The notes under the pieces: model-generated
What the model saw: the letters and a program-made list of their open reading frames with translations, nothing else
Database searches by the model: none
Told to the model about the DNA's origin: nothing
Position numbers and translations under genes: made by a program
Part shown: in pieces, positions 1-64,000 of the stretch
Numbering within the stretch: the first letter of the stretch is position 1
Layout of the letters: each line of letters begins with the position of its first letter
From: a virus
IMG/VR virus record: IMGVR_UViG_3300045988_183350
Reading direction: 5' to 3' (one strand)
DNA: 64,000 nucleotides

Positions 1-1032
1 AACACTTATGTCATCATTATTGGTGCCGGTGGTAATGGTAAATCAATCTACCTAAATATGCTCACTAAACTTGCAAGTGGTTATGACGCTAACCTCGATA
101 TGCAAGATATTGGTGACGATAATAAAATCAACGAAATTAGCGAAAGTACAAAGCTAATTTTAGGACACGAACTTGCAACAAATGCTAAATTTACCGGAAA
201 TATGATTTCTCGTATTAAACAATTAGCAACCGGAGACCCAATCAAAGTTAATGTGAAGTTTAAAGACGCAAAAGTTATAGCAGCCGATTGTGTTAAGATT
301 CAAGCGACAAATACTGTTCCTAAGATTTTTGAGAATAACAATGCGATTTTAAGACGTATCAAATTAGTACAGTGGACTGATAAAGATTTCAGTAAACTTG
401 AAACAAATATTGATTTAGACAGTCTAATTGAAGACCCCGAATTTATCGAGGCATTTATTTCATATATTTTTTGTGATACAGGTAAATTTAAAAAGTTCAT
501 CAATATTAAATCAGTTGAGGAAGATTCAGCTAATGCCGTTAATGATGCAGACCAAGTATATCAATTTTTGAGTCATTTACAAGAACAAGACCAGTTAGTT
601 GGTAATATTCCGACAAATGTATTGTATAAAATGTATGACCAATGGAATAAAGCAGAAAATCCAGGTAGTAGACCTTTAAAATCAAAAGAGTTTTTATCTC
701 GTGTCAAGACTCAGTGTTCAAAATTTGGTATTATTTATGACACTAATCGAAAGCCGTTGTCATCACGAGATATTAAAGATTTTAACTTTATGACTCTTAA
801 TAAGTACTACTACAATTACAAGCTTGACGTTAATAAATATTCTAATGCAAGTACGATTATTTGTCCAGACCAAGTAACAGACGATGATATTTTGGATATT
901 CAAATGAAATTAGGTACAGGTGAATTAGACTATGACGTGAATTACAAACGATTATTGATTATTGATTATTTGATTGTTAACAAATTAGATGATGATGCAA
1001 TAACATATAAGAACATAATCGATGAAATGTAG
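1..1032 (+). CDS. DNA primase/helicase, C-terminal part (P4-alpha / D5-like SF3 NTPase); 5' end lies upstream of the window
   Basis: Frame 1 is open from nt 1 and encodes a Walker A motif ..IIIGAGGNGKSIYLN.. before the first Met at 58; downstream 'VNVKFKDAKV' and 'LVQWTDKD' stretches; iteron-rich origin-like region immediately downstream. Confidence 0.6.
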   Translation, partial: NTYVIIIGAGGNGKSIYLNMLTKLASGYDANLDMQDIGDDNKINEISESTKLILGHELATNAKFTGNMISRIKQLATGDPIKVNVKFKDAKVIAADCVKIQATNTVPKIFENNNAILRRIKLVQWTDKDFSKLETNIDLDSLIEDPEFIEAFISYIFCDTGKFKKFINIKSVEEDSANAVNDADQVYQFLSHLQEQDQLVGNIPTNVLYKMYDQWNKAENPGSRPLKSKEFLSRVKTQCSKFGIIYDTNRKPLSSRDIKDFNFMTLNKYYYNYKLDVNKYSNASTIICPDQVTDDDILDIQMKLGTGELDYDVNYKRLLIIDYLIVNKLDDDAITYKNIIDEM

Positions 1033-1189
1033 ATAACCAATTATCTACATTTTTTATTTTCCAATGTAATTCAGGTATTGATTTTGTAAGTTTCATATGA
1101 GTTATATTAACTTGATAATATTATAAATAATTACAGAAAAATAACTTAAGTAGCTGATATATGAAATACAAATGAGATTTTTTCCAATG

Positions 1190-2160
1190 TACTAAAAATT
1201 TTCCAATGGTTGAATTTTTTAATTGTAAAGCTATTTAACTATTGATACAGAAGTAATTCGCGTATATACTATGATTATGGTGTAATATAACGGAAAATTA
1301 CATTGGTTGTTTGATGTTACAGGTAAAGTCAAGAAATTTTCCAATGTAATGTAAATTTCTCTCAAGCATATATATATATTATTCATGTATTTAGGCAAAA
1401 TACCCATTATATATATTTTTTAAATTATATTGGAAAATAATAATAAAAAATATAATAATACCAATACTTCAGGACCTTTCCATTGTACTTTCCAATGTAT
1501 TTTACTGAAAAAATCACATATACCTGAATTACTTCTGTATCAAGGTTAAACCATCTTTCCAATGTTTTTTCCTGTACATTGGAAAATTTCGTATACATTG
1601 GAAAACATTGGAAAATACCATTGAGTTATTGGTACTCAAGGTAGCTAACAAGTTTTCACTGTAATTTTTAGTTTTTCATTGAATTTGTATTCCACTGTAC
1701 TTTATTTAGCTTTATCTTGTAATATCAATACTTGAAGTATATTGGAAAGAATTTCACTAAACTTATCAAAATTGGTAAACCTTTTTCAAAAGTTGGTAAA
1801 CCTTTTCTTGAAATTAGTAAACCTTTTTCAAAAATCAGTAAACCTTTTTAGCATTTTAATTAAATCCTAAATTTTAAGACCTTTTACTTGATACTCAGGT
1901 ATTTATCATCATTTTGCTAATATTTTCCAATTTAATCAATATTTTATTAAACTAACCGTATTGCTTGTGTAACAGTTAATGGCTTAAGTTTTTTGAAAAG
2001 TAAACTTTTTTGAAAAAAGGTTTACTGATTTTGCCAAAAGGTTTACATTTTTCATCAAAAGGTTTACTGTTTTGGTGAAAAGGTTTACTATTTCCGAAAA
2101 AAAGTTTACTTTTAATTTTTTAGCATTGGAAAATTTTTTCCAATGTGTATGAAATGTTGA
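1190..2160. repeat. Origin-like module copy 1 (duplicated at about 2840-3800): 16-bp inverted repeat GATACAGAAGTAATTC (1244-1259 / 1526-1541) flanking an AT-rich core
   Basis: Core 1290-1660 is near-identical to 2950-3320 (e.g. 'ctcaagcatatatatat...ataataccaatacttcaggacctttcca'). Confidence 0.75.
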
Positions 2161-2839
2161 TAATATTAAGCTTGTTTAGTAACTTAAGTTTAGTTGATAT
2201 TAATAAAACTCAATGGGATTGATTCGTAATCAGTAGTATTGATTGAAACTTTCTAATGTATAAAAATTTTTTGGTTGTACAGGAAAGTACATAAAGTGTT
2301 GATACCTTTACAATTATGACTTGTATTACAATCATGGTGTATAACATTAGAAAGTACATTAGAGAGTTGATGTTACAAGTAAGACTGTAAAATTTTCTAA
2401 TGTATAAGAGGTTTTATCCAACTAAATTTAAGATGAATATATTTTAGCTGAATAATTATTATTAATATTAGTTAAGTACATTAGAAAGTTATATCAGACT
2501 GTCAATGATACCAATATCCAATGTACTTTCTAATGTACTTTCTAATGTATTTTGTTATTAAAATTGTATGTTTCAGAATAGATTACGTATTAATAATAAA
2601 GTAATTTTCAAATGATTTACAAGGTATAAATATCATCATTAAGTATTTTTATTATATTATCAGCAGTTGAAATACATTGGAAAGAAATATACAGAATTGG
2701 AAAATATTTTCCAATGTATATTATATATTGATAATGCAACAAAAACAGGTAATTTAGTCTCATAATTAAATTTAAACAAAGTTGATTCAATTTGATATTA
2801 TTGATTGATATACGAACTTATCCAATGAAAAGTATTATA

Positions 2840-3800
2840 ATTTTCCAATGTATTAAAAATTTTCCAATGTTAGTTTCCATTGTATAGGAAAGGTACTTTG
2901 ACTTTGATGCAGAAGTAATTCAGGATAACACTGTGATTATAGTGTAAAACATTGGAAAAACACATTGGTTATTTGATGTTACAGGTAAAGGCAAGAAATC
3001 TTCCAATGTGATGGAATTTTTTCTCAAGCATATATATATATGATACAAGAATTACAGTAAAATACCCATTATATATATTTTTTAAATTATATTGGAAAAT
3101 AATAATAAAAAATATAATAATACCAATACTTCAGGACCTTTCCAATGTCTTTTCCAATGTTTCACACTATAATCACAGTGTTATCCTGAATTACTTCTGC
3201 ATCAAGGTTAAACCATCTTTCCAACGTTTTTCACCTACATTGGAAAGTTTCTCATACATTGGAAAACATTGGAAAATACCATTGAATCATTGATACTCAA
3301 TATAACTAACTACTATTTTGCTATAATTTCGAACTTTCTCTTGAATTTATCATCAAACCTGATTTATTCAGTTTTACTTATAATACCAATACCTGAAATA
3401 CATTGGAAGGAATTTCATTAAACTTGATAAAATTAGTAAACCTTTTGACAAAATCGGTAAACCTTTTTGCGAAATTGGTAAACCTTTTTAGCGTTTTTAT
3501 CAAATCTTAAATTTTAAGGTCTTTAACTTGATACTCATACATTCGATTCTGTTTTAGTTGTAATTTGTGTTTTAGTCGATATTTTCATGAATAGTCTTCA
3601 ATAACTCTGTAACAACCAATAACCTAAGTTTTTCAGAAAGTAAACTTTTTTGAAAAAAGGTTTACTGAATTTGCCAAAAGGTTTACTGTTTTGGTGAAAA
3701 GGTTTACCAATTTCACGAAAAGGTTTACTATTTCCAGAAAAAAGTTTACTTTTAATTTTTTAGTATTAGAAAGTTCTTTCCAATATACCCAACTACCTGA
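2840..3800. repeat. Origin-like module copy 2; ~40-bp inverted repeat (GCAGAAGTAATTCAGGATAACACTGTGATTATAGTGT / reverse complement) flanking an AT-rich core
   Basis: Direct alignment with copy 1; the same order of TTTCCAATGTA boxes, then GGTAAACC direct iterons, then inverted AAAGGTTTAC iterons. Confidence 0.75.
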
Positions 3801-3933
3801 TATTATTGCATTTCTATTTAATTCAATTATCCCTGGTCTATTTTTCTAATATAATTTTCTTCTGCAATCTCAATATCTCAATTACATTGGAAAATTCTTG
3901 CTATTATAATTTTCCATTAATAATATTAGTCAT

Positions 3934-3967
3934 AAAGGCTTACTTTTCAATTAATCTGTGATATAAT
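3934..3967 (+). promoter_or_regulatory. Conserved early-type promoter (-35-like AGGCTTACTTTT; extended -10 TGTGATATAAT)
   Basis: Motif AAAGGTTTACTTTTA-N-TGnTATAAT recurs about 35 times in the window; this copy precedes CDS 4005. Confidence 0.6.
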
Positions 3968-4004
3968 AATATATAATTATAGATAAAAGTAAGGATATTA
4001 TTTT

Positions 4005-4766
4005 ATGAATTTAGCAGAAAAAGCGAAGAAGCATCATGCGTTGATGGAAAATACAAAGTCAATTTATACTGACGGAACCGTATTAGAATCAACAATTTAT
4101 CTTGAAGATGCTTTTGACAATAAAAAACAATCATATAGAACATTTAATAATGACATTGTTATTGCTGACCTTGATTCTATTTCAGCTGCTTACAAATATG
4201 AAATGACAGGTCGTGTTGCCTTATTGAATTTTGCGTCATTTACCCATCCTGGTGGTGCGTTCTTGTTTGGTAGTCGTGCTCAAGAAGAAGCCATTTGTCA
4301 TGAGTCAAATTTGTTTGAAATTTTAAATGACGATAAATTTAGTTTGTTTTATCGTATCAATCAAAAGGACCTTGGCAATCACTTATATTACAATCGTGGC
4401 ATTTACTCACCAGGAGTTATTTTAACTCGAGATAATGACGAACACTTTACTGACGTTATTACTGTTGCGGCTCCTAATGCGATGAAAGCTTATGATGGCA
4501 CAGATGATTTTGATGTGAGAAATCTTGTTATTTTGAAATCTCGAATTGATTTTATCTTAAAAATTGCAGAAGCAAATCATGTTGACACATTGATTCTTGG
4601 AGCTTTTGGTTGCGGTGTCTTTGGTCAAAGTCCATATGACGTAGCAACTTGTTTTAAAGACCTCTTGCCTCATTATAACTTTAAAAAAGTTGTCTTTGCA
4701 ATTCCTGATTTTAATGATGGCAATTTAGAAGCATTCAAAGAAGTCTTTACAGAAGAAAATAAATAA
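4005..4766 (+). CDS. Macro-domain protein, bacterial-type poly(ADP-ribose) glycohydrolase-like (DUF2263/TIGR02452 family)
   Basis: Signature 'NFASFTHPGGAFLFGSRAQEEAICHESNL' matches the GGG-x6-8-QEE PARG motif; RBS AAGGA 9 nt upstream. Confidence 0.55.
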   Translation: MNLAEKAKKHHALMENTKSIYTDGTVLESTIYLEDAFDNKKQSYRTFNNDIVIADLDSISAAYKYEMTGRVALLNFASFTHPGGAFLFGSRAQEEAICHESNLFEILNDDKFSLFYRINQKDLGNHLYYNRGIYSPGVILTRDNDEHFTDVITVAAPNAMKAYDGTDDFDVRNLVILKSRIDFILKIAEANHVDTLILGAFGCGVFGQSPYDVATCFKDLLPHYNFKKVVFAIPDFNDGNLEAFKEVFTEENK

Positions 4767-4814
4767 GATATAATAATATTGTAATAAATTATTTATCTGA
4801 GAAAGGTTTTAAAT

Positions 4815-5408
4815 ATGGGATTATTTAGTAGTAATCGAAATGTGTTAGGTGGGCCAATCAAACAGCCACCAATCAATAATGGCGGTGATTATTACAGATG
4901 GGACGTTCTTGTTACCAAAGCATTAGATGCTGTTCATGGTCGTAATGTATTTGATGGCATGTCAAAACGCGGTCCTGTTAAAGTAATTATCACTAGTCTT
5001 GTTGGTTTTGAGCAATTTATTGATGAACACAATTTTGTAAACAGTGGCATTAAGAGTGCGCCTAAAGCACCACTTGGTTATACAGATGCGCACATTTCAG
5101 TTTTGCGTGGTCTTCTTGCAAATAAATTGAAAGACCCTTATGTGATTGAGTTTATTGAAAAGAATAGTTTGGATGGTTTTCAAATTATTTATGACAGTGG
5201 CAATCCTGACGAATTTAACGAAGGTCTTGACGATTTGATTCATTCAGTTAGTGTAAACGTAAATAACGTTGTCGCTGATTATGAGAAAATCGCTAAACGC
5301 TTAGCTGTTCGTCATGAAATCGATATGATTGAAGTTGCCAATGAGTTCAACTTGTGGGTTCGTCTGTCAAAAGAGTTTCAAGAAACTTTGAACGCATATA
5401 AAAATTAA
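4815..5408 (+). CDS. Hypothetical protein
   Basis: 197-aa ORF with RBS GAAAGG; no recognisable motif. Confidence 0.5.
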   Translation: MGLFSSNRNVLGGPIKQPPINNGGDYYRWDVLVTKALDAVHGRNVFDGMSKRGPVKVIITSLVGFEQFIDEHNFVNSGIKSAPKAPLGYTDAHISVLRGLLANKLKDPYVIEFIEKNSLDGFQIIYDSGNPDEFNEGLDDLIHSVSVNVNNVVADYEKIAKRLAVRHEIDMIEVANEFNLWVRLSKEFQETLNAYKN

Positions 5409-5428
5409 ATATTTGAAGGGAAAATTAT

Positions 5429-6682
5429 ATGGCAATCCAAGATTTACAAGTAATTAAACGTTCAGGCATGATTGAAGCATTTAATTTGGATAAAATTATC
5501 ACTGCAATCACGAAGGCCGCTGAACATACGTTTAAGCCGATTTCGTCAAATGAACTTTCAGCTGTCATTGATTATATTTATGACAAGTTGGCTGTTTATG
5601 ATGACGAAAACAGTTATGAAATTCCTGTTGACGAAGTTCATGATATTGTAATCAATGCTTTATTTGAAGTTCGCGACGACGTTGCTAAACGTTATGTGTC
5701 TTATCATGAGTTTCAAAATAGTCAAAATAAAGTCTTTGATTCATTAAAAGATTTGATTGACATTTCATCGTCTGTTGATTTGCCAGTTAGCCAAAACAAG
5801 CTTGTTGTCGAACACACAACAGCTAAAGAACTGGCTATGCGTTATTCACTCAGACCTGATTGGCAAAAAGCAATCACAGACGGAATTATTGAAATTCCGA
5901 ACATTGAAACACTTTGGTACAAAACGCGAGAAGTCGGATATATCGACTTTGCTAAAAAATTCACAAACTCTGGAAATGACGGTGTATTTGATAGTGTAAT
6001 GAATTTTACAGTGATGATTGACGCCTTGAAACGCGAAATTTTATCAACGTATAACAATTACACATCAGCACTTGTTATTAACTTAAAAGGTATTTTAGCA
6101 AAATATCTTGAATTGAGCTATTACCGCAATTTAATGCTTGCAAAACAAGTCGCTAACCGAACACTTGATTTTAATGGGTCAACAAAAACATTAACTGAAA
6201 AAATCGCGGTTGAAATGACGTATCAAGAAGTTATTGCGGGTACAAGCCAGGTTTGGGATATTGTTAATATTTGTAAAGACAATCATAACATTGACATTGT
6301 GTTTGCGTCGAGTTCATCCTTCCCGACAATTACCGACACAGAAGCAATTAATAATGAATTGCAAGAAATTTTCGATGCAGCGATTGCGACATTGCATATT
6401 GTTCCAGACGTTTTCTTACCAAGGATTAAATCATTTGGTGTGAACTTAAACACAAAAGTTTTACGTGTGTTAGCAACAGATGACCATGATTATCAGCAAT
6501 CGATTTCGAAATATGGTTATATGGTAAGTGATATTATTGCATCATACGTGAAGACTGCTGGTGTGAATCAGTCGTCAGTAACGGTTAAATTGGATTGTCC
6601 ATCAGACGCGTCTGAATTCAAATCCATTGAAAACGTTATGCATGAGACTGAGCTTGGCAGCAATAGCGTCGTGGTTATCTAA
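5429..6682 (+). CDS. ATP-cone domain protein (N-terminal ATP-cone fused to an unknown ~300-aa domain)
   Basis: N-terminus 'VIKRSGMIEAFNLDKIITAITKAAEH' follows the ATP-cone pattern of NrdR/NrdD; RBS GAAGGG. Confidence 0.5.
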   Translation: MAIQDLQVIKRSGMIEAFNLDKIITAITKAAEHTFKPISSNELSAVIDYIYDKLAVYDDENSYEIPVDEVHDIVINALFEVRDDVAKRYVSYHEFQNSQNKVFDSLKDLIDISSSVDLPVSQNKLVVEHTTAKELAMRYSLRPDWQKAITDGIIEIPNIETLWYKTREVGYIDFAKKFTNSGNDGVFDSVMNFTVMIDALKREILSTYNNYTSALVINLKGILAKYLELSYYRNLMLAKQVANRTLDFNGSTKTLTEKIAVEMTYQEVIAGTSQVWDIVNICKDNHNIDIVFASSSSFPTITDTEAINNELQEIFDAAIATLHIVPDVFLPRIKSFGVNLNTKVLRVLATDDHDYQQSISKYGYMVSDIIASYVKTAGVNQSSVTVKLDCPSDASEFKSIENVMHETELGSNSVVVI

Positions 6683-6687
6683 TAAGT

Positions 6688-6718
6688 AAAAAGACTAGTA
6701 ATTAGTCTTTTTATTTTT
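6688..6718 (+). terminator. Rho-independent terminator
   Basis: Hairpin AAAAGACTAGTAATTAGTCTTTTT followed by a T-run. Confidence 0.6.
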
Positions 6719-6794
6719 CATAATATGGTTCACTATCTTTTGATTTTGTGATATAATTAAATATATATTAAAATTATATTTGAAAGGTTAGGAT

Positions 6795-7583
6795 ATGAAA
6801 TATAAAGATATACAAGAAATTTTTAAAGGTGTTGGTAATGACAAATTGTTTAGTAATCACATTTATTTGATTGCTGAGTGTTTATCATTTTTTGCGTTAC
6901 TTGCCTTTGATAATATATTTTCACGGTTAGTTTTCACGCTCGCTTTGATTGTATTTTCGGTACTTTCGGTGACGAGTTCATTGAATTTTTACTCAGTCAT
7001 GCAATCGGACAAAAGTCAGCAAACTGAAATGCTTAATTTGCTTGACATTAGAGACCGCAATTTTGGATTTGATTTAAACATGGCAAGTTTTATTAAATTA
7101 TTTTTGCTTAAGTGGCTAAACATTCTTGGACGTTCAAGCGTATTCATTGTTATTGCAATTATTATGAGTGTGCTTAAGTTCAGTGCATATTTGTGGGTTC
7201 CATTTAGTTTGTTTTTACTTGCGATTTTGTATTATTGGATAATGTATGGATTTGCAAATTTATTGTTTTATAAAAATCGTAACTCGGATACAAAATTGGC
7301 ATTGTATTTAAAGCAAAGTAAAAATCTGATAAGTACACATTTACGTGACCTGGCAAAAACTTACAGTACAATGATTTTGCCATTTATTGGTGCGTGTCTT
7401 CTTGGTTTTGTATTAATTGTCGTCGGTTACATTATGTTTTTAGGCGAGAATTATAACTTCTTGGTATTGCTTAGCGAATTCATTTGTATCGTACCATTTT
7501 TGATTCGATTCCGCTACTTATTTGTTTATACATTTGACAAACTTTATAAGGAAGGACATAAAGACGATGACAAAAACAATTAA
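6795..7583 (+). CDS. Multi-pass membrane protein
   Basis: Several hydrophobic segments; promoter GGTTCAC..TGTGATATAAT at 6727-6757. Confidence 0.5.
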   Translation: MKYKDIQEIFKGVGNDKLFSNHIYLIAECLSFFALLAFDNIFSRLVFTLALIVFSVLSVTSSLNFYSVMQSDKSQQTEMLNLLDIRDRNFGFDLNMASFIKLFLLKWLNILGRSSVFIVIAIIMSVLKFSAYLWVPFSLFLLAILYYWIMYGFANLLFYKNRNSDTKLALYLKQSKNLISTHLRDLAKTYSTMILPFIGACLLGFVLIVVGYIMFLGENYNFLVLLSEFICIVPFLIRFRYLFVYTFDKLYKEGHKDDDKNN

Positions 7584-8520
7584 AAAGACAATTTCACTTG
7601 CATTATTAAGTGTGACTTTATTAGGTACAGCAGGTCCAGCCTTGGCAGACGAAAAGACAGACGTACAAAATCAGATTACGACAATTAACCAAGAGTTAAC
7701 TGATACAACAACTAAAATTTCAGAGTTGCTTGGTAAAATTGGTGACAATGAGGCGGCAATAAAAGATAATGAGGCTAAAATTAAAAGTATTCGCGAGACA
7801 TTAAACAGTCAAGCGAGAGCTATGCAGACAGATTCAGAGCCAACAAATCTTTTCACGCTTTTATTGCAAGCTAAATCTTTATCAGATATTTTTGACATTT
7901 TTAATTCAAGTTCGACCATTGCATCTGCAAATGATGAAAATATTACAAAGATGAATACTTTGATTAAAGAAAATAAAGCCAAACAAGAAAGTTTGACAAA
8001 AGAATTAAATGACTTGCAAAAATCGCAACAAGACCTTGAAAAGTCGAATACTGATTTGCAAAATAAATTACAATCGATTAATGACGCGGAGGCAAAAGCT
8101 AAAGCTGAACAGCAAGTAAAAGCTAACATGCAAAATGCAAAATCTGTTTCAACCGTAGTTGCTCAAACAACAGGTGGTGGTAATTTGCCTAGTCAAGCAA
8201 GCGGTACAAAACAGTTTGCACCTAGTCAAGCTAGGGAAGCTTTCGAGCAAATCACACAAGATTATGGCGTCACGGGTTATGAGAAGCAAATATGGGAACA
8301 AATTATTACAGCTGAATCAGGCTGGAACACGACTGTTTGGAATGGCGGTGGTTCAGGAGCCTATGGTTTAGGTCAAGCATTACCGGCTGACAAGATGGCG
8401 GTTTATGGGTCTGACTACATGACAAATCCATACACACAATTGGTTTGGATGTACAATTATGTTCGCGAGCGTTACGGTAGTTTTGCTGGCGTTCAATGGG
8501 AATCCCGTGGATGGTATTAA
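7567..8520 (+). CDS. Secreted coiled-coil protein with C-terminal lytic-transglycosylase (SLT)-like domain
   Basis: Signal peptide MTKTIKKTISLALLSVTLLGTAGPALA; heptad-rich middle; C-terminus 'AESGWN...AYGLGQA' resembles the SLT ES/GLMQ motifs; start chosen at the Met after RBS AAGGAAGGA (track ORF begins at 7522). Confidence 0.5.
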   Translation: MTKTIKKTISLALLSVTLLGTAGPALADEKTDVQNQITTINQELTDTTTKISELLGKIGDNEAAIKDNEAKIKSIRETLNSQARAMQTDSEPTNLFTLLLQAKSLSDIFDIFNSSSTIASANDENITKMNTLIKENKAKQESLTKELNDLQKSQQDLEKSNTDLQNKLQSINDAEAKAKAEQQVKANMQNAKSVSTVVAQTTGGGNLPSQASGTKQFAPSQAREAFEQITQDYGVTGYEKQIWEQIITAESGWNTTVWNGGGSGAYGLGQALPADKMAVYGSDYMTNPYTQLVWMYNYVRERYGSFAGVQWESRGWY

Positions 8521-8551
8521 AAAAACGCACCGATTTTGGTGCGTTTTTTAT
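8521..8551. terminator. Bidirectional rho-independent terminator
   Basis: AAAAACGCACCGATTTTGGTGCGTTTTTT between convergent genes. Confidence 0.65.
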
Positions 8552-8925
8552 TATGGGATTGTGATTAAAATATTATTATTTTCTTTTAAGTGCGTACGTG
8601 TGTTATAAATGGCACGGCTTAGTTTTTGGTTGTGCTCGATATGGCTTTCGTGCAAAATATGGCGGTAATCGCCAATAATAATAAGTGTATCACGGAGTGT
8701 TTTAAGCTCGTCTTCGATATACTCAGTTGTGTTATTTGTCACCCACTGAGTTTCGAGAGGTTCGTCAAATTTATCTTTAATAATAAGAGCATTAAAGTAT
8801 AGACGTGACGGGTCGATAAAAACGATTTTTGACACTTGAGTACTTTTATCGGCAATTAAATGCAATAGTCGGGTTTGTGTGGTTGGTGAGAGCTCAAACA
8901 AACGTTGTTTCTTCTGTGGTTTCAT
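8551..8925 (-). CDS. Hypothetical protein
   Basis: 124-aa ORF; RBS AAGGAG 10 nt upstream; overlaps the upstream gene by 32 nt. Confidence 0.4.
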   Translation of the reverse strand: MKPQKKQRLFELSPTTQTRLLHLIADKSTQVSKIVFIDPSRLYFNALIIKDKFDEPLETQWVTNNTTEYIEDELKTLRDTLIIIGDYRHILHESHIEHNQKLSRAIYNTRTHLKENNNILITIP

Positions 8926-9379
8926 TTAAAAAATCTCCTTTGAAATTATAAATAGTTGCACTTGTCAAATTAGGTTCCTCATTTACTAAAGTCAAACGAA
9001 TCCAATCATTTAGTGTAAGAACTTCTTTTTCATTACAAATCATGGATTGTACGTTATCTGTAAAACTAAATTCAGACCTTAAGTCGTTGTAAACGTCACT
9101 AACATTGACAACTTCGGTTTCGTAAGCATCGATTTCGACAATACAACAGTCCTTATGAAATGACATTTGAGCAAAATCATAGGCAACGTCGTATGATTGT
9201 GAAAAGCTTTTATTTTTAACAAAAAGTTTATCACCGTCAGTTTCGATAACGTCAAAACCTCTATATATCGGTGTTTCGTTTACTGTGACATATTCGGCAA
9301 GCTCGTCAATATAGTATGTATTGTTATAAGCTACGTGGTCAATAAGCCAGCGATAAAGCTTTTCTTTTGCTGTTGACAT
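8894..9379 (-). CDS. Hypothetical protein
   Basis: 161-aa ORF; minus-strand promoter ACGTTTACTTTTA..TGATATAAT in 9405-9457; RBS AAGGAGAC. Confidence 0.45.
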   Translation of the reverse strand: MSTAKEKLYRWLIDHVAYNNTYYIDELAEYVTVNETPIYRGFDVIETDGDKLFVKNKSFSQSYDVAYDFAQMSFHKDCCIVEIDAYETEVVNVSDVYNDLRSEFSFTDNVQSMICNEKEVLTLNDWIRLTLVNEEPNLTSATIYNFKGDFLNETTEETTFV

Positions 9380-9467
9380 GAAAGATAAGTCTCCTTAATT
9401 TAACAAAGTTTAATATATAATTTTATTATATCATAAATCAAATAAAAGTAAACGTAATTTAAGCAAA

Positions 9468-9512
9468 AAACGGTTTACTTTTATTAATTTTATGATATAA
9501 TTAATTATATCA
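9468..9512 (+). promoter_or_regulatory. Conserved promoter (ACGGTTTACTTTTA ... TTATGATATAAT), divergent from the minus-strand promoter at 9405-9457
   Basis: Direct motif match. Confidence 0.6.
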
Positions 9513-9539
9513 ATTAAACATATAAGGAGTTTTAAACAA

Positions 9540-9758
9540 ATGGCCGATAAATTAATGTCTCGCCGAATGGCATCTCACTATTTGGGCACATCAAAACGCT
9601 ACTTGAAAGCTTTAACACAGGTTGGACGAATGTTTCCTGAAAAGTCGTTTCCTGAACGCTGGTCTAAACAAGACTTAGACCGTTACAAACAGGAAATTGG
9701 TCGTGACATCACGCCTGACCTTGAAGCATCACTAATTCGTAGTGCAAAATCGCGTTAA
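9540..9758 (+). CDS. Small basic protein, possible DNA-binding regulator
   Basis: 72-aa ORF with RBS AAGGAG; Lys/Arg-rich. Confidence 0.4.
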   Translation: MADKLMSRRMASHYLGTSKRYLKALTQVGRMFPEKSFPERWSKQDLDRYKQEIGRDITPDLEASLIRSAKSR

Positions 9759-10009
9759 AACCATTTACAAAATGACAATTACGCGATATAATAAAATTAC
9801 TAAAATTAAAAATTAAGAAAACGTAACATATAGTTCTTTTGATTTATTTTTTTAGTTAATCTTAACAACTTAAAGCCGCTTGGTTTTCAACTAGGTGGCT
9901 TTTTCACGTTACGACTATATTACAAAATTTAAAATTTTATATGCAATTCTAATAATTCGTGTTATAATAATATTATAGACTAAAAAAACTTATACAAAAG
10001 GAAGATTCG

Positions 10010-11110
10010 ATGATACATAAACGATTAAAAGGTAAAATTTTATATAGTTCAGTAATCTTAGGTGTAGCTTTATTTTCAGGAGTTTCGCCTGTAACAGCAT
10101 TAGCTGATGACAATAATTCTGTGAAAATTGACAAAATTATTTCAAGTTCACAAGATATTGACAAGTCGTCAGAGCAATCTTTGAATGCGTCAATTACAAA
10201 ATTGCAAAACTCAATTTCAGATTTGGAGTCTGAAAACAAGCAATTGCAATCTGAGGTTGACAAATTAGCTAAAGATTTGGACAAATTGACAAAAGATATT
10301 ATTGCTCGTAACAAGCAATTAGAGTCACAGGCTGTTGACATGCAAACGTCTACAGGTTCAGATGGCATTATTGGAGCATTGACGTCTTCAAAATCAATTT
10401 CAGATGCAATTTCAAAATTGACAGCTATGGGAACAATCTCGTCTGCAAATGACAATGCCATTAAAGATTTGAAAAAACAAAAGACTGAATTAGAGAAGAA
10501 ACAAAAGGAAAATCAGGCTAAAATCAATGAGATTGTGGAAAACACACAAAAATTGAATGAGGCTAAAGCAAATTTAGACGTAGCTAAACTTGAATTGCAA
10601 GCGAAACAAGAAGAAGCTCGAAAAGCTGACGAAGCTAAAAAAGCTGAAACGGCAAAAGCTTTGAAAGCGGCTGAAAGTAAAGCCGATTCTGTGAAAAATG
10701 CAACAAGTAATCTCGAAGCGCGAAGCAATGAGGCTGTACAACCAGGTGAGGGTAATTTCACGCCTAATTACTCAGGTAATACTTATCCAGCTGGCCAATG
10801 TACTTGGGGCGTGAAATCACTACTTCCTTGGGTTGGTAATTACTGGGGTAATGCAAACCAATGGGGAGCAAGTGCACAAGCTGAAGGACACACTATCGGA
10901 AATACGCCTAAGGTTGGAGCTATTGCCGTTTGGCCTGAGGATGGCGGTGGCTATGGACACGTCGCCGTAGTTTCAAAAGTAAACAGTGCAACGTCTATTG
11001 AAGTATTAGAGTCAAACTATGCAGGTAATATGTCAATCGGTAATTACCGTGGCACATTTAATCCGCAAGCTGTTTGGTCTGGAAGTTCAGTATATTATAT
11101 TTATCAATAA
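10010..11110 (+). CDS. Secreted coiled-coil peptidoglycan hydrolase with C-terminal CHAP domain (PcsB-like)
   Basis: Signal peptide; long heptad/coiled-coil region; C-terminal 'GQCTWGVK...GYGHVAVV' places the Cys/His CHAP catalytic pair. Confidence 0.65.
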   Translation: MIHKRLKGKILYSSVILGVALFSGVSPVTALADDNNSVKIDKIISSSQDIDKSSEQSLNASITKLQNSISDLESENKQLQSEVDKLAKDLDKLTKDIIARNKQLESQAVDMQTSTGSDGIIGALTSSKSISDAISKLTAMGTISSANDNAIKDLKKQKTELEKKQKENQAKINEIVENTQKLNEAKANLDVAKLELQAKQEEARKADEAKKAETAKALKAAESKADSVKNATSNLEARSNEAVQPGEGNFTPNYSGNTYPAGQCTWGVKSLLPWVGNYWGNANQWGASAQAEGHTIGNTPKVGAIAVWPEDGGGYGHVAVVSKVNSATSIEVLESNYAGNMSIGNYRGTFNPQAVWSGSSVYYIYQ

Positions 11111-11137
11111 TTGTCAGAAAATAAAAAATAAATCTTA

Positions 11138-11172
11138 AAAAGGATTTACTTTTTATTTTTATTTGTTATAAT
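11138..11172 (+). promoter_or_regulatory. Conserved promoter (AGGATTTACTTTTT ... TGTTATAAT)
   Basis: Direct motif match. Confidence 0.55.
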
Positions 11173-11207
11173 TAAATAAATACTTAATTAAAAACAAAGG
11201 AAATTTT

Positions 11208-12269
11208 ATGAAGATTAAAAAACTTTTATATAGTACAATGCTTTTAGGAACATTTGCGACAGCAACTTTGCCTAGCGTTCACGCTTTGGCTGAAGACACA
11301 ACTGTCGACAGTATTGTTTCTGAAGCCTCTAATTTGGACCGTTCGTCAATTAGTTCATTGAATGCGTCTATTACAAAGTTGCAAACGGCAATTTCAGATT
11401 TGGAAGCAAAAAACAATGAATTAAAAGCTGAAGTGGACAAGCAAAATGAGGAAGTTGAAGCGTTAGCTAAGAATGTCATTGCACGAACAAAACAATTAAA
11501 CAAACAAGCTGCAGACATGCAAACGACCTCTAAAGGTACATGGCTTGACGCAGTTACTTCGTCGGGGTCATTGTCTGATATATTGTCTAAACTCTCGGCT
11601 ATGGGAACAGTGTCATCGGCAAATAATGACGCGATTACTGATTTGAAAAAACAAAAAGCTGAGCTTGAGAAGAAGCAAAAAGAAAATCAGGATAAGATTA
11701 ATGAAATTAATAGTAACAGTCAAAAGCTTGAAACAACCAAAGCTGATTTGGAAGTAGCTAAACAGGATTTGTTGCATAAGCAAGGTTATAATAATGAAGA
11801 AGAATTGCTCGCGGCAGAACAAAGAGCCAAAGAAGTCAGAAACGGAGCTAATGGTATTCAGGACCGCAGTAATGAAGCTATTCAAGCTGGCGAGGGTAAT
11901 TTCACACCTAATTATGCGGCGAATTCATATCCTGTAGGTCAGTGTACTTGGGGTTGTAAAGTGTTACTTCCTTGGGTCGGTGACTATTGGGGTAACGCAA
12001 ACCAATGGGGAGCAAGTGCTCAAGCAGCTGGACATACAATTAGTTACACACCCAAAGTTGGGGCTGTTATTGTATGGCCTAATGAGGGTGGCGGTTATGG
12101 ACACGTCGCAGTTGTGTCTAAGGTGATTGACGCAAATACCATTGAGGTTTTAGAGGCTAATTACGGTGGAAGTGCGTATGCCGCTGACCCTCGTGGCGTC
12201 GGCAATTATCGTGGGCCTTTTAACTGGCCATCATCTGGTGGTGGCGGTGCCTACTTTATTTACGAGTAG
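11208..12269 (+). CDS. Secreted coiled-coil CHAP-domain peptidoglycan hydrolase, paralog of 10010-11110
   Basis: Same architecture; 'GQCTWGCK...GYGHVAVV'. Confidence 0.65.
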   Translation: MKIKKLLYSTMLLGTFATATLPSVHALAEDTTVDSIVSEASNLDRSSISSLNASITKLQTAISDLEAKNNELKAEVDKQNEEVEALAKNVIARTKQLNKQAADMQTTSKGTWLDAVTSSGSLSDILSKLSAMGTVSSANNDAITDLKKQKAELEKKQKENQDKINEINSNSQKLETTKADLEVAKQDLLHKQGYNNEEELLAAEQRAKEVRNGANGIQDRSNEAIQAGEGNFTPNYAANSYPVGQCTWGCKVLLPWVGDYWGNANQWGASAQAAGHTISYTPKVGAVIVWPNEGGGYGHVAVVSKVIDANTIEVLEANYGGSAYAADPRGVGNYRGPFNWPSSGGGGAYFIYE

Positions 12270-12417
12270 AAAATTAGTGAAAAACGAGGATTTTTTCGCG
12301 AAAAAGGGTTTACAAAACTTTCATATCGCGATATAATATATTCATAATCAATTATTAAGTAGCTTGCGCAGCTCTAATCATATTGGAATATGAGTAAAAA
12401 CTTAAAAAAATATTAGA

Positions 12418-12452
12418 AAAAGCGTTTACTTTATATTAAAATATGATATAAT
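12418..12452 (+). promoter_or_regulatory. Conserved promoter (AGCGTTTACTTTA ... ATATGATATAAT)
   Basis: Direct motif match; ~65-nt leader before hup. Confidence 0.55.
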
Positions 12453-12517
12453 ATATATAAAGAGTAAAGCAATTTACTTAATAAAAAAATATTTTAAATT
12501 AAGAGGTAAAATTAATT

Positions 12518-12796
12518 ATGGCAATTAATAAAAAACAACTTGTTGATGCAGTAGCAGAAAAGACTGGTCTTACTAAGAAAGACTCAGCAGCAGCTTATGA
12601 TGCAGTATTTGCAGCAATCGAAGAATTCCTTGCTGCTGGTGAAAAAGTACAATTGATTGGTTTCGGTAGCTTTGATGTTCGTGACCGTGCAGAACGTAAA
12701 GGTCGTGACTTCCAAACAGGTGAAGAAATCGTTATCCCTGCTACTAAAGTGCCAGGATTTAAAGCTGGTAAAGCACTTAAAGAAGCTGTAAAATAA
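12518..12796 (+). CDS. hup: HU-family DNA-binding protein
   Basis: [23 protein letters not shown]...[41 protein letters not shown] is a canonical HU/IHF fold sequence. Confidence 0.8.
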
Positions 12797-12805
12797 TAAA
12801 TAATT

Positions 12806-12831
12806 AGAGCATTCATGCTCTCTTTATTTAT
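12806..12831 (+). terminator. Rho-independent terminator
   Basis: AGAGCATTCATGCTCT followed by a T-rich tail. Confidence 0.6.
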
Positions 12832-13056
12832 GGCTGAGCAGTCGGTGAACAGGGGTTCGATTCCTCAACTCAGCTTTAACTAATTAAACTCTCTCTTAAT
12901 TAGTTGAATTTATTTTATTTTATTTTAAAATTTTTCTCCCTCTATAATTATAAGGTAGGCAATTCATTTTTGATTGTTTACCTTTTTATTTTATTTACAA
13001 AAGGTTTATTTTATGATATGATAATAACTAATAAGTAAAAGGGGATTATTATTTAT

Positions 13057-15042
13057 ATGAATTTAAAAAAATTGACATTACCAATTGCGGCCCTTGCCGT
13101 AACTTTAGTGCCTACATTAGCTAGTGCCGACAGTTATGGGTCAACAGACTCTTATTCACGTATTGAATCTGACAAAATGTTACTTGTTCAATCTTTTGTG
13201 AATAAATCAGATGATATGGAATCAACTGCAGTTGAGGCATCTGAACAAGCTTATGTGGCATTATCAAATTATCGTTCGAGTGTATCATTTAAAGCGTCAC
13301 GTGAGTTTAATGCTATGAATATTCGATTTACAGTGCCAGATGGTCAAACAGGGAAATTGAGTTTGAAAGTAAATGGACAAATCGTAAAAACGCTTGATTT
13401 ATCGTCTCAATCGTCATGGCAATACTTATCGGGAGATAAGGCCTCAAATGACGCAAGCAACGACGCTCATGCGCGTTTCAGATTTGATGAAACTTACTTT
13501 GTACTCAATCAAACTGTCCATAATGGCGACACAATCGAATTGGTCAATGAGTCAGGAACTCAAGTTGGGCTTGATTTTGTCGAGCTTGAAACAGCACCTG
13601 AACCAATTAAACAACCTGCAAACAGTGTTTCGATTACTGATTTTGGAGCAAGACCTAATGACGGCCAGGATGATTCAGACGCTTTATTTGCAGCAGTTTA
13701 TCAGGCGAAGCAAACTGGAAAATCAGTTTATATTCCTGCAGGCGAATTCACATTTAACCGCAAAATTTGGTTGGAAGCAAACGACTTAAAAATCACTGGT
13801 GCAGGAATGTGGCACACGAAATTATACTTTACAAGTGATGCGCAAGGCGGTGGTGGTTTTGAGTTTGGACACAATTCAAATCGTATTGAGTTGAGTAACT
13901 TGTCAATGGACTCAAATTTAAAATCACGATATGACGAGCGAGCCAATTACAAAGCCATTGCTGGTACGCTAGGTAAAGATTCAAAAATCAGTAATGTTTG
14001 GATTCAACATTTTGAATGTGGACTTTGGATTGGCGACTATACTGATGCAAAAAACATGAAATACACTGACAATTTGGTTGTGGAAAATGCTCGTATTCGT
14101 AACAATTTAGCTGACGGTGTGAATTTCGCTCAAGGAACAAAAAATTCAGTTGTGAAAAATTCAAACATTCGTGGAAATGGAGACGATGGATTGGCAACTT
14201 GGGCGAGTATTTCAGATGGTACTGAATCTGCCATTGCCGAAAACAATAAATTTGTTTATAATACTATTGAATTAGGTTGGCGAGCTGGTGGCGTTGGTAT
14301 CTTTGGAGGTCGTGGTCACGAGGTTGCATATAATAAGATACAAGATAATTTTGCAAATGCGGGTATTCGTGTAAGTACTGTATTTGCTGGACATAATTTC
14401 GATTTGAATGATTCAGGCATTAATATTCATGACAACTACTTGTATCGCACGGGAACTGTGTCAGATTTGTATGGTCAAAAACGTGGTGCTTTTGACTTTG
14501 AACGACAAAGAGGCGATTTAAAAAATATTAATGTAACAAACAATAAAGTACAATACTCTTTTGCGACAGACAAGACTGATAATGAAAATTTAGTTAATTA
14601 TATTAACAATAGTGTCAGTAATGAGCCTGTCAAGATAGTAAGTGATAATAAGCCTCATAATCGTTTTGTCGACGAAGGTGGTTATTATGTTTACTATAAT
14701 AATAATGGAAATAAAGTAACAGGATTTAATACAATTGACGGTATTAATTATTACTTTTATAATGACGGTCGTCAAGCTAAAGGTGATTTAATTAAAGTAG
14801 ACAGCGACTACTATTATACAACCGGTGATATTGGACGCGTTGTTACTAATGAATTTAAAGAAATTAACGGGTCTTGGTATTTCTTTGGTAAAGATGGTAA
14901 AGCTTTAAAAGGATTTAAGACAGTTGACCATTTAAATTATTATTTCCATACTGACGGAAAACAATCAAAAGGTGAAACATTTAATATTAATGGGCATACT
15001 TATACCACTGACGCAAACACAGGAGTCGTCACTAAAAAATAA
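13057..15042 (+). CDS. Secreted right-handed beta-helix (pectin-lyase-fold) protein with C-terminal cell-wall-binding (choline-binding-type YG) repeats
   Basis: Signal peptide; repeated NxxDG/'GDDGLATWA' beta-helix-like turns; C-terminal repeats 'GFNTIDGINYYFYNDGRQAKG', 'GSWYFFGKDGKALKGF', 'LNYYFHTDGKQSKG'. Confidence 0.55.
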   Translation: MNLKKLTLPIAALAVTLVPTLASADSYGSTDSYSRIESDKMLLVQSFVNKSDDMESTAVEASEQAYVALSNYRSSVSFKASREFNAMNIRFTVPDGQTGKLSLKVNGQIVKTLDLSSQSSWQYLSGDKASNDASNDAHARFRFDETYFVLNQTVHNGDTIELVNESGTQVGLDFVELETAPEPIKQPANSVSITDFGARPNDGQDDSDALFAAVYQAKQTGKSVYIPAGEFTFNRKIWLEANDLKITGAGMWHTKLYFTSDAQGGGGFEFGHNSNRIELSNLSMDSNLKSRYDERANYKAIAGTLGKDSKISNVWIQHFECGLWIGDYTDAKNMKYTDNLVVENARIRNNLADGVNFAQGTKNSVVKNSNIRGNGDDGLATWASISDGTESAIAENNKFVYNTIELGWRAGGVGIFGGRGHEVAYNKIQDNFANAGIRVSTVFAGHNFDLNDSGINIHDNYLYRTGTVSDLYGQKRGAFDFERQRGDLKNINVTNNKVQYSFATDKTDNENLVNYINNSVSNEPVKIVSDNKPHNRFVDEGGYYVYYNNNGNKVTGFNTIDGINYYFYNDGRQAKGDLIKVDSDYYYTTGDIGRVVTNEFKEINGSWYFFGKDGKALKGFKTVDHLNYYFHTDGKQSKGETFNINGHTYTTDANTGVVTKK

Positions 15043-15197
15043 AAAACTTTGTAAAAAAGGTTTACTTTATTTTTAAATGTGGTATTATAATAGTATAAAG
15101 TGTTAATGTTTATGTTAATTGTAAGAGACTTTTACTAACTTTTGGTGGGGTTAGTAAGGAGGTATTACAAAAGAATTTTTAAAGGAAAATAACTTAA

Positions 15198-15232
15198 AAG
15201 GGTTTACTTTTAAATCCGATTTGATATAATAG
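15198..15232 (+). promoter_or_regulatory. Conserved promoter (GGGTTTACTTTTA ... TTGATATAAT) driving tRNA-Met plus CDS 15388
   Basis: Direct motif match; a second upstream copy at 15058-15091. Confidence 0.55.
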
Positions 15233-15263
15233 TAACCATGAGAGTTCATTATCCTTTTATATT

Positions 15264-15338
15264 GGACCTTTAGCTTAACTGGTTAAAGCATTCAGCTCAT
15301 AACTGAAGGTATGTGGGTTCGAGTCCTGTAAGGTCCAT
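15264..15338 (+). tRNA. tRNA with anticodon CAT (Met / fMet / Ile-lysidine class)
   Basis: Acceptor GGACCTT/AAGGTCC; anticodon arm TTCAG-CTCATAA-CTGAA; TTCGAGT T-loop. Confidence 0.6.
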
Positions 15339-15387
15339 TAACACAGCTTGTGTTAATAAAAATTATTTTAAGAAAAGGAATTTCAAA

Positions 15388-16350
15388 ATGAAAAAATTGA
15401 TTACACTTTCTGCTACTGTACTTATCGCGGTTTCGGCAGCTGCTCCAGTAACGTCAACATTTGCTGACGAAGTTGGCCAATCTAATGTTACTCTTGTTCG
15501 CTTTGGTGGCGGGCATGCAGGTGGCGGACACGTCGGCGGCGGACATGTAGGTGGAGGCCACGTTGGTGGCGGTCGTTCGGGTGGAGGCCACTTTGGTGGT
15601 GGTCATGCAGGTCGTTCGGGTGGCGGACACGCGGGTCGCTCAGGTGGTGGACACTTTGGTGGTTCAAAATCAGGTAAGACTGGCGGGAGCGTGAAATCCG
15701 GCGGTTCAAAATCTGGTAAAACTGGTGGAAGTGTAAAATCTGGTAAAACTGGCGATACCGTTAAGATTAAAGACAAACAAGGACCTAAAGTATCTGATAA
15801 GACAAAATCATCAGGTTCAAAAGTTACGGACAAGTCTGCGTCAACTAAATCATCTGGTAAAACTGGTGATACAGTTAAAATTAAAGATAAAAAAGCTCCA
15901 AAATTGAATAAAGATGAAAAATCTGTATTTAATACTGGCGGTAAAGTCAAAGATGATTCGACATTGAACAAATACGCAAAGCAATCTGATACTACAGAAG
16001 CTAACAAAAATGCGTCACGTATCTTTAATGACAATGGCTATGGGTCATACGGTTATAACTCATATCGCCGTCAATCAATTTTTGACAATCCATGGTTCTG
16101 GATGTACATGATGAATCACAACCGTTCGCGTTATGGTAATGAATCAAATGAGTACAAACAAAATATGGAAAGCAAAGCTTACTTGCAAGGTTACAAAGAT
16201 GGCTACAAGGACGGTGAAAAGAAAGTTGACAACTCTAAAAAGTTGTCAGATTCAAAATCTGAAAAAGGCAAGTTCAGCAATGATACAGAGAAGTCTGATT
16301 ATCTTAAGGGATATAAAGACGGAAATTCAGACGCAAAATCTGGAAAATAA
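15388..16350 (+). CDS. Secreted Gly/His-rich low-complexity protein
   Basis: Start after RBS AAGGAA (track ORF begins at 15313 inside the tRNA); signal peptide; (GGGHxGGGH) repeats; Lys/Ser/Thr-rich repeats. Confidence 0.5.
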   Translation: MKKLITLSATVLIAVSAAAPVTSTFADEVGQSNVTLVRFGGGHAGGGHVGGGHVGGGHVGGGRSGGGHFGGGHAGRSGGGHAGRSGGGHFGGSKSGKTGGSVKSGGSKSGKTGGSVKSGKTGDTVKIKDKQGPKVSDKTKSSGSKVTDKSASTKSSGKTGDTVKIKDKKAPKLNKDEKSVFNTGGKVKDDSTLNKYAKQSDTTEANKNASRIFNDNGYGSYGYNSYRRQSIFDNPWFWMYMMNHNRSRYGNESNEYKQNMESKAYLQGYKDGYKDGEKKVDNSKKLSDSKSEKGKFSNDTEKSDYLKGYKDGNSDAKSGK

Positions 16351-16412
16351 TTTACAAAAAAGGGTTTACTTTTAAATTATTTGTGATATAATATAAAAGT
16401 AAACTTGATTAT

Positions 16413-16502
16413 GGAGACGTACTCAAGTTGGTTAAGAGGACTGTTTGCTAAACAGTTAGGCGGCTGAAAAGTCGCGCGCAGGTTCGAACCCTGTCGTCTC
16501 CG
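16413..16502 (+). tRNA. tRNA-Ser (anticodon GCT), long variable arm
   Basis: Acceptor GGAGACG/CGTCTCC; anticodon loop TTGCTAA; own promoter at 16362-16392. Confidence 0.7.
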
Positions 16503-16594
16503 TTCATAAAATTTTTTAAAAAACTTTTAAAAAAGGGTTTACTGTAAATTGATTTTATGATATAATGTAAAAGAATTGATTGAATGAATTTTAG

Positions 16595-16667
16595 GCGAGT
16601 TAGCTCAGTTGGTAGAGCGTCCGGCTGTTAACCGGATTGTCGCAGGTTCAAGTCCTGCACTCGCCGT
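16595..16667 (+). tRNA. tRNA-Asn (anticodon GTT)
   Basis: GGCGAGTTAGCTCAGTTGGTAGAGC...CTGTTAA...TTCAAGTCC; own promoter at 16535-16565. Confidence 0.7.
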
Positions 16668-16704
16668 TCTTAAAAAGTAATTTTAAGATATACTTATTAT
16701 TATC

Positions 16705-16777
16705 GCAGGATAGTAACAGTTGGTAGTTCGCTAGGCTCATAACCTAGAGGCCGCGGGTTCGAGTCCCGCTCCTGCAA
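16705..16777 (+). tRNA. tRNA with anticodon CAT (Met class, second copy)
   Basis: Anticodon loop CTCATAA; T-arm GGGTTCGAGTCCC. Confidence 0.65.
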
Positions 16778-16866
16778 TTGTCACAGTAAATTAATTTAAA
16801 AAACTTTTAAAAAAGGGTTTACAGCGAATTGATTTTGTGATATAATATTTATATAATTTAATTGCT

Positions 16867-16937
<71 letters not shown>

Positions 16938-17461
16938 ATTATTATAAAAAATAAAAAAACTTGTAAAAACTTTTAAAAAAGGGTTTACAACATGTCAATT
17001 TTGTGATATAATATATGTATATTCGAAATGACATAAGTACGTTCCTATTTGGTAAATATCTTTTTATATTTGAGTTGATTACGTACCGTCAATGAATAAT
17101 AATTTTAAATTTTAGGCACAAAGAGGTTCCTATTTTCTAACAATTTTTAAGCGAAAAATAATATATACCTCTCGCCATTAATCGTAACACTAAATGAAAG
17201 GAAACAAATACGATGATTAAAACAATTATTACTAAAAAACATTTTTGTGATATTCAACCGTCAGCCGTCGATTCACGTGTCTGGGGCGTATTTGGAGTAC
17301 TCAAATTTAAGAACAATCTTTCTCATCGAGAGACATAATATTCGTATAACCTAGTTGGGAGTATAGGCGAAGCCTATATGGGACACTAGCGATAACGAAT
17401 AATTCAATACTCGAGTGAAAGATTGTAAGCAACAGTGTTTACAATCTTTTTATAATACTTT

Positions 17462-17535
17462 GGACCCTTAGCTCAGCTGGTTAGAGCACTCGACTTTTAA
17501 TCGAGGGGTCATAGGTTCGAATCCTATAGGGTCCA
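17462..17535 (+). tRNA. tRNA-Lys (anticodon TTT)
   Basis: GGACCCTTAGCTCAGCTGGTTAGAGC...CTTTTAA...GGTTCGAATCC. Confidence 0.7.
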
Positions 17536-17552
17536 TTTCTCCAAAAATATTT

Positions 17553-17623
17553 GGGGCCTTAGTTTAGTGGGAAAACGTTGCCCTTGCAAGGCGAAATCAC
17601 GAGTTCGACTCTCGTAGGCTCCA
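17553..17623 (+). tRNA. tRNA-Ala (anticodon TGC)
   Basis: GGGGCCTTAGTTTAGTGGG...TTGCC-CTTGCAA-GGCGA...GAGTTCGACTCTC. Confidence 0.6.
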
Positions 17624-17632
17624 TTAAAATTT

Positions 17633-17705
17633 ATCTCGTTAACTCAGCTGGTAGAGTGCTACTCTTACAAAGTAGAAGTCATAGGTTCAAATCCTATACG
17701 GGATA
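17633..17705 (+). tRNA. tRNA-Val (anticodon TAC)
   Basis: Anticodon arm CTACT-CTTACAA-AGTAG; T-arm GGTTCAAATCC. Confidence 0.6.
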
Positions 17706-17751
17706 TTTCCCACATAAAACGTTAATAGTAATGTTTAATGTGGTGTATCAA

Positions 17752-17834
17752 GCACCTATGGTGGAATTCGGCAGACACGCCAGTCTTAGAAACTGGTGTC
17801 TTAGGACGTGCAGGTTCAAGTCCTGCTGGGTGTA
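17752..17834 (+). tRNA. tRNA-Leu (anticodon TAG), long variable arm
   Basis: Anticodon arm CCAGT-CTTAGAA-ACTGG; extra arm; T-arm GCAGGTTCAAGTCCTGC. Confidence 0.55.
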
Positions 17835-17849
17835 TTATAATAATATAGG

Positions 17850-17922
17850 CTTATAGTTTAATCGGGAAAACAATCGCCTCCAAAGCTTTAGTCGTGGGTT
17901 CGAATCCTACTAAGCCTGTTTC
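17850..17922 (+). tRNA. tRNA-Trp-like (anticodon CCA) with a mismatched anticodon stem; possibly non-functional or a pseudo-tRNA
   Basis: Overall similar to Bacillus tRNA-Trp (AGGCTTATAGTTTAATCGGGAAAAC..CTCCAAA..GTGGGTTCGAATCCTAC) but stem ATCGC/GCTTT has 2 mismatches. Confidence 0.45.
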
Positions 17923-17930
17923 ACAATTAT

Positions 17931-17991
17931 GCGGATATAGTTTAATGGTAAAACCTTAGTCTTCCAAACTAAAGTCGCGGGTTCGACTCCC
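17931..17991 (+). tRNA. tRNA-Gly (anticodon TCC)
   Basis: GCGGATATAGTTTAATGGTAAAAC-CTTAGTCTTCCAAACTAAAG-TCGCGGGTTCGACTCCCG. Confidence 0.6.
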
Positions 17992-18010
17992 GTTATCCGC
18001 TTTATATTTA

Positions 18011-18084
18011 CTGGATATAGCACAGCTTGGTAGTGCACGTGGTTTGGGACCACGGGGTCGCAGGTTCGAATCCTGCTATCCAGA
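18011..18084 (+). tRNA. tRNA-Pro (anticodon TGG)
   Basis: Anticodon arm CGTGG-TTTGGGA-CCACG; T-arm GCAGGTTCGAATCCTGC. Confidence 0.65.
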
Positions 18085-18113
18085 TTACTCTAATATAAAG
18101 GAAGTTAATTAAA

Positions 18114-18296
18114 ATGCTTACAACTACTGAAACAATTATTTTATCATTGATTTTAGGATTACTGGTGATGATACCAATTTTAAGTATTTTATTATTGATT
18201 GCCTTAAATACAATTGCCCTTTTAATCATTGGAGTAGTGTTATATATCGTAATTGTTGGATTTTCAATTAAAATGTTCAATTACGATAAAAACTAA
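18114..18296 (+). CDS. Small hydrophobic (two-TM) peptide, tentative
   Basis: 60-aa ORF with RBS AAAGGAAG 8 nt upstream, between tRNA genes; almost entirely Leu/Ile/Val. Confidence 0.3.
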   Translation: MLTTTETIILSLILGLLVMIPILSILLLIALNTIALLIIGVVLYIVIVGFSIKMFNYDKN

Positions 18297-18302
18297 CATT
18301 TT

Positions 18303-18374
18303 TGTCCTATAGTTAAGTTTGGTATAATGCACGACTGATAATCGTGTGTCACTGGTTCAAATCCAGTTGGGACA
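18303..18374 (+). tRNA. tRNA-Ile (anticodon GAT)
   Basis: Anticodon arm CACGA-CTGATAA-TCGTG; T-arm CTGGTTCAAATCCAG. Confidence 0.65.
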
Positions 18375-18380
18375 ATTTAA

Positions 18381-18453
18381 TGACTGTTGGTCTAACGGAG
18401 CATGACGTCCGGCTACGAACCGGGAGATACGGGTTCGATTCCTGTGCGGTCAA
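18381..18453 (+). tRNA. tRNA-Arg (anticodon ACG)
   Basis: Anticodon arm TCCGG-CTACGAA-CCGGG; T-arm CGGGTTCGATTCCTG. Confidence 0.6.
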
Positions 18454-18463
18454 TTAAATTTTG

Positions 18464-18538
18464 GTGGTATAGTGCAAAGTTGGTTGAGCAACCAGACTGT
18501 GAATCTGGCGTTACTCGGTTCAAATCCGAGGTATCACC
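18464..18538 (+). tRNA. tRNA-His (anticodon GTG) with 5' G-1
   Basis: GGTGGTATAGTG...CCAGA-CTGTGAA-TCTGG...CGGTTCAAATCCG; discriminator C. Confidence 0.6.
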
Positions 18539-18551
18539 CTATCAATACTAT

Positions 18552-18638
18552 GGAGTCGTAGACATAATTGGTATTGGGCTGGTCTTGAAAACCAGTGGCG
18601 TGTAAAAGCGTTTGTGGGTTCGAGTCCCACCGGCTCCT
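18552..18638 (+). tRNA. tRNA-Ser (anticodon TGA), long variable arm
   Basis: Acceptor GGAGTCG/CGGCTCC; anticodon arm CTGGT-CTTGAAA-ACCAG; T-arm GGGTTCGAGTCCC. Confidence 0.55.
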
Positions 18639-18646
18639 TAAAATAA

Positions 18647-18718
18647 GCTGAAATAGCTCAACTGGTAGAGCACTCGCCTTGTAAGCGAGCGGTTGCAGGT
18701 TCGATTCCTGTTTTCAGC
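18647..18718 (+). tRNA. tRNA-Thr (anticodon TGT)
   Basis: GCTGAAATAGCTCAACTGGTAGAGC-ACTCGC-CTTGTAA-GCGAG...GCAGGTTCGATTCCTG. Confidence 0.7.
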
Positions 18719-18728
18719 ATTAAATTTA

Positions 18729-18801
18729 GGTCGCATAGCTCAGTTAGGTAGAGCACTCGGTTGAAGCCCGAGGCGCACTGGTTCAATTCCAGTTGTGACC
18801 A
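18729..18801 (+). tRNA. tRNA-Phe (anticodon GAA)
   Basis: GGTCGCATAGCTCAGTTAGGTAGAGC...TTGAAGC...CTGGTTCAATTCCAG. Confidence 0.65.
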
Positions 18802-18891
18802 TAAAATAAATGTAAAAAAACTTTAAAAAAAAGGGTTTACTTTTATTTTAAATATGATATAATATAAATATATATTTTAACTTTAAAATAT

Positions 18892-18964
18892 GGTCTCGTA
18901 GCGCAGCTGGTTAGCGCACTTGCCTGTCACGCAAGGGGTCGCGGGTTCGAATCCCGTCGGGACC
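18892..18964 (+). tRNA. tRNA-Asp (anticodon GTC)
   Basis: GGTCTCGTAGCGCAGCTGGTTAGCGC-ACTTGC-CTGTCAC-GCAAG...CGGGTTCGAATCCCG; own promoter at 18833-18863. Confidence 0.7.
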
Positions 18965-18965
18965 G

Positions 18966-19457
18966 TTCGATTTTAATGTTAACGGCAAATAGACTATTTA
19001 GTCTATAGCTCCGTGAGAGTTTAGCACTCTCTAACATTAAAATCATCTGCCCAGCCTAGGGGCAATACAGTATGGCAACATGCTGAAAGGAATTGTTTGA
19101 GACAACGTTCCGCCAGGTGAAAGCCTGGTTAATTAGGCAATCCATTTTTTAAATCAAACCAATGTAATGCTCCAGAGCTTCCTCACGGGAAGTCCTTCGG
19201 GAACTTTTGGCAGAAAGTCATAAGTTGACTAGCTAGCAAAGTTAGCTTGTGGGCAACGGAGTAGTAAAATGGAAGGATTAGTAGTTAGCCTATGCAGGGG
19301 CTAGCGGAATCCATGGTAATACGTAAATGGTTGGCGGATTATGATAAGTATTATCGAGTTTCATATACCGTAGCGGGTAGCGAAATAATAAATTGGCGTG
19401 GAGCATTTTGTCGGTCAAAAGCTGACGAAACTCCGAGGCACAGCACGTCAATGTCTC
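18966..19457 (+). ncRNA. Unassigned ~490-nt highly structured non-coding segment (candidate ncRNA; identity unresolved)
   Basis: No ORF; many stable hairpins (AGACTATTTAGTCT, GAGAGTTTAGCACTCTC, GGGAAGTCCTTCGGGAACTT); sits inside the tRNA operon. Confidence 0.3.
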
Positions 19458-19535
19458 ATAGGTAATTAGCTCACGTTGGTAGAGCAGTTGACAGTAAATC
19501 GATAGGTCGTGGGTTCGATTCCCACATTACCCTCC
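19458..19535 (+). tRNA. tRNA-like element, anticodon GTA (Tyr), atypical (A33, short variable arm, A1:C72)
   Basis: AGGTAATTAGCTCACGTTGGTAGAGC-AGTTGA-CAGTAAA-TCGAT-AGGTC-GTGGGTTCGATTCCCAC-ATTACCC; the 3' end resembles a tmRNA/tRNA T-arm. Confidence 0.4.
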
Positions 19536-19855
19536 AGGAAAGCGAAAGTCTGTGTCAGACTTAAAAAGAAAGAACATTAAATCCATACAGTTTTTACTGA
19601 ATATGGAGGCGTTACGAGCTCGCAAGCAAGTATCGCTTTAGTCCAAGTATTTCCGCAAACTTGAGCCGTACAACTCAGGTCTAACGAAATCGGGCCGAGT
19701 AAGTTTAGGTCTTAAGAGTTAGCATCACTCGCGGGTTTGTAACCGTAAACGATGAATGTTTGTGAGATACAACTGGGAACAGTTGTGGATAAGTGATTAA
19801 CCAATAAGGTCACTAAAGGCTCACATTTTAATGCCGTAATCTCAGGCATGACTAA

Positions 19856-19937
19856 TCCAGGATAGCCAAGCGGTAAGGCATGGGACTTTGACTCCTAGAC
19901 GCGCTGGTTCGAATCCAGCTCCTGGAATTCCATTTAA
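19856..19937 (+). tRNA. tRNA-Gln (anticodon TTG)
   Basis: Acceptor TCCAGGA/TCCTGGA; anticodon arm TGGGA-CTTTGAC-TCCTA; T-arm GCTGGTTCGAATCCAGC. Confidence 0.55.
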
Positions 19938-20025
19938 AATTAAGAAATGAGGAAACATAAAATGAAAACAAATACAAATACAAAACGATGTTGGACAACT
20001 TTTTAATTTAGTATATTATTAAGTT

Positions 20026-20103
20026 GTCTGTGTAGCCAAGTGGTTTAAGGCGGTGGATTGCAACCCCACTATTTTTTCGCAGGTTCGAATCCTGTCGCAG
20101 ACT
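20026..20103 (+). tRNA. tRNA-Cys (anticodon GCA)
   Basis: Acceptor GTCTGTG/CGCAGAC; anticodon loop TTGCAAC; T-arm GCAGGTTCGAATCCTGT. Confidence 0.5.
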
Positions 20104-20605
20104 TAAAATGAAAGGATGATATAAAAAAATGTTTAATTCAGACATTCACAAATTGATGGCACATGCACCAACTCATGTTCGTGAACTTCCAATGTTCAAA
20201 GAACACCTATCACACATGGTTGCTCAAACAAGCCATCAGAAACAAGAAAAGAAAGACTAACAAATTGTTAGCCTTTTCTTTTTATTCATTTTGAGATATA
20301 ATTATAGTATAATATTTATTCATTAACCAAAATGCACTATTTATGTACTTATTATTCGTAGTATTTAAATACAAGTACACCTTTTTGGAAAAAAATGATA
20401 AAAAAGGGTTTACTTTTATGAGTTTTATGTTATAATACTAAATGTACTGGTAAATTAGAGCCTAGTATATGAGTGTTATGCACATAAATAAACCCAATCT
20501 TAAAAAATTTTTTAAAAAATTATAAAAATAAGGTTTACTTTTATTTTAAATGCGCTATAATGTATGTATAATCAATAAATATTAAATAAAAAGAGGTAAA
20601 AAAAC

Positions 20606-23167
20606 ATGAAATCTAATAAAAAAACACTTTCAACCATCGCTGCAGCTGCAGCTGTCGTAACTGCATCAGGTACAGTCGTTGCACATGCTGATACAACCGA
20701 TGTAACAGTTAATGCAAATACTGCTCCTACAACTGAAACAGTAAAACCTGCTGAAAATACAGGTGTCACTGCTGAACCAACTAATTTGCAAGAAGCTGAA
20801 ACTAATCTTTCACAGATTGAACCAGCCTATCAAAATGCGGTCGCAGAACAATCAAATGCGCAAACTAATTTAAATGCGGCAACAGATGCACAAAATCAAG
20901 CAGTTGAGTTTGCCAATCAAAATGCACGAGCTTTGAATGATGCAAATGCACAGCTTGACTCAAAAGCCGCTGAACTTAGCGACGCTAAGAATGACCAGGC
21001 TAATGCACAAGCTGATGTCAATGCAGCTGAACAAGCTCTTAATAAAGAAGTTGCCAAAAATCCAACAGCTGAAGCTGATTTGACTCAAGCGGAAACTGAC
21101 GCTCAAAAAGCAAATCAAGCAAAAGTTGCCGCTGAAAACCACGAAGCTGATGTGCAAAAAGAAATTGCAAAAGCTGACAAATCTGCGGGTGAATTGTCTG
21201 AAAAAGTTGCAAAAGAACAAGGTTCAGTAGACACTTTGGCAAAACAAGCTCAAGATTTGGCTAAAACTTCTGACGAAGCACACAAAGCACAAGCTGACGC
21301 TGAAAATGAATTGGCTGAAAAACAAACTGAAGTGAACACTAAAGTGGCTAAATTGCAAAGTGATGTGGACAACGCATCAACTGATGACATTATCACGTAC
21401 GAACGTACAGACGCGAAAACACTTAACGGATTTGACTATGACCGTGACGACGCGAATGAAGGCGCTGGTAAAACTAAGGAAGTTGTCATCACTGACGGTA
21501 AAGAAACTGTTAATATTAATTTGACTCCAGAACAACAATTGGATTACCAATCAACAGGTGGATTCACTTACACACCAAATATGGCAGAAGTGAACAAACA
21601 TTTGGTTGCTTACATTAATCGTCTTCGCGAAATCAATGGTATTACTGACAAAGTAACTACAGATGACGTTGCTCAAGCATTCGCTCAAGCTCGTGCAGAT
21701 GAATTGACAAAAAATGATGTATTGTCTCACCACTCATCAATGGGTCATCCACATTCTTGGGAAAATATTGGCGGCGTTATGTACAACACTAGCAGCAACT
21801 ACTTTTACAATCCGTACATTGTATTGTCTGACCAACAATTCGCTTACATGGAATTGGCTCACTGGTTTGCCGAATACCGTAATGCCGCATCAGGCGCAGG
21901 AAGTGTACAATATGGACACCGCCTTGCATTGCTCTTCTCAGTAGGTAATGTTGGATTTGGTGCTACAAATAAACCTGGCACTGAAGCCAATGAATTCGAC
22001 GGTTATGCGTCACTAAATGTATTTGCATATCCAGGTCAAAGTTCGAAATCTGAAGCACTTAAAAATGTTACTTACGAAAACGAAGATGGCCGTTTGGTAA
22101 TGTACCTTAACGGTAAACGTGTGAAATTCTTGCCTGAAATCACATTTAACTATGTATCAAACAAGAAAATTGTAACACCATCAACAGCTAAACAAGATGC
22201 TCAAGCGCGTCTTGACGCTTACAAAGCTGAAGCTGCGAAAGTATTGGCCGAAGCTCAAACTAAAGTTAACGAAGCAAAAGCACAAACAGCTGATATTGAC
22301 GGTCAATTGGCTAAAGTTAATGCAGATTTGGCATCACACCAAGCATCTCTTGATAGTCTTAAAGCTGAATTGGCTAACTCTAAATCAATTTCAAATGATT
22401 TGAAAGCTCGTCTTGTCGAAGCTACTGCTGACGTGAATGCGACAAAAGCTGACAAAGAAAAAGCTGACGCGAAACTTGCTGAAATCAAAGCTCAAAACAA
22501 AGCTTTGACTGAAGCTCGTACTAAATACACTGAAGCTGTCAATAAAGTTGAAACTCTTAAAGAAAACGTTCAAAAACTTGAATCTGACATTAAAGGTTTG
22601 ACTGAAACTCGTGACGGTCTTGCAGCTAAACAAGATGGTTTGAACAAAGCTGTCGAAACTGCAAAAGCTAAAGTCGCTGAAGCTAAAACCGCTTATGAAG
22701 CTGCGAAAACAAAAGCAAATGAATTGACTAAAGCCTACGTGAAAGCTCAAGCTGACGTGCTTAAATTCACACCTAAAGAAGCTCCAAAACCTGAAGTAAA
22801 CCAAGGTGCAAACGTTGAAGTGAAACCAGAGGCAAAAGTTGAAGTAAAACCAGGCCAAGCAGGTGTTAAAACAAATGGTCAAACTGTGGCTAAAACAAAT
22901 GGTCAAACAGCTCAAGTACAACCAGGTACAGTGGCGACTCAAACAGCCAATGGTACACACGTAAACGTGAATTACGTGGCTCAAGCGACGCCTGAAACTG
23001 GTTCAGTAAAAGCGGATGGCGCATTTGTTGGCTCACGTGTGGCTAAACATACAAACGAATTGCCATCAACTGGTGACAATGGTTCAATGCTCGGTGCAGC
23101 TGGACTCGCAATTGTATCGGCGCTTGGATTGGCTGGATTTGTGAACCGTCGTCGTAAAAATAGTTAA
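20606..23167 (+). CDS. LPXTG-anchored surface protein with long coiled-coil (M-protein-like) regions and a central globular domain
   Basis: Signal peptide; Ala/Glu/Lys-rich heptads; C-terminal LPSTGD + hydrophobic segment + RRRKNS sortase signal; tandem promoters at 20406-20436 and 20531-20562. Confidence 0.65.
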   Translation: MKSNKKTLSTIAAAAAVVTASGTVVAHADTTDVTVNANTAPTTETVKPAENTGVTAEPTNLQEAETNLSQIEPAYQNAVAEQSNAQTNLNAATDAQNQAVEFANQNARALNDANAQLDSKAAELSDAKNDQANAQADVNAAEQALNKEVAKNPTAEADLTQAETDAQKANQAKVAAENHEADVQKEIAKADKSAGELSEKVAKEQGSVDTLAKQAQDLAKTSDEAHKAQADAENELAEKQTEVNTKVAKLQSDVDNASTDDIITYERTDAKTLNGFDYDRDDANEGAGKTKEVVITDGKETVNINLTPEQQLDYQSTGGFTYTPNMAEVNKHLVAYINRLREINGITDKVTTDDVAQAFAQARADELTKNDVLSHHSSMGHPHSWENIGGVMYNTSSNYFYNPYIVLSDQQFAYMELAHWFAEYRNAASGAGSVQYGHRLALLFSVGNVGFGATNKPGTEANEFDGYASLNVFAYPGQSSKSEALKNVTYENEDGRLVMYLNGKRVKFLPEITFNYVSNKKIVTPSTAKQDAQARLDAYKAEAAKVLAEAQTKVNEAKAQTADIDGQLAKVNADLASHQASLDSLKAELANSKSISNDLKARLVEATADVNATKADKEKADAKLAEIKAQNKALTEARTKYTEAVNKVETLKENVQKLESDIKGLTETRDGLAAKQDGLNKAVETAKAKVAEAKTAYEAAKTKANELTKAYVKAQADVLKFTPKEAPKPEVNQGANVEVKPEAKVEVKPGQAGVKTNGQTVAKTNGQTAQVQPGTVATQTANGTHVNVNYVAQATPETGSVKADGAFVGSRVAKHTNELPSTGDNGSMLGAAGLAIVSALGLAGFVNRRRKNS

Positions 23168-23176
23168 TTAAATCTG

Positions 23177-23204
23177 AAAATAGCCTAAATTTAGGCTATT
23201 TTTT
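23177..23204 (+). terminator. Rho-independent terminator
   Basis: AAAATAGCCTAAATTTAGGCTATTTTTT. Confidence 0.65.
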
Positions 23205-23276
23205 AGTAAAATTAAGGCTTACTTTACTTTGATTTTGTGATATAATAATCATATAAAAGTATAGGAGGCTAATGAA

Positions 23277-23507
23277 ATGACTGTTACTGTGTATTCAAAA
23301 GATAAATGTCAGCAATGCAAAGGTGTAAAACGCTGGTTGAAGTCTAATGGAATTGCATTTAACGAAATTAATGTTTCGGAACAACCTGAGTACATTCAAG
23401 AAGTCAAAGACCTCGGATTTACGTCACTTCCAGTGGTTAAATCTGGTGATTTGGTCTTTTCAGGCTTGGATATTCCGAAACTTAATGAATTAAAATCGCG
23501 AGGATAA
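23277..23507 (+). CDS. nrdH: NrdH-like glutaredoxin (redoxin for class Ib ribonucleotide reductase)
   Basis: MTVTVYSKDKCQQCKGVKRWL...LPVVKSGDLVFSGL: a CxxC motif in an NrdH-like context. Confidence 0.7.
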   Translation: MTVTVYSKDKCQQCKGVKRWLKSNGIAFNEINVSEQPEYIQEVKDLGFTSLPVVKSGDLVFSGLDIPKLNELKSRG

Positions 23508-23509
23508 GA

Positions 23510-23707
23510 ATGTCAAAAAAGAAAAAATACAAGCATTCGTTGATTAAAGCTGAAAAGCAAGCTAAAAAATTAACGAATTTTAAGCCTGAATTGTATGCTG
23601 ATACAGTTCCGGAATTTAATCCCGAATTGCATGCAGAGGTTGAACCTCTCAAACAGCATAATGTCGATGTAAGTGTAACGGAAACAACAATAGTTGAATT
23701 TCCCTAA
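23510..23707 (+). CDS. Small basic hypothetical protein
   Basis: 65-aa ORF immediately after nrdH. Confidence 0.4.
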   Translation: MSKKKKYKHSLIKAEKQAKKLTNFKPELYADTVPEFNPELHAEVEPLKQHNVDVSVTETTIVEFP

Positions 23708-23728
23708 TTAATGAAAGGTAATATTAAT

Positions 23729-24652
23729 ATGTCAAAATACGATAACGAAATCAAAGCCGCTGAAGCTCATTTGGCTGAACTTAAAGCAAAAAAAGCACAA
23801 GAAAACGAAACTCACGGATTTAATTTCCGTGACATTGCCGAAATCTTTGGTGGTCAAAAAGTAACTGAAGATAAAGCTCAAGAAGGTCGCAAAGCTGATT
23901 TGGAAGAATACCTTGGTATTAACAAGGACCACGAAGCAACTCACGAAGACGTATATGTCGTTGAGGTGTCACCTGAAGCTTATGCTGAACTTAGCCGTTT
24001 GCTTGAGGATGGCGAAGCAACTGACGACGAAATTCGCGAACAGTTGAACGAACTTGAAAAACTTTTTGCTGAAACTCGTGGTGAAGGCGAAGCTGAAACA
24101 CCTGATTTTGGTAAAATCTTCAATGATACTGTTGCATCTGTGAAAACTAAAGGTGAAGAATTGTTCACTAAAGTTAAAGATTCAGATACTGTTGCAAAAG
24201 TTCGTGAAAACGAATTGTTCAACAAAGCACAAACCAAAGCAACTGACTGGTTCACTAAAGCAAAAGAAAAAGCAACTGACGTGGTTGAAGCTGGTAAAGA
24301 TAAGTTTTATGAAATCAAAGACGATTACGAATACTTTAAAGAACTTAAAGCTAAATACCCAGATGCTGAGTTTGTAAAACTTAGCGAAGATACATTCAGT
24401 GTACGCTTGCCACAATTCGGAAATGATTTTGTGTTTACATTTGTAGACGAACATAGCCTTGTAGGTGTGGATTACGTTGCCGAAGAAGAACACGAACCAG
24501 CACCTGTTCATGAAGATGGTTTTATTACAAGTATCGTCTCAGGTCATGCACATGTACACCACAAGATTGAATTCGTAAACGAGATTGAGGTTGAAGGCAT
24601 TGACGACGTTGACACACTTGCTGAAGTTTTGGATGATTACTTCACTCTTTAA
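23729..24652 (+). CDS. Acidic hypothetical protein
   Basis: About 307 aa, Glu/Asp-rich; start chosen at the ATG with RBS AAAGG (track ORF begins at 23711). Confidence 0.45.
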   Translation: MSKYDNEIKAAEAHLAELKAKKAQENETHGFNFRDIAEIFGGQKVTEDKAQEGRKADLEEYLGINKDHEATHEDVYVVEVSPEAYAELSRLLEDGEATDDEIREQLNELEKLFAETRGEGEAETPDFGKIFNDTVASVKTKGEELFTKVKDSDTVAKVRENELFNKAQTKATDWFTKAKEKATDVVEAGKDKFYEIKDDYEYFKELKAKYPDAEFVKLSEDTFSVRLPQFGNDFVFTFVDEHSLVGVDYVAEEEHEPAPVHEDGFITSIVSGHAHVHHKIEFVNEIEVEGIDDVDTLAEVLDDYFTL

Positions 24653-24770
24653 TCATTAAAATTGTCAAAAAACTTAAAAAAAACCTTACAAAAGTAAGGT
24701 TTTTTCATTTACTTTTATTTTATTTGTGGTATAATATAAATAAGTAATTGAATAAGAAAGGATTCATTAT

Positions 24771-25457
24771 ATGACAAATAATGCAATTAAAATGACTAAC
24801 GTTGCCAAAACATATAGCAACGGCGTTAAAGCATTGAGTGATATTAATTTAACTGTGAAACCCGGAGAGTTTGTTTATATTACAGGCCAGTCCGGCTCAG
24901 GTAAATCAACACTCATTAAAAGCTTGTATCGCGAGGAACGTGTGGACGGGGGACGTATTACAGTAAATGATTATGACGTCACTGCTTTAGGTGACTCTGA
25001 GATTTATAAACTCAGACAAGAAATCGGTATTGTCTTCCAAGATTACAAACTCCTTAAAAATAAAACTGTTTATGAAAACATTGTTTACACACTTGATGTG
25101 ACGGACCAAGACCCTGAGACGTTTAGAGCTCGTGTTCTTGAGGTCCTTAAATTCGTAGGTCTTGCCCATAAAATTAATGTGTTCCCAACTGAATTGTCTG
25201 GTGGTGAACAACAACGTGTGGCAATTGCTCGTGCGATTGTAAACCAACCAAAGGTTATTATTGCCGACGAACCTACAGGAAATCTTGACCCTGACACGTC
25301 ATGGGACATTATGAACTTGCTTGAGCGAATCAACCTTAATGGGACAACTGTTCTTATGGTAACACACAACGAAAAAATTGTCAGCAAACTTCGCCACCGA
25401 ACATTGACCATTGAGAGTGGCAAAATCAAATCTGATAAGAAAGAAGCAGGTGAGTAA
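24771..25457 (+). CDS. ftsE: Cell-division ABC transporter ATP-binding protein FtsE
   Basis: Walker A GQSGSGKST, ABC signature LSGGEQQRVAIARA, Walker B IIADEPTGNLD. Confidence 0.8.
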   Translation: MTNNAIKMTNVAKTYSNGVKALSDINLTVKPGEFVYITGQSGSGKSTLIKSLYREERVDGGRITVNDYDVTALGDSEIYKLRQEIGIVFQDYKLLKNKTVYENIVYTLDVTDQDPETFRARVLEVLKFVGLAHKINVFPTELSGGEQQRVAIARAIVNQPKVIIADEPTGNLDPDTSWDIMNLLERINLNGTTVLMVTHNEKIVSKLRHRTLTIESGKIKSDKKEAGE

Positions 25458-25459
25458 AT

Positions 25460-26401
25460 ATGTTCAAACGTAAATGCCAAAAAATTTGGAAGCTCGTAAT
25501 TGCATCATTACTAAATCTTAAACGTAATATTTGGATGTCAGTTATCGCAATTACGTCGACCTCAGTAATGCTTGCTTTGGTTGGTCTATTCGTCGGTGTA
25601 CTTGTAAATACGTCAAAACTAACAAATGATATTGAGAACAAAGTAACAATCAATACTTACTTGGCGACGTCTACAGCCGACAATAGTCAAACTATCAAAA
25701 ATGACCAAGGCCAAGAAGTACCAAACACTGAATACCAAAAAATCAAAACTGAACTTGTTCAGATTGAGGGTGTGAAATCAGTTACATGGTCAAGTAAAGA
25801 CGAGCAATTGAAAAAACTTGTCAAAACAATGGGTAAATCATGGGAAAATATTTCAGGTGACGCCAACCCATTGCATGACACTTATATTGTAAAAGTTAAC
25901 AATCCGAATCAAGTGAAATCAGTTGTCGCAAAAATTAAAAAACTAAATAATATTGCAAAAGTTAATTATGGTGGTGAGACTACTGATAAGATTATTAAAA
26001 TTGCAAATATCACCAAAACTTGGGGTGCAATCGGTATTATTATCTTATTATTTGTTGCGGTCTTCCTTATCTCAAATACAATCCGTATTACAATTATGGC
26101 TCGAAAAGATGAAATCCAAATTACACGTTTGGTTGGTGCAAAAAACAGCTACATTCGTTTGCCATTCATCTTTGAAGGTCTCTGGATTGGTATTTTAGGT
26201 TCGGTGATTCCATCGATTCTTATTGGTTGGGTGTATAACGTTATTTATGCAACTTACAGTCAATCAATCGCCGCTCAAAACTTAGCTTTGGTAACACCAG
26301 GTTCAATGGTAACACGAGTTATCTTAGTTATGATTATCTTGAGTTCATTAATTGGTGCCGGCTCATCACTATTTGCAATGCAAAAGCATCTTAAAATTTA
26401 A
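25460..26401 (+). CDS. ftsX: Cell-division permease-like protein FtsX
   Basis: Immediately follows ftsE; N-terminal TM, large extracellular loop, C-terminal TM bundle (FtsX topology). Confidence 0.7.
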   Translation: MFKRKCQKIWKLVIASLLNLKRNIWMSVIAITSTSVMLALVGLFVGVLVNTSKLTNDIENKVTINTYLATSTADNSQTIKNDQGQEVPNTEYQKIKTELVQIEGVKSVTWSSKDEQLKKLVKTMGKSWENISGDANPLHDTYIVKVNNPNQVKSVVAKIKKLNNIAKVNYGGETTDKIIKIANITKTWGAIGIIILLFVAVFLISNTIRITIMARKDEIQITRLVGAKNSYIRLPFIFEGLWIGILGSVIPSILIGWVYNVIYATYSQSIAAQNLALVTPGSMVTRVILVMIILSSLIGAGSSLFAMQKHLKI

Positions 26402-26440
26402 AATAAAGGAATTCCCTTTATTTTTTTTTTATCAAATAAA

Positions 26441-26470
26441 GGTTTACTTTTATTTTAGTTATGGTATAAT
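26441..26470 (+). promoter_or_regulatory. Conserved promoter plus conserved leader ATAAGTAATGATTAAAGAAATGAGGA
   Basis: The same promoter-leader cassette recurs at 27511, 28931, 62721, 63679 and on the minus strand at 34927, 36474, 37311, 39726. Confidence 0.6.
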
Positions 26471-26503
26471 ATAAGTAATGATTAAAGAAATGAGGACATT
26501 AAA

Positions 26504-27478
26504 ATGGTTTCAAAACGAGACAAAATGATTGAAAACTTAAACCACGAAGACAAGATTAACTTGCTTTGGATGGCGATGAATGGCAATCCACAAAATGTGG
26601 TTTATGGTTATGACGAGATTAAATCATACATTGCTTATATTAAAGCGATTACAAGTAAAAAGAAAATCTCACGAGTGTCGTCTGAAAAAACTCCTTTTGA
26701 CAACTCTGAAAAATCAAAAGAATTCTTTGAAAAGTACCAAGCTAAAGTTGCGTCTATGGCACATTTGACACAGCTAAATGAGGCCGAAATGGTGGACCTT
26801 ATTAAGCGTATCAAAGCTGGTGTCGGCAAAGATAGTCAAACACTTACTGACAATCAGTATAACTTCTTGTATGGTGATTCACACCCTGCCGAATTGCGAG
26901 ATTATATTGACAATATTAAATTGCCAACACTTACAAAAATTGATTCCCGTACAAAACACGGTAAGGAAATTCTTGAGATGGCGTCACAAGATAAGTACTT
27001 TAATGACCACTTCGCCATTGAAGCTATCTTTGAACCTGACTTTAAGCGTCGTAAATTCCCTAAAAAAGATGGTTGGAAAGTGATGCGAGGCGTTCACGGA
27101 ACGACTAATAAATCATTGCTTGGTATTTTGAATGGTGGGTTTAAGTTGGCAAGCCAATTGCGAAAAGATGGAGCTGATTTTAAATATATGGGCTCAGCTT
27201 TTGGTGACGCGATTTATTTTGCTCGCCTTGACCAAATTTCAAAGCCAATCAATTATATGGACAGCTCATATCCAACAACATATATTATTGTTGCAGACCT
27301 TTATTACAAAGATAAAGTTGACATTAAGCTTGGTGGTATGCGTTTTGATGGCTCAACACATTATACAGGCGAAAACCTTGTTCACGCTCACGACGCTGGT
27401 CGTTACAATCGTGACGAATTGATGGTTCAACCAAATCAAATAGATATTCGTTATATCCTCCAAGTGGGACGCAAATAG
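26504..27478 (+). CDS. PARP-like ADP-ribosyltransferase (catalytic H-Y-E-type fold)
   Basis: 'VMRGVHGTTNKSLLGILNGGFKLAS...YMGSAFGDAIYFARLDQISKPINY' parallels the PARP1 catalytic core '[23 protein letters not shown]...[20 protein letters not shown]'. Confidence 0.55.
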   Translation: MVSKRDKMIENLNHEDKINLLWMAMNGNPQNVVYGYDEIKSYIAYIKAITSKKKISRVSSEKTPFDNSEKSKEFFEKYQAKVASMAHLTQLNEAEMVDLIKRIKAGVGKDSQTLTDNQYNFLYGDSHPAELRDYIDNIKLPTLTKIDSRTKHGKEILEMASQDKYFNDHFAIEAIFEPDFKRRKFPKKDGWKVMRGVHGTTNKSLLGILNGGFKLASQLRKDGADFKYMGSAFGDAIYFARLDQISKPINYMDSSYPTTYIIVADLYYKDKVDIKLGGMRFDGSTHYTGENLVHAHDAGRYNRDELMVQPNQIDIRYILQVGRK

Positions 27479-27499
27479 GCTAAATTTAGCCTATTTTTT
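27477..27499 (+). terminator. Rho-independent terminator
   Basis: AGGCTAAATTTAGCCTATTTTTT. Confidence 0.6.
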
Positions 27500-27574
27500 A
27501 TTACATAAAAGGTTTACTTTTATTTTTTATGTGGTATAATATAAGTAATGAATAAAGAAATGAGGAAACAAAAC

Positions 27575-28891
27575 ATGACATTTAAGCTATATCCAAAGCA
27601 ACAAGAAAAAGCTGAAATCTTACTTGAAAACTTTAAAACTAAAGATTTTATGTTTATGACTGGTGAGGTTGGTGTCGGTAAAACATATATTGGTACGTAT
27701 GTATTGCGACAATGGCAAAAAGAAAACCCTGATAAACACTTCTTGGTTATCTCACCAAAACAAGTTATTGCAAAATGGAAAAAAGTGCTTGCTGAAGCTG
27801 GCGTCGACATGGCAAATGTAACTGTGAAATCAACATTTAATGCCGAAGATGTCAATAAAAGCTTTGCCGTTATTTATGACGAGATTCACGAAATTAAAAC
27901 CAAAGTAAAACACTTCAGTGATTTTGTCGAAACTCACAAAAAAGTACTTGGGTTGACAGGCTCAATTATTGATAAAAGTGTTCGCGATATTACAAATATC
28001 ACAAATGCGTTTTCAAATAAAGGTGAAAAATTCCCTCAATACAAAGACGTATCGGTTTGTTATCACGATATGATTGCTTATGCTCGTTTGTTTATCGAAC
28101 CTGTAATGACCGTTGGTTTGTCAAAAGACGACGTTATTGAAACTAATGATGACGACGCAATTATCATCGATACATACACTAAATCAATTGCAATGAATGA
28201 TGAGGAATCAGCCTTTTATGACTTTATGTCGGGCCGTCTTGCAAAACTACAAATTAGTCCAGACCAACGTATGCGTGTATTGAATGAATCTTTGGACCGT
28301 GTGCCTGGTCGTACGGAATTTATCCAAAAGACAAATCGTAATACAAATGAAGATGGCACAATTGAAACTGTCACTAATTCATACTTTATCGGCGAGAAAC
28401 TTCATAAAACAAAATCAAAGAAAGATTATATTGTCAGTGAATTGCTCGAAACTTACGACAAACGTACTTTGATTTATACATTTGATAACTCAGTTGCTAA
28501 ACGTATTGCCGAAAGTACTGAAGCTGTCTTTGTAGACACGTCTAAACGTGAAACTGCTGAAGCTGAAATCAACGAAAAACTCGAACAAAGTGCTGTTGTT
28601 ATCAATATCAGTAACATTTTGACTGGTGTCGACCTTCATGCAGACACAATTATTTGGTATCAAACACCTATTTCACTTGTACAAGATGTGCAAGGTGTTG
28701 GACGTATTACTCGTTTGTCAAGTTCTCGAAATGACAAAAAAGTTATTTACTTGTATCATGAAAATACAATGCAAGAAACACAAACAAAAGCTTTGCAAGA
28801 AAACCACAAACTCAATAACGAAATGATTGCTAAGAAAGACAAATCAAAAATGGGTAATGATTACTTCCCATTTGGTTTGTCTCGTAACTAA
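27575..28891 (+). CDS. Superfamily-2 helicase / ATPase
   Basis: Walker A GEVGVGKTY, DEIH motif II (VIYDEIHEIK), C-terminal QGVGRITR (motif VI); start at the ATG after the conserved leader (track ORF begins at 27548). Confidence 0.55.
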   Translation: MTFKLYPKQQEKAEILLENFKTKDFMFMTGEVGVGKTYIGTYVLRQWQKENPDKHFLVISPKQVIAKWKKVLAEAGVDMANVTVKSTFNAEDVNKSFAVIYDEIHEIKTKVKHFSDFVETHKKVLGLTGSIIDKSVRDITNITNAFSNKGEKFPQYKDVSVCYHDMIAYARLFIEPVMTVGLSKDDVIETNDDDAIIIDTYTKSIAMNDEESAFYDFMSGRLAKLQISPDQRMRVLNESLDRVPGRTEFIQKTNRNTNEDGTIETVTNSYFIGEKLHKTKSKKDYIVSELLETYDKRTLIYTFDNSVAKRIAESTEAVFVDTSKRETAEAEINEKLEQSAVVINISNILTGVDLHADTIIWYQTPISLVQDVQGVGRITRLSSSRNDKKVIYLYHENTMQETQTKALQENHKLNNEMIAKKDKSKMGNDYFPFGLSRN

Positions 28892-28919
28892 AACGTTAAG
28901 AAACTCTTAACGTTTTTTA
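28892..28919 (+). terminator. Rho-independent terminator
   Basis: AACGTTAAGAAACTCTTAACGTTTTTT. Confidence 0.65.
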
Positions 28920-28992
28920 TTATATAAAAAGGTTTACTTTTATTTTGGTTGTGGTATAATATAAGTAATGAATAAAGAAATGAGGAAACAAA

Positions 28993-30009
28993 ATGGTACT
29001 TAACAAATCACAAATGATGATGTATAAAAAATACAACGGTGTGTTATCAGATATTTCAGACTTTACAAATATCGATTGGAATAGTCTTTTGGTTGATGGC
29101 AAATATGACAAAGATTTTGGTGATTACTCAAGTAATTATGACCTTAAAGAAAATATCACAATTCAAACGTTGCCTATTGGGTTTTTAAGCAGTGAAAATT
29201 ACGGTATGCGAATTACAAAGGCAAAAGATACTGAAGGTGGCGACATTATTATTTTGACAAGTTATGCGTCAACACCAATGTTTTTGATGTCACCTATAGT
29301 ACAAATTGGACAAGCTATTTATTACTTGCCATTTGATTATTTTGTAAAAATTCTCGAACTTAATATTGTCAATCTTGACAAGTTGTCAAGCGACGTTCGC
29401 GTACGTATGCGTGACCAATACCACAAAAACATTCACGAGATTTATACAAAGGCTCAAGAGACACCTCTTGTAACTAAAATCAATGAGGCGAAAGTGTCAT
29501 ACACAAACGATTGCCGTGATTTTGTGTATCAAAACCCAGACAATATGAATGAATTGATTTTTGTTAAGTTGTATATCAATAAACTTATGCAACAATACCG
29601 TACAATGAATAAGCAATCGCCTCTTTACATTGGGGGACGTCCAATTCAAGGTAAACAAATTGCAATTTTTAATGCCCATCCGGCAATGGAACTTTTGACC
29701 CAAGACCAATATAACGCTAAGCCTTATGGTGTCGGTTATTATGGCTCATCAATGTACTCAGTCATGATGTCTGCTCAAAATTCAGCTGTTCACTATCACA
29801 TTGCGGTTGACAGTGTGGAAAATCGCCTGAAAGCTCACTTTATGACGTCAAGGAATAAAAACACCGAACCATTTTATTATGACTATGGCGTGTCTGACAA
29901 ATTTTATCAATTTAGACTTAACCTAAACTCAGGTAACTCAGGTGTACGCGTTGAATATTGTTCGTTAAACACATACACACCTGAAGGCCTTGTACAATGT
30001 CTTGACTAA
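28993..30009 (+). CDS. Hypothetical protein
   Basis: 338-aa ORF after the conserved promoter-leader cassette (28931-28992). Confidence 0.5.
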   Translation: MVLNKSQMMMYKKYNGVLSDISDFTNIDWNSLLVDGKYDKDFGDYSSNYDLKENITIQTLPIGFLSSENYGMRITKAKDTEGGDIIILTSYASTPMFLMSPIVQIGQAIYYLPFDYFVKILELNIVNLDKLSSDVRVRMRDQYHKNIHEIYTKAQETPLVTKINEAKVSYTNDCRDFVYQNPDNMNELIFVKLYINKLMQQYRTMNKQSPLYIGGRPIQGKQIAIFNAHPAMELLTQDQYNAKPYGVGYYGSSMYSVMMSAQNSAVHYHIAVDSVENRLKAHFMTSRNKNTEPFYYDYGVSDKFYQFRLNLNSGNSGVRVEYCSLNTYTPEGLVQCLD

Positions 30010-30231
30010 AATAAATAAAACTCATGTATTATTGGTACATGAGTTTTCATTTTATTTAAAAGGAAAATTAATATAATTTGCAATCTTTATTTTAATTGTA
30101 TCAAGTCCCGAAACTTTCGTAAAGTTTTCATGTTTTCACTAACTTTTTTCCTTGAAAGCGTTTACTTTTATTGTAATTGCAGTATAATATAATTAAGTTT
30201 AAATTAAATGAGCAAAGGATTGATAAAATAA

Positions 30232-30768
30232 GTGAGTGAAAAATTTAAAAAGAAAAAAGTCACCATGCATGGTCAGACGTTTGATTCATATAGCGAAGCC
30301 GCGGAAACACTCGGCAAATCATTAAGTGCCATTTCCCGTTATGTCAAAAAACATGGGTCACTTGATTTGCCAGAGTCGCCAACTAAAGAATTATTGACAA
30401 GTGGGAGACTAGGCAAAGTATATCACACAACCAAAGAGGCTAAAAAAGATTTATTCATCACTACTGATTGGGCCGTTTTTATGAAACGTTTTAACAATGG
30501 CATTCCTCTTGAAGCCGCAAAGGACGATGACACGTTTAAAATTTATAAACGTCAGCTAAAGGAACGTGACAAGCACACGTTCAAAGAGCCGATTGTCATT
30601 AAAAACAAGTCATATAAAACGTATTATGAATTACAACAAGCCTTTGGTAAAAAGTTAAATGGCATTGCCTCACCTCAAACTATCCAGCGTCGTCGTAAAC
30701 GTGGCGTTACTGGTTTGGACCTTTTAAAAATCAAACACTATAAAACCGTGAAAAGGGGTAAACTATGA
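30232..30768 (+). CDS. Basic hypothetical protein (possible DNA-binding), GTG start
   Basis: 178-aa ORF; RBS AAAGGA then GTG; internally repeated basic segments. Confidence 0.4.
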   Translation: MSEKFKKKKVTMHGQTFDSYSEAAETLGKSLSAISRYVKKHGSLDLPESPTKELLTSGRLGKVYHTTKEAKKDLFITTDWAVFMKRFNNGIPLEAAKDDDTFKIYKRQLKERDKHTFKEPIVIKNKSYKTYYELQQAFGKKLNGIASPQTIQRRRKRGVTGLDLLKIKHYKTVKRGKL

Positions 30769-31109
30769 TTAAATTTAGAGTTTACAGAGCTTGTGAACAT
30801 GTACTATATCAGCATTGCTCAGTATTTAATAATAATGTGTTTGCCTTTAAAAAGTCAAAACAATTGATTAAACCTTTAACAAACTTTACACTTGCAAAGG
30901 ATGATAAAGTGATGCTTGGTTATGAATCACTTTATTTTAATCAAACGTTATTTGACGGTGACATTGTGCGTTGGAATAATGCTAGGTATAAAGTTATTCA
31001 AACTAATAGCAAATTGCAATTGCAATCATTAACTGATAATAAAATTTATGAGTTGCCCGACACTAAACTTAAAATTATAGACAATATCTTTCACTGCAAA
31101 ACCATATAA
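30765..31109 (+). CDS. Hypothetical protein
   Basis: 114 aa; ATGA overlap with the upstream gene. Confidence 0.4.
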   Translation: MIKFRVYRACEHVLYQHCSVFNNNVFAFKKSKQLIKPLTNFTLAKDDKVMLGYESLYFNQTLFDGDIVRWNNARYKVIQTNSKLQLQSLTDNKIYELPDTKLKIIDNIFHCKTI

Positions 31110-31223
31110 AATGGTCGTTGTTTGCAATGTGCCACAGTTTTTAATCTCCTGTTTACTGTGGCAGACTGCAAATAATGAACTAACATTTGCAATTTATTTT
31201 ATTTTTAAGAAAGGTATTTTCAT

Positions 31224-32795
31224 ATGATTTTACTTATTGTCATTGCAGTAGTTGCACTGCTTGCAATTCTTCTCTTTGCAAGTGGCTATGTGTCAGCCCG
31301 TCCAAATGAGGTCCTCATCATCACAGGGCTTGGTAAGCCACGTTCTTTAGTTGGTAAAGCCGGTTGGAAAGTTCCATTACTTGAAAAAACGTCGTCAATT
31401 AATATTGAACAATTTTCAGTAGACGTTAACACAAGCGAAGCTGTACCAACACAAGACTTTATTAACGTAATGGCTGATGCCGTTGTTAAAGTTAAAGTTG
31501 CCACTCATGATATTGTCGAAAAAGACGATAATGGTAACGCAAGAGTTCTTTATACCAAGGAAGAACTCCTTGAAGCTGCGGCTCAAAACTTCTTGAATCG
31601 TGATACAGATTGGATTGCTAGTCAAATCCAGGACGTTCTTGAAGGTAATCTCCGTGAGATTATTGGTCAAATGGAACTCAAAGCAATGGTAAGCGACCGC
31701 CAAGCATTTGCCGATAAAGTATTCCGTAATGCACAACCTGACCTTGCAAAAATGGGTCTTGAGATTATTGCCTTTACTGTTCAAAACTTTAAAGACAATC
31801 AAAATGCGATTGAAAACTTAGGTGCAGATAATCTTGCCCGAATTCAAAAAGACGCCACAAATGCAAAAGCTAAGGCTGAAGCTGAAATGGCTACTGTTAA
31901 AGCGGAACAAGCTAAGCTTGCAGCGGATGCTCAAGCTGAATCAGATTTGGCGATTGCTGCTAAGCAAAATGAAGTTAAGATTCAAAAAGCCGAACTTAAG
32001 GCACAATCAAGCCGTAAAGAAGCTGAAGCTAATGCTGTTGGATTGATTGAAGAACAAAACCAACGTAAGACAATTGAATCTGCAACCGCAGACGCAAACA
32101 TTGTTAAGCAAAAGAAAGAGGCTGAAGTTGCCGAACAAGAAGCAAAAGTTGCCGAACAACGCTTAAACGCAACTGTTCGTAACCAAGCTGATGCCGACCG
32201 TTATGCGAAGGAACAACAAGCCAATGCCGACTTGTACACTCGTAAACAACAAGCCGAAGCTGAAAAAGCTGAACGCCAAGCTGACGCAGATGCAAAATAT
32301 TACGAAGTCACACAAGAAGCTGACGCTAAAGCTAAAAAGGCTGAGGCTGAATTGCAGGCTGCAAAAGCTGAAGCTGAAGGAATCGAAGCTATTGGTAATG
32401 CGAATGCCCGTGCAAAATATGCTGAACTTAAGGCTGAAGCTGACGGTCTTCGTGAAAAAGCTGAAGCTCAACGTTTAATGGGTGAAGCCTCAATTATCGA
32501 AATGATTGTTGAACAATTGCCTAAAGTTGCTGAAGCTGTTGCGTCTCCACTTTCAAATATCGATAACATGACTGTTTATGGTTCAGACGGTGGTTCAAAA
32601 ATTGTTGCAGACATGATGCAATCAATCAACCAAATCTCTGAAGGCGTTGGTCTTAATATTCCCAACCTTCTCGCCTCTACATTGACAGGCCGTGCGATGG
32701 CTACAGGCTTGAAACAAGCCGATGTAACCAAAGAAGTTACAACAGAAAAAGTTGAAGATGTAACACCGGAAGTTACAACTGAAGACGCTGAATAA
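31224..32795 (+). CDS. SPFH/band-7 flotillin-like protein (FloT/YuaG-like)
   Basis: N-terminal TM hairpin, SPFH core, long Ala/Glu/Lys-rich EA-repeat coiled-coil, C-terminal segment. Confidence 0.7.
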   Translation: MILLIVIAVVALLAILLFASGYVSARPNEVLIITGLGKPRSLVGKAGWKVPLLEKTSSINIEQFSVDVNTSEAVPTQDFINVMADAVVKVKVATHDIVEKDDNGNARVLYTKEELLEAAAQNFLNRDTDWIASQIQDVLEGNLREIIGQMELKAMVSDRQAFADKVFRNAQPDLAKMGLEIIAFTVQNFKDNQNAIENLGADNLARIQKDATNAKAKAEAEMATVKAEQAKLAADAQAESDLAIAAKQNEVKIQKAELKAQSSRKEAEANAVGLIEEQNQRKTIESATADANIVKQKKEAEVAEQEAKVAEQRLNATVRNQADADRYAKEQQANADLYTRKQQAEAEKAERQADADAKYYEVTQEADAKAKKAEAELQAAKAEAEGIEAIGNANARAKYAELKAEADGLREKAEAQRLMGEASIIEMIVEQLPKVAEAVASPLSNIDNMTVYGSDGGSKIVADMMQSINQISEGVGLNIPNLLASTLTGRAMATGLKQADVTKEVTTEKVEDVTPEVTTEDAE

Positions 32796-32802
32796 TAAAA
32801 GA

Positions 32803-32832
32803 AAAGACTAAAGATTACTTTAGTCTTTTTTC
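32803..32832. terminator. Bidirectional terminator between convergent flotillin and minus-strand array
   Basis: AGACTAAAGATTACTTTAGTCT hairpin flanked by A/T runs. Confidence 0.55.
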
Positions 32833-33119
32833 ATGTTTAAATCACGCAAAACAACATAATTGCTTGTCTGCAAATGCAAAATCAATTGCCCTTCGTCGTC
32901 GATACAACGTGCTTGTAGCTTGTCAGGACCTTTTTCAGTGAGTTCTTGTAGTTTTTGAATTGCCTTATCACAAAGTTTGTGAATTTCTTCACAAACTTTT
33001 TTAAGTCTGGCAGTTGACATTTTGTCAAGGTTGTCGCTAATCAATTGGCCTTTACCTTTGATTTGACGTTCAATGTTTACAACCTCATTCATTTTATTTG
33101 CAAAATAACCGTTTTTCAT
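32820..33119 (-). CDS. Small hypothetical protein, last gene of the minus-strand array operon
   Basis: Start MKNGYFANK after RBS AAGAAAGGAA (the track ORF 32820-33212 overlaps the upstream gene; internal Met chosen). Confidence 0.45.
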   Translation of the reverse strand: MKNGYFANKMNEVVNIERQIKGKGQLISDNLDKMSTARLKKVCEEIHKLCDKAIQKLQELTEKGPDKLQARCIDDEGQLILHLQTSNYVVLRDLNMKKD

Positions 33120-33132
33120 AAAGATTCCTTTC

Positions 33133-33705
33133 TTATAAATCAAATGCCACTGCAGGTTTTTCTTCAGTTTTAATTGCAGGATTAAGTTGTTCAAATGAGT
33201 AATCATTCGCATTACTAATTAAATAATCGATAAAATCACGTTTTGCAGGAATGTGTTGCGTTAAATCATCAGCGGCAACTAACATATTGTTAATGTCATT
33301 GCCGAAAATATCGCCTACAACATAAAAGGTATTATGGGCTGTAACGAATTTTTTAACAACTGACCAAAACCCTTTTTTAAATGTCGATTTAGTATAGGTG
33401 ACCTTATACTTAACGGCAATTCGACGAAATTCATAATTATATACGGCAATCAAATATTTTGTAGTCATATCGTCAAGATAATTTTCATAATTTGCTTTGT
33501 CATTAAGAATTTTTTTCATAACGTCCGCAATTTTACGACATCGTTTTCGATTTTGTTCGTAACCTTCCCAGGATAAATAATTACCACAATAAGGGGCTCG
33601 TTCAAAGCCAAAATAATTAAATTGACATTGAGGCCCATAAGCCTCATCGCTAACACCAGTTAAAATCTCAACCATAAAATCAAGTTTGTATTTTGTATCA
33701 ACCAT
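33133..33705 (-). CDS. Family-B paralog (190 aa), C-terminal tail ...AVAFDL
   Basis: Paralogous to 33724-34302, 34320-34898, 35162-35671 (shared KLDFMVEIL, ANYKKYL, VKYKVTYTS, NTFY, AADDL motifs). Confidence 0.55.
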   Translation of the reverse strand: MVDTKYKLDFMVEILTGVSDEAYGPQCQFNYFGFERAPYCGNYLSWEGYEQNRKRCRKIADVMKKILNDKANYENYLDDMTTKYLIAVYNYEFRRIAVKYKVTYTKSTFKKGFWSVVKKFVTAHNTFYVVGDIFGNDINNMLVAADDLTQHIPAKRDFIDYLISNANDYSFEQLNPAIKTEEKPAVAFDL

Positions 33706-33723
33706 TAGTTTTACCTCCTAAGC

Positions 33724-34302
33724 TTACAATTCTGTAAAATTTGTTGATTCATGTACGTATTCAAGTAATTGACCAGTATTTGCAAATGACCACGCCGTTG
33801 CATTAGCTAACAAAAACTTTATGTCATCAGCTAGCAACAAAGCATGCTGGTTTAAATCGTCAGCCGCAATTAGCGTATTGACCTCACTACCATAAAGGCA
33901 ATCACCTGCAATATAAAATGTATTGTGTTTTAGTACAAAAGATTTCGCATTTTCTGGAAAAAACGTTGGAAAAGTTTCGCTTGTATACGTAACTTTATAT
34001 TTAACGATAAACATACAAAACACTTCATTATAAATATTAAGTAGGTATCGCTCGGTGTTTGCGTTCAAATATTTTTTATAATTAGTCTTGTCTTTGACAA
34101 TTTGATTCATTACTTTTGAAACATTTTCGATTACAATTGAATCGATAGTTTCTAAATACTCATCAAAACCAGCGTCATAGTCCCAGCCATAATAATTAAA
34201 TCGACAACTGCCAAAACCAAAGCCATAACTAAACTCATCCATAGCTGTAACACTCTTTAAAATCTTAACCATAAAATCAAGTTTGTATTCTTTATCAATC
34301 AT
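33724..34302 (-). CDS. Family-B paralog (192 aa), C-terminal tail ...STNFTEL
   Basis: Paralog alignment; RBS AGGAGG. Confidence 0.55.
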   Translation of the reverse strand: MIDKEYKLDFMVKILKSVTAMDEFSYGFGFGSCRFNYYGWDYDAGFDEYLETIDSIVIENVSKVMNQIVKDKTNYKKYLNANTERYLLNIYNEVFCMFIVKYKVTYTSETFPTFFPENAKSFVLKHNTFYIAGDCLYGSEVNTLIAADDLNQHALLLADDIKFLLANATAWSFANTGQLLEYVHESTNFTEL

Positions 34303-34319
34303 TAGTTTTACCTCCTGTA

Positions 34320-34898
34320 TTACAATTTTGTAAAATCAGCCGATTCACGTACTGGTCCGGCAATTGGGCTAAGCTGTTCAAATGAGCAATCGCTTGCATT
34401 TTTAAGCAATGCTGCAGTGTCGCCAGGTGTCGTTACGACATATTGGCTTAAATCGTCTACAGCAACTAATGCGTTATATGCTTTAGTGTCAAGACAGTCA
34501 CCAATCGCATAAAATTCGCTGTTTTCCAATACGAAAGTTTTAACATGTTTTGGGAAGTATTTCGGAAAAGTCTTACTTGTATAAGTCATTTTAAATTTGA
34601 CAATCATTGTACGGAAAATACGGTCATAAGCTGTGACTAAGTATTCTTCAGTAATTGCGTCTAAATACTTTTTATAATTAGCTTTGTCGTCTGAAATTTG
34701 TTTCATTGCATTTACAATAATATCAGCCTTTTCTTTAGCTTTCGCATAACCTTCATACTTTACATACTCACTGCATACAGCATCACGTTGCAAACCAAAA
34801 TAAGAAAAACGGCACTCACCGTAACCTTCGCCCACTTTGCCTGTAACTTCAGTTAAAACCTCAACCATAAAGGCAAGTTTACTTGTGTTATCAATCAT
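34320..34898 (-). CDS. Family-B paralog (192 aa), C-terminal tail ...SADFTKL
   Basis: Paralog alignment; own promoter-leader cassette at 34927-34962 (-). Confidence 0.55.
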   Translation of the reverse strand: MIDNTSKLAFMVEVLTEVTGKVGEGYGECRFSYFGLQRDAVCSEYVKYEGYAKAKEKADIIVNAMKQISDDKANYKKYLDAITEEYLVTAYDRIFRTMIVKFKMTYTSKTFPKYFPKHVKTFVLENSEFYAIGDCLDTKAYNALVAVDDLSQYVVTTPGDTAALLKNASDCSFEQLSPIAGPVRESADFTKL

Positions 34899-35161
34899 TG
34901 TATTTACCTCATTTCAATTTATATAATCATTATACCACAATAAATTTAAAAGTAAACCTTTTTAAGTGAATTAATGTAGCCTAAAAGTATGCTATAAACG
35001 GGCTATTGGTCGCTATTTAAAAAATAAGCAATGCTTATTGACCACAATAGCGTTTAAAAGCCCATATCAAGCATATATCGCGGCTAATCTTAAGTCTAGG
35101 CTAAATACATAGGCTGGCTTTAAAACGCGATACGGGCTTAATATGGACTATTTAAAGACGA

Positions 35162-35671
35162 TTACAAATTTACTGAATCAGTATCGGCTTTTACAATTGG
35201 CAATTGGTTGTTATGGAAACATTTACTACTGCAAATTAATTGGTCAATATAGGCTTCAGAGGTCTCAACATGGTCGTCGGTATTTGTAACTGACGCTAAT
35301 CGATAAAACTTTCCGCGAGTATAAATCTTATGCAAAATATAAAATCGTGGATTGCGTTTAAGAAACGCTTTTACATTTTTCCTAAACCCTTTAAAGTTGT
35401 CATTTGGGTCAACCTCAATTTCAGTCAAAACAGCTACCTGCCAATAAATTTTTTTGTACTGTTGCACTAATGCAGTTACCACTTCTTCTGTCAAGTAAGC
35501 TTTATAATTTGCTTTGTCATTTGTAATGGCAATAAGATTCGTCATAATGTCTGCGTTATACTCTACTGGTTTAATATAGCCGGCATAATCGGTATAAAGT
35601 TTACATTCCCCGTATTCTTCAACCTCGACTAAAATATCAATCATAAATGTTACAATTTCGTCATTAGTCAT
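35162..35671 (-). CDS. Family-B paralog (169 aa), C-terminal tail ...TDSVNL
   Basis: Paralog alignment (DKANYKAYL, FY). Confidence 0.5.
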   Translation of the reverse strand: MTNDEIVTFMIDILVEVEEYGECKLYTDYAGYIKPVEYNADIMTNLIAITNDKANYKAYLTEEVVTALVQQYKKIYWQVAVLTEIEVDPNDNFKGFRKNVKAFLKRNPRFYILHKIYTRGKFYRLASVTNTDDHVETSEAYIDQLICSSKCFHNNQLPIVKADTDSVNL

Positions 35672-35688
35672 AATTACTTCCTTTCATC

Positions 35689-36444
35689 TTACAGTTCAAA
35701 ACTTACAGGTTTACCAGAGTCCGCATTTACAGGTTTGTCTACTTTTTCAATATAGCCAAACATGCGGTCACAATTATATTTTGGAAGAAAGACTTTTTTG
35801 CCGTCACTAAAGTTTACCTCATATTGGCAAGCGTCACGCTTTGCAAAAATACTTGTGGTAAATGTGAAAATTGAATCCTTGTCAAACTCTGTTAAGTCTG
35901 AAACTCTACTACAAATGTCAAAATCTTTAATGCGAAATGGACCAAGTGTCGTTGTACTATTTAGTTCATCTAAAATGAAATACCTTGCATCCTCATTTTC
36001 AGTGACTATATAACTAAGCATTGAGCCTTTAATAAATGTTTCATTAATTGTCCAAAAATTATCCTCGTCGATGAGATTTGTCATTAATTTTTTAAGATTA
36101 GTGACTCCGGCTTTATTAAATTCGCGCCTACACAAGTTATCAGCCATGCTATACATAAATTGTTTTGTACCGTCATCACCAGTACGAACAAGTATATCGC
36201 CGAAAGCCCGGTTATCACCTGTAAGGGCATTTAATTTTTCAATAAGCTCGGCCTTATTTGACAAACAATTTACTGGAACATTAATCCACGTTTTCATGCG
36301 TGTAAACTTTTTCATAAACTCAAAGTTAATGTAGTAATTACCGGCTTTAGTTTTATAAATACATTCGCAGGTATATTTACTACCACCAGGCATATTCACT
36401 GAATCGCTCAAAAATTGTGTTTCTGGATATTTAAAAGTTGTCAT
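35689..36444 (-). CDS. Family-A paralog (251 aa), C-terminal tail ...KPVSFEL
   Basis: Shares GPFRIKDF and FTFTTSIF motifs with 36555-37277; promoter-leader at 36474-36512 (-). Confidence 0.55.
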   Translation of the reverse strand: MTTFKYPETQFLSDSVNMPGGSKYTCECIYKTKAGNYYINFEFMKKFTRMKTWINVPVNCLSNKAELIEKLNALTGDNRAFGDILVRTGDDGTKQFMYSMADNLCRREFNKAGVTNLKKLMTNLIDEDNFWTINETFIKGSMLSYIVTENEDARYFILDELNSTTTLGPFRIKDFDICSRVSDLTEFDKDSIFTFTTSIFAKRDACQYEVNFSDGKKVFLPKYNCDRMFGYIEKVDKPVNADSGKPVSFEL

Positions 36445-36554
36445 TGTTTAATTCCTCATTTCTTAATTTATAACTATATTATACCAAAATATATTTAAAA
36501 GTAAACCTTTTTGTAAATAAAAAAATTGCATTAATGTGTTAATGCAATTTAAAA

Positions 36555-37277
36555 TTATAGTTCGAAAGCCATAGTGTCAGTTTCAATTTCGTCAGCTGTG
36601 GTTTCTTTTTCCTCGATACGTTCAACATGTTTCCAAGCTGTCTTAAAGTCACCAGCTTTAATAGTAAATGTGTCACCATTATCCTTAGTTACAAGCATAC
36701 GACTTATGGCTCTGTCTTGTCCAAAGTAATTCGTTGTAATTGTAAAAAGCTTACTGTCAAAGTTCTCAAAACCTTTATAATAATTATATGGATGGTCACG
36801 CTTAAACGTGATGAAATCTGTGATTTGGAAAGGTCCCATAGTCACCAAACCATTCAACTCAGTTTGAATTCGAGGGCGAACATTACGATTGTCATGCAAT
36901 TCCAAAATTGCGTCTACATCAGCAACTTGTGCAATCACACGGTCAAACTTAGTCACTAAAAGTTGGCGCAATTTTGCTTTGTCTTCTTTGTCAATGTGCG
37001 GGTAATAATAATATAGACCACCTGCAACGTGAGAATAATGCCTTTGAGTTTTCCAAGTTTGAACCAACGGTTTAAGCTTTTGATTAAGTTCATCCGCATT
37101 TGCAAGCTCATCCACAGGAATACTTAGTGTAACATCTGCCCAAGTGTAGTCAGGACGAACTCTAAAGTATAAATACAATTTATCAGTTTCACGTGTCTGA
37201 ATAATACCTAAGAATGTACTATTTTTTGTGTTAGCTTTAAACTCTTGCAAGTACTTTGCTTCTTTTGATACCGTCAT
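36555..37277 (-). CDS. Family-A paralog (240 aa), C-terminal tail ...DTMAFEL
   Basis: GPFQITDF, FTITTNYF; promoter-leader at 37311-37345 (-). Confidence 0.55.
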   Translation of the reverse strand: MTVSKEAKYLQEFKANTKNSTFLGIIQTRETDKLYLYFRVRPDYTWADVTLSIPVDELANADELNQKLKPLVQTWKTQRHYSHVAGGLYYYYPHIDKEDKAKLRQLLVTKFDRVIAQVADVDAILELHDNRNVRPRIQTELNGLVTMGPFQITDFITFKRDHPYNYYKGFENFDSKLFTITTNYFGQDRAISRMLVTKDNGDTFTIKAGDFKTAWKHVERIEEKETTADEIETDTMAFEL

Positions 37278-37449
37278 TACTTATGTCCTCATTTCTTAAT
37301 TTATATTTACATTATACCATAAAATTTTTAAAAGTAAACCTTTTTATAGTAAAAAATTGTACTAATGTACTAATACAATGATACAAGAAAAAGCCGTTTT
37401 AATCTACTTTTATATGGCGAAGCTATTGTTTAATGGATTAAAATGGCTT

Positions 37450-38160
37450 TTATAAATCAAATGCAATCGCATTTTTAGTAGTTGTTTCAGGTTTAAAATC
37501 GACAGGTTCACTTAATCGTACAAGAGTCGCTAAATATTTAAACTGAAAGAAATCTTTAAAGCCATCAGGTGATTCAAATAAAACACGGCTAATTTTTGAA
37601 GGGTATTCAACATCAATCGCCAATTTAAAGGTTGGATAATCAGTAACCCATTGTTTAACTTTTGCGGGCAAACTACCACCAAATCTGCCAGTAAATGTGC
37701 GATAACCTAATGAAACAATGGTTGATGCTCGCTCTTTAATGTCAGCATTAGCATGAATCGAAAATGTAATGTCAGGATATTGAGCAAAAATACCTTTTAG
37801 CGTACTAATTCCATTTGTATCAATGAAGTCGCGAATATCAAGTCCAACTTTGCGAAAACGTGAAAATTCGACTGTTACAACACCGTCATAGTCATCCCAA
37901 TCGTCTTTGTCACTGTAAATTAGTTTAACTAAATCAGTAAAAATGTCATATAATTCCTCATTCATATAAGGTTTTTGAACATGAATTTTAAAATCATTTC
38001 TTTTAAGAACTGGTCCAACCAATGATTCAACTTTAAAATACAAGTCGAAACTATGCAAAGCTGGGTAATACTCAATGCCATCAAGCCCAGTTTTGCAATA
38101 CTCAGACAAATAAGTAATCGCTTGTTTAGACAGTGGCTCAACGCCATGTGTTTGTGTCAT
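37450..38160 (-). CDS. Family-A-related protein (236 aa), C-terminal tail ...NAIAFDL
   Basis: ORF with 11-nt spacing to the upstream gene; same C-terminal tail motif. Confidence 0.5.
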   Translation of the reverse strand: MTQTHGVEPLSKQAITYLSEYCKTGLDGIEYYPALHSFDLYFKVESLVGPVLKRNDFKIHVQKPYMNEELYDIFTDLVKLIYSDKDDWDDYDGVVTVEFSRFRKVGLDIRDFIDTNGISTLKGIFAQYPDITFSIHANADIKERASTIVSLGYRTFTGRFGGSLPAKVKQWVTDYPTFKLAIDVEYPSKISRVLFESPDGFKDFFQFKYLATLVRLSEPVDFKPETTTKNAIAFDL

Positions 38161-38171
38161 AAAAGTCCTCC

Positions 38172-38939
38172 TTATAAATCAAAATTTGTATTGCCATTAA
38201 TAATAGCCACAGGTTTAATATAAGGCATAATAAGGTCTAAATATTTAACCGGAAATTCGAATGTATCACCTTGTGTAATGTCTGTGCGAACGACACTAAA
38301 CGCATTGCGATGCAAGAAACTAGTTGTAAATGTAAATTCGCTCATCTTATCAAAATGTGATACAATATGTTTGTTTACAAAAAGCTTTTGACTATAAGAT
38401 AACCCAATATCAATAGACTTAACAAATCCGTCATAGTCGTCAAAACAATAAGTAGGTGTTGTGATAATTGAATTCATCTCAGCTAAAATATAATCATAGC
38501 CCCAAATGTCATAAGCATTGTCACTAGCTGATACCTTGTCGACAAAGTTTTTAATATCTGTTAGCCCTTGTTTTCGCAAATATGTACCAAAATCAGACGA
38601 GTATGTACTCCAATAAATTTCGAAACATCCATAATCCAACAACTGATTTTTCAAATTATTATTGTTAGACGCTAAAATCATATTTTCAATTTTGTCAGCC
38701 AGATTTTGTACAAGTGATTGGTCTTTCCAAGCATTCAAATTAAATGTAATTGATACAGTCTCTTTAGTAAATGGCAATTTAACATAAAATTTAAATAAAT
38801 TGACGGTATTGCCATTGATAACCTCACGTGAGATTTTGTTTATAGTAAATGCCTTTGGATGAGTACGTACTAATTCTTTCAAATACGCAAATGTTTTTTC
38901 ATCTAATGTTTTAATATTATTATTTAGTTGTTCAGTCAT
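38172..38939 (-). CDS. Family-A paralog (255 aa), C-terminal tail ...GNTNFDL
   Basis: Closely paralogous to 38951-39694 (FAYLKELVRTHPKAF; EFTFTTSFLHRNAFSVVRT). Confidence 0.55.
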   Translation of the reverse strand: MTEQLNNNIKTLDEKTFAYLKELVRTHPKAFTINKISREVINGNTVNLFKFYVKLPFTKETVSITFNLNAWKDQSLVQNLADKIENMILASNNNNLKNQLLDYGCFEIYWSTYSSDFGTYLRKQGLTDIKNFVDKVSASDNAYDIWGYDYILAEMNSIITTPTYCFDDYDGFVKSIDIGLSYSQKLFVNKHIVSHFDKMSEFTFTTSFLHRNAFSVVRTDITQGDTFEFPVKYLDLIMPYIKPVAIINGNTNFDL

Positions 38940-38950
38940 AAAATCTTCCT

Positions 38951-39694
38951 TTATAAATCAAAACTTGTATTGTTTGCTTGCATGTTAGGCGTGAGTTCCA
39001 CATAAGGCATAAGAAATTCCAAATATTTAGTTGGAAATTCGACAATATTGCCTTGTGTTTTTGTGATTCTTACGATACTGTGAGCAGGCTTATATATAAA
39101 GCTCGAAGTAAATGTAAATGTGTCAGATTCAGCTAATTTTGAAACAATATTTTTATTACAATAATTTCTAGCTTTTGATGGCAAGCAATTTACATCAGTA
39201 ACAAAGCCGTCAAAGTTGGTAAAATGATAAACTGGTGTCGTAATAAGCGAATTAATCTCAATGAAAATTAAATGTTCAGCATCAATATCCACAGCACTTG
39301 ATTCTGATACTTTATCAAAGAATGTCGATACCTGTGTCAAGTTAAGATTTTTCAAATAAAACTCACAATCGGCCTTGTACAAATCCCAGCTAATAGTTAC
39401 TAAGCCGTCATTACGAGCTAACATATCTTTAAGCTCGTCATAATCCGACCCTAAAATGATATTGTCGATTTTGTCAGTTAAATTTGTAACAAATTCTTTG
39501 TCGCCTAATTCATTTATACTAAATGTAATATTAACTTCAGACTTTGTGAAAGGCAATTTAGCAGCGAACTCAAACAAGTAATAAGCTCGGCTATCGCTCT
39601 TGTTAATATCCCGATAAATGCAACACAAGCGAAATGCCTTTGGATGTGTTCGTGACAGTTCTTTTAAGTAATTAAAAGCTTTTTGTTCAGTCAT
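38951..39694 (-). CDS. Family-A paralog (about 247 aa), C-terminal tail ...NNTSFDL; first gene of the array
   Basis: Start MTEQKAF after the conserved leader GAAATGAGG (the track ORF start at 39709 is the in-leader ATG); promoter at 39726-39760 (-). Confidence 0.55.
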   Translation of the reverse strand: MTEQKAFNYLKELSRTHPKAFRLCCIYRDINKSDSRAYYLFEFAAKLPFTKSEVNITFSINELGDKEFVTNLTDKIDNIILGSDYDELKDMLARNDGLVTISWDLYKADCEFYLKNLNLTQVSTFFDKVSESSAVDIDAEHLIFIEINSLITTPVYHFTNFDGFVTDVNCLPSKARNYCNKNIVSKLAESDTFTFTSSFIYKPAHSIVRITKTQGNIVEFPTKYLEFLMPYVELTPNMQANNTSFDL

Positions 39695-39759
39695 ATGAAT
39701 TAACCTCATTTCTTATTTAGTCATTTTATTATAACACGTCTTATTTAAAAGTAAACCTT

Positions 39760-39995
39760 TTTATAAAAATAACTTATTTTAAAATTAAGTTTGTAACTTT
39801 ATATAAAAATCGTAAAACACGCCCGATTAGACCAATTTTTCACATAAAATGTACGCGAAGTCTTTAATACCAATGCTTTAATAGCTATGCTATCTTTTAA
39901 TTGGTACTCAACGCTTCGTTCGAGTTTTTACTTTAAAATTGATTTTCGTCGGGCAAAAAATCGAATTTCGGATAATTTTATAACATACTAAAAGT
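39760..39995. repeat. ~240-bp inverted-repeat arm (partner at 48600-48845, about 85% identical)
   Basis: Direct comparison, e.g. 'aaataacttattttaaaattaagtttgtaacttta..cgtaaaaca/gcgcccgattagaccaatttt...ctaaaagtatgctata'. Confidence 0.7.
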
Positions 39996-40039
39996 ATGCT
40001 ATAGGCAAAAATAAAAAAATCTTTAAATTTATTCAAATA

Positions 40040-40083
40040 AACGGCTTACAGTAAATGAATTTTATGATATAATAAAGATATAA
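40040..40083 (+). promoter_or_regulatory. Conserved-type promoter (CGGCTTACAG ... TTATGATATAAT)
   Basis: Motif match upstream of CDS 40109. Confidence 0.5.
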
Positions 40084-40108
40084 ATTTAAAAAGAAGAGGT
40101 ACATTTCA

Positions 40109-40351
40109 ATGTATAAAATTGATAACTCCGTAAGTCTTAATGACTTCGACACAATTTCACAATATATCAAATGGCTTTGCAAGCGTAAAGGTATTACGAT
40201 TAAAAAAATGTGCGAGAATACCGGCTATAAGTATAATACAATCGCAGGTAATTATAAAAATCAATATTTAAGTCGTCAAACGTTGGTTGACGTGATTAAT
40301 TACTTGGAAGGCGATTTTAATATCGCTATGAACTTGCCTTACAGAAAATAA
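40109..40351 (+). CDS. Small hypothetical protein
   Basis: 80 aa; RBS AGAGG. Confidence 0.45.
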   Translation: MYKIDNSVSLNDFDTISQYIKWLCKRKGITIKKMCENTGYKYNTIAGNYKNQYLSRQTLVDVINYLEGDFNIAMNLPYRK

Positions 40352-40442
40352 AAGAAAGGACTACTTTTAAAAGTAGACCTTGATACAAAAGATGAATCTC
40401 TGTATTTATTATATCAAGGTTTACCGAAAAAGTAAATAGTTT

Positions 40443-42149
40443 ATGATGAAATTATTTGATACTAAAGATGATTTTAAAAATCATATCAAATCACTCGTCC
40501 GTAAAGCTAGTCCATTATTAAATGAAGGCAAACCTGTTACAACTCTTAGAACTCCTGAAGTAGTCGAACATCTTGATACATGTTTAGACTTAATTTATGA
40601 AAAAGAAATTGTCGAGAGTACCGTTACATTCAGATGGTATTATCGCAATTATGACTCATATCTTTACAATGAATTAACGTCTAATGAACTAAAGGCACTT
40701 ATCAGGTTAATTGCGAAAGGTATTGGTGCAAAAAATTATGATTTAGCTAAAATCGCTTACAGTGTCGTCGACGAATTAAATGCCGGCGCATCGTATGACG
40801 AACTTAAAGCTAAACCATACAAAAAACCACCATGGAATTATGTACTAACAGTTAATGGGATATTCAATCTCAAATCAGCTGAATTCTATACAATTGATTC
40901 AGATAAATACAAACAGTTAGTTACAACATATCACTTTTTTAATAATGTCACAATTAGCTATTATGAACAACCACATAATAAGTCGAAATTTGAATTGTAT
41001 AAAACATACATGGACTCATTATGCAACGGTGAGGAAGACTTACAAAAGTTACTCAAACAAGGAATGTTTGCCGTTATCGAAGGTAATGGACGACATAAAT
41101 ATTTTATGATTTCCGGAGACCCAGGTATTGGGAAATCTACGTTAGGCTATTTGTTTATGGCACTAGCTGGACAAGCAAATACTAAAATATTGAATATTGA
41201 CAAATTAGCAAATAATAACGCAATTAATGCAATTTCGCCGCAGACAAGATTGATTATTGGCGACGACTTAAAAAATAATGCGAAAATTTCAGACGATGCA
41301 ATTACAAACTATAAAATTTTAGTGGATGGTAATGCGTTGTCAGCTGAAGTTAAATACGAGCACAATCGTATTATTAAAACAAATGCGTTTTGGATGCAAA
41401 TGATGAATGAAGCACCAAGGATTTACGAGGCCGGTGAAGCAATTACAGACCGAACGATTTTTATTCACTTAAAAGGGAAAAATCACAGGAATGACAAAGA
41501 AGCCGCAGCTAAAGAAATGGCTAAACGTTTAGACGAGTATTTAGGCCGACGTGGGAATGGCATTGACCAGGAATTTATTAATGAGATTGCGTCAGATGTA
41601 TTAAGAAGTATTAAATACTTTGACGAATTTGATATTCCAGAGTCAATTAAGAAAGCAACAGCTAATATGGTTAATGAAAATAACTGGATGCACCAGTTTA
41701 TTGACCATGCCACAGAAGTTGGTTTGTTCGAATTTAATACATTGAAGCAATCAACAATTGTCTCATGTGTGGAACTGTTTTTACGTGAGAATAATCCAGG
41801 CATGACTATTCCAGCAGCAAGACGGATTGTTAAAGAGTGGAAAAAACAGCTGGATGATTTGGGTTATAAAGAAGAAACTGTTCGTCAACGTAGTGTACCA
41901 GAGATTGATTACAATGCAGACATTATAAAAAATTATATGTTTGAAGGATTCAATGACAAAAACACAATGACAACAATGTATTCTAAAACAAGAGGCAGAA
42001 TTGACGACAAAAATATTAAGAAATTTGAAGCCGAACTTGAACAAGGGTTGGTTCCAAAAGAATTGTCAATACGACAAATGATTATGCTTGAGCATTTAAT
42101 CAGTAAAGGCAATTTAACTGCAGCAAGTTATAAAACAGATGCAAAATGA
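40443..42149 (+). CDS. P-loop NTPase (putative replication initiator / SF3-like helicase)
   Basis: Walker A 'ISGDPGIGKSTLGY'; large N-terminal domain; followed by a 2.4-kb repeat-rich non-coding region. Confidence 0.45.
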   Translation: MMKLFDTKDDFKNHIKSLVRKASPLLNEGKPVTTLRTPEVVEHLDTCLDLIYEKEIVESTVTFRWYYRNYDSYLYNELTSNELKALIRLIAKGIGAKNYDLAKIAYSVVDELNAGASYDELKAKPYKKPPWNYVLTVNGIFNLKSAEFYTIDSDKYKQLVTTYHFFNNVTISYYEQPHNKSKFELYKTYMDSLCNGEEDLQKLLKQGMFAVIEGNGRHKYFMISGDPGIGKSTLGYLFMALAGQANTKILNIDKLANNNAINAISPQTRLIIGDDLKNNAKISDDAITNYKILVDGNALSAEVKYEHNRIIKTNAFWMQMMNEAPRIYEAGEAITDRTIFIHLKGKNHRNDKEAAAKEMAKRLDEYLGRRGNGIDQEFINEIASDVLRSIKYFDEFDIPESIKKATANMVNENNWMHQFIDHATEVGLFEFNTLKQSTIVSCVELFLRENNPGMTIPAARRIVKEWKKQLDDLGYKEETVRQRSVPEIDYNADIIKNYMFEGFNDKNTMTTMYSKTRGRIDDKNIKKFEAELEQGLVPKELSIRQMIMLEHLISKGNLTAASYKTDAK

Positions 42150-44636
42150 ACTTATTGATTTAAGTTTATTTTTTTTTTTATATAAAAACTTGACAAAAAA
42201 TCAGAAGCGTGCGTGAATGGGTTTTTTCATGCACAAATTTAGTGAATTAACTGGTACGTATACTGTCGAGCTAACTCTAATTATTACTGGTGAATTACAG
42301 GATATTTACTGTAAGTATTGGTAATCATACTGTTCATGATACTGTGCATGAACTTTTTTTCATGCACGAATTTAGTGAATTAACTGGTAGACATACTATC
42401 AAGATGACGTTGGTTATTACTGGTGAATACAGATAAATTACAGGATATTTACAGTAAGTATTGGTAATTATACTGTTCATGATACTGTGCGCGAACTTTT
42501 TTCGCGCACAAACTTAACCTATTACTTGATACTGTTGGTACAGGGATGATACTGGTAAAAATAGGTAAATTTTAGGGTATTTACCGTAAGTATTGGTAAT
42601 CATACTGTTCATGATACTGTGCGCGAACTAGGGTATACTTTCGTACGCGCACACTTTCGCGCACGCTTCCTCAAGTACTGGTATTCTTACGTAAATTAAC
42701 AGTGAATTTAGGTGTACTACCGTACACGCACACCTTCACGCACACCGTCCTGACTATTGGTAACCATGAGTTATGCACACTTCGTGTGCATATAAATTTA
42801 AAAAATAGTACAAAAGAATATTTTTTTAACTTTTATTTTATTAAAAAAAAAGTTGTATTTCATATAGGTTACAGCCAATTTTTGTGAATTCACGCACACT
42901 GCGTGTGCGGAAGGTAAGAGTACCAGTAATTAGAAGGTTGTGCATGAAGGTGTGCGTCTAATTTTGCTCACGCACAAATTTGAATTTGCGAGGTCGACAG
43001 CGAGCTGTCTCTCAATCAAATGGGAAATTGTGGTCCGAAAAAATTACGCGCACACTCTTACGCACACATATACTGTTTGCTTGATAGTCAATACATTGGT
43101 CAAATTTATGGTTAAAAAATAAATTTACCGTATGATAGTGTAAATTGACTGGTAATCAACTAAAGTAAAAGAGTTGTGCACGTAATTAGGTGTACTTACG
43201 TACACGCACAGTTCATGCACAGTTACGCACAGTAATTGACTGTCATATATCCGTCAAATTTATGGTTAAAAAATAAATTTACTGTATCATACCGTAAATT
43301 GGCTGGTACCCAACTAAAGTAAAGAGATTGTTCATATAATTAGGTATACTTACGTACGCGCACAACTTAATGATTTTGCGTAAATATTTGGCTAATCAAA
43401 ACACATACTCAGATAAATTATACAAAGAATTACTCGCACATATGACTAATCCTAAACGCATTACCGTATAAATTATAAGCAGATACGGTTATAACATTAA
43501 ATGATTCAAGTAAAACTTAAGACAAAGTTATTGGATGAGTTAAGACATTTAATGATACAAAAATAACTAATTGCAAAAAACCTTAAATAAGTCTAAATGA
43601 ATGATGAGGTAGAGGTATGTGGCAGGCCATAGACTATTATGTTTAATAGTTTAAAAGCAGAATTTGCTAGCACTTTGCAGTCATGCAGTAAATTTTTTCA
43701 AGAAATAATATCCTGAATTTTTTTGGGATATTATTTTTTTATTTCAAGAAACTTGTAAAAATAAATTTTTGTGCAGTAAAAGCGCACGGCAAAAAAATAC
43801 TGCACAATTTTGACTATAATGATTGAGTACCTGTAAATACAGTTAAATATTCTTTTGATTTTGTTTAATTTGATTTAATTTTATGAAATTTTCATTGTAC
43901 TGGTACTCAATACCTTTATTATACTGTGCGCTATAATAGTATACCAAAATTTGGTGCACAGTTTGGTGCACACGCTGTTGACTATTGGTACACAACAGTT
44001 ATTTGACTGTTGATTTCAGGTATACTATTATAGCGCACAACTTGGTGCACAAATATCTTTTGCTTGGTACTGTTACAATCCACACACGTTGTGTGCGGTA
44101 TTTTTTAAAATTTATATCAAAAGAATATTTTTTTATTTTTTATTTTATTAAAAAAAAAGTTGTATTTCATATAGGTTACAGCCTGTTTTCCTGTTTTGCT
44201 GCACGCAGCGCGTGCAGACATCAACTATACCAGTTAAAAGGTATGTGTGCAGTAAGTTGTGCGGTAAATTTTCTTGGTGCACAAATTTGACTTTGCCAAG
44301 TCGACAGCGCGCTGTCGCTCAATCAAAGCGTCAATCTTGAAAGACCGAAAAATAGTGCACAACTTGCTGCACAGGTATCTTGACAGTAAGAGTACCAATC
44401 CATACGGCTGGTTTTCTGTAAATCGCAATTTTATACCAAAATTCAACTGTATAGTCTGTGTACCAAATAAAAGTAAGTAAAATCCAAAAATCATGCACCA
44501 AAAATTTTTTCCTGCACGCAATATTAACCTTTACCTTGATTACCAGTAGTTCGGCTGAGATTTTTTACTGCACAACTTAATGATTTTGCTTCAATTTTTC
44601 CTGAAAAATAAAAAATAAGCAGTAAAATTTTACTGC
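42150..44636. repeat. Repeat-rich non-coding region (second origin / packaging / terminal-repeat candidate)
   Basis: No credible ORF; three copies of TGGTAATCATACTGTTCATGATACTGTGC (about 42320, 42460, 42600); many GTGCGCG/TGCACAA boxes; two palindromes GTCGACAGCG(A/C)GCTGTC (42992-43010, 44302-44320); ~100-bp unit duplicated at 43105-43205 / 43270-43370; ~70-bp unit duplicated at 42810-42880 / 44110-44180. Confidence 0.7.
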
Positions 44637-44999
44637 TTAATAATAGTAATAATATCCATTCCATTCGTACATTCCGTAACCAAATTCATCTGTGTAATTG
44701 TACCAATAACCGTCATTGCCATAATAACCATATGAAATGTAATTACCTTGATAATCATAATACTGAAATTCGTTCGGATAACTCACATAAATTGAATCCG
44801 TTGTCATTGCCTGATTATCCTCTGCATAATAATTATTGTCATTATAAGTATTCACGTTTGTGTTATTTACATATGACCATGCTGGTGGTTGATGATTTCC
44901 ACCCATTACCTCACCTTCATCAGCTGACGCTAGTACAGGCATCATTGCGGGCAATACTGATACAGTTCCGAGTGCAATTGTTTTCAACTTGTTTGTCAT
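44637..44999 (-). CDS. Secreted Tyr/Asn/Gly-rich small protein
   Basis: Signal peptide MTNKLKTIALGTVSVLPAMMPVLASA; C-terminal half is more than 30% Tyr; RBS AAAGGGGA. Confidence 0.45.
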   Translation of the reverse strand: MTNKLKTIALGTVSVLPAMMPVLASADEGEVMGGNHQPPAWSYVNNTNVNTYNDNNYYAEDNQAMTTDSIYVSYPNEFQYYDYQGNYISYGYYGNDGYWYNYTDEFGYGMYEWNGYYYYY

Positions 45000-45282
45000 A
45001 AAATAAATCCCCTTTATTTAGTATATCCCCATCATATCACATTTTCCTGTAATTTTAAATAGAATCAATTTTATAGCCCTTAAATCAGCCCGTATTGCGT
45101 CCAAAAACATTTTTAGTATAATCATATACCCACGCCACCAGACGCGATACAGAGCAAATTAGAGCTGTTTAAAGCAATGTAGCCTAAAAGTATGCTATAG
45201 TAAAAAGTCAACTAAAAAAGGCCGTAGACCCTATTTCACACTTAAGCAATGCTTAATTAAAACATAGGTTTGTTGGCCTTTT

Positions 45283-45672
45283 TTAGTTGACTTTTTTAGT
45301 CCTTGCGATTGTCGCTAAATAGTGTTCGTGATAATATGTATTAAACGTATCAAACACAGTTCTTGTTTCGGTGACATTCACATTATATTTACTCACAATA
45401 TCACGAATTTTTGAAACAGTTTCACTTAAGTTATCAATAGTTTTGTCAATTTTTTTGACGGCATCTTTGCCATATTGTTTGACAAGTGATTTTTTCAAAT
45501 CGTTTAGCTCATTTATCTTGTCGTCAAGATATGTTGTTGATGCCAAAATCTCGTCGATATTCTCAGACAAAGCTGTAAGTTCTTTGTCTAATCCCTTTGA
45601 GATATTTTCGAGTTTATCTGGATTTTTCAGCGAATTACCTTCTTGATATGACGTGTCAATTTTTGTAATCAT
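45283..45672 (-). CDS. Coiled-coil hypothetical protein
   Basis: 129 aa; RBS AAGGGAG. Confidence 0.45.
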   Translation of the reverse strand: MITKIDTSYQEGNSLKNPDKLENISKGLDKELTALSENIDEILASTTYLDDKINELNDLKKSLVKQYGKDAVKKIDKTIDNLSETVSKIRDIVSKYNVNVTETRTVFDTFNTYYHEHYLATIARTKKVN

Positions 45673-45683
45673 AATAAACTCCC

Positions 45684-46349
45684 TTAAATCATCTCAATCA
45701 AATAATTATTTGTCCAGCTGATTTCCATGCTTGGAATGTCTGAATTATCCTCTGTTTCGAGATTGAATTCAAGACCTTCTTTAGTGAGAAAATCCTCTAA
45801 AACAAATGTTAACTGTGTTCGTAGTTCTGACAAATACTGAATTCGCAATTTATTATTGATTATAGTTGAATTTTGAATTTTATAATGATTTTGCAACAAA
45901 CTGCGATTCATTAAAGCAAGTTTGTCTGTCAAATCTTTTAATGTTGGACAGTCTGTATCTTTAAAGTGGTCTCTGTATTTGATATTTTTTAAATACTCTG
46001 AAATCACTGCTTTAGTGATTAAACCTGTTTTTGAGTATGATGGTGAATAACCAAGAAGTTTTTCGAATAGGTCAATGTCCCAAGAATCAGATGATACAAA
46101 GAAGGTCGTATCACCTTTGCGAATCTTTTCAAGCATTTGCGTTTTAATATCATTGATAAAAATATCTTTTTTAAGAGACGTTTTTAACGCGGTCTCAAAC
46201 GTCGTATGTTGCAATTCAAAATATTTTTTTGTGTCATTAATAATATAATTGGCAAACTTAGCTGACAGGTCGTCAATAATCTTTGCAATACGTTTTTGGC
46301 GTTCTTGATAATCTTTATATTCTTTTTTTAGTTCGTCTTTAAAACTCAT
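45684..46349 (-). CDS. Hypothetical protein
   Basis: 221 aa; RBS AGGAGACG; 4-nt overlap with the upstream gene. Confidence 0.45.
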   Translation of the reverse strand: MSFKDELKKEYKDYQERQKRIAKIIDDLSAKFANYIINDTKKYFELQHTTFETALKTSLKKDIFINDIKTQMLEKIRKGDTTFFVSSDSWDIDLFEKLLGYSPSYSKTGLITKAVISEYLKNIKYRDHFKDTDCPTLKDLTDKLALMNRSLLQNHYKIQNSTIINNKLRIQYLSELRTQLTFVLEDFLTKEGLEFNLETEDNSDIPSMEISWTNNYLIEMI

Positions 46350-46999
46350 TCATCGTCTCCTGTATTATTTAGTGATTTAATGTCATCTTCACTTTGTGCG
46401 ATTGTTGTTAATCCTGTACGTACTGGGTGAATGTATAATCCACCATTTTCATAAGTACTAGCTTCAACTGTGATTTTACTTGGTTCACGATTTAGTTTAT
46501 AGAGGGCATATTCAGCGGCATTGATTCGGTAAGTTGTTCCAGAATTTTGGAAAGTGACAAAGTAGTCATCACTGTTTGGATTCTTCTCAACTTTTTGTAC
46601 AATACCTGTAATAAAGAATTGTGTCTTGCGTGGATTATGATTGGTCACCAGGTCTTTAAAAGGATAAACTTTATAAGGCAATCCAGAGTTGTTGTATTGG
46701 GTTACGGCATCTTCAAGGTGAGCATCCATTTCTTGTGGCGACAAGAAAGTTGATTTGCCAATATAATGCTGATTGTATTTAGCCACTACATTTTTATTGT
46801 AGTTGTGGAACATAACCGGAATGGCAAAAGCAGTGATAACGGCGATGACAGCTATGATTGCTGAGACTTTGGCACGTTTTTGATTTAGTGCAAAGTCATC
46901 TTGATGTTTAAAGTATTTAGCTGAGCCAAGAGTGTCTCTGAAATAATAGGTTGAAAAACCTGCTGCGACAATAGCAACAATAATTAATATAATAGTCAT
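46346..46999 (-). CDS. Membrane-anchored hypothetical protein
   Basis: N-terminal TM (MTIILIIVAIVAAGF) plus a second TM; RBS GAAAGGA. Confidence 0.45.
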   Translation of the reverse strand: MTIILIIVAIVAAGFSTYYFRDTLGSAKYFKHQDDFALNQKRAKVSAIIAVIAVITAFAIPVMFHNYNKNVVAKYNQHYIGKSTFLSPQEMDAHLEDAVTQYNNSGLPYKVYPFKDLVTNHNPRKTQFFITGIVQKVEKNPNSDDYFVTFQNSGTTYRINAAEYALYKLNREPSKITVEASTYENGGLYIHPVRTGLTTIAQSEDDIKSLNNTGDDE

Positions 47000-47084
47000 A
47001 AGATATAAGTCCTTTCATTAATTAAAGTTTAGTTTTATCTTATCTTTCAATAACTTAATTATATCACGTTTAAAATAAAAGTAA

Positions 47085-47108
47085 ACCTAGGTTTACTTTT
47101 ATGATTTT
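47085..47108. promoter_or_regulatory. Palindromic -35 region AAAAGTAAACC-TAG-GTTTACTTTT shared by divergent promoters (-10 TATGATATAAT on the plus strand at 47110-47120; ACGTGATATAAT on the minus strand)
   Basis: Direct reading; the sequence is its own reverse complement. Confidence 0.55.
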
Positions 47109-47157
47109 TATGATATAATAAAGATAACTAAATACCATTTAGAGGAGAGACGATTAA

Positions 47158-47925
47158 ATGAAAATAGCGGTTATTGGTGACACGCATAAGAATTTTCACA
47201 AGTTCCAAGAAACAGTCATGTATGCAAAACAAAAGCTTGACGCATCTGTTTTGATACAAGTTGGCGATTTTGGATTGACTGGTGATTTCACTTATTATTT
47301 AGAGCAGGTTGAATCATTTTTAAATATAGTAAAAATGAAACTGTATTTTATAGATGGAAACCACGACAACATTGACTGGTTACAATCGAAGGCTATGCGT
47401 GCTGGGCTTACGGCAACTAAAATCAGTAATCATATTTATTATATGCCAAGAGGTTCGCAATTAAATATTGATGGCAAACAGTTTTTCTTTTGCGGTGGTG
47501 GTTTTTCAGCGAATTATAAAAAGCTAACACCTAATGTCACTTATTGGTCAGGGGAAACTTTAACACAAGAAGACCTTACACGTGTAAAGGAAGCTTACCA
47601 TACGCAAGTGAAGCCTTGTGATTATTTTATTTCACACGACACAATTCCTGTATTTAACCATTTGATTTCAATTATACCTAAGTGGTTTGTGAAATGGAAG
47701 TGGCCGACAGACTATAATCACAGACAGTATTTAAAAGAAATGTTTGACTTGTCAGGAGCTAAAACAATTATTCATGGACATTATCATAGTCCGTTGCAAT
47801 TGACTGACGACGGCATTATTGACATAAGTTTGGGCAGTGAAAAGAGTAGTGTAAATGACCGCTGTTATCTGATTGACACAACGAAACCTACTTGTAAATT
47901 GTCAGACAAATTCACTAAAATTTAG
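47158..47925 (+). CDS. Calcineurin-like metallophosphoesterase (Ser/Thr protein phosphatase-like)
   Basis: Motifs GDTH, GDFG, GNHD, HGHYH. Confidence 0.65.
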   Translation: MKIAVIGDTHKNFHKFQETVMYAKQKLDASVLIQVGDFGLTGDFTYYLEQVESFLNIVKMKLYFIDGNHDNIDWLQSKAMRAGLTATKISNHIYYMPRGSQLNIDGKQFFFCGGGFSANYKKLTPNVTYWSGETLTQEDLTRVKEAYHTQVKPCDYFISHDTIPVFNHLISIIPKWFVKWKWPTDYNHRQYLKEMFDLSGAKTIIHGHYHSPLQLTDDGIIDISLGSEKSSVNDRCYLIDTTKPTCKLSDKFTKI

Positions 47926-48228
47926 TGGAAAAAGTTAGCTTTTAGGGCTTACTTTTTTTCAATTTATGATATAATAAAAACATAAATAAAGTTAAGTGTT
48001 GCAAGCCTTTAACAAGCCTGCGATGACTGAAAATATGGTGAAAGGTAACTTATAAAATGCCAAAGGAATTCATTCAATCAATCAACAATTTGGAACCCCA
48101 AGCGACTACAGAAGACATGCAAAAACTGTATGACAGTTTCATGACATTCTGTGCCCAACCTGCACCTGAGATGGTCGCATAATTTTTTTATTTTATTTTA
48201 TTTTATATTAAGGAAGGAACATAATAAT

Positions 48229-48567
48229 ATGTTAAGATTTATTTTTAAAGTAGCGGGAACAACTTTTCGTCCAGAGGCTGTAAAGAAAGTAGCCGACAAA
48301 CTAGGTCGTGGCACTCAGCCTTATGTAAAACTCGAAAAAGAGCCTGACAATCCGTATGACCCAAAAGCCGTTAAAGTAATTGCCGATGGGGAATTTATTG
48401 GTTATGTGCCACAATCTGAGGTTGACAAAGTTCATGACATTTTGGATAACTCTGAAAATACTGTGATTGTGAATACACTTCGTCGTACAGGGTCAGGCTA
48501 TCAAAATATTGGGTTCTTGGTAACGACATATTATGGTCCTGATTATGACGAGGACGAAGTGATTTAA
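48229..48567 (+). CDS. HIRAN-domain protein
   Basis: 'VAGTTFRPEAV...PDNPYDPKAVKVIADGEFIGYVPQSEVDKVHDIL' fits the HIRAN consensus (the track ORF begins at 48151; start chosen after RBS AAGGAAGG). Confidence 0.55.
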   Translation: MLRFIFKVAGTTFRPEAVKKVADKLGRGTQPYVKLEKEPDNPYDPKAVKVIADGEFIGYVPQSEVDKVHDILDNSENTVIVNTLRRTGSGYQNIGFLVTTYYGPDYDEDEVI

Positions 48568-48599
48568 AACTTGTATTTTACATACAGGTTTTTTATTTT

Positions 48600-48845
48600 T
48601 ACTTATAGCATACTTTTAGCATGCTATAAAATCGCCTAAAAATCGTCTTTTTTCGCCCGACAAAATCAATTTTGTAGACAAAACGTGTACGAAGCCTTGT
48701 CTACCAATTAAAAGATAGCGTAGCTATTAAAGTTTTGGTATTCAAAGCTTCGCGTGAGTTTTTGTTAAAAAATTGGTCTAATCGGGCGCGTTTTACGATT
48801 TTGTGATAAAGTTACAAACTTAATTTTAAAATAAGTTATTTTTAT
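48600..48845. repeat. Inverted-repeat arm, partner of 39760-39995
   Basis: Reverse complement aligns with 39760-39995. Confidence 0.7.
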
Positions 48846-48914
48846 AAAAAGGTTTACTTTTATTAAATAATGTGGTATAATTAGTTTATCAACGAATGAA
48901 AAGGAGATAAACAA

Positions 48915-49097
48915 ATGTTTAATAAACGAGATTTTGTCAAAGTAGTTGACAGCAACGACCCAATGTTTGGTAAAATTGGCGTTGTACAGGAATTTTATCC
49001 ATTGTCTGGTACTGTACAAGTACAATTTCCACGTGAGTCTGTTGGATTATATACATATCTTTCGTGGCAACTTGAATTAACTCAAGATTGGGTTTAA
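48915..49097 (+). CDS. Small hypothetical protein
   Basis: 60 aa; RBS AAAGGAG; conserved promoter at 48851-48881. Confidence 0.45.
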   Translation: MFNKRDFVKVVDSNDPMFGKIGVVQEFYPLSGTVQVQFPRESVGLYTYLSWQLELTQDWV

Positions 49098-49130
49098 CAA
49101 ATTAATTATATTTGCAAGATGCGATATAAT

Positions 49131-49160
49131 TAAATTAAATTAAATTAAATTAAATTAAAT
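49131..49160. repeat. (TAAAT)6 pentanucleotide microsatellite in the 5' leader of CDS 49182
   Basis: Direct reading: taaattaaattaaattaaattaaattaaat. Confidence 0.8.
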
Positions 49161-49181
49161 AATTTAAAAGGAGTTTCAACT

Positions 49182-49604
49182 ATGCAAGTTGACAAAAAAA
49201 TTTTATTTAAACTTGAGATGATTCCAGACAATAAGGTTACCGAGGAAAAATTGTTGCCGGATTTTGAAACAACGGCTATTGCTGCAAAGAAAGACCGACT
49301 TTTGCGTGAGATTAATAAAAAGATTGAACGCTTGATTGCAAATGGATTTGACAACAAGCAACCTGTTGACGGATTAACGATTGGTTTCAAAGACATTTTT
49401 GTTGGGGGTCAAACAAATCAAATGACAGTTAGTTACAAATTCAATCGCGAGTACACAGATGCGATTGACCAAAAGCTTTACGAGGCAACTGACTTAATTG
49501 CTCAAGAGTTTGTGAAAAATTTCACAATGTATTTTGATTATCGTGCGATTGACCTTAACCGTTACAAAGGAATGGTTAGAGCTGTAGGTTATTCAATTAA
49601 TTAA
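49182..49604 (+). CDS. Hypothetical protein
   Basis: 140 aa; RBS AAAGGAG. Confidence 0.5.
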   Translation: MQVDKKILFKLEMIPDNKVTEEKLLPDFETTAIAAKKDRLLREINKKIERLIANGFDNKQPVDGLTIGFKDIFVGGQTNQMTVSYKFNREYTDAIDQKLYEATDLIAQEFVKNFTMYFDYRAIDLNRYKGMVRAVGYSIN

Positions 49605-49614
49605 GGAAGAACAA

Positions 49615-49944
49615 ATGATTTTAGTAAAGATTAATGACAAGAAGTCGTCAAATTATAATAAGATTGCTCAAGTGACACGTGAATTGCCTGACACTTATTT
49701 CGTCAAATTTTCAGATGGTCGTTTTCGCGAGTATGGCAAAAATGCCGTTGACGTGATTTCGGATATTGACGAGTTGTCTACAATCGTAGACAAAAAATAT
49801 GTGATTAAAGTGGCAGGACGTTACTTAAATCCGAATTACATTGAGTGGACGCTTTCACCATTTAAGTCAAGCGAATGCTGTGTCACTGAGTCTTGGATTG
49901 ATGAGCATTGTCCTGAATTAAAACAATTTGCAGAAGAAGTTTAG
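49615..49944 (+). CDS. Hypothetical protein
   Basis: 109 aa; RBS AAGGAAG. Confidence 0.5.
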   Translation: MILVKINDKKSSNYNKIAQVTRELPDTYFVKFSDGRFREYGKNAVDVISDIDELSTIVDKKYVIKVAGRYLNPNYIEWTLSPFKSSECCVTESWIDEHCPELKQFAEEV

Positions 49945-49976
49945 GCTTCTTTTTTATTAAACGAAAGGAATTTAAT

Positions 49977-50465
49977 ATGAAAACTGTAATTTTTCTTGAC
50001 GTTGATGGCGTTTTAAATGGTGGGTCAACTGAATCTGATAAAGACTTGGACCCACGTTATATTGCGAATTTTAAAAAATTAGTTGATGTTACGAAAGCTG
50101 ATGTTGTCTTGTCGTCAGCCTGGTTGAATTTTTTCGAAGTAGACGGCGACTACTTTTATCCTGTCTCAAGAAGAGGTTATTGGTTGACAGATGCACTTGC
50201 TGAAGTTGGCATTACAATTAAAGATTTGTTGCATAAGCCCTATGATTTCAATAAATCAAGAGGTGACCAAATTGCAGATTATTTAGACACTCATGACTAT
50301 GACAACTTTATTATTCTTGACGACGACTCGCCTGTGCATGACTACTTAGTTGACAATTGGATTGAGACTGATTATGGTGGACGTTTGCCAATTAATCCTG
50401 AGACTGAGGGATTTAATGATAAAAAGCTTGATGAGGCATTGGCTCTTTATTATAGTTTCACATAA
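49977..50465 (+). CDS. HAD-superfamily phosphatase-like protein
   Basis: Motif I 'VIFLDVDGVLN'; Asp-rich C-terminal half. Confidence 0.5.
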   Translation: MKTVIFLDVDGVLNGGSTESDKDLDPRYIANFKKLVDVTKADVVLSSAWLNFFEVDGDYFYPVSRRGYWLTDALAEVGITIKDLLHKPYDFNKSRGDQIADYLDTHDYDNFIILDDDSPVHDYLVDNWIETDYGGRLPINPETEGFNDKKLDEALALYYSFT

Positions 50466-50557
50466 TTTAATCTTATAAAAGTGAATTTTATGGTTCACTT
50501 TTATTTTTTTTGTGATATAATTTAAATTATAAAATATTATAAAGTGAGGAATCGCCT

Positions 50558-51049
50558 ATGAATAACAAACAATTGCAAACAGCATTAGAGATTGCGACAA
50601 TGGCACATAAGAATGTGACAAGGCGAAACGGTGACCCTTACATTTTCCATCCTTGCCGTGTTGCGAACAATAGCCGATATATCAAAACAAAGCTCCAGAA
50701 AACGGCAGCTTTACTCCATGATGTGATTGAGGACACGCCATATGATGAGCAGTTTTTGATTCAGCAAGGTATCGGCCAGGAAGTGGTTAACGTACTTAAA
50801 CTGTTGACACATGATAAGGAAAATGTCAGTTATGAATCTTACATTGACAAGATTTGTACAAATCCCGATGCCATGCTTGTGAAACTGTCGGACTTGGCAG
50901 ACAACCTTGACCAAGGAACGCTTGACGTGATTCAAGAGCGTGACAAAGAGCGATTTGTTACTTATAGCAATGCCCAATGTAAAATCATGGCAACGCTTGC
51001 AATCGACTATCCGGAATTGTTTAAGACAATTTTAACGACACATTATTAA
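50558..51049 (+). CDS. HD-domain phosphohydrolase, SpoT/Mesh1-like (possible small alarmone hydrolase)
   Basis: 'MAHKNVTRRNGDPYIFHPCRVANN...AALLHDVIEDT' matches the HD-domain metal-binding pattern of RelA/SpoT hydrolase domains. Confidence 0.5.
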   Translation: MNNKQLQTALEIATMAHKNVTRRNGDPYIFHPCRVANNSRYIKTKLQKTAALLHDVIEDTPYDEQFLIQQGIGQEVVNVLKLLTHDKENVSYESYIDKICTNPDAMLVKLSDLADNLDQGTLDVIQERDKERFVTYSNAQCKIMATLAIDYPELFKTILTTHY

Positions 51050-51069
51050 GAAAATTGAGGTAAAATACA

Positions 51070-51555
51070 TTGAAAAATCCATACAAACAACTACTTGACG
51101 AATTGAATTCAGAGAACTTTTACGCATCATTTATTACAGGTAATGATTATGCGAATAAAGAAGACAATTATATTCCCGAGCTTTTAATTTATGGCCGAAA
51201 TGATTCATTGCCATACGTAAAAGTAAATAATGATTCGACATTCCAAATGCTTAGTTTTGGGCAATTCTTGTTTGATACAAAATCGGCATTTAGTGGACAG
51301 TCATTCACATTTACACCAGCCGAACACTTGGATATTCAGCATTGGGTCTTTGTTTATGACGAGCTTAACGACTTACAAAGACAAAAATTTGAAGATGGGC
51401 TTGACGTCACTTATAAGAAACAAGGCTTTATTACAAATACTGTTCATGTGAGCAGTTTAGCTGAATTTTTTGTAAAATATCAAGATGACATTGTTAAATA
51501 TAAAGTTCGTCCGGAAGAATTGATTATTGCAAGTAGCGAGGACGACGCGAAATGA
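51070..51555 (+). CDS. Hypothetical protein (TTG start)
   Basis: 161 aa; RBS TGAGG. Confidence 0.4.
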   Translation: MKNPYKQLLDELNSENFYASFITGNDYANKEDNYIPELLIYGRNDSLPYVKVNNDSTFQMLSFGQFLFDTKSAFSGQSFTFTPAEHLDIQHWVFVYDELNDLQRQKFEDGLDVTYKKQGFITNTVHVSSLAEFFVKYQDDIVKYKVRPEELIIASSEDDAK

Positions 51556-52007
51556 AAGAACTTCGAGTAATTTATATCAGTTTGTCCGGCAATACGGCAA
51601 GTTTTGTAAAGCGCCTCGCTGAGCATATGGCTTTGTGGCGTGATGTTATAATTAATGCGACGAATGTTTATGATTTAGTCAAAAATGACGTGGCCTTTTC
51701 AGTCGAGTCTGAACCTTTTGTCATTTTTTTGCCAACTTATCTTGAAGGTGGAGATGGCGTTGAGACGGGGACAACTGAAGTTTTGACGACACCGCTTCGT
51801 GATTACATGGGTTATCAGAATAATTACAAACAATGTTTAGGTGTTATTGGTTCAGGAAATCGTAATTTTAACGAGCAATATTGCCTAACTGCCAAACAGT
51901 ACAGCGAGCAATTTAGTTTTCCAGTATTAGACACGTTTGAGCTTCGTGGCACTCAAAAAGATATTGAGCGTATTGCAGATAAGCTTGTTTCATTGATGAA
52001 TAAGTGA
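51552..52007 (+). CDS. nrdI: NrdI-like flavodoxin
   Basis: 'LRVIYISLSGNTASFVKRLAE' matches the NrdI N-terminal FMN-binding motif (xVYxSxxGNTxxFVxxL). Confidence 0.6.
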   Translation: MKELRVIYISLSGNTASFVKRLAEHMALWRDVIINATNVYDLVKNDVAFSVESEPFVIFLPTYLEGGDGVETGTTEVLTTPLRDYMGYQNNYKQCLGVIGSGNRNFNEQYCLTAKQYSEQFSFPVLDTFELRGTQKDIERIADKLVSLMNK

Positions 52008-52022
52008 AAGGGTTGAAATTTT

Positions 52023-52412
52023 ATGTTAAATTTTAAACAACTGGACCATTCACAGTTAGTTGCAATTAATGATAAGGCAAATGAATTGTATGGGCGAGTA
52101 GCTTTAGTGCCTTTGACGCCTATGGTTTATACAAGTAATATTGATTTTGGCAAGTCGAAAGAATTGCTTGGAACTGTGAAGTCTGAACTTTTGACAGTTT
52201 ATGACGACACAATTAGTGATGGTTTAATTGATTTTATAGAGTATATTCATAAGCAAACAAATCTTAATCAAGGTGTGCGTTTGACCGATTGTTTGATTGT
52301 TGTTGAGCATGTGAAAACTGAAACAATTAAAGATACAAAGCAGTATCACGGGTCATTTGATTTGGATAAGGTAATGTATGTTTATGGATTTCATTTAGTA
52401 GAGGTTGAATAA
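52023..52412 (+). CDS. Hypothetical protein
   Basis: 129 aa. Confidence 0.45.
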   Translation: MLNFKQLDHSQLVAINDKANELYGRVALVPLTPMVYTSNIDFGKSKELLGTVKSELLTVYDDTISDGLIDFIEYIHKQTNLNQGVRLTDCLIVVEHVKTETIKDTKQYHGSFDLDKVMYVYGFHLVEVE

Positions 52413-52777
52413 TGAAAAAAACAAAATTTTATAAAGATGACAAACAATTTTATATTGTCGATAAGGATTCTTGGGCTGAATTTGCCCAAGAAATGATTAA
52501 CCTAGGTTTTGAATGGTCCGGTCATTCAAAAATTGATACAAAATTGGCACAAAATCATGGACTAAAGGTTGAATACATGTCAGGACAAAAACCTTTTGTC
52601 GTTAATGTATATGACCCTGACGCAAAATTGATTTGTTATTCGATGCTTGAGGCATTAGACCCAGACGTTATTGATAATGTCGTATATTGTATTAGTGCAA
52701 TGACACAACGTGAAACCAAATCGTATTTAAAAGCTCTTAAAAAGGCTGAGGACGAACGAAAAAATAAAGAAGAATAG
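52412..52777 (+). CDS. Hypothetical protein
   Basis: 121 aa. Confidence 0.45.
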   Translation: MKKTKFYKDDKQFYIVDKDSWAEFAQEMINLGFEWSGHSKIDTKLAQNHGLKVEYMSGQKPFVVNVYDPDAKLICYSMLEALDPDVIDNVVYCISAMTQRETKSYLKALKKAEDERKNKEE

Positions 52778-52790
52778 AGGATATTTAATT

Positions 52791-53258
52791 ATGACAATTA
52801 TGGAAAAAATTAATGCAGACATGAAAACTGCAATGAAAGCAAAAGACAAGGTGACATTGGGAGTACTTCGCTCAATGAAAGCTGCAATTGTGAAAGAATC
52901 ACAAGCAAAAAATCAACACAATTCAGAAGATGTGATTGAGTTGACAGCTTTAACTAAAGAAGTGAAGTCACGTCAAAAATCAATTGAAGAATATCGCGAA
53001 AAAACAACTCGTCAAGATAAGATTGACGAATTGGAAGCTGAAATCGCAATTATTGAAGCTTACACACCGAAACCTTTAACTGAAGATGAGGTTAAAGGCA
53101 TTGTAAATACAGTAGTCGCTGATTATGGCAAGCCTGTTGATGAGCTTAGCATGAAAGACATGAACCCATTGATTAACAGTGCAAAGGCTAAAATTGGACC
53201 AGCAGCTGATGGTGAACTTATCTCAAATCTTGTACGTAACATTATTCAAGGGAAGTAA
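52791..53258 (+). CDS. GatB/YqeY-domain protein
   Basis: 'MEKINADMKTAMKAKDKVTLGVLRSMKAAIVKE' is typical of the YqeY family. Confidence 0.55.
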   Translation: MTIMEKINADMKTAMKAKDKVTLGVLRSMKAAIVKESQAKNQHNSEDVIELTALTKEVKSRQKSIEEYREKTTRQDKIDELEAEIAIIEAYTPKPLTEDEVKGIVNTVVADYGKPVDELSMKDMNPLINSAKAKIGPAADGELISNLVRNIIQGK

Positions 53259-53263
53259 TTTTT

Positions 53264-53530
53264 ATGAATAATATTGACGAATTGTTATTGAAGTCGCCTG
53301 AGTATGAGATTATAGACAAAATTCGAACAAGTGTTAGTTATGTCAAAGATTTTAGACTCGGTGACGTGATTCAGTGGAAAATGGAAAGTTATAAAACTGT
53401 TGGCTCAAAACAGTTGTCGTTTACAGTGTATCTTAATGGCAAACTTTTGGCTAAACATATACCTGCCAATCGTTTAGGGACATGGCTTGAATTTTTAAAA
53501 CTAGAAGATATAGCCACTCAGGATTATTGA
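53264..53530 (+). CDS. Hypothetical protein
   Basis: 88 aa. Confidence 0.45.
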   Translation: MNNIDELLLKSPEYEIIDKIRTSVSYVKDFRLGDVIQWKMESYKTVGSKQLSFTVYLNGKLLAKHIPANRLGTWLEFLKLEDIATQDY

Positions 53531-53631
53531 GTGGTTATTTTTTTCATATAAGGCTTACTTTTTTCGCGATTCATGGTATAATAAGTATATGTAAGATAAA
53601 ACAAAATGCAAGGAAAGGATTTAAAAAAAAT

Positions 53632-54711
53632 ATGAGACCTATTATTGATTTAGGTTTTAATTACAAAGGTGTTATGTGTTTTAACGACGGTAAAGCATAT
53701 GTACTTTGTGATTCGAACCTATGGCCAATCGGCCGTGTCCAGGTATCACTACCTAAAAAATTGCATTCGATTTACCGAATGATTGGCTTTGACGAAGACG
53801 GAAATGAGACTGAGTTTACATTTAATCGCTTTATGAATGACTATGACACGCATAAAGTGATTGAGACATATAACAAAGGCAAACTTGCCAAAATGATTTC
53901 AGACGCATTTCCACGAACAATTACATATCCAAAGTGGTACACACCACGACAAAATATCGCTGAAATTAATCAGCTAGCAAAGGAAGAATTAAAAAATAAT
54001 CCAATTAATGACTATCAAGTATCACGAACACGTAAACGAATCTTTAAAGAATACCATGGTATTTTAAAATATTTGCGCAAAAATACAAAAGCCTACACGC
54101 TAAACGGAGAGTTGATTGTCAGTGCAGGGTCATTGTATTTGCCTGACGGTGCGGTGGAATACAGTTTACCAGACGTAATGGCAGATGTGAGTAAATTAGT
54201 TTGCCGTATTTCAAATCGCGAATTTGAATATACCTTAAATGCGTATGAACGCAGTATGAAGACTAATGATTTTATGTACAATCAGTTGCCGATTATTTTT
54301 AGTACTCTCGAGATAGCCGGCGATAAAATCAGCATTGAATCTCTCGACGAGCGAGACTTTTTAGCTGAGAATATCGCCGAGTTTGCCGAGAGACTCAATC
54401 TGGAATTACCTGAGGAAACAATAAAATTTAAGTGGTCGACAATCGGTGATAAAATTGTTGCAAGAAAAGTTAGAGCAACGTATACAGGTCGTGTGCCAAA
54501 GCTTGAGTATGGTAAGATTATTTCAAATAAAAATATGGCTGACACATTGCAGGCACTGAATTTGATTGACCCTCAAACACGACAGTCTGAAAATGACCAT
54601 GTTTGGGGAACGATTTTCGAAGCATTGATTTATATTGCGAACAAGCAAAAAGCGTATGAGACCATTGACAAACTCATCAAAAAATTAGTACGAACGGGGA
54701 AAGGATGGTAA
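53632..54711 (+). CDS. Hypothetical protein
   Basis: Start MRPIIDLG after promoter 53551-53583 and RBS AAGGAAAGGA (the track ORF begins at 53527, upstream of the promoter). Confidence 0.5.
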   Translation: MRPIIDLGFNYKGVMCFNDGKAYVLCDSNLWPIGRVQVSLPKKLHSIYRMIGFDEDGNETEFTFNRFMNDYDTHKVIETYNKGKLAKMISDAFPRTITYPKWYTPRQNIAEINQLAKEELKNNPINDYQVSRTRKRIFKEYHGILKYLRKNTKAYTLNGELIVSAGSLYLPDGAVEYSLPDVMADVSKLVCRISNREFEYTLNAYERSMKTNDFMYNQLPIIFSTLEIAGDKISIESLDERDFLAENIAEFAERLNLELPEETIKFKWSTIGDKIVARKVRATYTGRVPKLEYGKIISNKNMADTLQALNLIDPQTRQSENDHVWGTIFEALIYIANKQKAYETIDKLIKKLVRTGKGW

Positions 54712-54859
54712 ATGAATGATAGCTGTATTATGGGCTATTGCAACACTAGCTCAATTAGTGGTTCTGCCAAAATTAAATAAACGATTTATCCGAAATTACC
54801 TTAGACTGGTATACTCATCAGCTGAGCTATGATATTTACGTGAATGCCATTCGGGTGTT

Positions 54860-55066
54860 ATGAATATACCATACATGGAAATTTGTTTCATGACAAATGT
54901 AATTACGTATATTTTAGTTTTTATCGGAATTTGTAAAACTTTAGGTACAGTTGCTGGAGTATTATTTATGGCAGTAATCGCATTTGTTATTTATTATTGG
55001 ATGTGTAAGGCTATTGCTGCATATATTCGCGAGGATGCGAATAAACATGCAATGATTAAAATTTAA
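54860..55066 (+). CDS. Small membrane protein, first member of the tandem small-TM-protein array (C-terminus ...AMIKI)
   Basis: Two TM segments; weak RBS; C-terminal IKI. Confidence 0.4.
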   Translation: MNIPYMEICFMTNVITYILVFIGICKTLGTVAGVLFMAVIAFVIYYWMCKAIAAYIREDANKHAMIKI

Positions 55067-55083
55067 GAAAGGAATTTTACAAT

Positions 55084-55131
55084 GAGACGATTTTTGTCAT
55101 ATATTTATTATCTTATTGGCCATTATTAGTT
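55084..55131 (+). CDS. Tiny ORF (MRRFLSYIYYLIGHY), duplicated at 55545-55592; likely a remnant/junction micro-ORF of the array
   Basis: Perfect array junction AAGAAAGGAATTTTACA-ATG upstream; identical copy about 460 bp downstream. Confidence 0.3.
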
Positions 55132-55191
55132 TTTAGTAATGATGGCTAAATAATCAATTGGAAAGATTAAACTTTAAGAAAGGAAGATTAA

Positions 55192-55512
55192 ATGGATGTC
55201 ATTATTTTATGGTTAAATATGTTTTGCCAAATCTTAGCCATATGTTCGGGAATGTTTAATATGCCATTGGCCGTAATTGTACTAATATATTTCGCTAAAT
55301 TTTGCAAATCTAAATTTAAACAAACGTATGTATTTGTTTTTGTAATTGGCATGGGTATTTATTTTATAATTAGCTCATCAGTAATTTTCTTTACTGTAAA
55401 TTATTTTATCGATTACGGTTGGCTTGTCGGGCTTATACAATTAGCATTTTTTGGAATTAATGCGCTGATTGGACGGATTTTAGCTAAGGCTGGCGATAAC
55501 ATAATCGAATAA
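55192..55512 (+). CDS. Array member (106 aa, three TM; C-terminus ...DNIIE, divergent)
   Basis: RBS AAGAAAGGAAG; hydrophobic. Confidence 0.5.
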   Translation: MDVIILWLNMFCQILAICSGMFNMPLAVIVLIYFAKFCKSKFKQTYVFVFVIGMGIYFIISSSVIFFTVNYFIDYGWLVGLIQLAFFGINALIGRILAKAGDNIIE

Positions 55513-55682
55513 CCATATTATAAACTTAAACTTTAAGAAAGGAATTTTATAATGAGACGATTTTTGTCATATATTTATTATCTTATTGGTCATTACTAAA
55601 AATTAGTAATGACCGACGTAAAAACAGTAGCTAATATGAAAGCTACGTATCACAAAATTAAAATTTAAGAACGGAGCTTAAA

Positions 55683-56000
55683 ATGAATGCGCTTTTGTTT
55701 TCGGCCATTATATTTTTAGTTATTATTAATTTATTGGCGTTAATGTTTACTGGTCGTACGTTTCTCGAAACATATAATATTGAAGACTCATTTGGATATA
55801 CCTTTGCTTTATCAGTGTTGGTTGTACTAGCGTTTGTAACAAATGCAGTCTTGGTGGTTACACTTAATGAATCTAATCAAAATGGGCTATCGTTTTTAAT
55901 ACAAATTGGCATTTTAATTACTTGTATTTTATTGATTAAATTATTTGATAATGTTGATTACAAACGTAATGTAAAGCCATATTTGCGAATTAAAATTTAA
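55683..56000 (+). CDS. Array member (105 aa; C-terminus YKRNVKPYLRIKI)
   Basis: Paralog of 56016-56324. Confidence 0.55.
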   Translation: MNALLFSAIIFLVIINLLALMFTGRTFLETYNIEDSFGYTFALSVLVVLAFVTNAVLVVTLNESNQNGLSFLIQIGILITCILLIKLFDNVDYKRNVKPYLRIKI

Positions 56001-56015
56001 GAAAGGAGACTTATA

Positions 56016-56324
56016 ATGAGTAATATGTTAAATAATATATTTACAGTATTATTTATAGCTAACCTATTGGCAACAGTGTACTCAAGTGTTGTTATTGCCA
56101 ATATATATGAAGACGATGTATGTTCGGATGAGGCAATTCCAGCCTTATACGCCGGCACATATGGCTTAACTCTATTACTTACATTAAAATTGACTGAATA
56201 TAATATTAATTTGGCATTGTTAATTCCAATTGTTGCTTCAATTGTTAATGTTGTAGTTGCTAAATTAGCTATTAGAGTCGATTACAAACGTAATGTAAAA
56301 CCATATTTGCAAATTAAGTTTTAA
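56016..56324 (+). CDS. Array member (102 aa; C-terminus YKRNVKPYLQIKF)
   Basis: Junction TTAAAATTTAAGAAAGGAG. Confidence 0.55.
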   Translation: MSNMLNNIFTVLFIANLLATVYSSVVIANIYEDDVCSDEAIPALYAGTYGLTLLLTLKLTEYNINLALLIPIVASIVNVVVAKLAIRVDYKRNVKPYLQIKF

Positions 56325-56339
56325 GAAAGGAAAATACCG

Positions 56340-56660
56340 ATGACATATTTATTATTAATTTTCATAGCAATATTTTTATGTTTTATTAATACGGCTATAA
56401 CAATGCGTGTAGCTGACAACGTTTGTGTTTCATATGAAATTAATGATGATATAAAAGTATTGACAGATTCCTTTGTAGGCGCGATTGCATTCGTTGCATG
56501 TTTAGTTTTGGTGCATTTAGGTTGGGTTTTCGATAACCTTGACTTCATTATATTAATATTAATTGGAATTTTCATTGCATGTTCCGCAGTGTCCTTGATT
56601 ACGGCTACCCCTACCTATAAAACAAATATTAAGCCAGCCCTTCATAAAATTAAACTTTAA
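56340..56660 (+). CDS. Array member (106 aa; C-terminus ...KPALHKIKL)
   Basis: TM-rich. Confidence 0.55.
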   Translation: MTYLLLIFIAIFLCFINTAITMRVADNVCVSYEINDDIKVLTDSFVGAIAFVACLVLVHLGWVFDNLDFIILILIGIFIACSAVSLITATPTYKTNIKPALHKIKL

Positions 56661-56678
56661 GAAAGGAGACTAAAAACA

Positions 56679-56963
56679 ATGACGACTATCAATTTTATCA
56701 TGCTTGGTTTATTTCTTATTGAAATAGCATTATCAGCTTACGTTTTATACAAGTCTTCTGTTAAAGACCCCGATGATATACTTTTTATGATGATTTGGCC
56801 TTTGTTCGAACTTATAAAAGCCGGGGGCTTCTTAGTGGTTTTTAAATCAGATGCAGTTTATATAGTTGTAGCTTTGTTTTACATGATTGACTTTGTAATT
56901 ATATCCGCGATTTGCGGACCTACAACTAATATAAAAAATACTTACCACAAAATTAAACTTTAA
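56679..56963 (+). CDS. Array member (94 aa; C-terminus ...NTYHKIKL)
   Basis: TM-rich. Confidence 0.55.
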   Translation: MTTINFIMLGLFLIEIALSAYVLYKSSVKDPDDILFMMIWPLFELIKAGGFLVVFKSDAVYIVVALFYMIDFVIISAICGPTTNIKNTYHKIKL

Positions 56964-56978
56964 GAAAGGAAATAAAAA

Positions 56979-57335
56979 ATGTTTGAGATTATTAAATGGT
57001 TTATGCTAATAGCCCTGCTTATTGCAATGGCTAAAGCTTCAGAAACCTTAGAAACCTTGGAAAACTTAGGACTTTTAACAAGCGATGTTTTATATGATAA
57101 TATATTAGTACTTAGTGCCTTGTTTAATTTCTTTTTATTGATTATTACAGGACTTGTGTTTGTCCTTACGTTATCATCAGGTTTTCCGTCAGTATTTTCA
57201 AATATAATGACAGTTATTATTATTGTTGAATTTATGTATCTGTTATTTGTTTATGGCAAAGTAATTCCAGGCTACAAAGGTCTTATAGCAGAGCGTTCAA
57301 CTAATAAAACTAAAGAAACCATTAAGATTAATTAA
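56979..57335 (+). CDS. Array member (118 aa; C-terminus ...KETIKIN)
   Basis: Paralog of 57355-57696. Confidence 0.55.
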   Translation: MFEIIKWFMLIALLIAMAKASETLETLENLGLLTSDVLYDNILVLSALFNFFLLIITGLVFVLTLSSGFPSVFSNIMTVIIIVEFMYLLFVYGKVIPGYKGLIAERSTNKTKETIKIN

Positions 57336-57354
57336 AAAAAGGGGGGCTAAAAAA

Positions 57355-57696
57355 ATGTTTGAACTTACTAAATTGTTTATGTTAGCTGCCTTGATGATTT
57401 GTATGGTCAGAGCTTCTGATAATTTGACCGAACTAGATAATGACTCTTTGCATTCATGGGTAACTGCTGGTATTGCCTTTATTGATTTTTTTGTAGTATT
57501 AATTACAGGGTTGATACTTGTCATTACAGCATCGTCAAATGATTTTCCGCAGGAGTTTTCAGCTATAATGACAATTGCTATCACTGTTGAATTTGTTTAT
57601 ATGTTATTTGTTTATGGTAAAGTAATTCCAGACTATGAAGGCTCTAAAGTAACGCATCCAATTAATAAAAATAAAGAAATAATTAAAATTGATTAA
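57355..57696 (+). CDS. Array member (113 aa; C-terminus ...KEIIKID)
   Basis: Paralog of 56979-57335. Confidence 0.55.
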   Translation: MFELTKLFMLAALMICMVRASDNLTELDNDSLHSWVTAGIAFIDFFVVLITGLILVITASSNDFPQEFSAIMTIAITVEFVYMLFVYGKVIPDYEGSKVTHPINKNKEIIKID

Positions 57697-57709
57697 AGGA
57701 AATTAAAAT

Positions 57710-58075
57710 ATGATGGCTTGGTTATATTGGATAATTCCTGTGATATTTGAAATTGGTTTAATATCATTAAGCATATATCTTGGATATGTGTTTAAAGTTC
57801 GATGCAATTATACAAAATTTGAAATGTATAATAAAATAGCTGAGTTTATGCTTGTACATACTGTTTATGTGTTTGCGACTATAACGATAACATTTATTTG
57901 TCAAGCAGTTGATACAATTTTTAAAGGTCAAATTGGTTTAATTATATTACCATTTATTATCGCAATTATATTCGGATTCATTTCATTTAATTGGATAAAT
58001 GTTAATTTTATTGAAATTAATGAAGAACTTGGGCGAGTGCATCGCCGAAAACTTCGTAAAGAAATTAAAATTTGA
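57710..58075 (+). CDS. Array member (121 aa; C-terminus ...RKEIKI)
   Basis: TM-rich. Confidence 0.55.
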   Translation: MMAWLYWIIPVIFEIGLISLSIYLGYVFKVRCNYTKFEMYNKIAEFMLVHTVYVFATITITFICQAVDTIFKGQIGLIILPFIIAIIFGFISFNWINVNFIEINEELGRVHRRKLRKEIKI

Positions 58076-58087
58076 AAAGGAGGCTAA

Positions 58088-58450
58088 ATGACTAATTTTA
58101 ATCAATATTTATCACTAATATTAGCAATTTTAACAGTTACAATTACTTCATTATACTTTATTAATAAGATACGCCAACTTGTAACTAGTTATAATTTTAA
58201 ATTCAACTGGAATGATAACTTTGTATCAGCATTATGCGATATATTATTTTATAGTGGATTAGCATTAGTAGTTGATGGTTATATATTTATTCAAAAAATT
58301 GAAACCTTTTCAGTGGATATAAGTCTTATACTTATTGTATTGCTTACATTATTATTTCATGTTTGGATAGTATATATCTGTAAATATGAAATTGATTTAT
58401 ATATCGATATGGCATTATATAATTTACAAAATAAATCAATTAAACTTTAA
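58088..58450 (+). CDS. Array member (120 aa; C-terminus ...NKSIKL)
   Basis: TM-rich. Confidence 0.55.
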   Translation: MTNFNQYLSLILAILTVTITSLYFINKIRQLVTSYNFKFNWNDNFVSALCDILFYSGLALVVDGYIFIQKIETFSVDISLILIVLLTLLFHVWIVYICKYEIDLYIDMALYNLQNKSIKL

Positions 58451-58465
58451 AAGGAGAACAAAAAT

Positions 58466-58813
58466 ATGTATGAAATTATAAATTGGATAATTTTTGGATT
58501 ATTCACTACAACACTTATTGCTTACAGTGCATATGCACTTAATTGTTTACTTAAAACCGAGACAGATTTTTTAGGCATGTACTTAGTATTATTTTTCATT
58601 ATGAATGTGATATGTTTATCAGCTATTACATTGTTGTCAACACACGTTAAACCCGAACAATTAAATCCGACTACATTGCTGGGTACATTTGTACTAGATA
58701 CGATTATATTATCAATGGCTATTGTAGCTTATCATGATGACATAGTTAGTGACTACAATTGGCAACAAAACCAACATAAAGACTATATTAAACAAAAAAC
58801 TATTAAACTTTAA
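58466..58813 (+). CDS. Array member (115 aa; C-terminus ...KQKTIKL)
   Basis: TM-rich. Confidence 0.55.
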   Translation: MYEIINWIIFGLFTTTLIAYSAYALNCLLKTETDFLGMYLVLFFIMNVICLSAITLLSTHVKPEQLNPTTLLGTFVLDTIILSMAIVAYHDDIVSDYNWQQNQHKDYIKQKTIKL

Positions 58814-58829
58814 AAGGAAAAATTAAATT

Positions 58830-59201
58830 ATGGCTGATATAATTTTTTGGATAATTATTGGATTACTACTAGTTAGTGATATTTCCGATAATGGATATAT
58901 CCTTTATAGAGCTTATAAATCACAAATACATAAGCATATATTCGAATATGGTTTCATTATGTTTACTTTATTAGCGTCAAGTTTAATAACATTGCTTTGT
59001 ATTGCCTTAGTGACACTCATTGGAAGTATCGTAACGGTGAATTTTGGTATTGCTACAGGCCTTATTGTTAATGCTTTGCTTGGTCTTTTGGCTATCTTTT
59101 GTATCATTAAAATGCGACATTATTTGTTTATTAGTGATTGGATAGCCGATGAGGAAAGGTATTTAAAATATAAAAACATGCGAAAACATATTAAATTTTG
59201 A
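58830..59201 (+). CDS. Array member (123 aa; C-terminus ...MRKHIKF)
   Basis: TM-rich. Confidence 0.55.
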   Translation: MADIIFWIIIGLLLVSDISDNGYILYRAYKSQIHKHIFEYGFIMFTLLASSLITLLCIALVTLIGSIVTVNFGIATGLIVNALLGLLAIFCIIKMRHYLFISDWIADEERYLKYKNMRKHIKF

Positions 59202-59213
59202 AAGGAGTTTTAA

Positions 59214-59591
59214 ATGATGGAAACATTTACAAAATGGTTTTATCTGATAGGGTCAATTATATCAGCAATTAGTATATTAACATACTTTTTGTATAAGGCA
59301 AAAACACTTAGTCCAAACGGTAAATCAGAAAGAGAATCCGTGGAATTTTATTGGTCACTATTCAGATTAGTCGTATTTCATATTCTTAGTATAATTGTGG
59401 GCATTTTAATGGTTCGCGAGCATAATCATAATAATGTAAATTTGAGTACTGATATTACGTTTTCAGGTTTAATTTTGATTTTCTTCATTACGACTGTAGC
59501 TTTGTCGCGCTTTGAAATTATTGATGATTATATTAAAAATATAACTGAAATTAAACAAAATCAACTTATGCGACAATCAATTAAAATCTGA
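59214..59591 (+). CDS. Array member (125 aa; C-terminus ...MRQSIKI)
   Basis: TM-rich. Confidence 0.55.
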   Translation: MMETFTKWFYLIGSIISAISILTYFLYKAKTLSPNGKSERESVEFYWSLFRLVVFHILSIIVGILMVREHNHNNVNLSTDITFSGLILIFFITTVALSRFEIIDDYIKNITEIKQNQLMRQSIKI

Positions 59592-59603
59592 GAGGAGTCT
59601 TAA

Positions 59604-59945
59604 ATGATTTTTAATATTATAAATTGGATAATTAGTAGCTTAGTTATATTTGCTATTATAATAAATGTTATATATACGCTTGTATATTTATATAAAATTA
59701 ATTATAGCCATACATTTGATTTTACCGACTTTTTCATAGGAAATTCTTTAAGTGTTTTTGGTTGTACCGTAAATGTATTTCTTGCTGAGCCTAATAATAT
59801 GCCACAGTTATTCGTAGCTATAATATTCAACGTAGCCTTCCTTGCACTTCCATATATTTATAGTTATGATAAGGTTTATAGTAAGTATGAAAGACAATTA
59901 AAACGATTAAAGCAAAATAAATTAAATAAAACAATTAAAATTTAA
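59604..59945 (+). CDS. Array member (113 aa; C-terminus ...LNKTIKI)
   Basis: TM-rich. Confidence 0.55.
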   Translation: MIFNIINWIISSLVIFAIIINVIYTLVYLYKINYSHTFDFTDFFIGNSLSVFGCTVNVFLAEPNNMPQLFVAIIFNVAFLALPYIYSYDKVYSKYERQLKRLKQNKLNKTIKI

Positions 59946-59959
59946 AGGAGACTTGATTA

Positions 59960-60313
59960 ATGAACACATTTTTAAATTATATTCCAGGTATCATACCTGT
60001 AGTCACGGCTGTTATTGTAATTGTTTTACATATTAAAACAAGTAAACATAACTTTGCCTTTGAAAATCAAAAGTTAAAGGTAAATGTTAATTCAAAATGG
60101 TCAATTCAATGGTTTGATTTTGCAATTATCGCTTTACATCTGACATTTATTACATTTATGAATATGTACTTTTTAGCTGGCCAGCATGATGACATTATTT
60201 TGTCAGTATTGATAAACGGATTTACTCTTTTCCTTATTGATATACAAAATCTTGTCTTTGAAATTGACATGAGTAATGATGTCATGGCCCGTATGAAAAC
60301 AATTAAAATTTAA
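59960..60313 (+). CDS. Array member (117 aa; C-terminus ...RMKTIKI)
   Basis: TM-rich. Confidence 0.55.
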   Translation: MNTFLNYIPGIIPVVTAVIVIVLHIKTSKHNFAFENQKLKVNVNSKWSIQWFDFAIIALHLTFITFMNMYFLAGQHDDIILSVLINGFTLFLIDIQNLVFEIDMSNDVMARMKTIKI

Positions 60314-60327
60314 AGGATACTTAAGTT

Positions 60328-60696
60328 ATGAACACGATTTTATCAATACTTGCAAATATAAGTATATTAGCCGTTGCATATGCTGTTCCAAAAGTAATTT
60401 TATATTGTTATGCAAGGAAATATAATACAACAGCGGAAATATTACTTAATTATTGTTCAGATTTTAAGTTTTCGATTAAATCAGTCAATATGCTTATAAT
60501 TATTTTGGCAATCAACTGTTTAATATCACCTGCAATTGGTATTGCCGCTGGCGAGGCATTTAATGATATGTTATTCGCTTCTGCTGTTTGTAATTTAGGA
60601 CTAATTATTACATTAGGAAGTTTATTTTTAGCATATGGTATATTATACATTGGTAACGCAAGCAAAAAATTGCCTAAACGGCGAATTAAAATTTAA
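60328..60696 (+). CDS. Array member (122 aa; C-terminus ...PKRRIKI)
   Basis: Paralog of 61952-62323 (shared ILAxxYxxxxVILxxxARKxxTT). Confidence 0.55.
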   Translation: MNTILSILANISILAVAYAVPKVILYCYARKYNTTAEILLNYCSDFKFSIKSVNMLIIILAINCLISPAIGIAAGEAFNDMLFASAVCNLGLIITLGSLFLAYGILYIGNASKKLPKRRIKI

Positions 60697-60709
60697 AGGA
60701 ACATAAGCC

Positions 60710-61123
60710 ATGATTACATTTTTAACAACCCTTAGTTGTATAGCGGCTGAAATATTTGTTTATATTGGTTTGTTTATTTTAGCATATAAAATTCCAAGAC
60801 TATACTTAAGTCGTTATGCAAAAAAACATGATATAACATTAAATGAGCTACTTAATGAAAATGACCTTTTTGGCAATTTATCTTATAATCTTAATTGTTT
60901 AGACGGATTTTTGATTTTAATATTCGTAGCCAATGTGATGACACTTTTTGCAACATTAGATGGCTTTTCACTTAGTGAAATTTTAGCAGGCCTAGTGCTC
61001 TATGATTCAGGTGTATTAATTATTATGGCAATTGGATTTTTCGCTGATTTAAATGACTGTCTTAAATATATCAGTGACCACCTATATAAACAATTTGTTG
61101 AACACCAACCAATTAAAATTTAA
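60710..61123 (+). CDS. Array member (137 aa; C-terminus ...HQPIKI)
   Basis: TM-rich. Confidence 0.55.
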   Translation: MITFLTTLSCIAAEIFVYIGLFILAYKIPRLYLSRYAKKHDITLNELLNENDLFGNLSYNLNCLDGFLILIFVANVMTLFATLDGFSLSEILAGLVLYDSGVLIIMAIGFFADLNDCLKYISDHLYKQFVEHQPIKI

Positions 61124-61139
61124 GAAAGGAATTTAAATT

Positions 61140-61532
61140 ATGAATATATCTTTACTAACATTCGCTGTAATATCAATTACCTGTATGGTTGCAATGGGAT
61201 ATATAATCCCATATATTGTTCTTGGATTTTATGCAATAAAGCGAAATACAACCGTAAAATCATTACATTCATTAATCAAAAAATATGCTAATGTATTTGA
61301 TTCATTTGGGGTATCAAAAGCTGAAGGTTGGGGCTGTGGAATTTTTGGAATGTTATTATATTTCTTATTTCCACTGATGTCAGTTGAGCTATCTTATAAT
61401 GATAAAATAACTCTTTTTATCATATATCTAACAATCTTGTTTGGCGCTTTATTATATATAAATATTGCATTGATTAATTCCAGTATTGATATTATTGATA
61501 AAAAATTGTCTGAACAATCCATTAAAATTTAA
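61140..61532 (+). CDS. Array member (130 aa; C-terminus ...EQSIKI)
   Basis: TM-rich. Confidence 0.55.
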   Translation: MNISLLTFAVISITCMVAMGYIIPYIVLGFYAIKRNTTVKSLHSLIKKYANVFDSFGVSKAEGWGCGIFGMLLYFLFPLMSVELSYNDKITLFIIYLTILFGALLYINIALINSSIDIIDKKLSEQSIKI

Positions 61533-61543
61533 AGGAGTAAATT

Positions 61544-61948
61544 ATGAACGTATTACTTGTTGTTATACCTTTATTAAGTATTGGTATTACAATTTATTGG
61601 AGTATAATTGCCAGTCAGGAATTTCGCAAACCGCTTGAAGCTTATTTTGAAAAATCTTTAAAAAATTCAAAATCATTTCGTAAAAAGTTTTATAAAACAT
61701 TTCCCGATATTGATTGGCCAATGATGCTAACAATGGCAGCTATGGTAATTATAGGCGACATTTTTACAATTGTTGTTTTTTATGACAACCTTGTAGAGGC
61801 TTTAATTTGTATGTTAGGATTTAATGTGATTGCCTTAAGTCTGAACTCTTTAATGATGCGTTTTTATATAGGCGGTGCCTATTTCGCGGTTAATCAATTT
61901 GAATATAACGATAAAAAGAAAATTAAGGTCAATTCGGGAGATAATTAA
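61544..61948 (+). CDS. Array member (134 aa; C-terminus ...KKKIKVNSGDN, motif followed by a short extension)
   Basis: TM-rich. Confidence 0.5.
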   Translation: MNVLLVVIPLLSIGITIYWSIIASQEFRKPLEAYFEKSLKNSKSFRKKFYKTFPDIDWPMMLTMAAMVIIGDIFTIVVFYDNLVEALICMLGFNVIALSLNSLMMRFYIGGAYFAVNQFEYNDKKKIKVNSGDN

Positions 61949-61951
61949 CGT

Positions 61952-62323
61952 ATGATTACATTTTTATTAATACTTGCTGATATTAGTATTTTAGCCATTG
62001 CATATATAAGATTTCAAGTGATTTTACATAATCTTGCACGAAAACACGGTACGACAGTACCAACATTGCTTAATAGTTGTTCAAATTTATCAGCTATTTA
62101 TGACGATAAAAATAAAATGCTTATTATGTCAATAGTTTCCAAAGTAGCTGTAAGTTTATCAGCTTTATCACAACATTATGGTCTTACTGATGCTCTGATA
62201 GGTTTTATAATCCTTGATTTAATATTAATTATTATTGATTATTATGCCGGTGAAGACGTTGATGGATTTTATGTTAAGACAAACGATGAAATTAAATTAC
62301 GCAAACGGCACATTAAACTTTAA
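61952..62323 (+). CDS. Array member (123 aa; C-terminus ...RKRHIKL)
   Basis: Paralog of 60328-60696. Confidence 0.55.
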   Translation: MITFLLILADISILAIAYIRFQVILHNLARKHGTTVPTLLNSCSNLSAIYDDKNKMLIMSIVSKVAVSLSALSQHYGLTDALIGFIILDLILIIIDYYAGEDVDGFYVKTNDEIKLRKRHIKL

Positions 62324-62339
62324 GAAAGGAAATTAAGTT

Positions 62340-62714
62340 ATGGATATACTCTTGATATTACTTATAAATATTATTGCTTTTGCAATACCATATATTTTTA
62401 TTTTTATAGTATCAAAGCATTTTGCAAATAAAAACAATATACCGTTTAAAACTGTACTAAATTTTAATGACTATGTAAAAAATACAATCGGTGGAACTAC
62501 CATATTTCAAATTGTTGTTCTTATAATTGATTTGCTTATATTCTTTTATGTGGGTGGAAATAATGATTATTCGACAACTGAAGTTTTAATTATGGTTACT
62601 TGTACTAATTTAATGCTTTTTGCACCAGCAGCATCACTAACAACGTTAGACTCAATTCGCGAAGATATGAGCAACATTAAAAAAACATTGCCTAATAAGT
62701 CGATTAAATTTTAA
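62340..62714 (+). CDS. Array member (124 aa; C-terminus ...PNKSIKF)
   Basis: TM-rich. Confidence 0.55.
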   Translation: MDILLILLINIIAFAIPYIFIFIVSKHFANKNNIPFKTVLNFNDYVKNTIGGTTIFQIVVLIIDLLIFFYVGGNNDYSTTEVLIMVTCTNLMLFAPAASLTTLDSIREDMSNIKKTLPNKSIKF

Positions 62715-62720
62715 ATAAAA

Positions 62721-62782
62721 GGTTTACTTTTATTTAAAACATGATATAATAAGAGTATAAATAAAGAAATGAGGACTTTTAT
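62721..62782 (+). promoter_or_regulatory. Conserved promoter-leader cassette (GGTTTACTTTTA..CATGATATAAT + AAATAAAGAAATGAGGA)
   Basis: Direct motif match. Confidence 0.6.
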
Positions 62783-63016
62783 ATGGTTATTTTAACAATT
62801 ATTACAATTATTATTGCACTTCTTGCACAACTTGTATTTGACATTAAAGTCATTGATTTTATGTTCAAACATGTTGGCTTGCTTATTGGTGTAGGTGTTG
62901 CTGTGATTTTGCTTCGTGTATTATTTATGGTTTTGCCTGCTCTTATGTCTCTTTTACTTAGTGTTGTCATCGCCATTGTGCTTACAAACCTAGTTGTAAA
63001 AATTATTACAAAGTAG
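62783..63016 (+). CDS. Small membrane protein (77 aa; C-terminus ...VKIITK)
   Basis: Two TM segments; follows the promoter-leader cassette. Confidence 0.5.
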   Translation: MVILTIITIIIALLAQLVFDIKVIDFMFKHVGLLIGVGVAVILLRVLFMVLPALMSLLLSVVIAIVLTNLVVKIITK

Positions 63017-63028
63017 GGGGCCGTTATT

Positions 63029-63397
63029 ATGGGATATGTTGGTGGTAACATAGTATCATTATTTATAGTTTTAGCACTTTTATTTTTAGTAACAATTTCA
63101 GCATATGCTGATGATATGACGCATCCAAAAAACCTTACATTAAAGGATTATATTTGTAAACTATCAAAGGCATTGGCAGTGCTACTGCTTGCGAATTTTC
63201 TTTTAGCAGGTCTGATAACTACCTTTAATGACTTGTGCGGTAATTTCCCAGTGGATTCATTCAGTGAGTATTTAAATCATATGATTTGGCCATTCAGTTA
63301 TTTAGCCGTGGCCCTTTGTATTGTAATTATTCATATTATTATTGCTCATACGAAAAAACAACCAAAATCCAAGACCATTAAAATTGAGGCTGACTAA
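63029..63397 (+). CDS. Array-type small membrane protein (122 aa; C-terminus ...KSKTIKIEAD)
   Basis: RBS GGGGG; TM-rich. Confidence 0.5.
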   Translation: MGYVGGNIVSLFIVLALLFLVTISAYADDMTHPKNLTLKDYICKLSKALAVLLLANFLLAGLITTFNDLCGNFPVDSFSEYLNHMIWPFSYLAVALCIVIIHIIIAHTKKQPKSKTIKIEAD

Positions 63398-63398
63398 T

Positions 63399-63629
63399 AT
63401 GTTATATTTTGCTTATATTGTATTTACAATTTATTTGATTGCAATATTTCCATATGTTGAACAAAGTTCAAAATTTAAATTTTTTATGAATTTACTGTTA
63501 CTTTTGGTAATACCGATAATCTTATTAATTGTATTTTGGTCGGTTATTTTTGTGACAAGTATTGCCGTTATGTACATTTATATTTTCGGTCGCGAATTTA
63601 TAGACGATATTAAAACCGAAAATCAATAA
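63399..63629 (+). CDS. Small membrane protein (76 aa)
   Basis: Start MLYFAYIVF (an internal Met of track ORF 63342-63629 chosen to avoid overlap); two TM segments. Confidence 0.4.
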   Translation: MLYFAYIVFTIYLIAIFPYVEQSSKFKFFMNLLLLLVIPIILLIVFWSVIFVTSIAVMYIYIFGREFIDDIKTENQ

Positions 63630-63655
63630 TACCTCTATATAGAGGTATTTTTTTT
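63628..63655 (+). terminator. Rho-independent terminator ending the membrane-protein array
   Basis: AATACCTCTATATAGAGGTATTTTTTTT. Confidence 0.7.
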
Positions 63656-63678
63656 ATAACCTTTTATTTACATAAAAA

Positions 63679-63739
63679 GGTTTACTTTTATTTTATATGC
63701 GGTATAATAAAGGTATAAATAAAGAAATGAGGTTAACAC
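63679..63739 (+). promoter_or_regulatory. Conserved promoter-leader cassette
   Basis: GGTTTACTTTTATTTTATATGCGGTATAAT + AAATAAAGAAATGAGG. Confidence 0.6.
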
Positions 63740-64000
63740 ATGAGTAAATTTTTCGAATATCGTAATTTTCGAATTATTGGTGTTCCAGGTAATTACAAGT
63801 TGATAAGCACGTTAAGTTTAAAGTCTAATGTAAAACTTAAATCCAAGGTTACACGTAAATTTGTGTCACTTGATGTTAAGCCTTCTGAAATCGTAACTGT
63901 TATTATTAAAGGTAAAGGCGACGACTTTAGCTCACAATATGCGTTAAAATCCAAAGCCGTACGCAACTATAAAACAGTATATGATTTGATTGACGCCTTA
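63740..64000 (+). CDS. Hypothetical protein, 3'-truncated by the window end
   Basis: ATG after the conserved leader; open to the end of the window. Confidence 0.4.
   Translation, partial: MSKFFEYRNFRIIGVPGNYKLISTLSLKSNVKLKSKVTRKFVSLDVKPSEIVTVIIKGKGDDFSSQYALKSKAVRNYKTVYDLIDAL

What the first reader, a model, noticed from the sequence alone, without database searches (positions are those of the whole stretch)
18966..19535. Unassigned ~490-nt structured RNA between tRNA-Asp and a tRNA-like 3' element
Seen directly: the stretch has no ORF. It is rich in perfect hairpins (AGACTATTTAGTCT; GAGAGTTTAGCACTCTC; TTAATGTTAACGG...CTAACATTAA long-range pairing; GGGAAGTCCTTCGGGAACTT). It ends in a sequence (GGTCGTGGGTTCGATTCCCACATTACCCTCCA) very like the T-arm/acceptor 3' end of tmRNA and tRNAs. 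Short segments resemble conserved blocks of group I intron cores (AAAGCTGACGAAAC vs Tetrahymena AAGCTGACGGAC; GCTAGCGGAATCC vs GCTAGCGGATG; GTCGGTC) and of RNase P (AGTCATAAG), but not in canonical order. Inference: a bona fide structured ncRNA, possibly a divergent tmRNA, an RNase P-like RNA, or a degenerate intron or ribozyme co-transcribed with the tRNA operon. Phage-encoded tmRNA or RNase P-like RNAs are rare and would be notable.
Basis: partly seen in the sequence, partly recalled or inferred. Interest (0 to 1): 0.55.

Follow-up and report, generated by a model that had tools for sequence, protein, structure and literature searches.

The report
GOLLD RNA with an embedded tRNA
The "unassigned structured RNA" is the front two-thirds of a GOLLD RNA, a known giant non-coding RNA of mobile elements that self-assembles into RNA cages, here carrying an odd tRNA-like insert and sitting in a tRNA gene cluster of what is probably a giant plasmid-like element of mouth streptococci.

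Summary
The stretch is real, ORF-poor and strongly structured, but its boundaries and interpretation need correcting. Rfam places a full-length GOLLD 3' domain (RF02032, 165.7 bits, E 1e-44) at 19391-19848. The finding therefore covers the GOLLD 5' region (18967-19390), the first 3'-domain hairpin and a tRNA-like unit (19460-19536) in the GOLLD variable linker. The whole RNA is about 882 nt (18967-19848), between tRNA-Asp and tRNA-Gln in a 22-tRNA array.

Ten variants from 200-410 kb human-metagenome contigs support a 101-pair fold for the 5' core: 11 pairs have compensatory double changes, against 2.3 expected. This 5' domain resembles no other GOLLD 5' region, but GOLLD 5' regions fall into at least 13 sequence classes, so that is normal.

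The embedded tRNA keeps its cloverleaf but not its anticodon (Tyr, His or Asn in close relatives). It alone has A33 and an encoded CCA, so it is probably not an ordinary decoding tRNA.

There is no support for tmRNA, RNase P or a group I intron. This is a new member of a known kind, and interest is moderate.

The parts
18836..18863 (+). Promoter-like site (TTTACT-16 nt-TATAAT with TG extension) upstream of tRNA-Asp. It is the candidate start of the transcription unit tRNA-Asp / GOLLD / tRNA-Gln.
   Evidence: Consensus scan, 10 of 12 matches. Similar sites precede other tRNA groups in the array. This is a consensus match only and has not been shown to be functional.
18891..18966 (+). tRNA-Asp (GTC), directly abutting the 5' end of GOLLD.
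   Evidence: ARAGORN and Rfam tRNA at 69.2 bits. It has no encoded CCA and is followed by T.
18967..19047 (+).
   Evidence: Predicted in the MFE fold. It is absent from at least five relatives (L130/L131, L137, L139-L141) and from L142 by BLAST; L144 is cut off at the contig end. It carries a 60-nt insertion in L127, L132, L134 and L135. Where present, its stems keep pairing through a compensatory change (GAGAG/CUCUC to GAGGG/CCCUC) and G-U changes (read directly from the alignments).
19048..19390 (+). GOLLD 5' domain core: 14 helices closed by a long-range helix (19048-19061 with about 19368-19379), with GNRA-capped hairpins and a central multi-branch subdomain (19141-19273).
   Evidence: RNAalifold consensus on 10 distinct variants gives 101 pairs. 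The pair count shows 99.4% of cells paired, and 11 pairs with changes on both sides against 2.3 +/- 1.3 in shuffles (0 of 500 reach 11) and 0-2 when partners are slid.
19391..19453 (+). First hairpin of the conserved GOLLD 3' domain, with the A-rich loop UCAAAAG at 19415-19421. In env-38 the equivalent L14 adenosines make the intermolecular A-minor bridge B6.
   Evidence: Rfam RF02032 alignment, model positions 1 to about 62, high posterior probability. B6 and L14 are described in PMC12286853 supplementary text and Table 2.
19460..19536 (+). tRNA-like unit embedded in the GOLLD variable linker. It is a class I cloverleaf with anticodon GTA (Tyr), A33, an A1-C72 mismatch, discriminator U73 and an encoded CCA.
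   Evidence: ARAGORN and the Infernal alignment. The anticodon varies among relatives and the acceptor stem covaries. It is the only one of 21 tRNAs with A33 and an encoded CCA.
19537..19848 (+). Remainder of the GOLLD 3' domain. It includes the J13/15 strand (19558-19565) complementary to the L20 strand (19704-19711), the CGCAA loop (19621-19625), and the conserved terminal GTGGATAAG...GTAATCTCA block (19785-19844).
   Evidence: Rfam RF02032, full model 1-416, 165.7 bits against a gathering score of 150, E = 1.1e-44. The 8-bp J13/15-L20 complementarity is kept in 11 family members. The terminal pattern was matched.
19856..19927 (+). tRNA-Gln (TTG), 7 nt after the GOLLD 3' end. RNase P cleavage at its 5' end would define the GOLLD 3' end.
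   Evidence: ARAGORN and Rfam at 64.1 bits. The processing step is an inference.

Best explanation
The finding is the 5' two-thirds of one GOLLD RNA of about 882 nt (18967-19848, + strand). [quoted passage not shown]

Anatomy, as shown here:
- an optional 81-nt 5' module;
- a 343-nt lineage-specific 5' domain whose fold has covariation support;
- the universally conserved 3' domain that Rfam models;
- a tRNA-like cloverleaf in the variable linker, after the first 3'-domain hairpin.

Likely workings, inferred:
- The RNA is transcribed from the promoter-like site at 18836 together with tRNA-Asp and tRNA-Gln.
- It is released by the tRNA-processing enzymes: RNase Z after tRNA-Asp and RNase P before tRNA-Gln.
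- By analogy with GOLLD env-38, which forms a protein-free 14-subunit cage, it assembles into a homo-oligomeric shell. The 3' domains would form the ring and equator contacts, the 5' domains the caps, and the linker, here with its tRNA-like unit, would face the interior.
- The embedded unit is probably not an ordinary decoding tRNA. It is more likely a tethered tRNA-shaped module (cargo, handle or processing signal). Its encoded CCA would protect its 3' side from RNase Z.

The biological role of GOLLD itself remains unknown in the literature. The host replicon is probably a giant plasmid-like 'Inocle' of oral Streptococcus rather than a phage.
For: Identity:
- Full-length RF02032 match at 165.7 bits (gathering score 150), E = 1.1e-44, at 19391-19848. 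Orthologous matches of 165-167 bits occur in relatives.
- The architecture matches published GOLLD env-38: 5' domain residues 1-420, 3' domain 421-833, a disordered internal linker at 497-538, 'tRNAs sometimes present in the linker', and location near tRNA islands (PMC12286853).

5' part belongs to GOLLD and is structured:
- It is contiguous with the 3' domain and of similar size (424 nt against about 420).
- Folding z = -6.1.
- 101-pair consensus, 99.4% of cells paired, 11 compensatory pairs against 2.3 +/- 1.3 in shuffles and 0-2 in slid controls.
- In other GOLLD loci the upstream tRNAs end 800-1000 nt before the 3' end, which is the same overall length.
- It is deleted together with part of the 3' domain in L123.

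Assembly-related features are retained:
- A-rich L14 loop.
- 8-bp J13/15-L20 complementarity in 11 relatives. This pairing is intermolecular bridge B7 in the cryo-EM structure.
- The CGCAA loop.

Embedded tRNA-like unit:
- The anticodon is GTA, GTG, GTT or an aberrant 8-nt loop in relatives that are 87-98% identical. All standalone tRNAs called in each array keep their anticodons and relative order, although L137 and L123 lack some of them.
- A33 is confirmed by Infernal.
- It is the only tRNA with an encoded CCA and without U33.
- Precedent: a pseudo-tRNA inside GOLLD within a Mycobacterium 32-tRNA cluster, with no separate expression detected (PMC6582537).

Host element:
- Relatives lie on contigs of 204-411 kb from human metagenomes.
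- GC is about 33%.
- The window encodes LPXTG, choline-binding, CHAP/PcsB, FtsEX and transglycosylase proteins. Relatives carry IS605/TnpB insertions.
- The family is absent from IMG/VR, GenBank phages, PLSDB and GTDB genomes.
- All of this matches the published Inocle description.
Against: - No expression or end-mapping data were available, so co-transcription, processing and the exact ends are inferred.
- The 5' domain has no detectable similarity to the env-38-type 5' domain or to any of 133 other GOLLD upstream regions. The cap contacts seen by cryo-EM therefore cannot be mapped onto it. Cage formation, and its stoichiometry, are unproven for this member.
- The covariation rests on a shallow family (at least 87% identity, 10 variants), and the tested structure was derived from the same sequences.
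- GOLLD here evolves faster in sequence (87-88% identity) than flanking DNA (92-95%).
- One relative has lost most of it to an IS insertion, so it is dispensable at least in the short term.
- The window's embedded tRNA is the only tRNA-Tyr in the array, so a decoding role for this copy is not excluded.
- Assignment to Inocle rests on matching descriptions, not on sequence comparison.
Confidence: 0.9

Rival explanations
1. The embedded unit is a genuine decoding tRNA. GOLLD acts as its precursor or delivery scaffold: RNase P and 3' processing excise a functional tRNA-Tyr (His or Asn in relatives), splitting GOLLD into two pieces that may stay associated.
For: - The cloverleaf is complete, with good D and T arms and an encoded CCA.
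- The acceptor stem covaries, so the fold is under selection.
- In the window it is the only tRNA-Tyr of the array.
- The literature treats linker tRNAs as phage-encoded tRNAs.
Against: - The anticodon differs among near-identical relatives and duplicates a standalone tRNA-His or tRNA-Asn in the same array. In L130/L131 the anticodon arm is aberrant.
- A33 replaces the near-universal U33 in all variants with the standard 7-nt loop.
- From established knowledge, not tested here: the short variable loop and U73 do not fit bacterial Tyr identity (class II, A73) or His identity (G-1:C73).
- A pseudo-tRNA inside Mycobacterium GOLLD gave no detectable separate transcript.
Confidence: 0.2
2. The 5' stretch (18967-19390) is an independent structured ncRNA that merely neighbours a 5'-truncated GOLLD made of the 3' domain only.
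For: - Rfam covers only 19391-19848.
- The 5' stretch resembles no other GOLLD 5' region.
- A weak promoter-like match (9 of 12) lies at 19360-19389.
Against: - The Rfam model by design covers only the 3' half. The published alignment is also 3'-only.
- All full-length GOLLD loci examined have a 400-500-nt non-coding region before the 3' domain, in at least 13 sequence classes.
- The size matches the env-38 5' domain.
- No terminator separates the two parts.
- They are always adjacent in 10 relatives.
Confidence: 0.06
3. It is a decaying, functionless remnant carried along in a tRNA array.
For: - One relative (L123) has lost window-equivalent 18967-19677 to an IS605 element while keeping both flanking tRNAs.
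- GOLLD diverges faster than its flanks.
- The first module comes and goes among relatives.
Against: - 99.4% of base-pair cells are retained, with 11 compensatory pairs.
- The full-length Rfam match is above the gathering score in the window and three further relatives. One relative, L142, scores 137.3, below the threshold.
- Long invariant single-stranded tracts are present, and the J13/15-L20 pairing is conserved.
Confidence: 0.04
4. It is a divergent tmRNA, RNase P RNA or group I intron or ribozyme.
For: Only short motif resemblances and a tRNA-like T arm and acceptor, noted by eye.
Against: - No Rfam match to these families even at E up to 10. The single exception is a 17-nt T-loop match to permuted tmRNA at E = 9.9.
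- ARAGORN finds no tmRNA or tag peptide.
- The motifs in question lie in GOLLD helices.
Confidence: 0.01

Closest known systems
GOLLD RNA (Rfam RF02032; Weinberg et al. 2009). Reference structure: GOLLD env-38, a 14-subunit D7 nanocage (Kretsch et al., Nature 2025, PMC12286853).
   Same: - Full-length match to the conserved 3' domain, above the gathering score.
- Bipartite layout with a 5' region of about 400 nt.
- A variable linker after the first 3'-domain hairpin.
- An A-rich L14 loop, J13/15-L20 complementarity and a CGCAA loop.
- Location beside tRNA genes on a mobile element.
   Different: - The 5' domain shows no detectable sequence or covariance-model similarity to the env-38 type, which 84 of 120 viral loci share.
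- There is an extra, optional 81-nt 5' module.
- A tRNA-like unit sits in the linker; 0 of 121 other loci sampled have one.
- The host is probably a giant plasmid-like element, not a phage.
- Cage formation is untested for this member.
GOLLD inside horizontally acquired tRNA clusters of Mycobacterium (M. aubagnense '32 tRNA cluster', PMC6582537; Morgado et al. 2020, not held in the library).
   Same: GOLLD sits within a dense tRNA array, with tRNAs on both sides and a predicted pseudo-tRNA inside the GOLLD gene. In both cases the internal tRNA looks non-canonical.
   Different: The host phylum differs (Actinobacteria against a Streptococcus-type element). Here, comparative data add anticodon drift, A33 and an encoded CCA. 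Expression was shown by Northern blot in Mycobacterium but not here.
ROOL RNA, the other phage- and prophage-associated ornate RNA that forms a cage (8 subunits).
   Same: A large non-coding RNA near tRNA islands of mobile elements, with an internal disordered linker. The presumed mode of action is as an RNA-only shell.
   Different: ROOL is unrelated in sequence and fold, and there is no ROOL match in the window. In ROOL the 5' and 3' parts are intertwined, whereas in GOLLD they form separate domains.
Inocle giant extrachromosomal elements of oral Streptococcus (Kiguchi et al., Nat Commun 2025, PMC12340149). This concerns the host replicon, not the RNA.
   Same: The size class (245-368 kb against contigs of 204-411 kb here), about 32% GC, about 89% within-group identity, IS richness, LPXTG and transglycosylase genes, a human saliva source and absence from isolate genomes all match.
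   Different: No sequence comparison with deposited Inocles was possible, and the marker gene InoC was not looked for in this 64-kb window. The paper does not mention GOLLD at all (0 occurrences).

Membership tests
GOLLD RNA (RF02032) | Covariance-model match to the conserved 3' domain at or above Rfam's gathering score, over the full model. | tested here: met
   165.7 bits against a gathering score of 150, E = 1.1e-44, model positions 1-416 of 416, at 19391-19848. Relatives score 165.3-167.4 bits.
GOLLD RNA (RF02032) | A structured 5' region of about 400 nt directly preceding the 3' domain (bipartite RNA of about 800 nt or more). | tested here: met
   424 nt (18967-19390) with folding z = -6.1. 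The 343-nt core has a 101-pair consensus and 11 compensatory pairs, with 0 of 500 shuffles reaching that number. Total length is 882 nt.
GOLLD RNA (RF02032) | 5' domain homologous to the structurally solved env-38-type 5' domain. | tested here: not met
   There is no nhmmer hit of the env-38 5' sequence or of its iterated profile to the window. The family profile HMM and covariance model R1 hit no other GOLLD locus. This is not a disqualifying feature. The literature calls the 5' region 'less conserved', and 116 loci fall into at least 13 5'-sequence clusters.
GOLLD RNA (RF02032) | Complementarity between J13/15 and loop L20 (the pseudoknot in Rfam; intermolecular bridge B7 in the cryo-EM structure). 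| tested here: met
   8 contiguous pairs, 19558-19565 with 19704-19711. They are kept in all 11 family members checked, through one-sided G-U/A-U changes. The family shows no double compensatory change at these pairs.
GOLLD RNA (RF02032) | Variable linker after the first 3'-domain hairpin, sometimes holding a tRNA. | tested here: met
   The insert lies between model positions 108 and 109 and contains the cloverleaf at 19460-19536. The same arrangement is seen in all relatives.
GOLLD RNA (RF02032) | Genomic association with tRNA islands of phages, prophages or other mobile elements. | tested here: met
   GOLLD lies inside a 22-tRNA array (15263-20103), flanked by tRNA-Asp and tRNA-Gln. The replicon type (phage or plasmid-like) is not settled.
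GOLLD RNA (RF02032) | Protein-free homo-oligomeric nanocage (14 subunits in env-38). | not testable with these tools
   This needs in vitro transcription followed by mass photometry or cryo-EM. Only sequence features of three 3'-domain bridges (B6, B7, B8) could be checked, and they are present.
GOLLD RNA (RF02032) | Expression as a discrete large RNA. | not testable with these tools
   No transcriptome data were accessible.
Canonical elongator tRNA (for the embedded unit) | Cloverleaf recognised by tRNA models. | tested here: met
   ARAGORN calls tRNA-Tyr GTA. RF00005 scores 48.2 bits against a gathering score of 29.
Canonical elongator tRNA (for the embedded unit) | U33 in the anticodon loop, and an anticodon conserved among orthologues. 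| tested here: not met
   The loop is CAGUAAA, with A33, while all 20 standalone tRNAs have U33. The orthologues' anticodons are GTA, GTG, GTT or an 8-nt loop.
tmRNA | tRNA-like domain plus a tag-peptide reading frame, detected by ARAGORN or Rfam tmRNA models. | tested here: not met
   ARAGORN finds no tmRNA in the window. Rfam gives only a 17-nt match to permuted tmRNA at 11.3 bits, E = 9.9. As a positive control, ARAGORN does call a tmRNA in locus L122.
RNase P RNA / group I intron | Match to the Rfam covariance models of these families. | tested here: not met
   No match at gathering thresholds or at E up to 10 within 18800-19950.

The most novel reading that the evidence does not exclude
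In this lineage GOLLD carries a dedicated tRNA-shaped module that is not a decoding tRNA. Its cloverleaf, acceptor stem and encoded CCA are under selection, while the anticodon drifts (always G34-U35-N36, with A33). It would stay covalently tethered inside an RNA shell whose caps are built from a 5' domain unrelated in sequence to the one solved by cryo-EM. If so, the shell may have a different stoichiometry. Its function may be to present or sequester a tRNA mimic, for example as a decoy or handle for a tRNA-binding enzyme, an anticodon nuclease or the ribosome, on a giant plasmid-like element of oral streptococci rather than a phage.
Probability: 0.3. Interest if true: 0.6.

Novelty: new member of a known kind. 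Interest (0 to 1): 0.4.

Why it matters
GOLLD is one of the largest and most elaborate bacterial non-coding RNAs, and it recently became one of the first natural RNA-only cages to be seen. Its function is still unknown.

This locus adds three useful things:
1. A GOLLD in what appears to be an Inocle, a newly described giant extrachromosomal element of human oral Streptococcus. The paper describing Inocles does not mention GOLLD. This widens GOLLD's range beyond phages and prophages and ties it to a cultivable host genus.
2. A family of 10-11 natural variants that includes a natural deletion and an optional 5' module. They offer ready-made constructs for testing which parts are needed for assembly.
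3. Comparative evidence that the tRNA inside the linker is selected for its shape but not for its anticodon. This bears directly on the published idea that the cage encloses covalently linked tRNAs.

For genome annotation, it shows that the Rfam model covers only the 3' half. The 5' 400-nt region of any GOLLD will therefore look like an 'unassigned structured RNA'.

Tried and rejected
- Rfam at a permissive threshold for tmRNA, RNase P, group I intron and SRP found nothing. ARAGORN found no tmRNA.
- BLAST of the RNA against GenBank phages and PLSDB plasmids matched only the tRNA segment. A 12.7-kb flank had no phage match.
- Two exact-pattern scans of IMG/VR from the 5' domain gave no hits. 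A third pattern was mis-registered by me and would not have matched even the window, so that scan was wasted. One gapped pattern failed on the window and was not used further.
- BLASTN, nhmmer, a profile HMM and a covariance model of the 5' core against 133 other GOLLD loci gave no similarity. The env-38 5'-domain profile against the window also gave none.
- A helix-by-helix comparison with an RNAalifold model of the env-38-type 5' domain was inconclusive. Both are multi-branched with GNRA loops, but no correspondence could be established.
- L143 matched the metagenome pattern by chance: it has no GOLLD and no BLAST similarity.
- L125, a distant relative of the element (34% protein identity), has no GOLLD in the 16 kb fetched.
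- The 'tmRNA' annotated next to GOLLD in Brevundimonas phage Bajun was suspected to be a mis-annotated GOLLD 5' domain. It is a separate permuted tmRNA on the other strand.
- Bridge B9 of env-38 could not be mapped onto this sequence, because that part of the Rfam alignment is poorly aligned.
- Morgado et al. 2020 (PMC7549688) is not held in the library.
Full report
**1. What is at the coordinates**

The stretch 18966-19535 lies inside a dense, same-strand array of tRNA genes (15263-20103). ARAGORN of them. Rfam adds one that ARAGORN misses, at 18463-18539. The stretch has no sizeable ORF: the longest overlapping ORFs are 57 and 53 aa.

The part between tRNA-Asp and the GOLLD match (18967-19390) folds far better than shuffled controls: -139.4 against -105.6 +/- 5.6 kcal/mol, z = -6.1. 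The 'tRNA-like 3' element' is a complete cloverleaf, called tRNA-Tyr (GTA) by ARAGORN at 19460-19536 and matched by Rfam tRNA at 48.2 bits.

**2. Identification**

A gathering-threshold Rfam scan of the whole window gives one non-tRNA match. It is GOLLD (RF02032), 165.7 bits against a gathering score of 150, E = 1.1e-44, covering the full model (1-416) at 19391-19848 on the + strand.

The tRNA-like unit falls in an insertion between model positions 108 and 109. That is the variable linker that follows the first hairpin of the 3' domain.

A permissive scan of 18800-19950 (E up to 10) adds nothing relevant. There is no tmRNA, RNase P, group I intron or SRP match, except a 17-nt T-loop match to permuted tmRNA at E = 9.9. 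ARAGORN finds no tmRNA.

**3. Why the unassigned 5' part belongs to GOLLD**

The Rfam model, and the alignment published with the cryo-EM study, cover only the 3' half of GOLLD. The cryo-EM paper (PMC12286853) describes GOLLD env-38 as follows:
- a 5' domain (residues 1-420) that forms the caps of the cage;
- a universally conserved 3' domain (421-833);
- a disordered linker (497-538) that points into the interior;
- GOLLD genes that lie near tRNA islands of phages and prophages.

The window matches this layout: 424 nt of structured RNA, then the 3' domain, with a tRNA in the linker. The total is 882 nt (18967-19848).

In 134 other GOLLD loci that I collected (120 from IMG/VR; 13 from GTDB genomes), tRNAs end either 800-1000 nt upstream of the GOLLD 3' end or start within 100 nt downstream. 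Their overall lengths are therefore similar.

**4. Relatives and covariation**

The window has no close relative in GenBank phages, PLSDB or IMG/VR. I reached relatives in two ways. One was through homologues of the protein encoded inside the tRNA array, followed by contig look-ups. The other was a 5'-domain pattern scan of metagenomes.

Besides an identical copy (L121), there are ten further distinct GOLLD variants, 87-98% identical to each other, on contigs of 204-411 kb. All keep the order tRNA-Asp / GOLLD with internal tRNA / tRNA-Gln.

- present in the window;
- present with a 60-nt insertion in four relatives;
- absent in at least five, plus L142 by BLAST (L144 is cut off at the contig end).

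The remaining 343-nt core (19048-19390) is always present. RNAalifold on 10 distinct sequences gives 101 pairs in 14 helices, closed by a long-range helix. The controlled count gives:
- 99.4% of cells paired, against 34-45% when partners are slid by 1-3 columns;
- 11 pairs changed on both sides, against 2.3 +/- 1.3 in shuffles (0 of 500 reach 11) and 0-2 in the slid versions.

Caveats: the family is shallow, and the structure was derived from these sequences.

Sequence conservation is not the argument. GOLLD is 87-88% identical between the window and its relatives, while the flanking DNA is 92-95% identical. The RNA changes faster than its surroundings but keeps its pairs.

**5. How this 5' domain compares with other GOLLDs**

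The env-38 sequence finds near-full-length 5'-domain matches in 81 of the 120 viral loci, rising to 84 after one profile iteration. It does not match the window.

Conversely, none of the following finds anything outside the family:
- BLASTN and nhmmer with the window's 5' part;
- a profile HMM of the family;
- a covariance model of the central subdomain (R1, 134 positions, 41 pairs). This search included the Streptococcus suis, S. porci, S. porcorum and S. minor genome loci.

Clustering the 5' zones of 116 loci gives at least 13 sequence clusters: one of 76, two of 16 and 14, and ten singletons. A lineage-specific 5' domain is therefore the rule for GOLLD outside the aquatic env-38 type, not an anomaly.

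A helix-level comparison with an RNAalifold model of the env-38 type was inconclusive.

**6. Features of the 3' domain tied to assembly**

Supplementary Table 2 of PMC12286853 and the main text list the intermolecular bridges of the env-38 cage. Three can be checked by sequence:
- **B6.** The A-rich loop of the first 3'-domain hairpin is present as UCAAAAG at 19415-19421.
- **B7.** The J13/15-L20 pairing, drawn as a pseudoknot in Rfam, is present as 8 contiguous pairs (19558-19565 with 19704-19711). It is kept in all 11 relatives checked through one-sided changes.
- **B8.** The CGCAA loop, whose GC self-pairs, is present at 19621-19625.

The cap bridges (B2-B5) lie in the env-38-type 5' domain and cannot be mapped. 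Whether this member forms a closed 14-subunit cage cannot be said.

**7. The embedded tRNA-like unit**

Across relatives, the standalone tRNAs that are called in each array keep the same anticodons and relative order, although L137 and L123 lack some of them. Only the embedded unit changes:
- GTA (Tyr) in the window;
- GTG (His) in eight relatives (L142 by ARAGORN), duplicating the standalone tRNA-His;
- GTT (Asn) in L135, duplicating the standalone tRNA-Asn;
- an aberrant 8-nt loop in L130/L131.

Its acceptor stem covaries (A1-C72 and G2-C71 in the window; G1-C72 and U2-A71 elsewhere), and its D and T arms are kept.

Its anticodon loop is C-A-G-U-N-A-A, so position 33 is A. Infernal confirms this. 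All 20 standalone tRNAs have U33, none encodes CCA, and all are followed by U. The embedded unit alone encodes U73-CCA.

None of 121 other GOLLD loci in my sample has a tRNA in the linker zone, and the positive controls worked.

There is a published precedent. The GOLLD in the 32-tRNA cluster of Mycobacterium aubagnense contains a predicted pseudo-tRNA with no detectable separate expression (PMC6582537).

My reading is an inference: the fold is selected, the decoding identity is not. From established work on B. subtilis RNase Z (my own knowledge, not tested here), an encoded CCA blocks RNase Z. That would help keep the unit attached to the 3' domain.

A decoding role for the window's copy is not excluded, because it is the only tRNA-Tyr in the array.

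**8. Transcription and processing (inferred)**

A promoter-like site (TTTACT-16 nt-TATAAT with a TG extension) lies at 18836-18863, just upstream of tRNA-Asp. Nothing convincing as a terminator lies between 18966 and 19856. GOLLD starts directly after tRNA-Asp and ends 7 nt before tRNA-Gln. RNase Z and RNase P processing of the flanking tRNAs would therefore release it with defined ends.

**9. Dispensability**

In L123 an IS605-family element (TnpB plus its RNA, Rfam RF03014) sits immediately after tRNA-Asp. It replaces the equivalent of window 18967-19677, while both flanking tRNAs are intact. GOLLD is thus not required for short-term persistence of the element.

**10. The host replicon**

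Observations on the window and its relatives:
- The window is about 33% GC.
- It encodes a primase-like protein, an ATP-cone protein, two PcsB/CHAP hydrolases, FtsE/FtsX, a choline-binding glucanase, an LPXTG protein, a flotillin-like protein and transglycosylase-like proteins. No phage structural gene was recognised among the roughly 20 proteins I scanned.
- Relatives lie on contigs of 204-411 kb from human metagenomes, carry IS605 insertions and differ by about 6-12%.
- The family is absent from IMG/VR and from 185,579 species-representative genomes.

All of this fits the description of Inocles (PMC12340149):
- circular plasmid-like elements of 245-368 kb in oral Streptococcus;
- about 32% GC and about 89% within-group identity;
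- rich in IS elements, with LPXTG, sortase and transglycosylase genes;
- lost on culture and absent from isolate genomes.

That paper does not mention GOLLD. I could not compare sequences, so this assignment is probable, not shown.

**11. Verdict**

The general inference (a structured ncRNA in a tRNA operon) is right, and the specific candidates are wrong. The object is a GOLLD RNA: a new member of a known kind, with a lineage-specific 5' domain, an optional 5' module and an unusual tRNA-shaped insert, on a probable Inocle. Interest is moderate. The identification is routine with Rfam, but the natural variant series and the anticodon-drifting internal tRNA bear on the open question of what GOLLD cages do.

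Noticed in passing
window 18463-18539 (+): Rfam calls a tRNA here (36.0 bits, anticodon GTG = His) that ARAGORN misses in the window. ARAGORN does call tRNA-His at the orthologous place in relatives. The array therefore has 22 tRNAs, not 21.
   Followed up: partly
L123 15263-16785 (also L123 2545-4021 and 13433-14815): Three copies of an IS605-family element, 78-80% identical to each other, sit in and near the tRNA array of one relative. Each has TnpB and a downstream Rfam 'Transposase-1' RNA (RF03014). One copy replaces most of GOLLD, giving a natural knockout.
   Followed up: partly
window 19048-19848 compared with its flanks: GOLLD is 87-88% identical between the window and its relatives, while the flanking genes and tRNAs are 92-96% identical. 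The other relatives are 92-98% identical to each other across GOLLD, so the window's copy is the outlier. This could reflect relaxed or diversifying selection, or recombination.
   Followed up: partly
window 15388-16350 (+): A protein gene with no Pfam match sits inside the tRNA array and is hypervariable among relatives: 263-327 aa, 33-98% identity, often alignable over only about 64% of its length. In some relatives a DUF1642 gene is inserted next to it.
   Followed up: no
window 10010-12269 and 24771-26401 (+): The element encodes two paralogous PcsB-like coiled-coil/CHAP hydrolases (about 68% nucleotide identity to each other) plus FtsE- and FtsX-like proteins. Together these make up a complete FtsEX-PcsB-type cell-division hydrolase module on a mobile element.
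   Followed up: no
L132 11023-11099 and L137 10950-11029: ARAGORN calls a tRNA with a 4-base anticodon (aatt, 'tRNA-???') in two relatives, at a position where the window has none. It may be a pseudo-tRNA or a frameshift-suppressor-like tRNA.
   Followed up: no
window 33133-35671 (-) and 38172-39709 (-): There are tandem paralogous genes: four ORFs of 169-192 aa at 26-44% identity, and two ORFs of about 250 aa at 43% identity. Their function is unknown. The many 120-160-aa ORFs at 49-63 kb are mostly not detectably paralogous.
   Followed up: partly
L122 (Brevundimonas phage vB_BgoS-Bajun, ON529858.1) 3485-3903 (-) and 4407-4839 (+): This phage has a GOLLD whose first hairpin is nearly identical to the window's. 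About 500 nt away on the other strand lies a permuted tmRNA with tag peptide VAANDNAPFAVREAIAA, and tRNAs lie nearby. It is a real case of a phage tmRNA next to a GOLLD.
   Followed up: partly
L001-L120 and L145-L157: The 5' regions of GOLLD loci fall into at least 13 sequence clusters. One cluster of 14 and one of 16 are neither the env-38 type nor the type described here. Rfam models none of these 5' domains, so each would appear as an 'unassigned structured RNA' in a scan like this one.
   Followed up: partly

Follow-up and report, generated by a model that had tools for sequence, protein, structure and literature searches.

A PARP-type ADP-ribosyltransferase gene kept beside an SNF2-like ATPase gene in phages: a candidate DNA-coupled module

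Introduction

What does a phage use a PARP-type ADP-ribosyltransferase (ART) for, and which of its other genes act with it? The question arises from a 64,000-nucleotide stretch of viral DNA (IMG/VR record IMGVR_UViG_3300045988_183350, hereafter the window), in which a first-pass annotation read a PARP-like gene (26504-27478) and a distant PARG-like macro-domain gene (4005-4766) as the writer and eraser of ADP-ribosylation, and raised as a mere possibility the coupling of an SF2 helicase gene (27575-28891) immediately downstream of the former. All three ORFs are present at these coordinates, on the + strand. The element is, as supposed, a phage, with relatives on contigs up to 425 kb; the window has no DNA-level match to known phages. 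It belongs to a very large phage whose host is Gram-positive and probably Streptococcus-like.

Like the T4 Alt/ModA/ModB enzymes and DarTG (a transferase with a macro-domain eraser), such genes would bring ADP-ribosylation into phage-host biology. Phage and viral PARP-like ARTs (“PARTs”) have been catalogued in silico, with examples in Aeromonas phage Aeh1, Cellulophaga phage phi4:1, jumbo phages and IIV6 100L (Perina 2014; Iyer 2021; Iyer 2022), and the PARG family was known before in huge phages (PMC4245714).

Results and Discussion

The product of 26504-27478 (324 aa, containing VHGTTNKSLLGILNGGFKLAS...FKYMGSAFGDAIYFARLDQISKPINY) gave a confident AF2 model (pLDDT 82.6, pTM 0.84) with a diphtheria-toxin-like ADP-ribosyltransferase fold, rather than any non-ART fold; its nearest structures are PARPs, PARP4 being a joint top match, and structural matches in BFVD include a bacteriophage NAD+ ADP-ribosyltransferase, IIV6 100L and an Aeromonas phage phiAS5 protein. 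The catalytic domain spans residues 141-324 (26924..27478, + strand) and carries H198-G-T, Y238-F, S246-K...Y251 and R303-D-E305. In a global profile alignment (with a PARP1 sequence entered by hand), H198, Y238, Y251 and E305 pair with PARP1 H862, Y896, Y907 and E988, so that the position of the catalytic Glu is occupied and the H-Y-E triad is intact, as a PARP-type assignment demands. The triad is invariant across 14 close homologues and is retained by 97-100% of 146 representatives of the family (H in 133/137, Y in 141/141 and E in 127/130), which comprises 221 clusters at 50% identity; G199 and Y251 are likewise almost invariant. Pseudo-PARPs such as PARP13 or TASOR have lost triad residues, and conservation of this degree makes it very improbable that the phage domain is an inactive one of that kind, kept for binding or scaffolding alone.

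Against PF00644 the window protein reaches 23.3 bits, under the Pfam gathering cut-off of 26.7, which members of its family do pass (50.8, 44.1 and 38 bits; Arcanobacterium phage TPWB06, 32.1; contig L090, 37.9). PARP is its sole Pfam match, with no other domain at E values up to 1, and ten long representatives of the family also show the PARP domain alone in Pfam; neither PHROGs nor PADLOC holds a family that matches it. Like the catalogued viral PARTs it is a virus-encoded H-Y-E domain of PARP type. It differs from PARP1, PARP2, PARP3 and PARP4 in having no zinc fingers, BRCT or WGR domain (Pfam thus reveals none of the zinc-finger or WGR sensors of DNA breaks), and also in its small size, in a sequence identity to them of just 15-19% and in a loop, between YFA and SK..Y, that is longer by 2 residues.

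Residues 1-140 (26504..26923, + strand) form a family-specific alpha-helical domain that matches no known fold; it is unlike the helical regulatory domain (HD, PF02877) that precedes the ART domain in DNA-dependent PARPs of the PARP1-3 type. The first-pass annotation had described 200 N-terminal residues without a recognisable domain and suggested that they might set the target. The first point stands, except that the uncharacterised part is ~140 aa long, because the ART domain begins near residue 140. The second is to be revised: the helical domain is conserved family-wide and is therefore not an obvious variable target selector, variability residing instead in the extra N-terminal extensions (300-750 aa, highly variable) of longer relatives.

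From sequence and model together, the product of 26504-27478 is established as a catalytically competent-looking, predicted NAD+-dependent ADP-ribosyltransferase of the PARP (H-Y-E) family. The triad is necessary for polymer synthesis yet insufficient for it; PARP3 and PARP4 have it and are mono-transferases. This, together with the PARP4 structural match, would suit a host-takeover mono-ADP-ribosyltransferase like T4 Alt/ModA/ModB, which would modify host RNA polymerase or translation factors without a partner and for which the adjoining helicase gene would be mechanistically meaningless. Such a role has been proposed for most phage ARTs, phage PARPs included, in two surveys (PMC7824862; PMC9503650). 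We consider it improbable here: the T4 enzymes are of the R-S-E class, and the H-Y-E window protein has neither an R-S-E motif nor Alt/VIP2 fold relatives; its gene does not lie near head or packaging genes; and its adjacency to the helicase gene has outlasted the rearrangements described below.

The neighbouring gene (27575..28891, + strand) encodes a minimal, 438-aa SNF2/Rad54-like SF2 ATPase. Its frame is taken to start at 27575 because a GAGGA Shine-Dalgarno sequence lies 8 nt upstream and 438 aa is the length of most database copies; a longer ORF from 27548 was rejected, its start falling within the conserved 5′ leader. The label “SF2 helicase” holds in so far as the product has SF2 motifs I, Ia, II (DExH), III (LTGT/S) and VI, as SNF2/Swi2 proteins do, and matches ResIII (26.2 bits, cut-off 22.5), with GExGxGKT, P..KW, DExH, LTG[ST] and Q..R..R invariant among 9 sequences of the family. 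A family profile searched against the PDB revises it to SNF2-like: its best matches are the Sulfolobus SNF2 core 1z63 (E 2.3e-13, over the full length), SMARCA5, ISWI, SRCAP, INO80 and ALC1/CHD1L (ALC1 E 9e-10). The Pfam SNF2-rel_dom model gives 13.3 bits, under its cut-off of 24.9. The protein consists of the ATPase core alone: neither Pfam nor the PDB profile search revealed a macro domain or any further PAR reader.

In the window each gene of the pair has its own signals. Upstream of the PARP-like gene is a promoter-like TTTACT-N16-(TG)TATAAT (26443..26470, + strand), and next to it a conserved leader that carries a GAGGA ribosome-binding site. The promoter-like motif occurs 28 times in the window, where 2.35 copies would be expected. 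A terminator-like hairpin and T-run (27473..27496, +) overlaps the stop codon. A second promoter/leader cassette (27513..27540, +), nearly identical to the first from the -35 element through the ribosome-binding site, precedes the helicase gene, which has a terminator-like hairpin at its 3′ end (28890..28916, +). The pair is therefore not a strict operon in the window. After it comes a 338-aa ORF (28993..30009, +) without a Pfam, PHROG or PADLOC family, whose membership of the module is uncertain; weak homologues (tblastn E 1e-6 to 5e-4) follow the pair in L003, L006 and L004, three related contigs. It was rejected as a conserved third gene, its homologues being confined to its own clade, with none in TPWB06. 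Among the ~45 ORFs scanned in the window no further NAD or ADP-ribose genes were seen. FtsEX and flotillin genes also lie in the neighbourhood of the pair, and are uninformative about DNA metabolism.

Is the adjacency of the two genes more than chance? In tblastn searches of 50,697 deposited phage records, either protein retrieved the identical set of five records, the only ones to contain the window subfamily of PARP-like genes, a scarcity that sets it apart from the catalogued PARTs. Within the window's own clade both gene orders occur: the PARP-like gene comes first in the window and in contig L001, and second in L003, L004 and L006. The two genes also adjoin in IMG/VR contig L008 and its relative L089, in contigs L090 and L091, and in phage TPWB06 with its related Staphylococcus/Mammaliicoccus siphophages, where the order is DnaB, primase, RecJ, RNase H, the pair and a Holliday-junction resolvase. 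Contig L009 bears two tandem cassettes, each with the helicase gene followed by the PARP-like gene; these are duplicated four-gene units that have diverged (helicases 58% identical, PARPs 40%, accessory genes 23-29%). The genes flanking the pair vary from lineage to lineage, and macro, ARH or NADAR eraser and Pfam domains were absent from those flanking it in the other lineages.

Adjacency thus survives inversion of order, duplication and complete turnover of the flanks in five divergent phage lineages (four of them represented by metagenomic contigs alone), which is difficult to account for unless the two genes are functionally linked. Helicase coupling has in this way become the best-supported part of the original proposal: judged by gene adjacency, phages retain the PARP-like gene and the SNF2-like gene jointly, as a module. 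A phmmer search of the helicase against the 146 PARP-like representatives found no fusion proteins, and around one helicase homologue (contig L088, 38% identical) PARP-like genes are absent to a distance of 5 kb. Scanning IMG/VR with the helicase profile gave one distant fused relative, L016, without a PARP; a close PARP-like alignment (A1) gave no locus there and a broader one (A2) gave one. An alignment of the long subfamily (A5) found no relative in metagenomes or in 185,579 bacterial and archaeal (GTDB) genomes, by a pattern scan of limited sensitivity.

The pair could instead be a conflict module, used in defence against co-infecting phages or in counter-defence, in which the ATPase would sense foreign or damaged DNA and the ART effector would ADP-ribosylate DNA or proteins, or burn NAD+. 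A helicase with an effector is a common defence-system architecture, and the patchy distribution among phages, the variable N-terminal extensions of PARP relatives, the diverged tandem cassettes of L009 and weak PADLOC similarities of the helicase to DpdE, ZorD and PbeA helicases would all be in keeping with it. Those similarities are, however, sub-threshold, and PADLOC has no family for the PARP-like protein; the bacterial and archaeal genome scan (within its limited sensitivity) yielded no relatives and thus gives no hint of a defence island carried by hosts; and the TPWB06 pair sits within a core replication module. We regard a conflict role as rather unlikely.

We now turn to the proposed eraser. 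The ORF at 4005..4766 (+ strand; 253 aa, containing PGGAFLFGSRAQEE) does encode a homologue of bacterial-type poly(ADP-ribose) glycohydrolases, of the macro-domain fold family TIGR02452/PF10021 (167.4 bits against a cut-off of 50, and 84.3 bits against 23.5), without a match in PHROGs. It shares TIGR02452 with the Thermomonospora curvata (3SIG) and Deinococcus radiodurans (5ZDA) enzymes and phage G gp114, the solved structures being matched at E 1e-19 (3sig) and 2.5e-22 (5zda). Some 190 residues align with bacterial PARGs, including QEE and the GxxGCGVF loop, where the window's diphosphate-binding GAFGCGVFG faces GAWGCGVF of DrPARG. It departs from them in its signature, GGA-FLFGSRA-QEE (GGA-X7-QEE), which keeps the spacing and QEE of GGG-X6-8-QEE and has Ala for the third Gly; this variant is found at 2/71 viral PARG sites and is fixed in the cluster of the window phage.

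The first-pass annotation saw in this gene the eraser to the PARP-like writer. In its strict form this rival reading makes the two a dedicated pair, by which (poly)ADP-ribosylation would be made and reversed in the course of infection, and treats the helicase as incidental. Both genes are core to the phage population, with 90% clusters of 248 and 245 members; both occur on contigs of matching lengths (358,636 and 389,773 bp), and the PARG retains the sequence features of a catalytic site (QEE and diphosphate loop). As far as we know, the substrates of PARGs are ribose-ribose bonds, which PARP-type enzymes alone make, a point that would speak for pairing. So would the rarity of PARPs in bacterial hosts, as given in one survey (Perina 2014, PMC4245714); the same survey reports that the presence of PARG correlates poorly with that of PARP in bacteria, which counts against it.

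The comparative evidence gives pairing no support, yet does not refute it. The PARG gene lies 22 kb from the PARP-like gene and does not have the promoter/leader cassette common to the PARP-like and helicase genes. Among the 50,697 phage records its homologues are restricted to huge phages (the Lak phages, phage G and others), and this PARP-like family is absent from all of these; conversely, no PARG was found in the five PARP-like records, which include 92-kb siphophages with the pair, and no PARG signature in a 192-kb IMG/VR contig with the pair. None of 71 viral PARG loci (0/71) has a PARP-like gene or helicase in its flanks, and the rarity of the GGA variant adds to these doubts. In contrast to DarTG, no eraser adjoins or is fused to the transferase (there is no DarT-type arrangement with a macro-domain antitoxin, and there are no PADLOC matches). 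A dedicated writer/eraser pair therefore strikes us as possible, and doubtful; the PARG's link to the PARP-SNF2 pair is weak, and it is not inherited together with the pair.

Conclusions

We propose, as on balance the probable explanation of the whole, and reading from sequence, a DNA-coupled module of a PARP-type transferase and an SNF2/Rad54-type motor, to which a PARG is optional. The motor would bind and translocate on double-stranded DNA, and would either: recruit or activate the transferase; or act on the products of its modification. With NAD+ as its substrate, the transferase would ADP-ribosylate something associated with DNA: perhaps a protein bound to it, perhaps the two partners themselves, perhaps a DNA end. 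The most likely arena would be the replication, recombination or repair of phage DNA, or the remodelling of the host nucleoid or of transcription complexes. The PARG of the window clade could trim or recycle ADP-ribose chains, as a separately regulated addition outside the fixed module.

In the proposed module, the SNF2-like motor would stand in place of the zinc-finger/WGR DNA sensors of PARP1-3; in contrast to eukaryotic PARPs, the DNA-handling partner is a separate protein. There is a loose parallel to PARP1 and ALC1/CHD1L, a PAR-activated SNF2 remodeller, in that a PARP-type enzyme is tied to an SNF2-family motor, the tie in phages being gene adjacency alone. Unlike ALC1, the phage ATPase has no macro domain or PAR reader, and common descent of the partnership is not implied. 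A bolder version, to which we give little credence, is that phages possess self-contained DNA-coupled poly(ADP-ribose) signalling, with a PARP-type writer, an obligate SNF2-type remodeller as partner and, in the giant-phage lineage, a PARG eraser. The motor would sense DNA and thereby turn on the PARP; the system would have the nucleoid of phage or host as its object while replication proceeds, and the writer-motor partnership would predate or parallel the PARP1-ALC1 chromatin axis of eukaryotes.

Computational surveys had already revealed PARPs and PARGs in phages; the PARP-SNF2 module was not found described in the literature searched, and a conserved SNF2-like partner gene is not mentioned in the available parts of the PART surveys. 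In the same literature none of the phage PARPs has been biochemically characterised. The 92-kb Staphylococcus/Mammaliicoccus siphophages that bear the pair are isolated phages with named hosts, so they should be culturable and genetics looks feasible, and the PARG in the window genome is a natural tool for reversibility. The two-gene module is thus a concrete, testable handle on how a PARP-type enzyme acts in bacteria, away from eukaryotic chromatin. Should the motor prove to activate or target the transferase, this would be a new mode of coupling ADP-ribosylation to DNA, and would bear on the proposed origin of eukaryotic PARPs and SNF2 remodellers in prokaryotic mobile elements and conflict systems.

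Results

The main result of this analysis is the linkage between the PARP-like gene (26504-27478, plus strand, 324 aa) and the gene for an SNF2-like helicase (27575-28891, plus strand): the two were found paired in five lineages, between which the neighbours of the pair vary. Both gene orders occur within the clade of the window, the PARP-like gene coming first in the window and in the homologous locus L001 and the helicase first in L003, L004 and L006, while in L005 two small ORFs separate them. On a 192-kb IMG/VR contig (L008) and its relative L089, where identity to the window proteins is 33-44%, the PARP-like gene precedes the helicase. Deposited genomes also have the pair: in the Arcanobacterium phage TPWB06 and four near-identical ~92-kb Staphylococcus/Mammaliicoccus siphophages, the gene for a 463-aa ‘DNA helicase’ immediately precedes that for a 444-aa hypothetical protein. 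Full-length identity of this helicase to that of the window is 24% (E 2e-21), and the C-terminal ART domain of the hypothetical protein is 38% identical to the window PARP-like protein. The siphophage gene run reads DnaB, primase, RecJ, RNase H, the pair and a Holliday-junction resolvase. Locus L009 holds two diverged four-gene cassettes in tandem (4300-15290), each encoding a 485/489-aa and a 247/224-aa protein (no Pfam or PADLOC family for either) and ending with the helicase and then the PARP-like gene; between the cassettes the helicases are 58% identical, the PARPs 40% and the other two proteins 23-29%. In L090 and L091 the helicase, of 632-646 aa, comes after a PARP-like gene of 403 aa.

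When 50,697 phage genomes were searched by tblastn, the PARP-like and helicase queries returned the identical five records. The helicase homologue of L088 has no PARP-like gene inside 5 kb, and the more distant PARP relatives in L010-L013 are without the helicase. The first-pass annotation had suggested that the helicase might be coupled to the transferase; the pair is indeed kept in five lineages, from which we infer that the coupling may also be functional.

A frameshift interrupts the PARP-like gene of L008 (7558-8465), leaving an N-terminal ORF of 120 aa and a C-terminal ART frame that has no start codon; the gene of its close relative L089 (2897-3802) is intact, at 301 aa. The L008 frameshift is likely an assembly error and not decay.

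The PARP-like, helicase and PARG-like ORFs all lie where the first-pass annotation had placed them. The 324-aa PARP-like product scores 23.3 bits against Pfam PARP (E 5e-5; cut-off 26.7 bits), and several family members score above that cut-off. An alignment of 14 homologues (35-99% identity) has H198-G-T, Y238-F, S246-K, Y251 and R303-D-E305 invariant, and the top PDB matches of its profile are PARP1 catalytic fragments (E 3e-5). Global profile alignment to a manually entered PARP1 ART-domain sequence equates H198/Y238/Y251/E305 with PARP1 H862/Y896/Y907/E988, and E305 falls in the penultimate beta-strand of an AF2 model. When 1.84 billion representatives were searched exhaustively with an HMM, a family of 221 clusters emerged at E <=1e-3; the His/Tyr/Glu triad, proposed earlier as the point to check, is retained across it, with His in 133/137, Tyr in 141/141 and Glu in 127/130 among the best 146 of the 221 clusters, and this favours a predicted active enzyme. 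As many distant relatives can be aligned from about residue 50 (conserved core ~300 aa), the N-terminal helical domain is shared throughout the family; what varies is an extra N-terminal extension in longer relatives (400-750 aa), in which no Pfam domain was found.

In the helicase, GExGxGKT, P..KW, DExH, LTG(T/S) and Q..R..R are all invariant. Its family profile best matches SNF2/Rad54-type cores, led by Sulfolobus 1z63 (E 2e-13, full length) and followed by SMARCA5, ISWI, SRCAP, INO80 and ALC1; the protein is the ATPase core alone (~440 aa). A stand-alone HIRAN domain protein is encoded at 48151-48567. In eukaryotes HIRAN binds DNA 3' ends and occurs in fusion with SNF2 ATPases, HLTF and Rad5 among them; by analogy with these fusions, the window HIRAN protein might cooperate with the SNF2-like ATPase.

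Near-identical cassettes, TTTACT-N16-TGgTATAAT and then ATAAGTAATGA.TAAAGAAATGAGGA, lie upstream of both the PARP-like gene and the helicase in the window, with a hairpin 3' of each. This promoter/leader cassette (TTTACTTTTA...TGnTATAAT plus a conserved GAGGA leader) is phage-specific, with 28 window copies vs 2.35 expected (for example at 15203, 16365, 18836, 24708, 26443, 27513, 28933 and 30161), and is found upstream of many single-gene units, each with a hairpin terminator 3', and of tRNA blocks.

The product of 4005-4766 (plus strand, 253 aa) was correctly called a bacterial-type PARG-like protein: its scores are 167 bits for TIGR02452 and 84 for PF10021, and it aligns with the solved PARGs of Deinococcus (E 2.5e-22) and Thermomonospora (E 1e-19) through NFAS..PGG.F..G..AQEE and the GA(F/W)GCGVF loop. 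Its signature has Ala at the third Gly (GGA-X7-QEE vs GGG-X6-8-QEE), fixed in the 15/15 cluster members read and rare among viral PARG-signature sites (2/71).

The proposal that the PARP-like protein and PARG form a writer/eraser pair finds no support in the comparative data. Both genes are core in the window's own phage population, but their genomic linkage is weak. They lie 22 kb apart, and the promoter cassette is absent from the window's first 9.4 kb. PARG homologues in deposited phages are confined to Lak megaphages, phage G and other huge phages, with no overlap with the five PARP-like records. None of 71 PARG-signature sites in IMG/VR is on the pair-bearing L008, nor is a PARP-like gene or helicase present in their combined flanks (637 kb). 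We regard PARG as an optional extra of the giant-phage lineage, under regulation of its own; a functional link to the PARP-like protein is possible in the window's phage population.

Window 1055-3894 is ~2.9 kb of AT-rich non-coding sequence in which a ~1.66-kb unit is tandemly duplicated (81-85% identity). Of the 30 copies that the window has of the 11-mer ACATTGGAAAA (4.9 expected), 27 lie here, in both orientations, and the last overlaps a -35-like element that precedes the PARG gene by ~110 nt. The region is iteron-like in look and might serve as an origin of replication or in regulation. Other window genes encode an ATP-cone protein whose C-terminal part has no assigned domain (5429-6682), a HAD_SAK_2 RNA-repair-type phosphatase (49977-50465), NrdI (51552-52007) and YqeY (52791-53258). 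Runs of nine minus-strand ORFs of 169-255 aa (33133-39709) and about sixteen plus-strand ORFs of 113-137 aa (56979-63397) may be paralogue arrays; Pfam gave no family for the nine, nor for the one plus-strand ORF tested (60710-61123).

Of 50,697 deposited phage genomes, none closely matches the window (G+C ~34%). Identical copies of its PARP-like, PARG-like and helicase proteins were found in public metagenome assemblies, on contigs of <=425 kb; their 90% clusters have 248, 245 and 272 members respectively, and a 289-kb contig holds a 90%-identical relative with gene order unchanged. Genes for FtsE (278 bits on TIGR02673), Gram-positive-type FtsX (318 bits), PcsB-like CHAP hydrolases, a choline-binding glucanase, an LPXTG protein and a flotillin point to a phage of very large size with a Gram-positive, probably Streptococcus-like, host. 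The FtsE, FtsX and PcsB-like genes (24771-26401; 7522-8520; 10010-11110; 11208-12269) include two PcsB-like proteins with PcsB coiled-coil and CHAP domain and one with the coiled-coil alone; by homology, the set is a putative viral version of FtsEX-PcsB, the hydrolase system of streptococcal cell division. FtsE-FtsX also lie upstream of the pair in the relatives L001, L003, L005 and L006. The host-like envelope genes, for a mutanase-like alpha-1,3-glucanase with choline-binding repeats (13057-15042), an 853-aa coiled-coil protein with LPXTG sortase signal (20606-23167) and a FloT-like flotillin (31224-32795), suggest an oral Streptococcus-like host. A tRNA array (15263-20103) has 21 genes for 18 amino-acid specificities; three of the genes are tRNA-Met (CAT).

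Discussion

The first-pass observation is confirmed, and its interpretation supported in part. In the passages of the literature retrieved, viral and phage PARP-like domains were already catalogued (Aeh1, Cellulophaga phi4:1, IIV6), ‘PART’ was counted among the commonest viral ART families, and phage G was noted to have a bacterial-type PARG (PMC4245714; PMC7824862; PMC9503650); jumbo-phage Snf2-type helicases have been discussed as RapA analogues or UvsW substitutes. Neither these texts nor those returned by full-text searches describe a gene pair of PARP and SNF2 or report biochemistry on a phage PARP; as the searches covered non-subscription journals, this negative is provisional.

Judged by its motifs, the conserved unit is a predicted PARP-type transferase with an SNF2-type DNA motor. 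We infer that the motor would supply the transferase's coupling to DNA, by recruitment, activation or downstream remodelling, and that the target of the transferase would be DNA-associated. In PARP1-3 this coupling comes from zinc-finger and WGR domains, whereas in the phage pair it would come from the separate motor. That the pair remodels the host nucleoid or RNA polymerase, or has a conflict role, are both live alternatives; because of its gene context in TPWB06, we favour a role for the pair in replication, recombination or repair.

What the first reader, a model, noticed from the sequence alone, without database searches (positions are those of the whole stretch)
33133..39694. Nine-gene tandem array from two unrelated protein families that all share a C-terminal F-[D/E/T]-x-L tail
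Seen directly: nine consecutive minus-strand genes are separated by 11-18 nt or by conserved promoter-leader cassettes. They fall into family A (38951-39694, 38172-38939, 37450-38160, 36555-37277, 35689-36444; 236-255 aa; shared GPFxIxDF and FTFTTSF motifs) and family B (35162-35671, 34320-34898, 33724-34302, 33133-33705; 169-192 aa; shared KLDFMVEIL, ANYKKYL, VKYKVTYTS, AADDL motifs). The two families show no detectable similarity to each other, yet every member ends in the same kind of tail: ..TSFDL, ..TNFDL, ..AIAFDL, ..TMAFEL, ..PVSFEL, ..DSVNL, ..ADFTKL, ..TNFTEL, ..AVAFDL. That is a hydrophobic residue at -3 (F, or V in 35162-35671), then D/E/T, then a variable residue, then C-terminal Leu, usually preceded by S/T/A/N. 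Codons and flanking nucleotides differ between genes, so the tail is selected at protein level and not left over from duplication junctions. Inference: a shared C-terminal recognition peptide. It resembles a class-II PDZ ligand, a tail-specific-protease tag, a degron, or a C-terminal secretion/packaging signal. This marks unrelated cargo, effector or toxin-like proteins for a common partner. The array is followed by a small gene (32820-33119) and is convergent with an SPFH/flotillin gene. No known family was recognised in any member. This is the best candidate here for an undescribed system.
Basis: partly seen in the sequence, partly recalled or inferred. Interest (0 to 1): 0.85.

Follow-up and report, generated by a model that had tools for sequence, protein, structure and literature searches.

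The report
Variable gene array sharing C-terminal tail
Nine neighbouring genes of unknown function in an uncultured, very large phage-like element all encode proteins that end in the same three-residue tail (bulky hydrophobic, then Asp/Glu/Asn, then Leu) on a floppy linker; the tail is probably a shared docking tag, but the proteins are probably distant relatives, not two unrelated families.

Summary
The nine minus-strand genes, their spacing and the shared tail are real. The motif was mis-stated. It is Phi-[D/E/N]-Leu-COOH (FDL x4, FEL x2, VNL), and two members have a one-residue-longer form (FTKL, FTEL).

The tail is specific to the array: 7 of 9 array ORFs carry it against 2 of 197 other ORFs. 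It sits at the end of a disordered, variable linker in the AF2 models. It is kept in 44 distinct hexamer variants across about 100 homologues, including relatives only 51-69% identical. The terminal Leu uses four different codons. This is protein-level selection on a short linear motif.

"Two unrelated families" is not upheld. By sequence there are three groups, and A3 stands alone. However, the A and B models recover the same PDB chains, have the same secondary-structure order at both ends, and show a weak colinear profile match in the C-terminal domain. Common descent of domain plus tail is the simpler reading.

The array is a hypervariable island with variable copy number. It is driven by a phage-wide promoter cassette and is restricted to one uncultured lineage with contigs of 245-428 kb. 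No known family or fold was found, and no partner was identified. The SPFH neighbour is dispensable.

Best reading: a tethering peptide for a common hub, analogous to the T4 clamp-binding tails.

The parts
38951..39694 (-). A1, 247 aa, ends ...NNTSFDL
   Evidence: ORF. It is 44% identical to A2. Orthologues occur in loci L001-L011 with tails TADFDL, TTDFDL, VSFNL and VSFDL.
38172..38939 (-). A2, 255 aa, ends ...GNTNFDL
   Evidence: There are 24 metagenomic homologues with tails NFDL, FYNL or VYDL. The AF2 model has pLDDT 83, and residues 248-255 are disordered.
37450..38160 (-). A3, 236 aa, ends ...NAIAFDL. By sequence it forms a third group.
   Evidence: No significant BLASTP or hhalign match to A1/A2/A4/A5. 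There is a weak colinear match of its C-terminal domain to B1 (P=0.009; 0 of 120 permutations reached it). Orthologue tails are IAFDL, IVFDL, TTFDL and STFEL.
36555..37277 (-). A4, 240 aa, ends ...DTMAFEL
   Evidence: Related to A5 (BLASTP E 2e-7; hhalign 97%). An orthologue 51% identical in L014 still ends TNTMAFEL.
35689..36444 (-). A5, 251 aa, ends ...KPVSFEL
   Evidence: This gene is absent from L004, L006 and L014.
35162..35671 (-). B1, 169 aa, ends ...TDSVNL. It is the most divergent B member and the sequence bridge towards A.
   Evidence: B1 against B2-4 gives hhalign 98.5%. Its C-terminal domain matches A1/A2 with 26% identity over 57 columns (P=0.0015; 0 of 120 permutations reached it). 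The L014 orthologue ends KITDL.
34320..34898 (-). B2, 192 aa, ends ...SADFTKL
   Evidence: Presence varies between relatives.
33724..34302 (-). B3, 192 aa, ends ...STNFTEL
   Evidence: Five of the 10 distinct B3-type sequences have lost or degraded the tail (ADFTE twice, LEYVNE, NRLTL, QEKIG).
33133..33705 (-). B4, 190 aa, ends ...PAVAFDL
   Evidence: The AF2 model has pLDDT 86, and residues 176-190 are disordered. There are 32 orthologues with tails AVAFDL, TDFMDL, SHVMDL, LSMEL, DFKEL, TNLEL and TANFEL.
32820..33119 (-). Small conserved basic protein S (99 aa, pI 8.8). It is the last gene of the last transcription unit and has no tail.
   Evidence: It lies 13 nt after B4. It is 88-98% identical across relatives, like the flanking genes and unlike the array. 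It is restricted to this lineage. No family hit.
39728..39760 (-). Promoter cassette upstream of A1 (AAAGGTTTACTTTTAAA ... TGnTATAAT)
37311..37343 (-). Promoter cassette upstream of A4, preceded by an AT-rich hairpin plus T-run at 37351-37378
36478..36510 (-). Promoter cassette upstream of A5, preceded by a 10-bp hairpin plus T-run at 36519-36548
34929..34961 (-). Promoter cassette upstream of B2
32802..32829 (.). 12-bp hairpin terminator between gene S and the convergent SPFH gene
40109..40351 (+). 80-aa Cro/C1-type HTH gene, transcribed divergently from the array. It is a possible regulator (inference only).
   Evidence: Pfam HTH_26, E 2e-4, just below the curated cut-off. Its position is conserved in all long loci.

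Best explanation
The nine genes form a hypervariable gene island found in only one lineage. The host genome is an uncultured, very large (245-428 kb contigs) phage-like element of a Gram-positive, Lactobacillales-like host. The island is transcribed from four copies of a phage-wide sigma-70-like promoter with an extended -10 element.

Each product has three parts:
- an acidic, soluble alpha/beta body;
- a disordered linker of about 8-20 residues that varies in sequence and length;
- a C-terminal tripeptide, Phi-[D/E/N]-Leu-COOH, often preceded by another aromatic residue (D-F-x-[D/E]-L).

The tail is a short linear docking motif under purifying selection. It tethers every paralogue to one hydrophobic, carboxylate-reading site on a common partner, while the bodies diversify. 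This is the logic of the hydrophobic-acidic C-terminal clamp-binding tails shared by T4 gp33, gp55 and gp43.

The 'families' are most likely divergent branches of one fast-evolving superfamily that share at least a C-terminal FeoA/SH3-like domain. On that view the shared tail is inherited and maintained, not convergent.

Shown: the anatomy, the conservation, the disorder, the hypervariability and the restriction to one lineage. Inferred: docking to a common hub, the identity of the hub (unknown), and a role for the bodies in host takeover or counter-defence.
For: Specificity:
- The motif occurs in 7 of 9 array ORFs against 2 of 197 others.
- In 14 related loci only array genes carry it.

Selection:
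- Column entropy is 0.31 bits at the terminal Leu, 1.8 at the residue before it and 2.25 at the one before that, against 2.65-3.2 in the linker.
- The terminal Leu is one of only five invariant columns in the family A alignment.
- Four Leu codons are used.
- The sequence contexts downstream of the stop codons are unrelated.
- The tail is retained in orthologues at 51-69% identity although their linkers differ.

Tether architecture:
- AF2 gives confident bodies (pLDDT 86 and 83) but pLDDT below 50 for residues 176-190 of B4 and 248-255 of A2.

Diversifying clients:
- Array orthologues are 45-92% identical against 91-99% for flanking genes.
- Array composition varies between relatives: 4A+3B, 4A+4B, 5A+2B, and A4-B1-B4 only.

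Shared ancestry:
- The best hhalign alignment superposes helix-strand-strand-strand-helix in register.
- The A12-B1 C-domain match has P=0.0015 and exceeds all 120 column permutations.

Precedent:
- T4 gp33, gp55 and gp43 carry interchangeable hydrophobic-acidic C-terminal motifs on divergent flexible linkers that bind gp45; T4 DNA ligase carries the same motif internally (PMC2988020; PMC7892883 with Suppl. Table 2).

Localisation:
- No transmembrane segment; pI 4.7-6.7.
Against: - No partner was identified. Only about 84 kb of a genome of 250 kb or more could be read, and no clamp, PDZ, Clp or similar gene was seen in it.
- The tail is dispensable in some copies. Five of 10 distinct B3-type sequences lack it, and frameshifted array genes occur.
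- B1 (VNL, VIL, TDL) and B2/B3 (FTxL) fit the consensus only loosely.
- All relatives belong to one lineage, so the evolutionary depth is modest.
- A-B homology is not significant by standard hhalign (probability 0.1-17%), and reversed-sequence controls can reach P of about 4e-4. The two models could not be superposed directly.
- Docking, degron and self-association readings cannot be told apart from sequence alone.
Confidence: 0.5

Rival explanations
1. The tail docks in trans into the SH3-like C-terminal domain of a neighbouring paralogue. The array products would then assemble into homo- or hetero-oligomers or chains, and the receptor would be the family's own fold, not an outside hub.
For: Both models contain a FeoA / DtxR-SH3-like barrel just upstream of the linker. 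From general knowledge, SH3-like barrels are classic peptide-binding modules. The tail and the domain are always inherited together. The genes are co-transcribed in operons.
Confidence: 0.17
2. The tail is a C-terminal degron. It hands these proteins to a host or phage protease such as ClpXP, ClpCP, FtsH or a tail-specific protease, so that they act only in a short time window.
For: The tail is an exposed C-terminal peptide on a disordered segment ending in a hydrophobic residue. The promoter class is shared with the tRNA genes, a helicase gene and a gene with a sub-threshold PARP-like match, so the array is co-regulated with non-structural genes. An SPFH protein lies next door, and from general knowledge SPFH proteins such as HflK/C regulate FtsH.
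Against: The residue before the terminal Leu is acidic in 51 of 66 distinct tails and Asn in 10. From general knowledge, known bacterial C-degrons such as ssrA (-LAA) are non-polar at that position. The SPFH gene is lost in L010 and L008 while the tails persist. No protease gene was seen nearby.
Confidence: 0.13
3. The tail is a sorting signal. It would direct packaging into the capsid for co-injection, or export by a dedicated secretion machine.
For: A shared terminal tag on diverse cargo is how encapsulin cargo-loading peptides and T7SS or T1SS signals work (general knowledge). A second array in the window also has its own C-terminal tripeptide.
Against: The promoters are the same class as those of tRNA and nucleic-acid-metabolism genes, and no structural genes are nearby. 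There is no match to known cargo or secretion motifs. No transporter is linked specifically to the array. The FtsEX-like genes at 24771-26401 are paired with PcsB-like hydrolases.
Confidence: 0.08
4. The tail has no function of its own. It would be residual similarity from tandem duplication, or the end of the folded domain.
For: A and B may be homologous. Four members share the nucleotides TTTGATTTATAA.
Against: Conservation is class-specific across 44 variants while adjacent positions vary freely. Four Leu codons are used. The tail is retained at about 50% identity. The segment is disordered in the models.
Confidence: 0.04

Closest known systems
Phage T4 sliding-clamp-binding motif (SCBM) of gp33, gp55, gp43 and DNA ligase, which binds gp45
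   Same: Unrelated or highly diverged phage proteins carry a short hydrophobic-plus-acidic motif. In gp33, gp55 and gp43 it sits at or near the C-terminus, on a divergent and flexible linker. The gp33, gp55 and gp43 motifs are interchangeable and dock on one hub (PMC2988020; PMC7892883). Some tails here (TADFDL, TTDFDL) resemble the gp33 tail NTLDFLL at four of six positions.
   Different: The T4 consensus is L-D-F-L-[L/Y/F], with hydrophobic residues in both of its last two motif positions. Here the residue before the terminal Leu is D/E/N, and there is no conserved Leu upstream. No clamp gene was seen in the DNA available. The clients here are nine ORFan paralogues, not replication or transcription factors.
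SspB-type adaptor tethering (the C-terminal XB peptide binds the ClpX N-domain); also SSB-Ct (DDDIPF) and the T7 gp2.5 / gp4 acidic tails ending in Phe
   Same: A folded body, a long disordered linker and a terminal docking peptide that recruits the body to a hub machine (general knowledge).
   Different: The motifs differ: LRVVK for SspB, D-D-D-[I/L]-P-F for SSB, and an acidic run ending in Phe for T7. None of these ends in [D/E/N]-Leu. No functional link to proteolysis or replication was shown here.
Class II PDZ ligands (Phi-x-Phi-COOH), e.g. OMP tails read by DegS or DegP
   Same: F-D-L-COOH formally fits Phi-x-Phi-COOH, and recognition depends on a free C-terminus.
   Different: No PDZ protein was found in the readable DNA. 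The array proteins have no signal peptide or transmembrane segment, whereas Gram-positive PDZ proteases act outside the membrane (general knowledge). The strict preference for D/E/N at the middle position is not a feature of class II ligands.
Hypervariable early-gene or anti-defence islands of phages (acr-aca type loci; SPO1 host-takeover module)
   Same: Tandem ORFans, strong consensus-like promoters, an adjacent small HTH gene, variable copy number and content between close relatives, and divergence faster than the flanks.
   Different: No member matches any anti-defence or defence model. A shared C-terminal tag is not a described feature of such islands.

Membership tests
T4-type sliding-clamp-binding motif clients | Hydrophobic-acidic C-terminal peptide on a divergent flexible linker | tested here: met
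   AF2 shows the last 8-15 residues disordered. Linker sequence and length vary between orthologues.
T4-type sliding-clamp-binding motif clients | Consensus L-D-F-L-[L/Y/F] (PMC7892883, Suppl. Table 2) | tested here: not met
   The residue before the terminal Leu is D/E/N in 61 of 66 distinct tails, and there is no conserved Leu four residues upstream. Only partial resemblance, e.g. TADFDL against TLDFLL.
T4-type sliding-clamp-binding motif clients | A gp45/PCNA-like clamp encoded by the same genome, and binding to it | not testable with these tools
   Only the 64-kb window plus about 20 kb of flanks could be read. No clamp was found among the ORFs scanned. No multimer prediction was available.
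Bacterial beta-clamp-binding motif (QL[S/D]LF or QLxLxL) | A Gln at motif position 1 and hydrophobic residues filling the last two motif positions | tested here: not met
   No conserved Gln, and the residue before the terminal Leu is acidic or Asn. The motif definition comes from general knowledge.
Class II PDZ ligand | Phi-x-Phi-COOH | tested here: met
   F/M/V/Y/I/L, then any residue, then terminal Leu in 61 of 66 distinct tails. The pattern is generic and is not evidence of a PDZ partner.
Class II PDZ ligand | A PDZ-domain partner in the same compartment | tested here: inconclusive
   No PDZ hit among the 30 window ORFs scanned against Pfam. The array proteins are predicted soluble and cytoplasmic. 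The rest of the genome and the host are unknown.
ssrA-like / ClpXP C-terminal degron | A non-polar C-terminal tripeptide (e.g. L-A-A-COOH) | tested here: not met
   The residue before the terminal Leu is D/E in 51 and Asn in 10 of 66 distinct tails.
SSB C-terminal tip mimic | D-D-D-[I/L]-P-F-COOH | tested here: not met
   No Pro-Phe terminus in any of the 98 distinct sequences.
One protein superfamily (A, A3 and B homologous) | Significant sequence-profile similarity | tested here: inconclusive
   Full-length hhalign probability is 6.5% or less. With the C-terminal domain alone, A12-B1 gives P=0.0015 and A3-B1 gives P=0.009, and each exceeds all 120 column permutations. A12-A3 is not significant (26 of 120).
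One protein superfamily (A, A3 and B homologous) | Same fold | tested here: inconclusive
Known Pfam / PHROG / PADLOC / PDB family | A hit above the curated or significance threshold | tested here: not met

The most novel reading that the evidence does not exclude
The element uses C-terminal tripeptides as address labels. One hypervariable library of soluble effector-like proteins (Phi-[D/E/N]-L) would be recruited through the tag to a so far unknown hub or sorting machine, so that new specificities can evolve freely in the bodies while keeping access to the machine. The second array, of about 20 small membrane proteins ending I-K-[I/L/F], might be labelled in the same way. This would be an undescribed modular 'tagged effector library' strategy in huge phages.
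Probability: 0.2. Interest if true: 0.8.

Novelty: new variant of a known kind. Interest (0 to 1): 0.5.

Why it matters
If the tail is a docking tag, a single peptide pull-down would identify the hub. That hub could be a host or phage clamp, protease, polymerase or something new, and nine diversifying proteins of a huge uncultured phage converge on it. This would give a functional handle on ORFan 'dark matter' genes. It would also give a portable 3-6-residue tag for recruiting cargo in Gram-positive hosts. Even without a known partner, the case shows how a short linear motif can outlast all recognisable sequence similarity in fast-evolving phage gene families.

Tried and rejected
Family and fold searches that found nothing:
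- Pfam, PHROGs and PADLOC scans of all ten proteins: nothing above threshold.
- PDB profile searches for both families: zero hits at E <= 1.
- Foldseek against BFVD for the A model: best E 0.1.
- afdb50 was unavailable.

Searches for relatives:
- GenBank phages by DNA and by protein: no match.
- PLSDB plasmids: no match.
- IMG/VR: no relative, two scans.
- GTDB genomes: no relative, two scans.
- A family A profile against 1.84 billion representatives: only 10 hits, seemingly all of this lineage (three are short fragments whose origin was not checked).
- Gene S is likewise confined to this lineage.

Hypotheses rejected:
- SPFH/flotillin as an obligate partner: the gene is truncated to 30 codons in L010 and absent in L008, yet the array genes those loci hold keep their tails.
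- The tail as a by-product of a conserved gene junction or RBS: the sequences downstream of the stop codons differ, and three members are followed by terminators, not by a gene.
- The promoter cassette as an array-specific feature: it occurs across the window.
- Beta-clamp, SSB-Ct and ssrA motifs: rejected by pattern.

Other dead ends:
- Literature searches for a described C-terminal tag on phage paralogue arrays found nothing relevant.
- An Rfam scan of the region found nothing above gathering score.
- Walking upstream of the window failed because the first protein is not on record.

Full report
OBSERVATION

Intergenic gaps are 11, 11, 172, 110, 17, 263, 17 and 18 nt, then 13 nt to a tenth small gene, S (32820-33119). 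The tails are SFDL, NFDL, AFDL, AFEL, SFEL, SVNL, DFTKL, NFTEL and AFDL.

These are Phi-[D/E/N]-Leu-COOH with no spacer. Only B2 and B3 have the one-residue-longer F-T-x-L.

The tail is specific to the array. Among 206 ORFs >=50 aa in the window, only array members end in F[DE]L or F[DET]xL. With the relaxed motif [FMVYIL][DEN]L$, 7 of 9 array ORFs match against 2 of 197 others, and those two are only 51 and 57 aa. In 14 related loci, only array genes carry the tail.

TRANSCRIPTION UNITS

Four copies of one cassette precede A1, A4, A5 and B2. The cassette is AAAAAGGTTTACTTTTAAA-N9-TGnTATAAT...GAAATGAGG-N8-ATG. AT-rich hairpins with T-runs follow A3 and A4, and a 12-bp hairpin follows gene S. 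The units are therefore [A1 A2 A3], [A4], [A5 B1] and [B2 B3 B4 S].

The cassette is not private to the array. It has 18 matches in the window against 0.16 expected by chance, including sites in front of the tRNA block, a helicase gene and a gene with a sub-threshold PARP-like match. An 80-aa Cro/C1-type HTH gene is transcribed divergently from the array.

THE HOST GENOME

The window carries:
- 21 tRNA genes;
- an NrdD-like gene and a D5-type primase-helicase gene;
- a second ORF with weak DUF5906 and Pox_D5 matches, a PARG gene, a sub-threshold PARP-like match, PcsB-like coiled-coil/CHAP proteins and an LPXTG coiled-coil protein;
- FtsEX-like genes;
- an SPFH/flotillin gene.

Just beyond the window lie a GH66 glycosidase gene, an LPXTG collagen-binding/FctA adhesin gene and a full-length NrdD gene. 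The nearest phage-protein matches come from phages of Streptococcus, Enterococcus, Staphylococcus and Listeria.

Homologues occur only in metagenome assemblies, on contigs of 245-428 kb. There is no match in GenBank phages, PLSDB plasmids, IMG/VR or GTDB genomes.

I infer a very large phage or phage-like extrachromosomal element of a Gram-positive, Lactobacillales-like host. No structural gene was seen in the DNA I could read, so 'phage' is itself an inference.

SEQUENCE GROUPS

A1 and A2 are 44% identical. A4 and A5 are related (BLASTP E 2e-7). The A1/A2 and A4/A5 pairs join at hhalign probability 97.6%. B1 joins B2-B4 at 98.5%.

A3 has no significant match to any other member. By sequence there are therefore three groups, not two. 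The motifs GPFxIxDF (A4 and A5 only) and FTFTTSF (absent from A3) are not family-wide.

IS THE TAIL SELECTED?

Yes.
- I compiled 98 distinct sequences (window, P0001-P0060 and five of the loci). They carry 44 distinct hexamer tails.
- Among 66 distinct C-terminal 14-mers, the last residue is Leu in 63. The residue before it is D/E/N in 61, and the one before that is F/M/V/Y/I/L in 61.
- Column entropies are 0.31, 1.79 and 2.25 bits for those three positions, against 2.65-3.2 bits across the linker positions.
- The B4 orthologues alone show AVAFDL, TDFMDL, SHVMDL, LSMEL, DFKEL, TNLEL and TANFEL.
- The terminal Leu is one of only five invariant columns in the family A alignment.
- It is encoded by TTA (41), TTG (14), CTG (6) and CTA (1) over 62 distinct gene ends.
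- The sequences after the stop codons differ: they are ribosome-binding sites, terminators or a long hairpin.
- A more distant relative (L014; orthologues 51-69% identical) still ends in MAFEL, KITDL and ANFEL although its linkers differ.

There are exceptions. Five of 10 distinct B3-type sequences have lost or degraded the tail, and three array genes in other loci are truncated and lack the tail.

STRUCTURE

AF2 gives confident bodies: B4 at pLDDT 86 and A2 at pLDDT 83. The tails are disordered, with pLDDT below 50 for B4 residues 176-190 and A2 residues 248-255. All nine proteins are acidic (pI 4.7-6.7) and have no hydrophobic segment. The anatomy is a folded body, a flexible tether and a terminal tripeptide.

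ARE A AND B REALLY UNRELATED?

Standard profile-profile comparison says undetectable: probability 1.2%, with the other full-length A-B comparisons at 0.1-6.5% and most no better than reversed-sequence controls. Three results point the other way.

(ii) The secondary-structure order is the same at both ends. It is helix then three strands then helix at the N-terminus, and helix, three strands, helix, strand then linker at the C-terminus. A carries an insertion of about 65 residues. The best hhalign alignment, although not significant, superposes these C-terminal elements in register.

(iii) With the C-terminal domain alone and the tail removed, A1/A2 against B1 gives P=0.0015. The match covers 57 colinear columns at 26% identity, with a shared [F/Y]-x-G-F-x-x-x-[V/I] motif. 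A3 against B1 gives P=0.009. Both exceed all 120 column permutations.

Caveats: one reversed-sequence control reached P=4e-4, A12 against A3 is not significant, and I could not superpose the models directly.

My estimate is about 60% that A, A3 and B share at least a homologous C-terminal domain. In that case the shared tail is inherited and maintained, not convergent.

EVOLUTIONARY DYNAMICS

Flanking genes are 91-99% identical (median values) between the window and nine relatives, and gene S has a median of 93%. Array genes range from 45% to 92% (medians) and are gained and lost. Observed compositions are 4A+3B, 4A+4B, 5A+2B and A4-B1-B4 only, and in one locus an unrelated 140-aa gene replaces A5. 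Chimeric alleles occur; for example, P0050 combines an A1-like N-terminus with an A2 body. The array is a hypervariable island in an otherwise conserved genome.

MECHANISM

The best-supported reading is a short linear docking motif. It would tether all paralogues to one hydrophobic, carboxylate-reading site on a common partner while the bodies diversify.

The closest documented precedent is phage T4. [quoted passage not shown] These motifs are freely interchangeable and bind the gp45 clamp (PMC2988020; PMC7892883). The motif is L-D-F-L-[L/Y/F], and gp33 ends NTLDFLL (Suppl. Table 2). T4 DNA ligase carries the same motif at an internal position.

The tails here resemble that motif in composition, and sometimes in sequence (TADFDL). 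They differ consistently in having D/E/N where T4 has a hydrophobic residue, just before the last residue. No clamp gene was seen. I therefore claim the analogy, not membership.

The partner is unknown. The SPFH gene is not required: it is cut to 30 codons in L010 and absent in L008, and the array genes those loci hold keep their tails. Gene S is a candidate only by position and by its high conservation.

The body function is inferred from the hypervariability, the ORFan status, the promoter class shared with non-structural genes and the adjacent HTH gene. These features suggest host takeover or counter-defence.

RIVALS

- Trans-docking of the tail into the family's own SH3-like domain, i.e. 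oligomerisation: confidence 0.17.
- C-terminal degron: 0.13. The acidic residue before the terminal Leu is unlike known bacterial C-degrons.
- Packaging or secretion signal: 0.08. The promoter class and the gene neighbourhood argue against it.
- No function: 0.04. The substitution pattern argues against it.

VERDICT

This is a real, statistically robust and evolutionarily maintained C-terminal tag on a hypervariable array found in one lineage only. The principle is known, but the motif, the protein families and the partner are undescribed. The headline claim of 'two unrelated families' is probably overstated. Interest is moderate (0.5). The finding is directly testable, but it is confined to one uncultured lineage and has no identified partner.

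Noticed in passing
window 55683-63397 (+): A second, larger tandem array of about 20 consecutive small ORFs (94-137 aa), each with 2-4 predicted transmembrane segments. Most are not BLAST-detectably related to each other. Seventeen end in I-K-[I/L/F]-COOH; two others end IKIN/IKID, and one (61544-61948) lacks it. Here the tail coincides with a conserved DNA junction, ATTAAAWTT-TAA-RAAAGGAG (stop codon plus the next gene's RBS), so it may be partly a nucleotide-level feature. No Pfam hit. The same array is present in L015.
   Followed up: partly
window ~35050-35157 (-), in the 263-nt gap between B1 and B2: A long, relatively GC-rich hairpin immediately after the B1 stop codon (132 nt folded, -42.3 kcal/mol, z = -5.2 against shuffles). 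No Rfam match. The gap length of about 263 nt is conserved in all related loci. It could be a processing or terminator element, or a small mobile repeat.
   Followed up: partly
window, 18 sites (e.g. 15198, 16360, 26438, 27508, 28928, 48848, 62718, 63676): A phage-wide promoter cassette, AAAGGTTTACTTTTAAA plus an extended -10 (TGnTATAAT). It has 18 matches against 0.16 expected. It precedes the tRNA block, a helicase gene, a gene with a sub-threshold PARP-like match, and both arrays.
   Followed up: partly
window 15263-20103 (+): A cluster of 21 tRNA genes, including three tRNA-Met.
   Followed up: no
L001 1604-2833; L005 5451-6680 and 16754-18097; L010 11150-12436: IS605-type OrfB/TnpB (Cas12f-like) insertions next to the array in L001 and L005. 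In L010 a 428-aa ORF, not scanned for family, replaces all but the first 30 codons of the SPFH gene, and its last 12 residues match those of a 152-aa ORF at the same place in L008.
   Followed up: partly
window 7522-8520, 10010-11110, 11208-12269, 24771-26401, 20606-23167; L015 9697-16283: Cell-envelope genes that are unusual for a phage: at least two PcsB-like coiled-coil proteins (one with a CHAP domain) and a CHAP/endolysin-like paralogue, an FtsE/FtsX-like pair, an 853-aa LPXTG coiled-coil protein, a GH66 (dextranase-family) gene and a 1048-aa LPXTG collagen-binding/FctA adhesin. They suggest a Streptococcus- or Lactobacillales-like host and manipulation of the host surface.
   Followed up: partly
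window 4005-4766 and 26504-27478: A microbial-type PARG (poly-ADP-ribose glycohydrolase) gene, and a separate ORF with a sub-threshold match to the PARP catalytic domain (E 5e-5, 23.3 bits against a cut-off of 26.7), in the same element.
   Followed up: no
window 23711-24652 (+): A 313-aa ORFan ends in ...DDYFTL (NDYFTL in relatives). This is an acidic-aromatic tail ending in Leu that loosely resembles the D-F-T-x-L form of the array tail. It may be chance.
   Followed up: no
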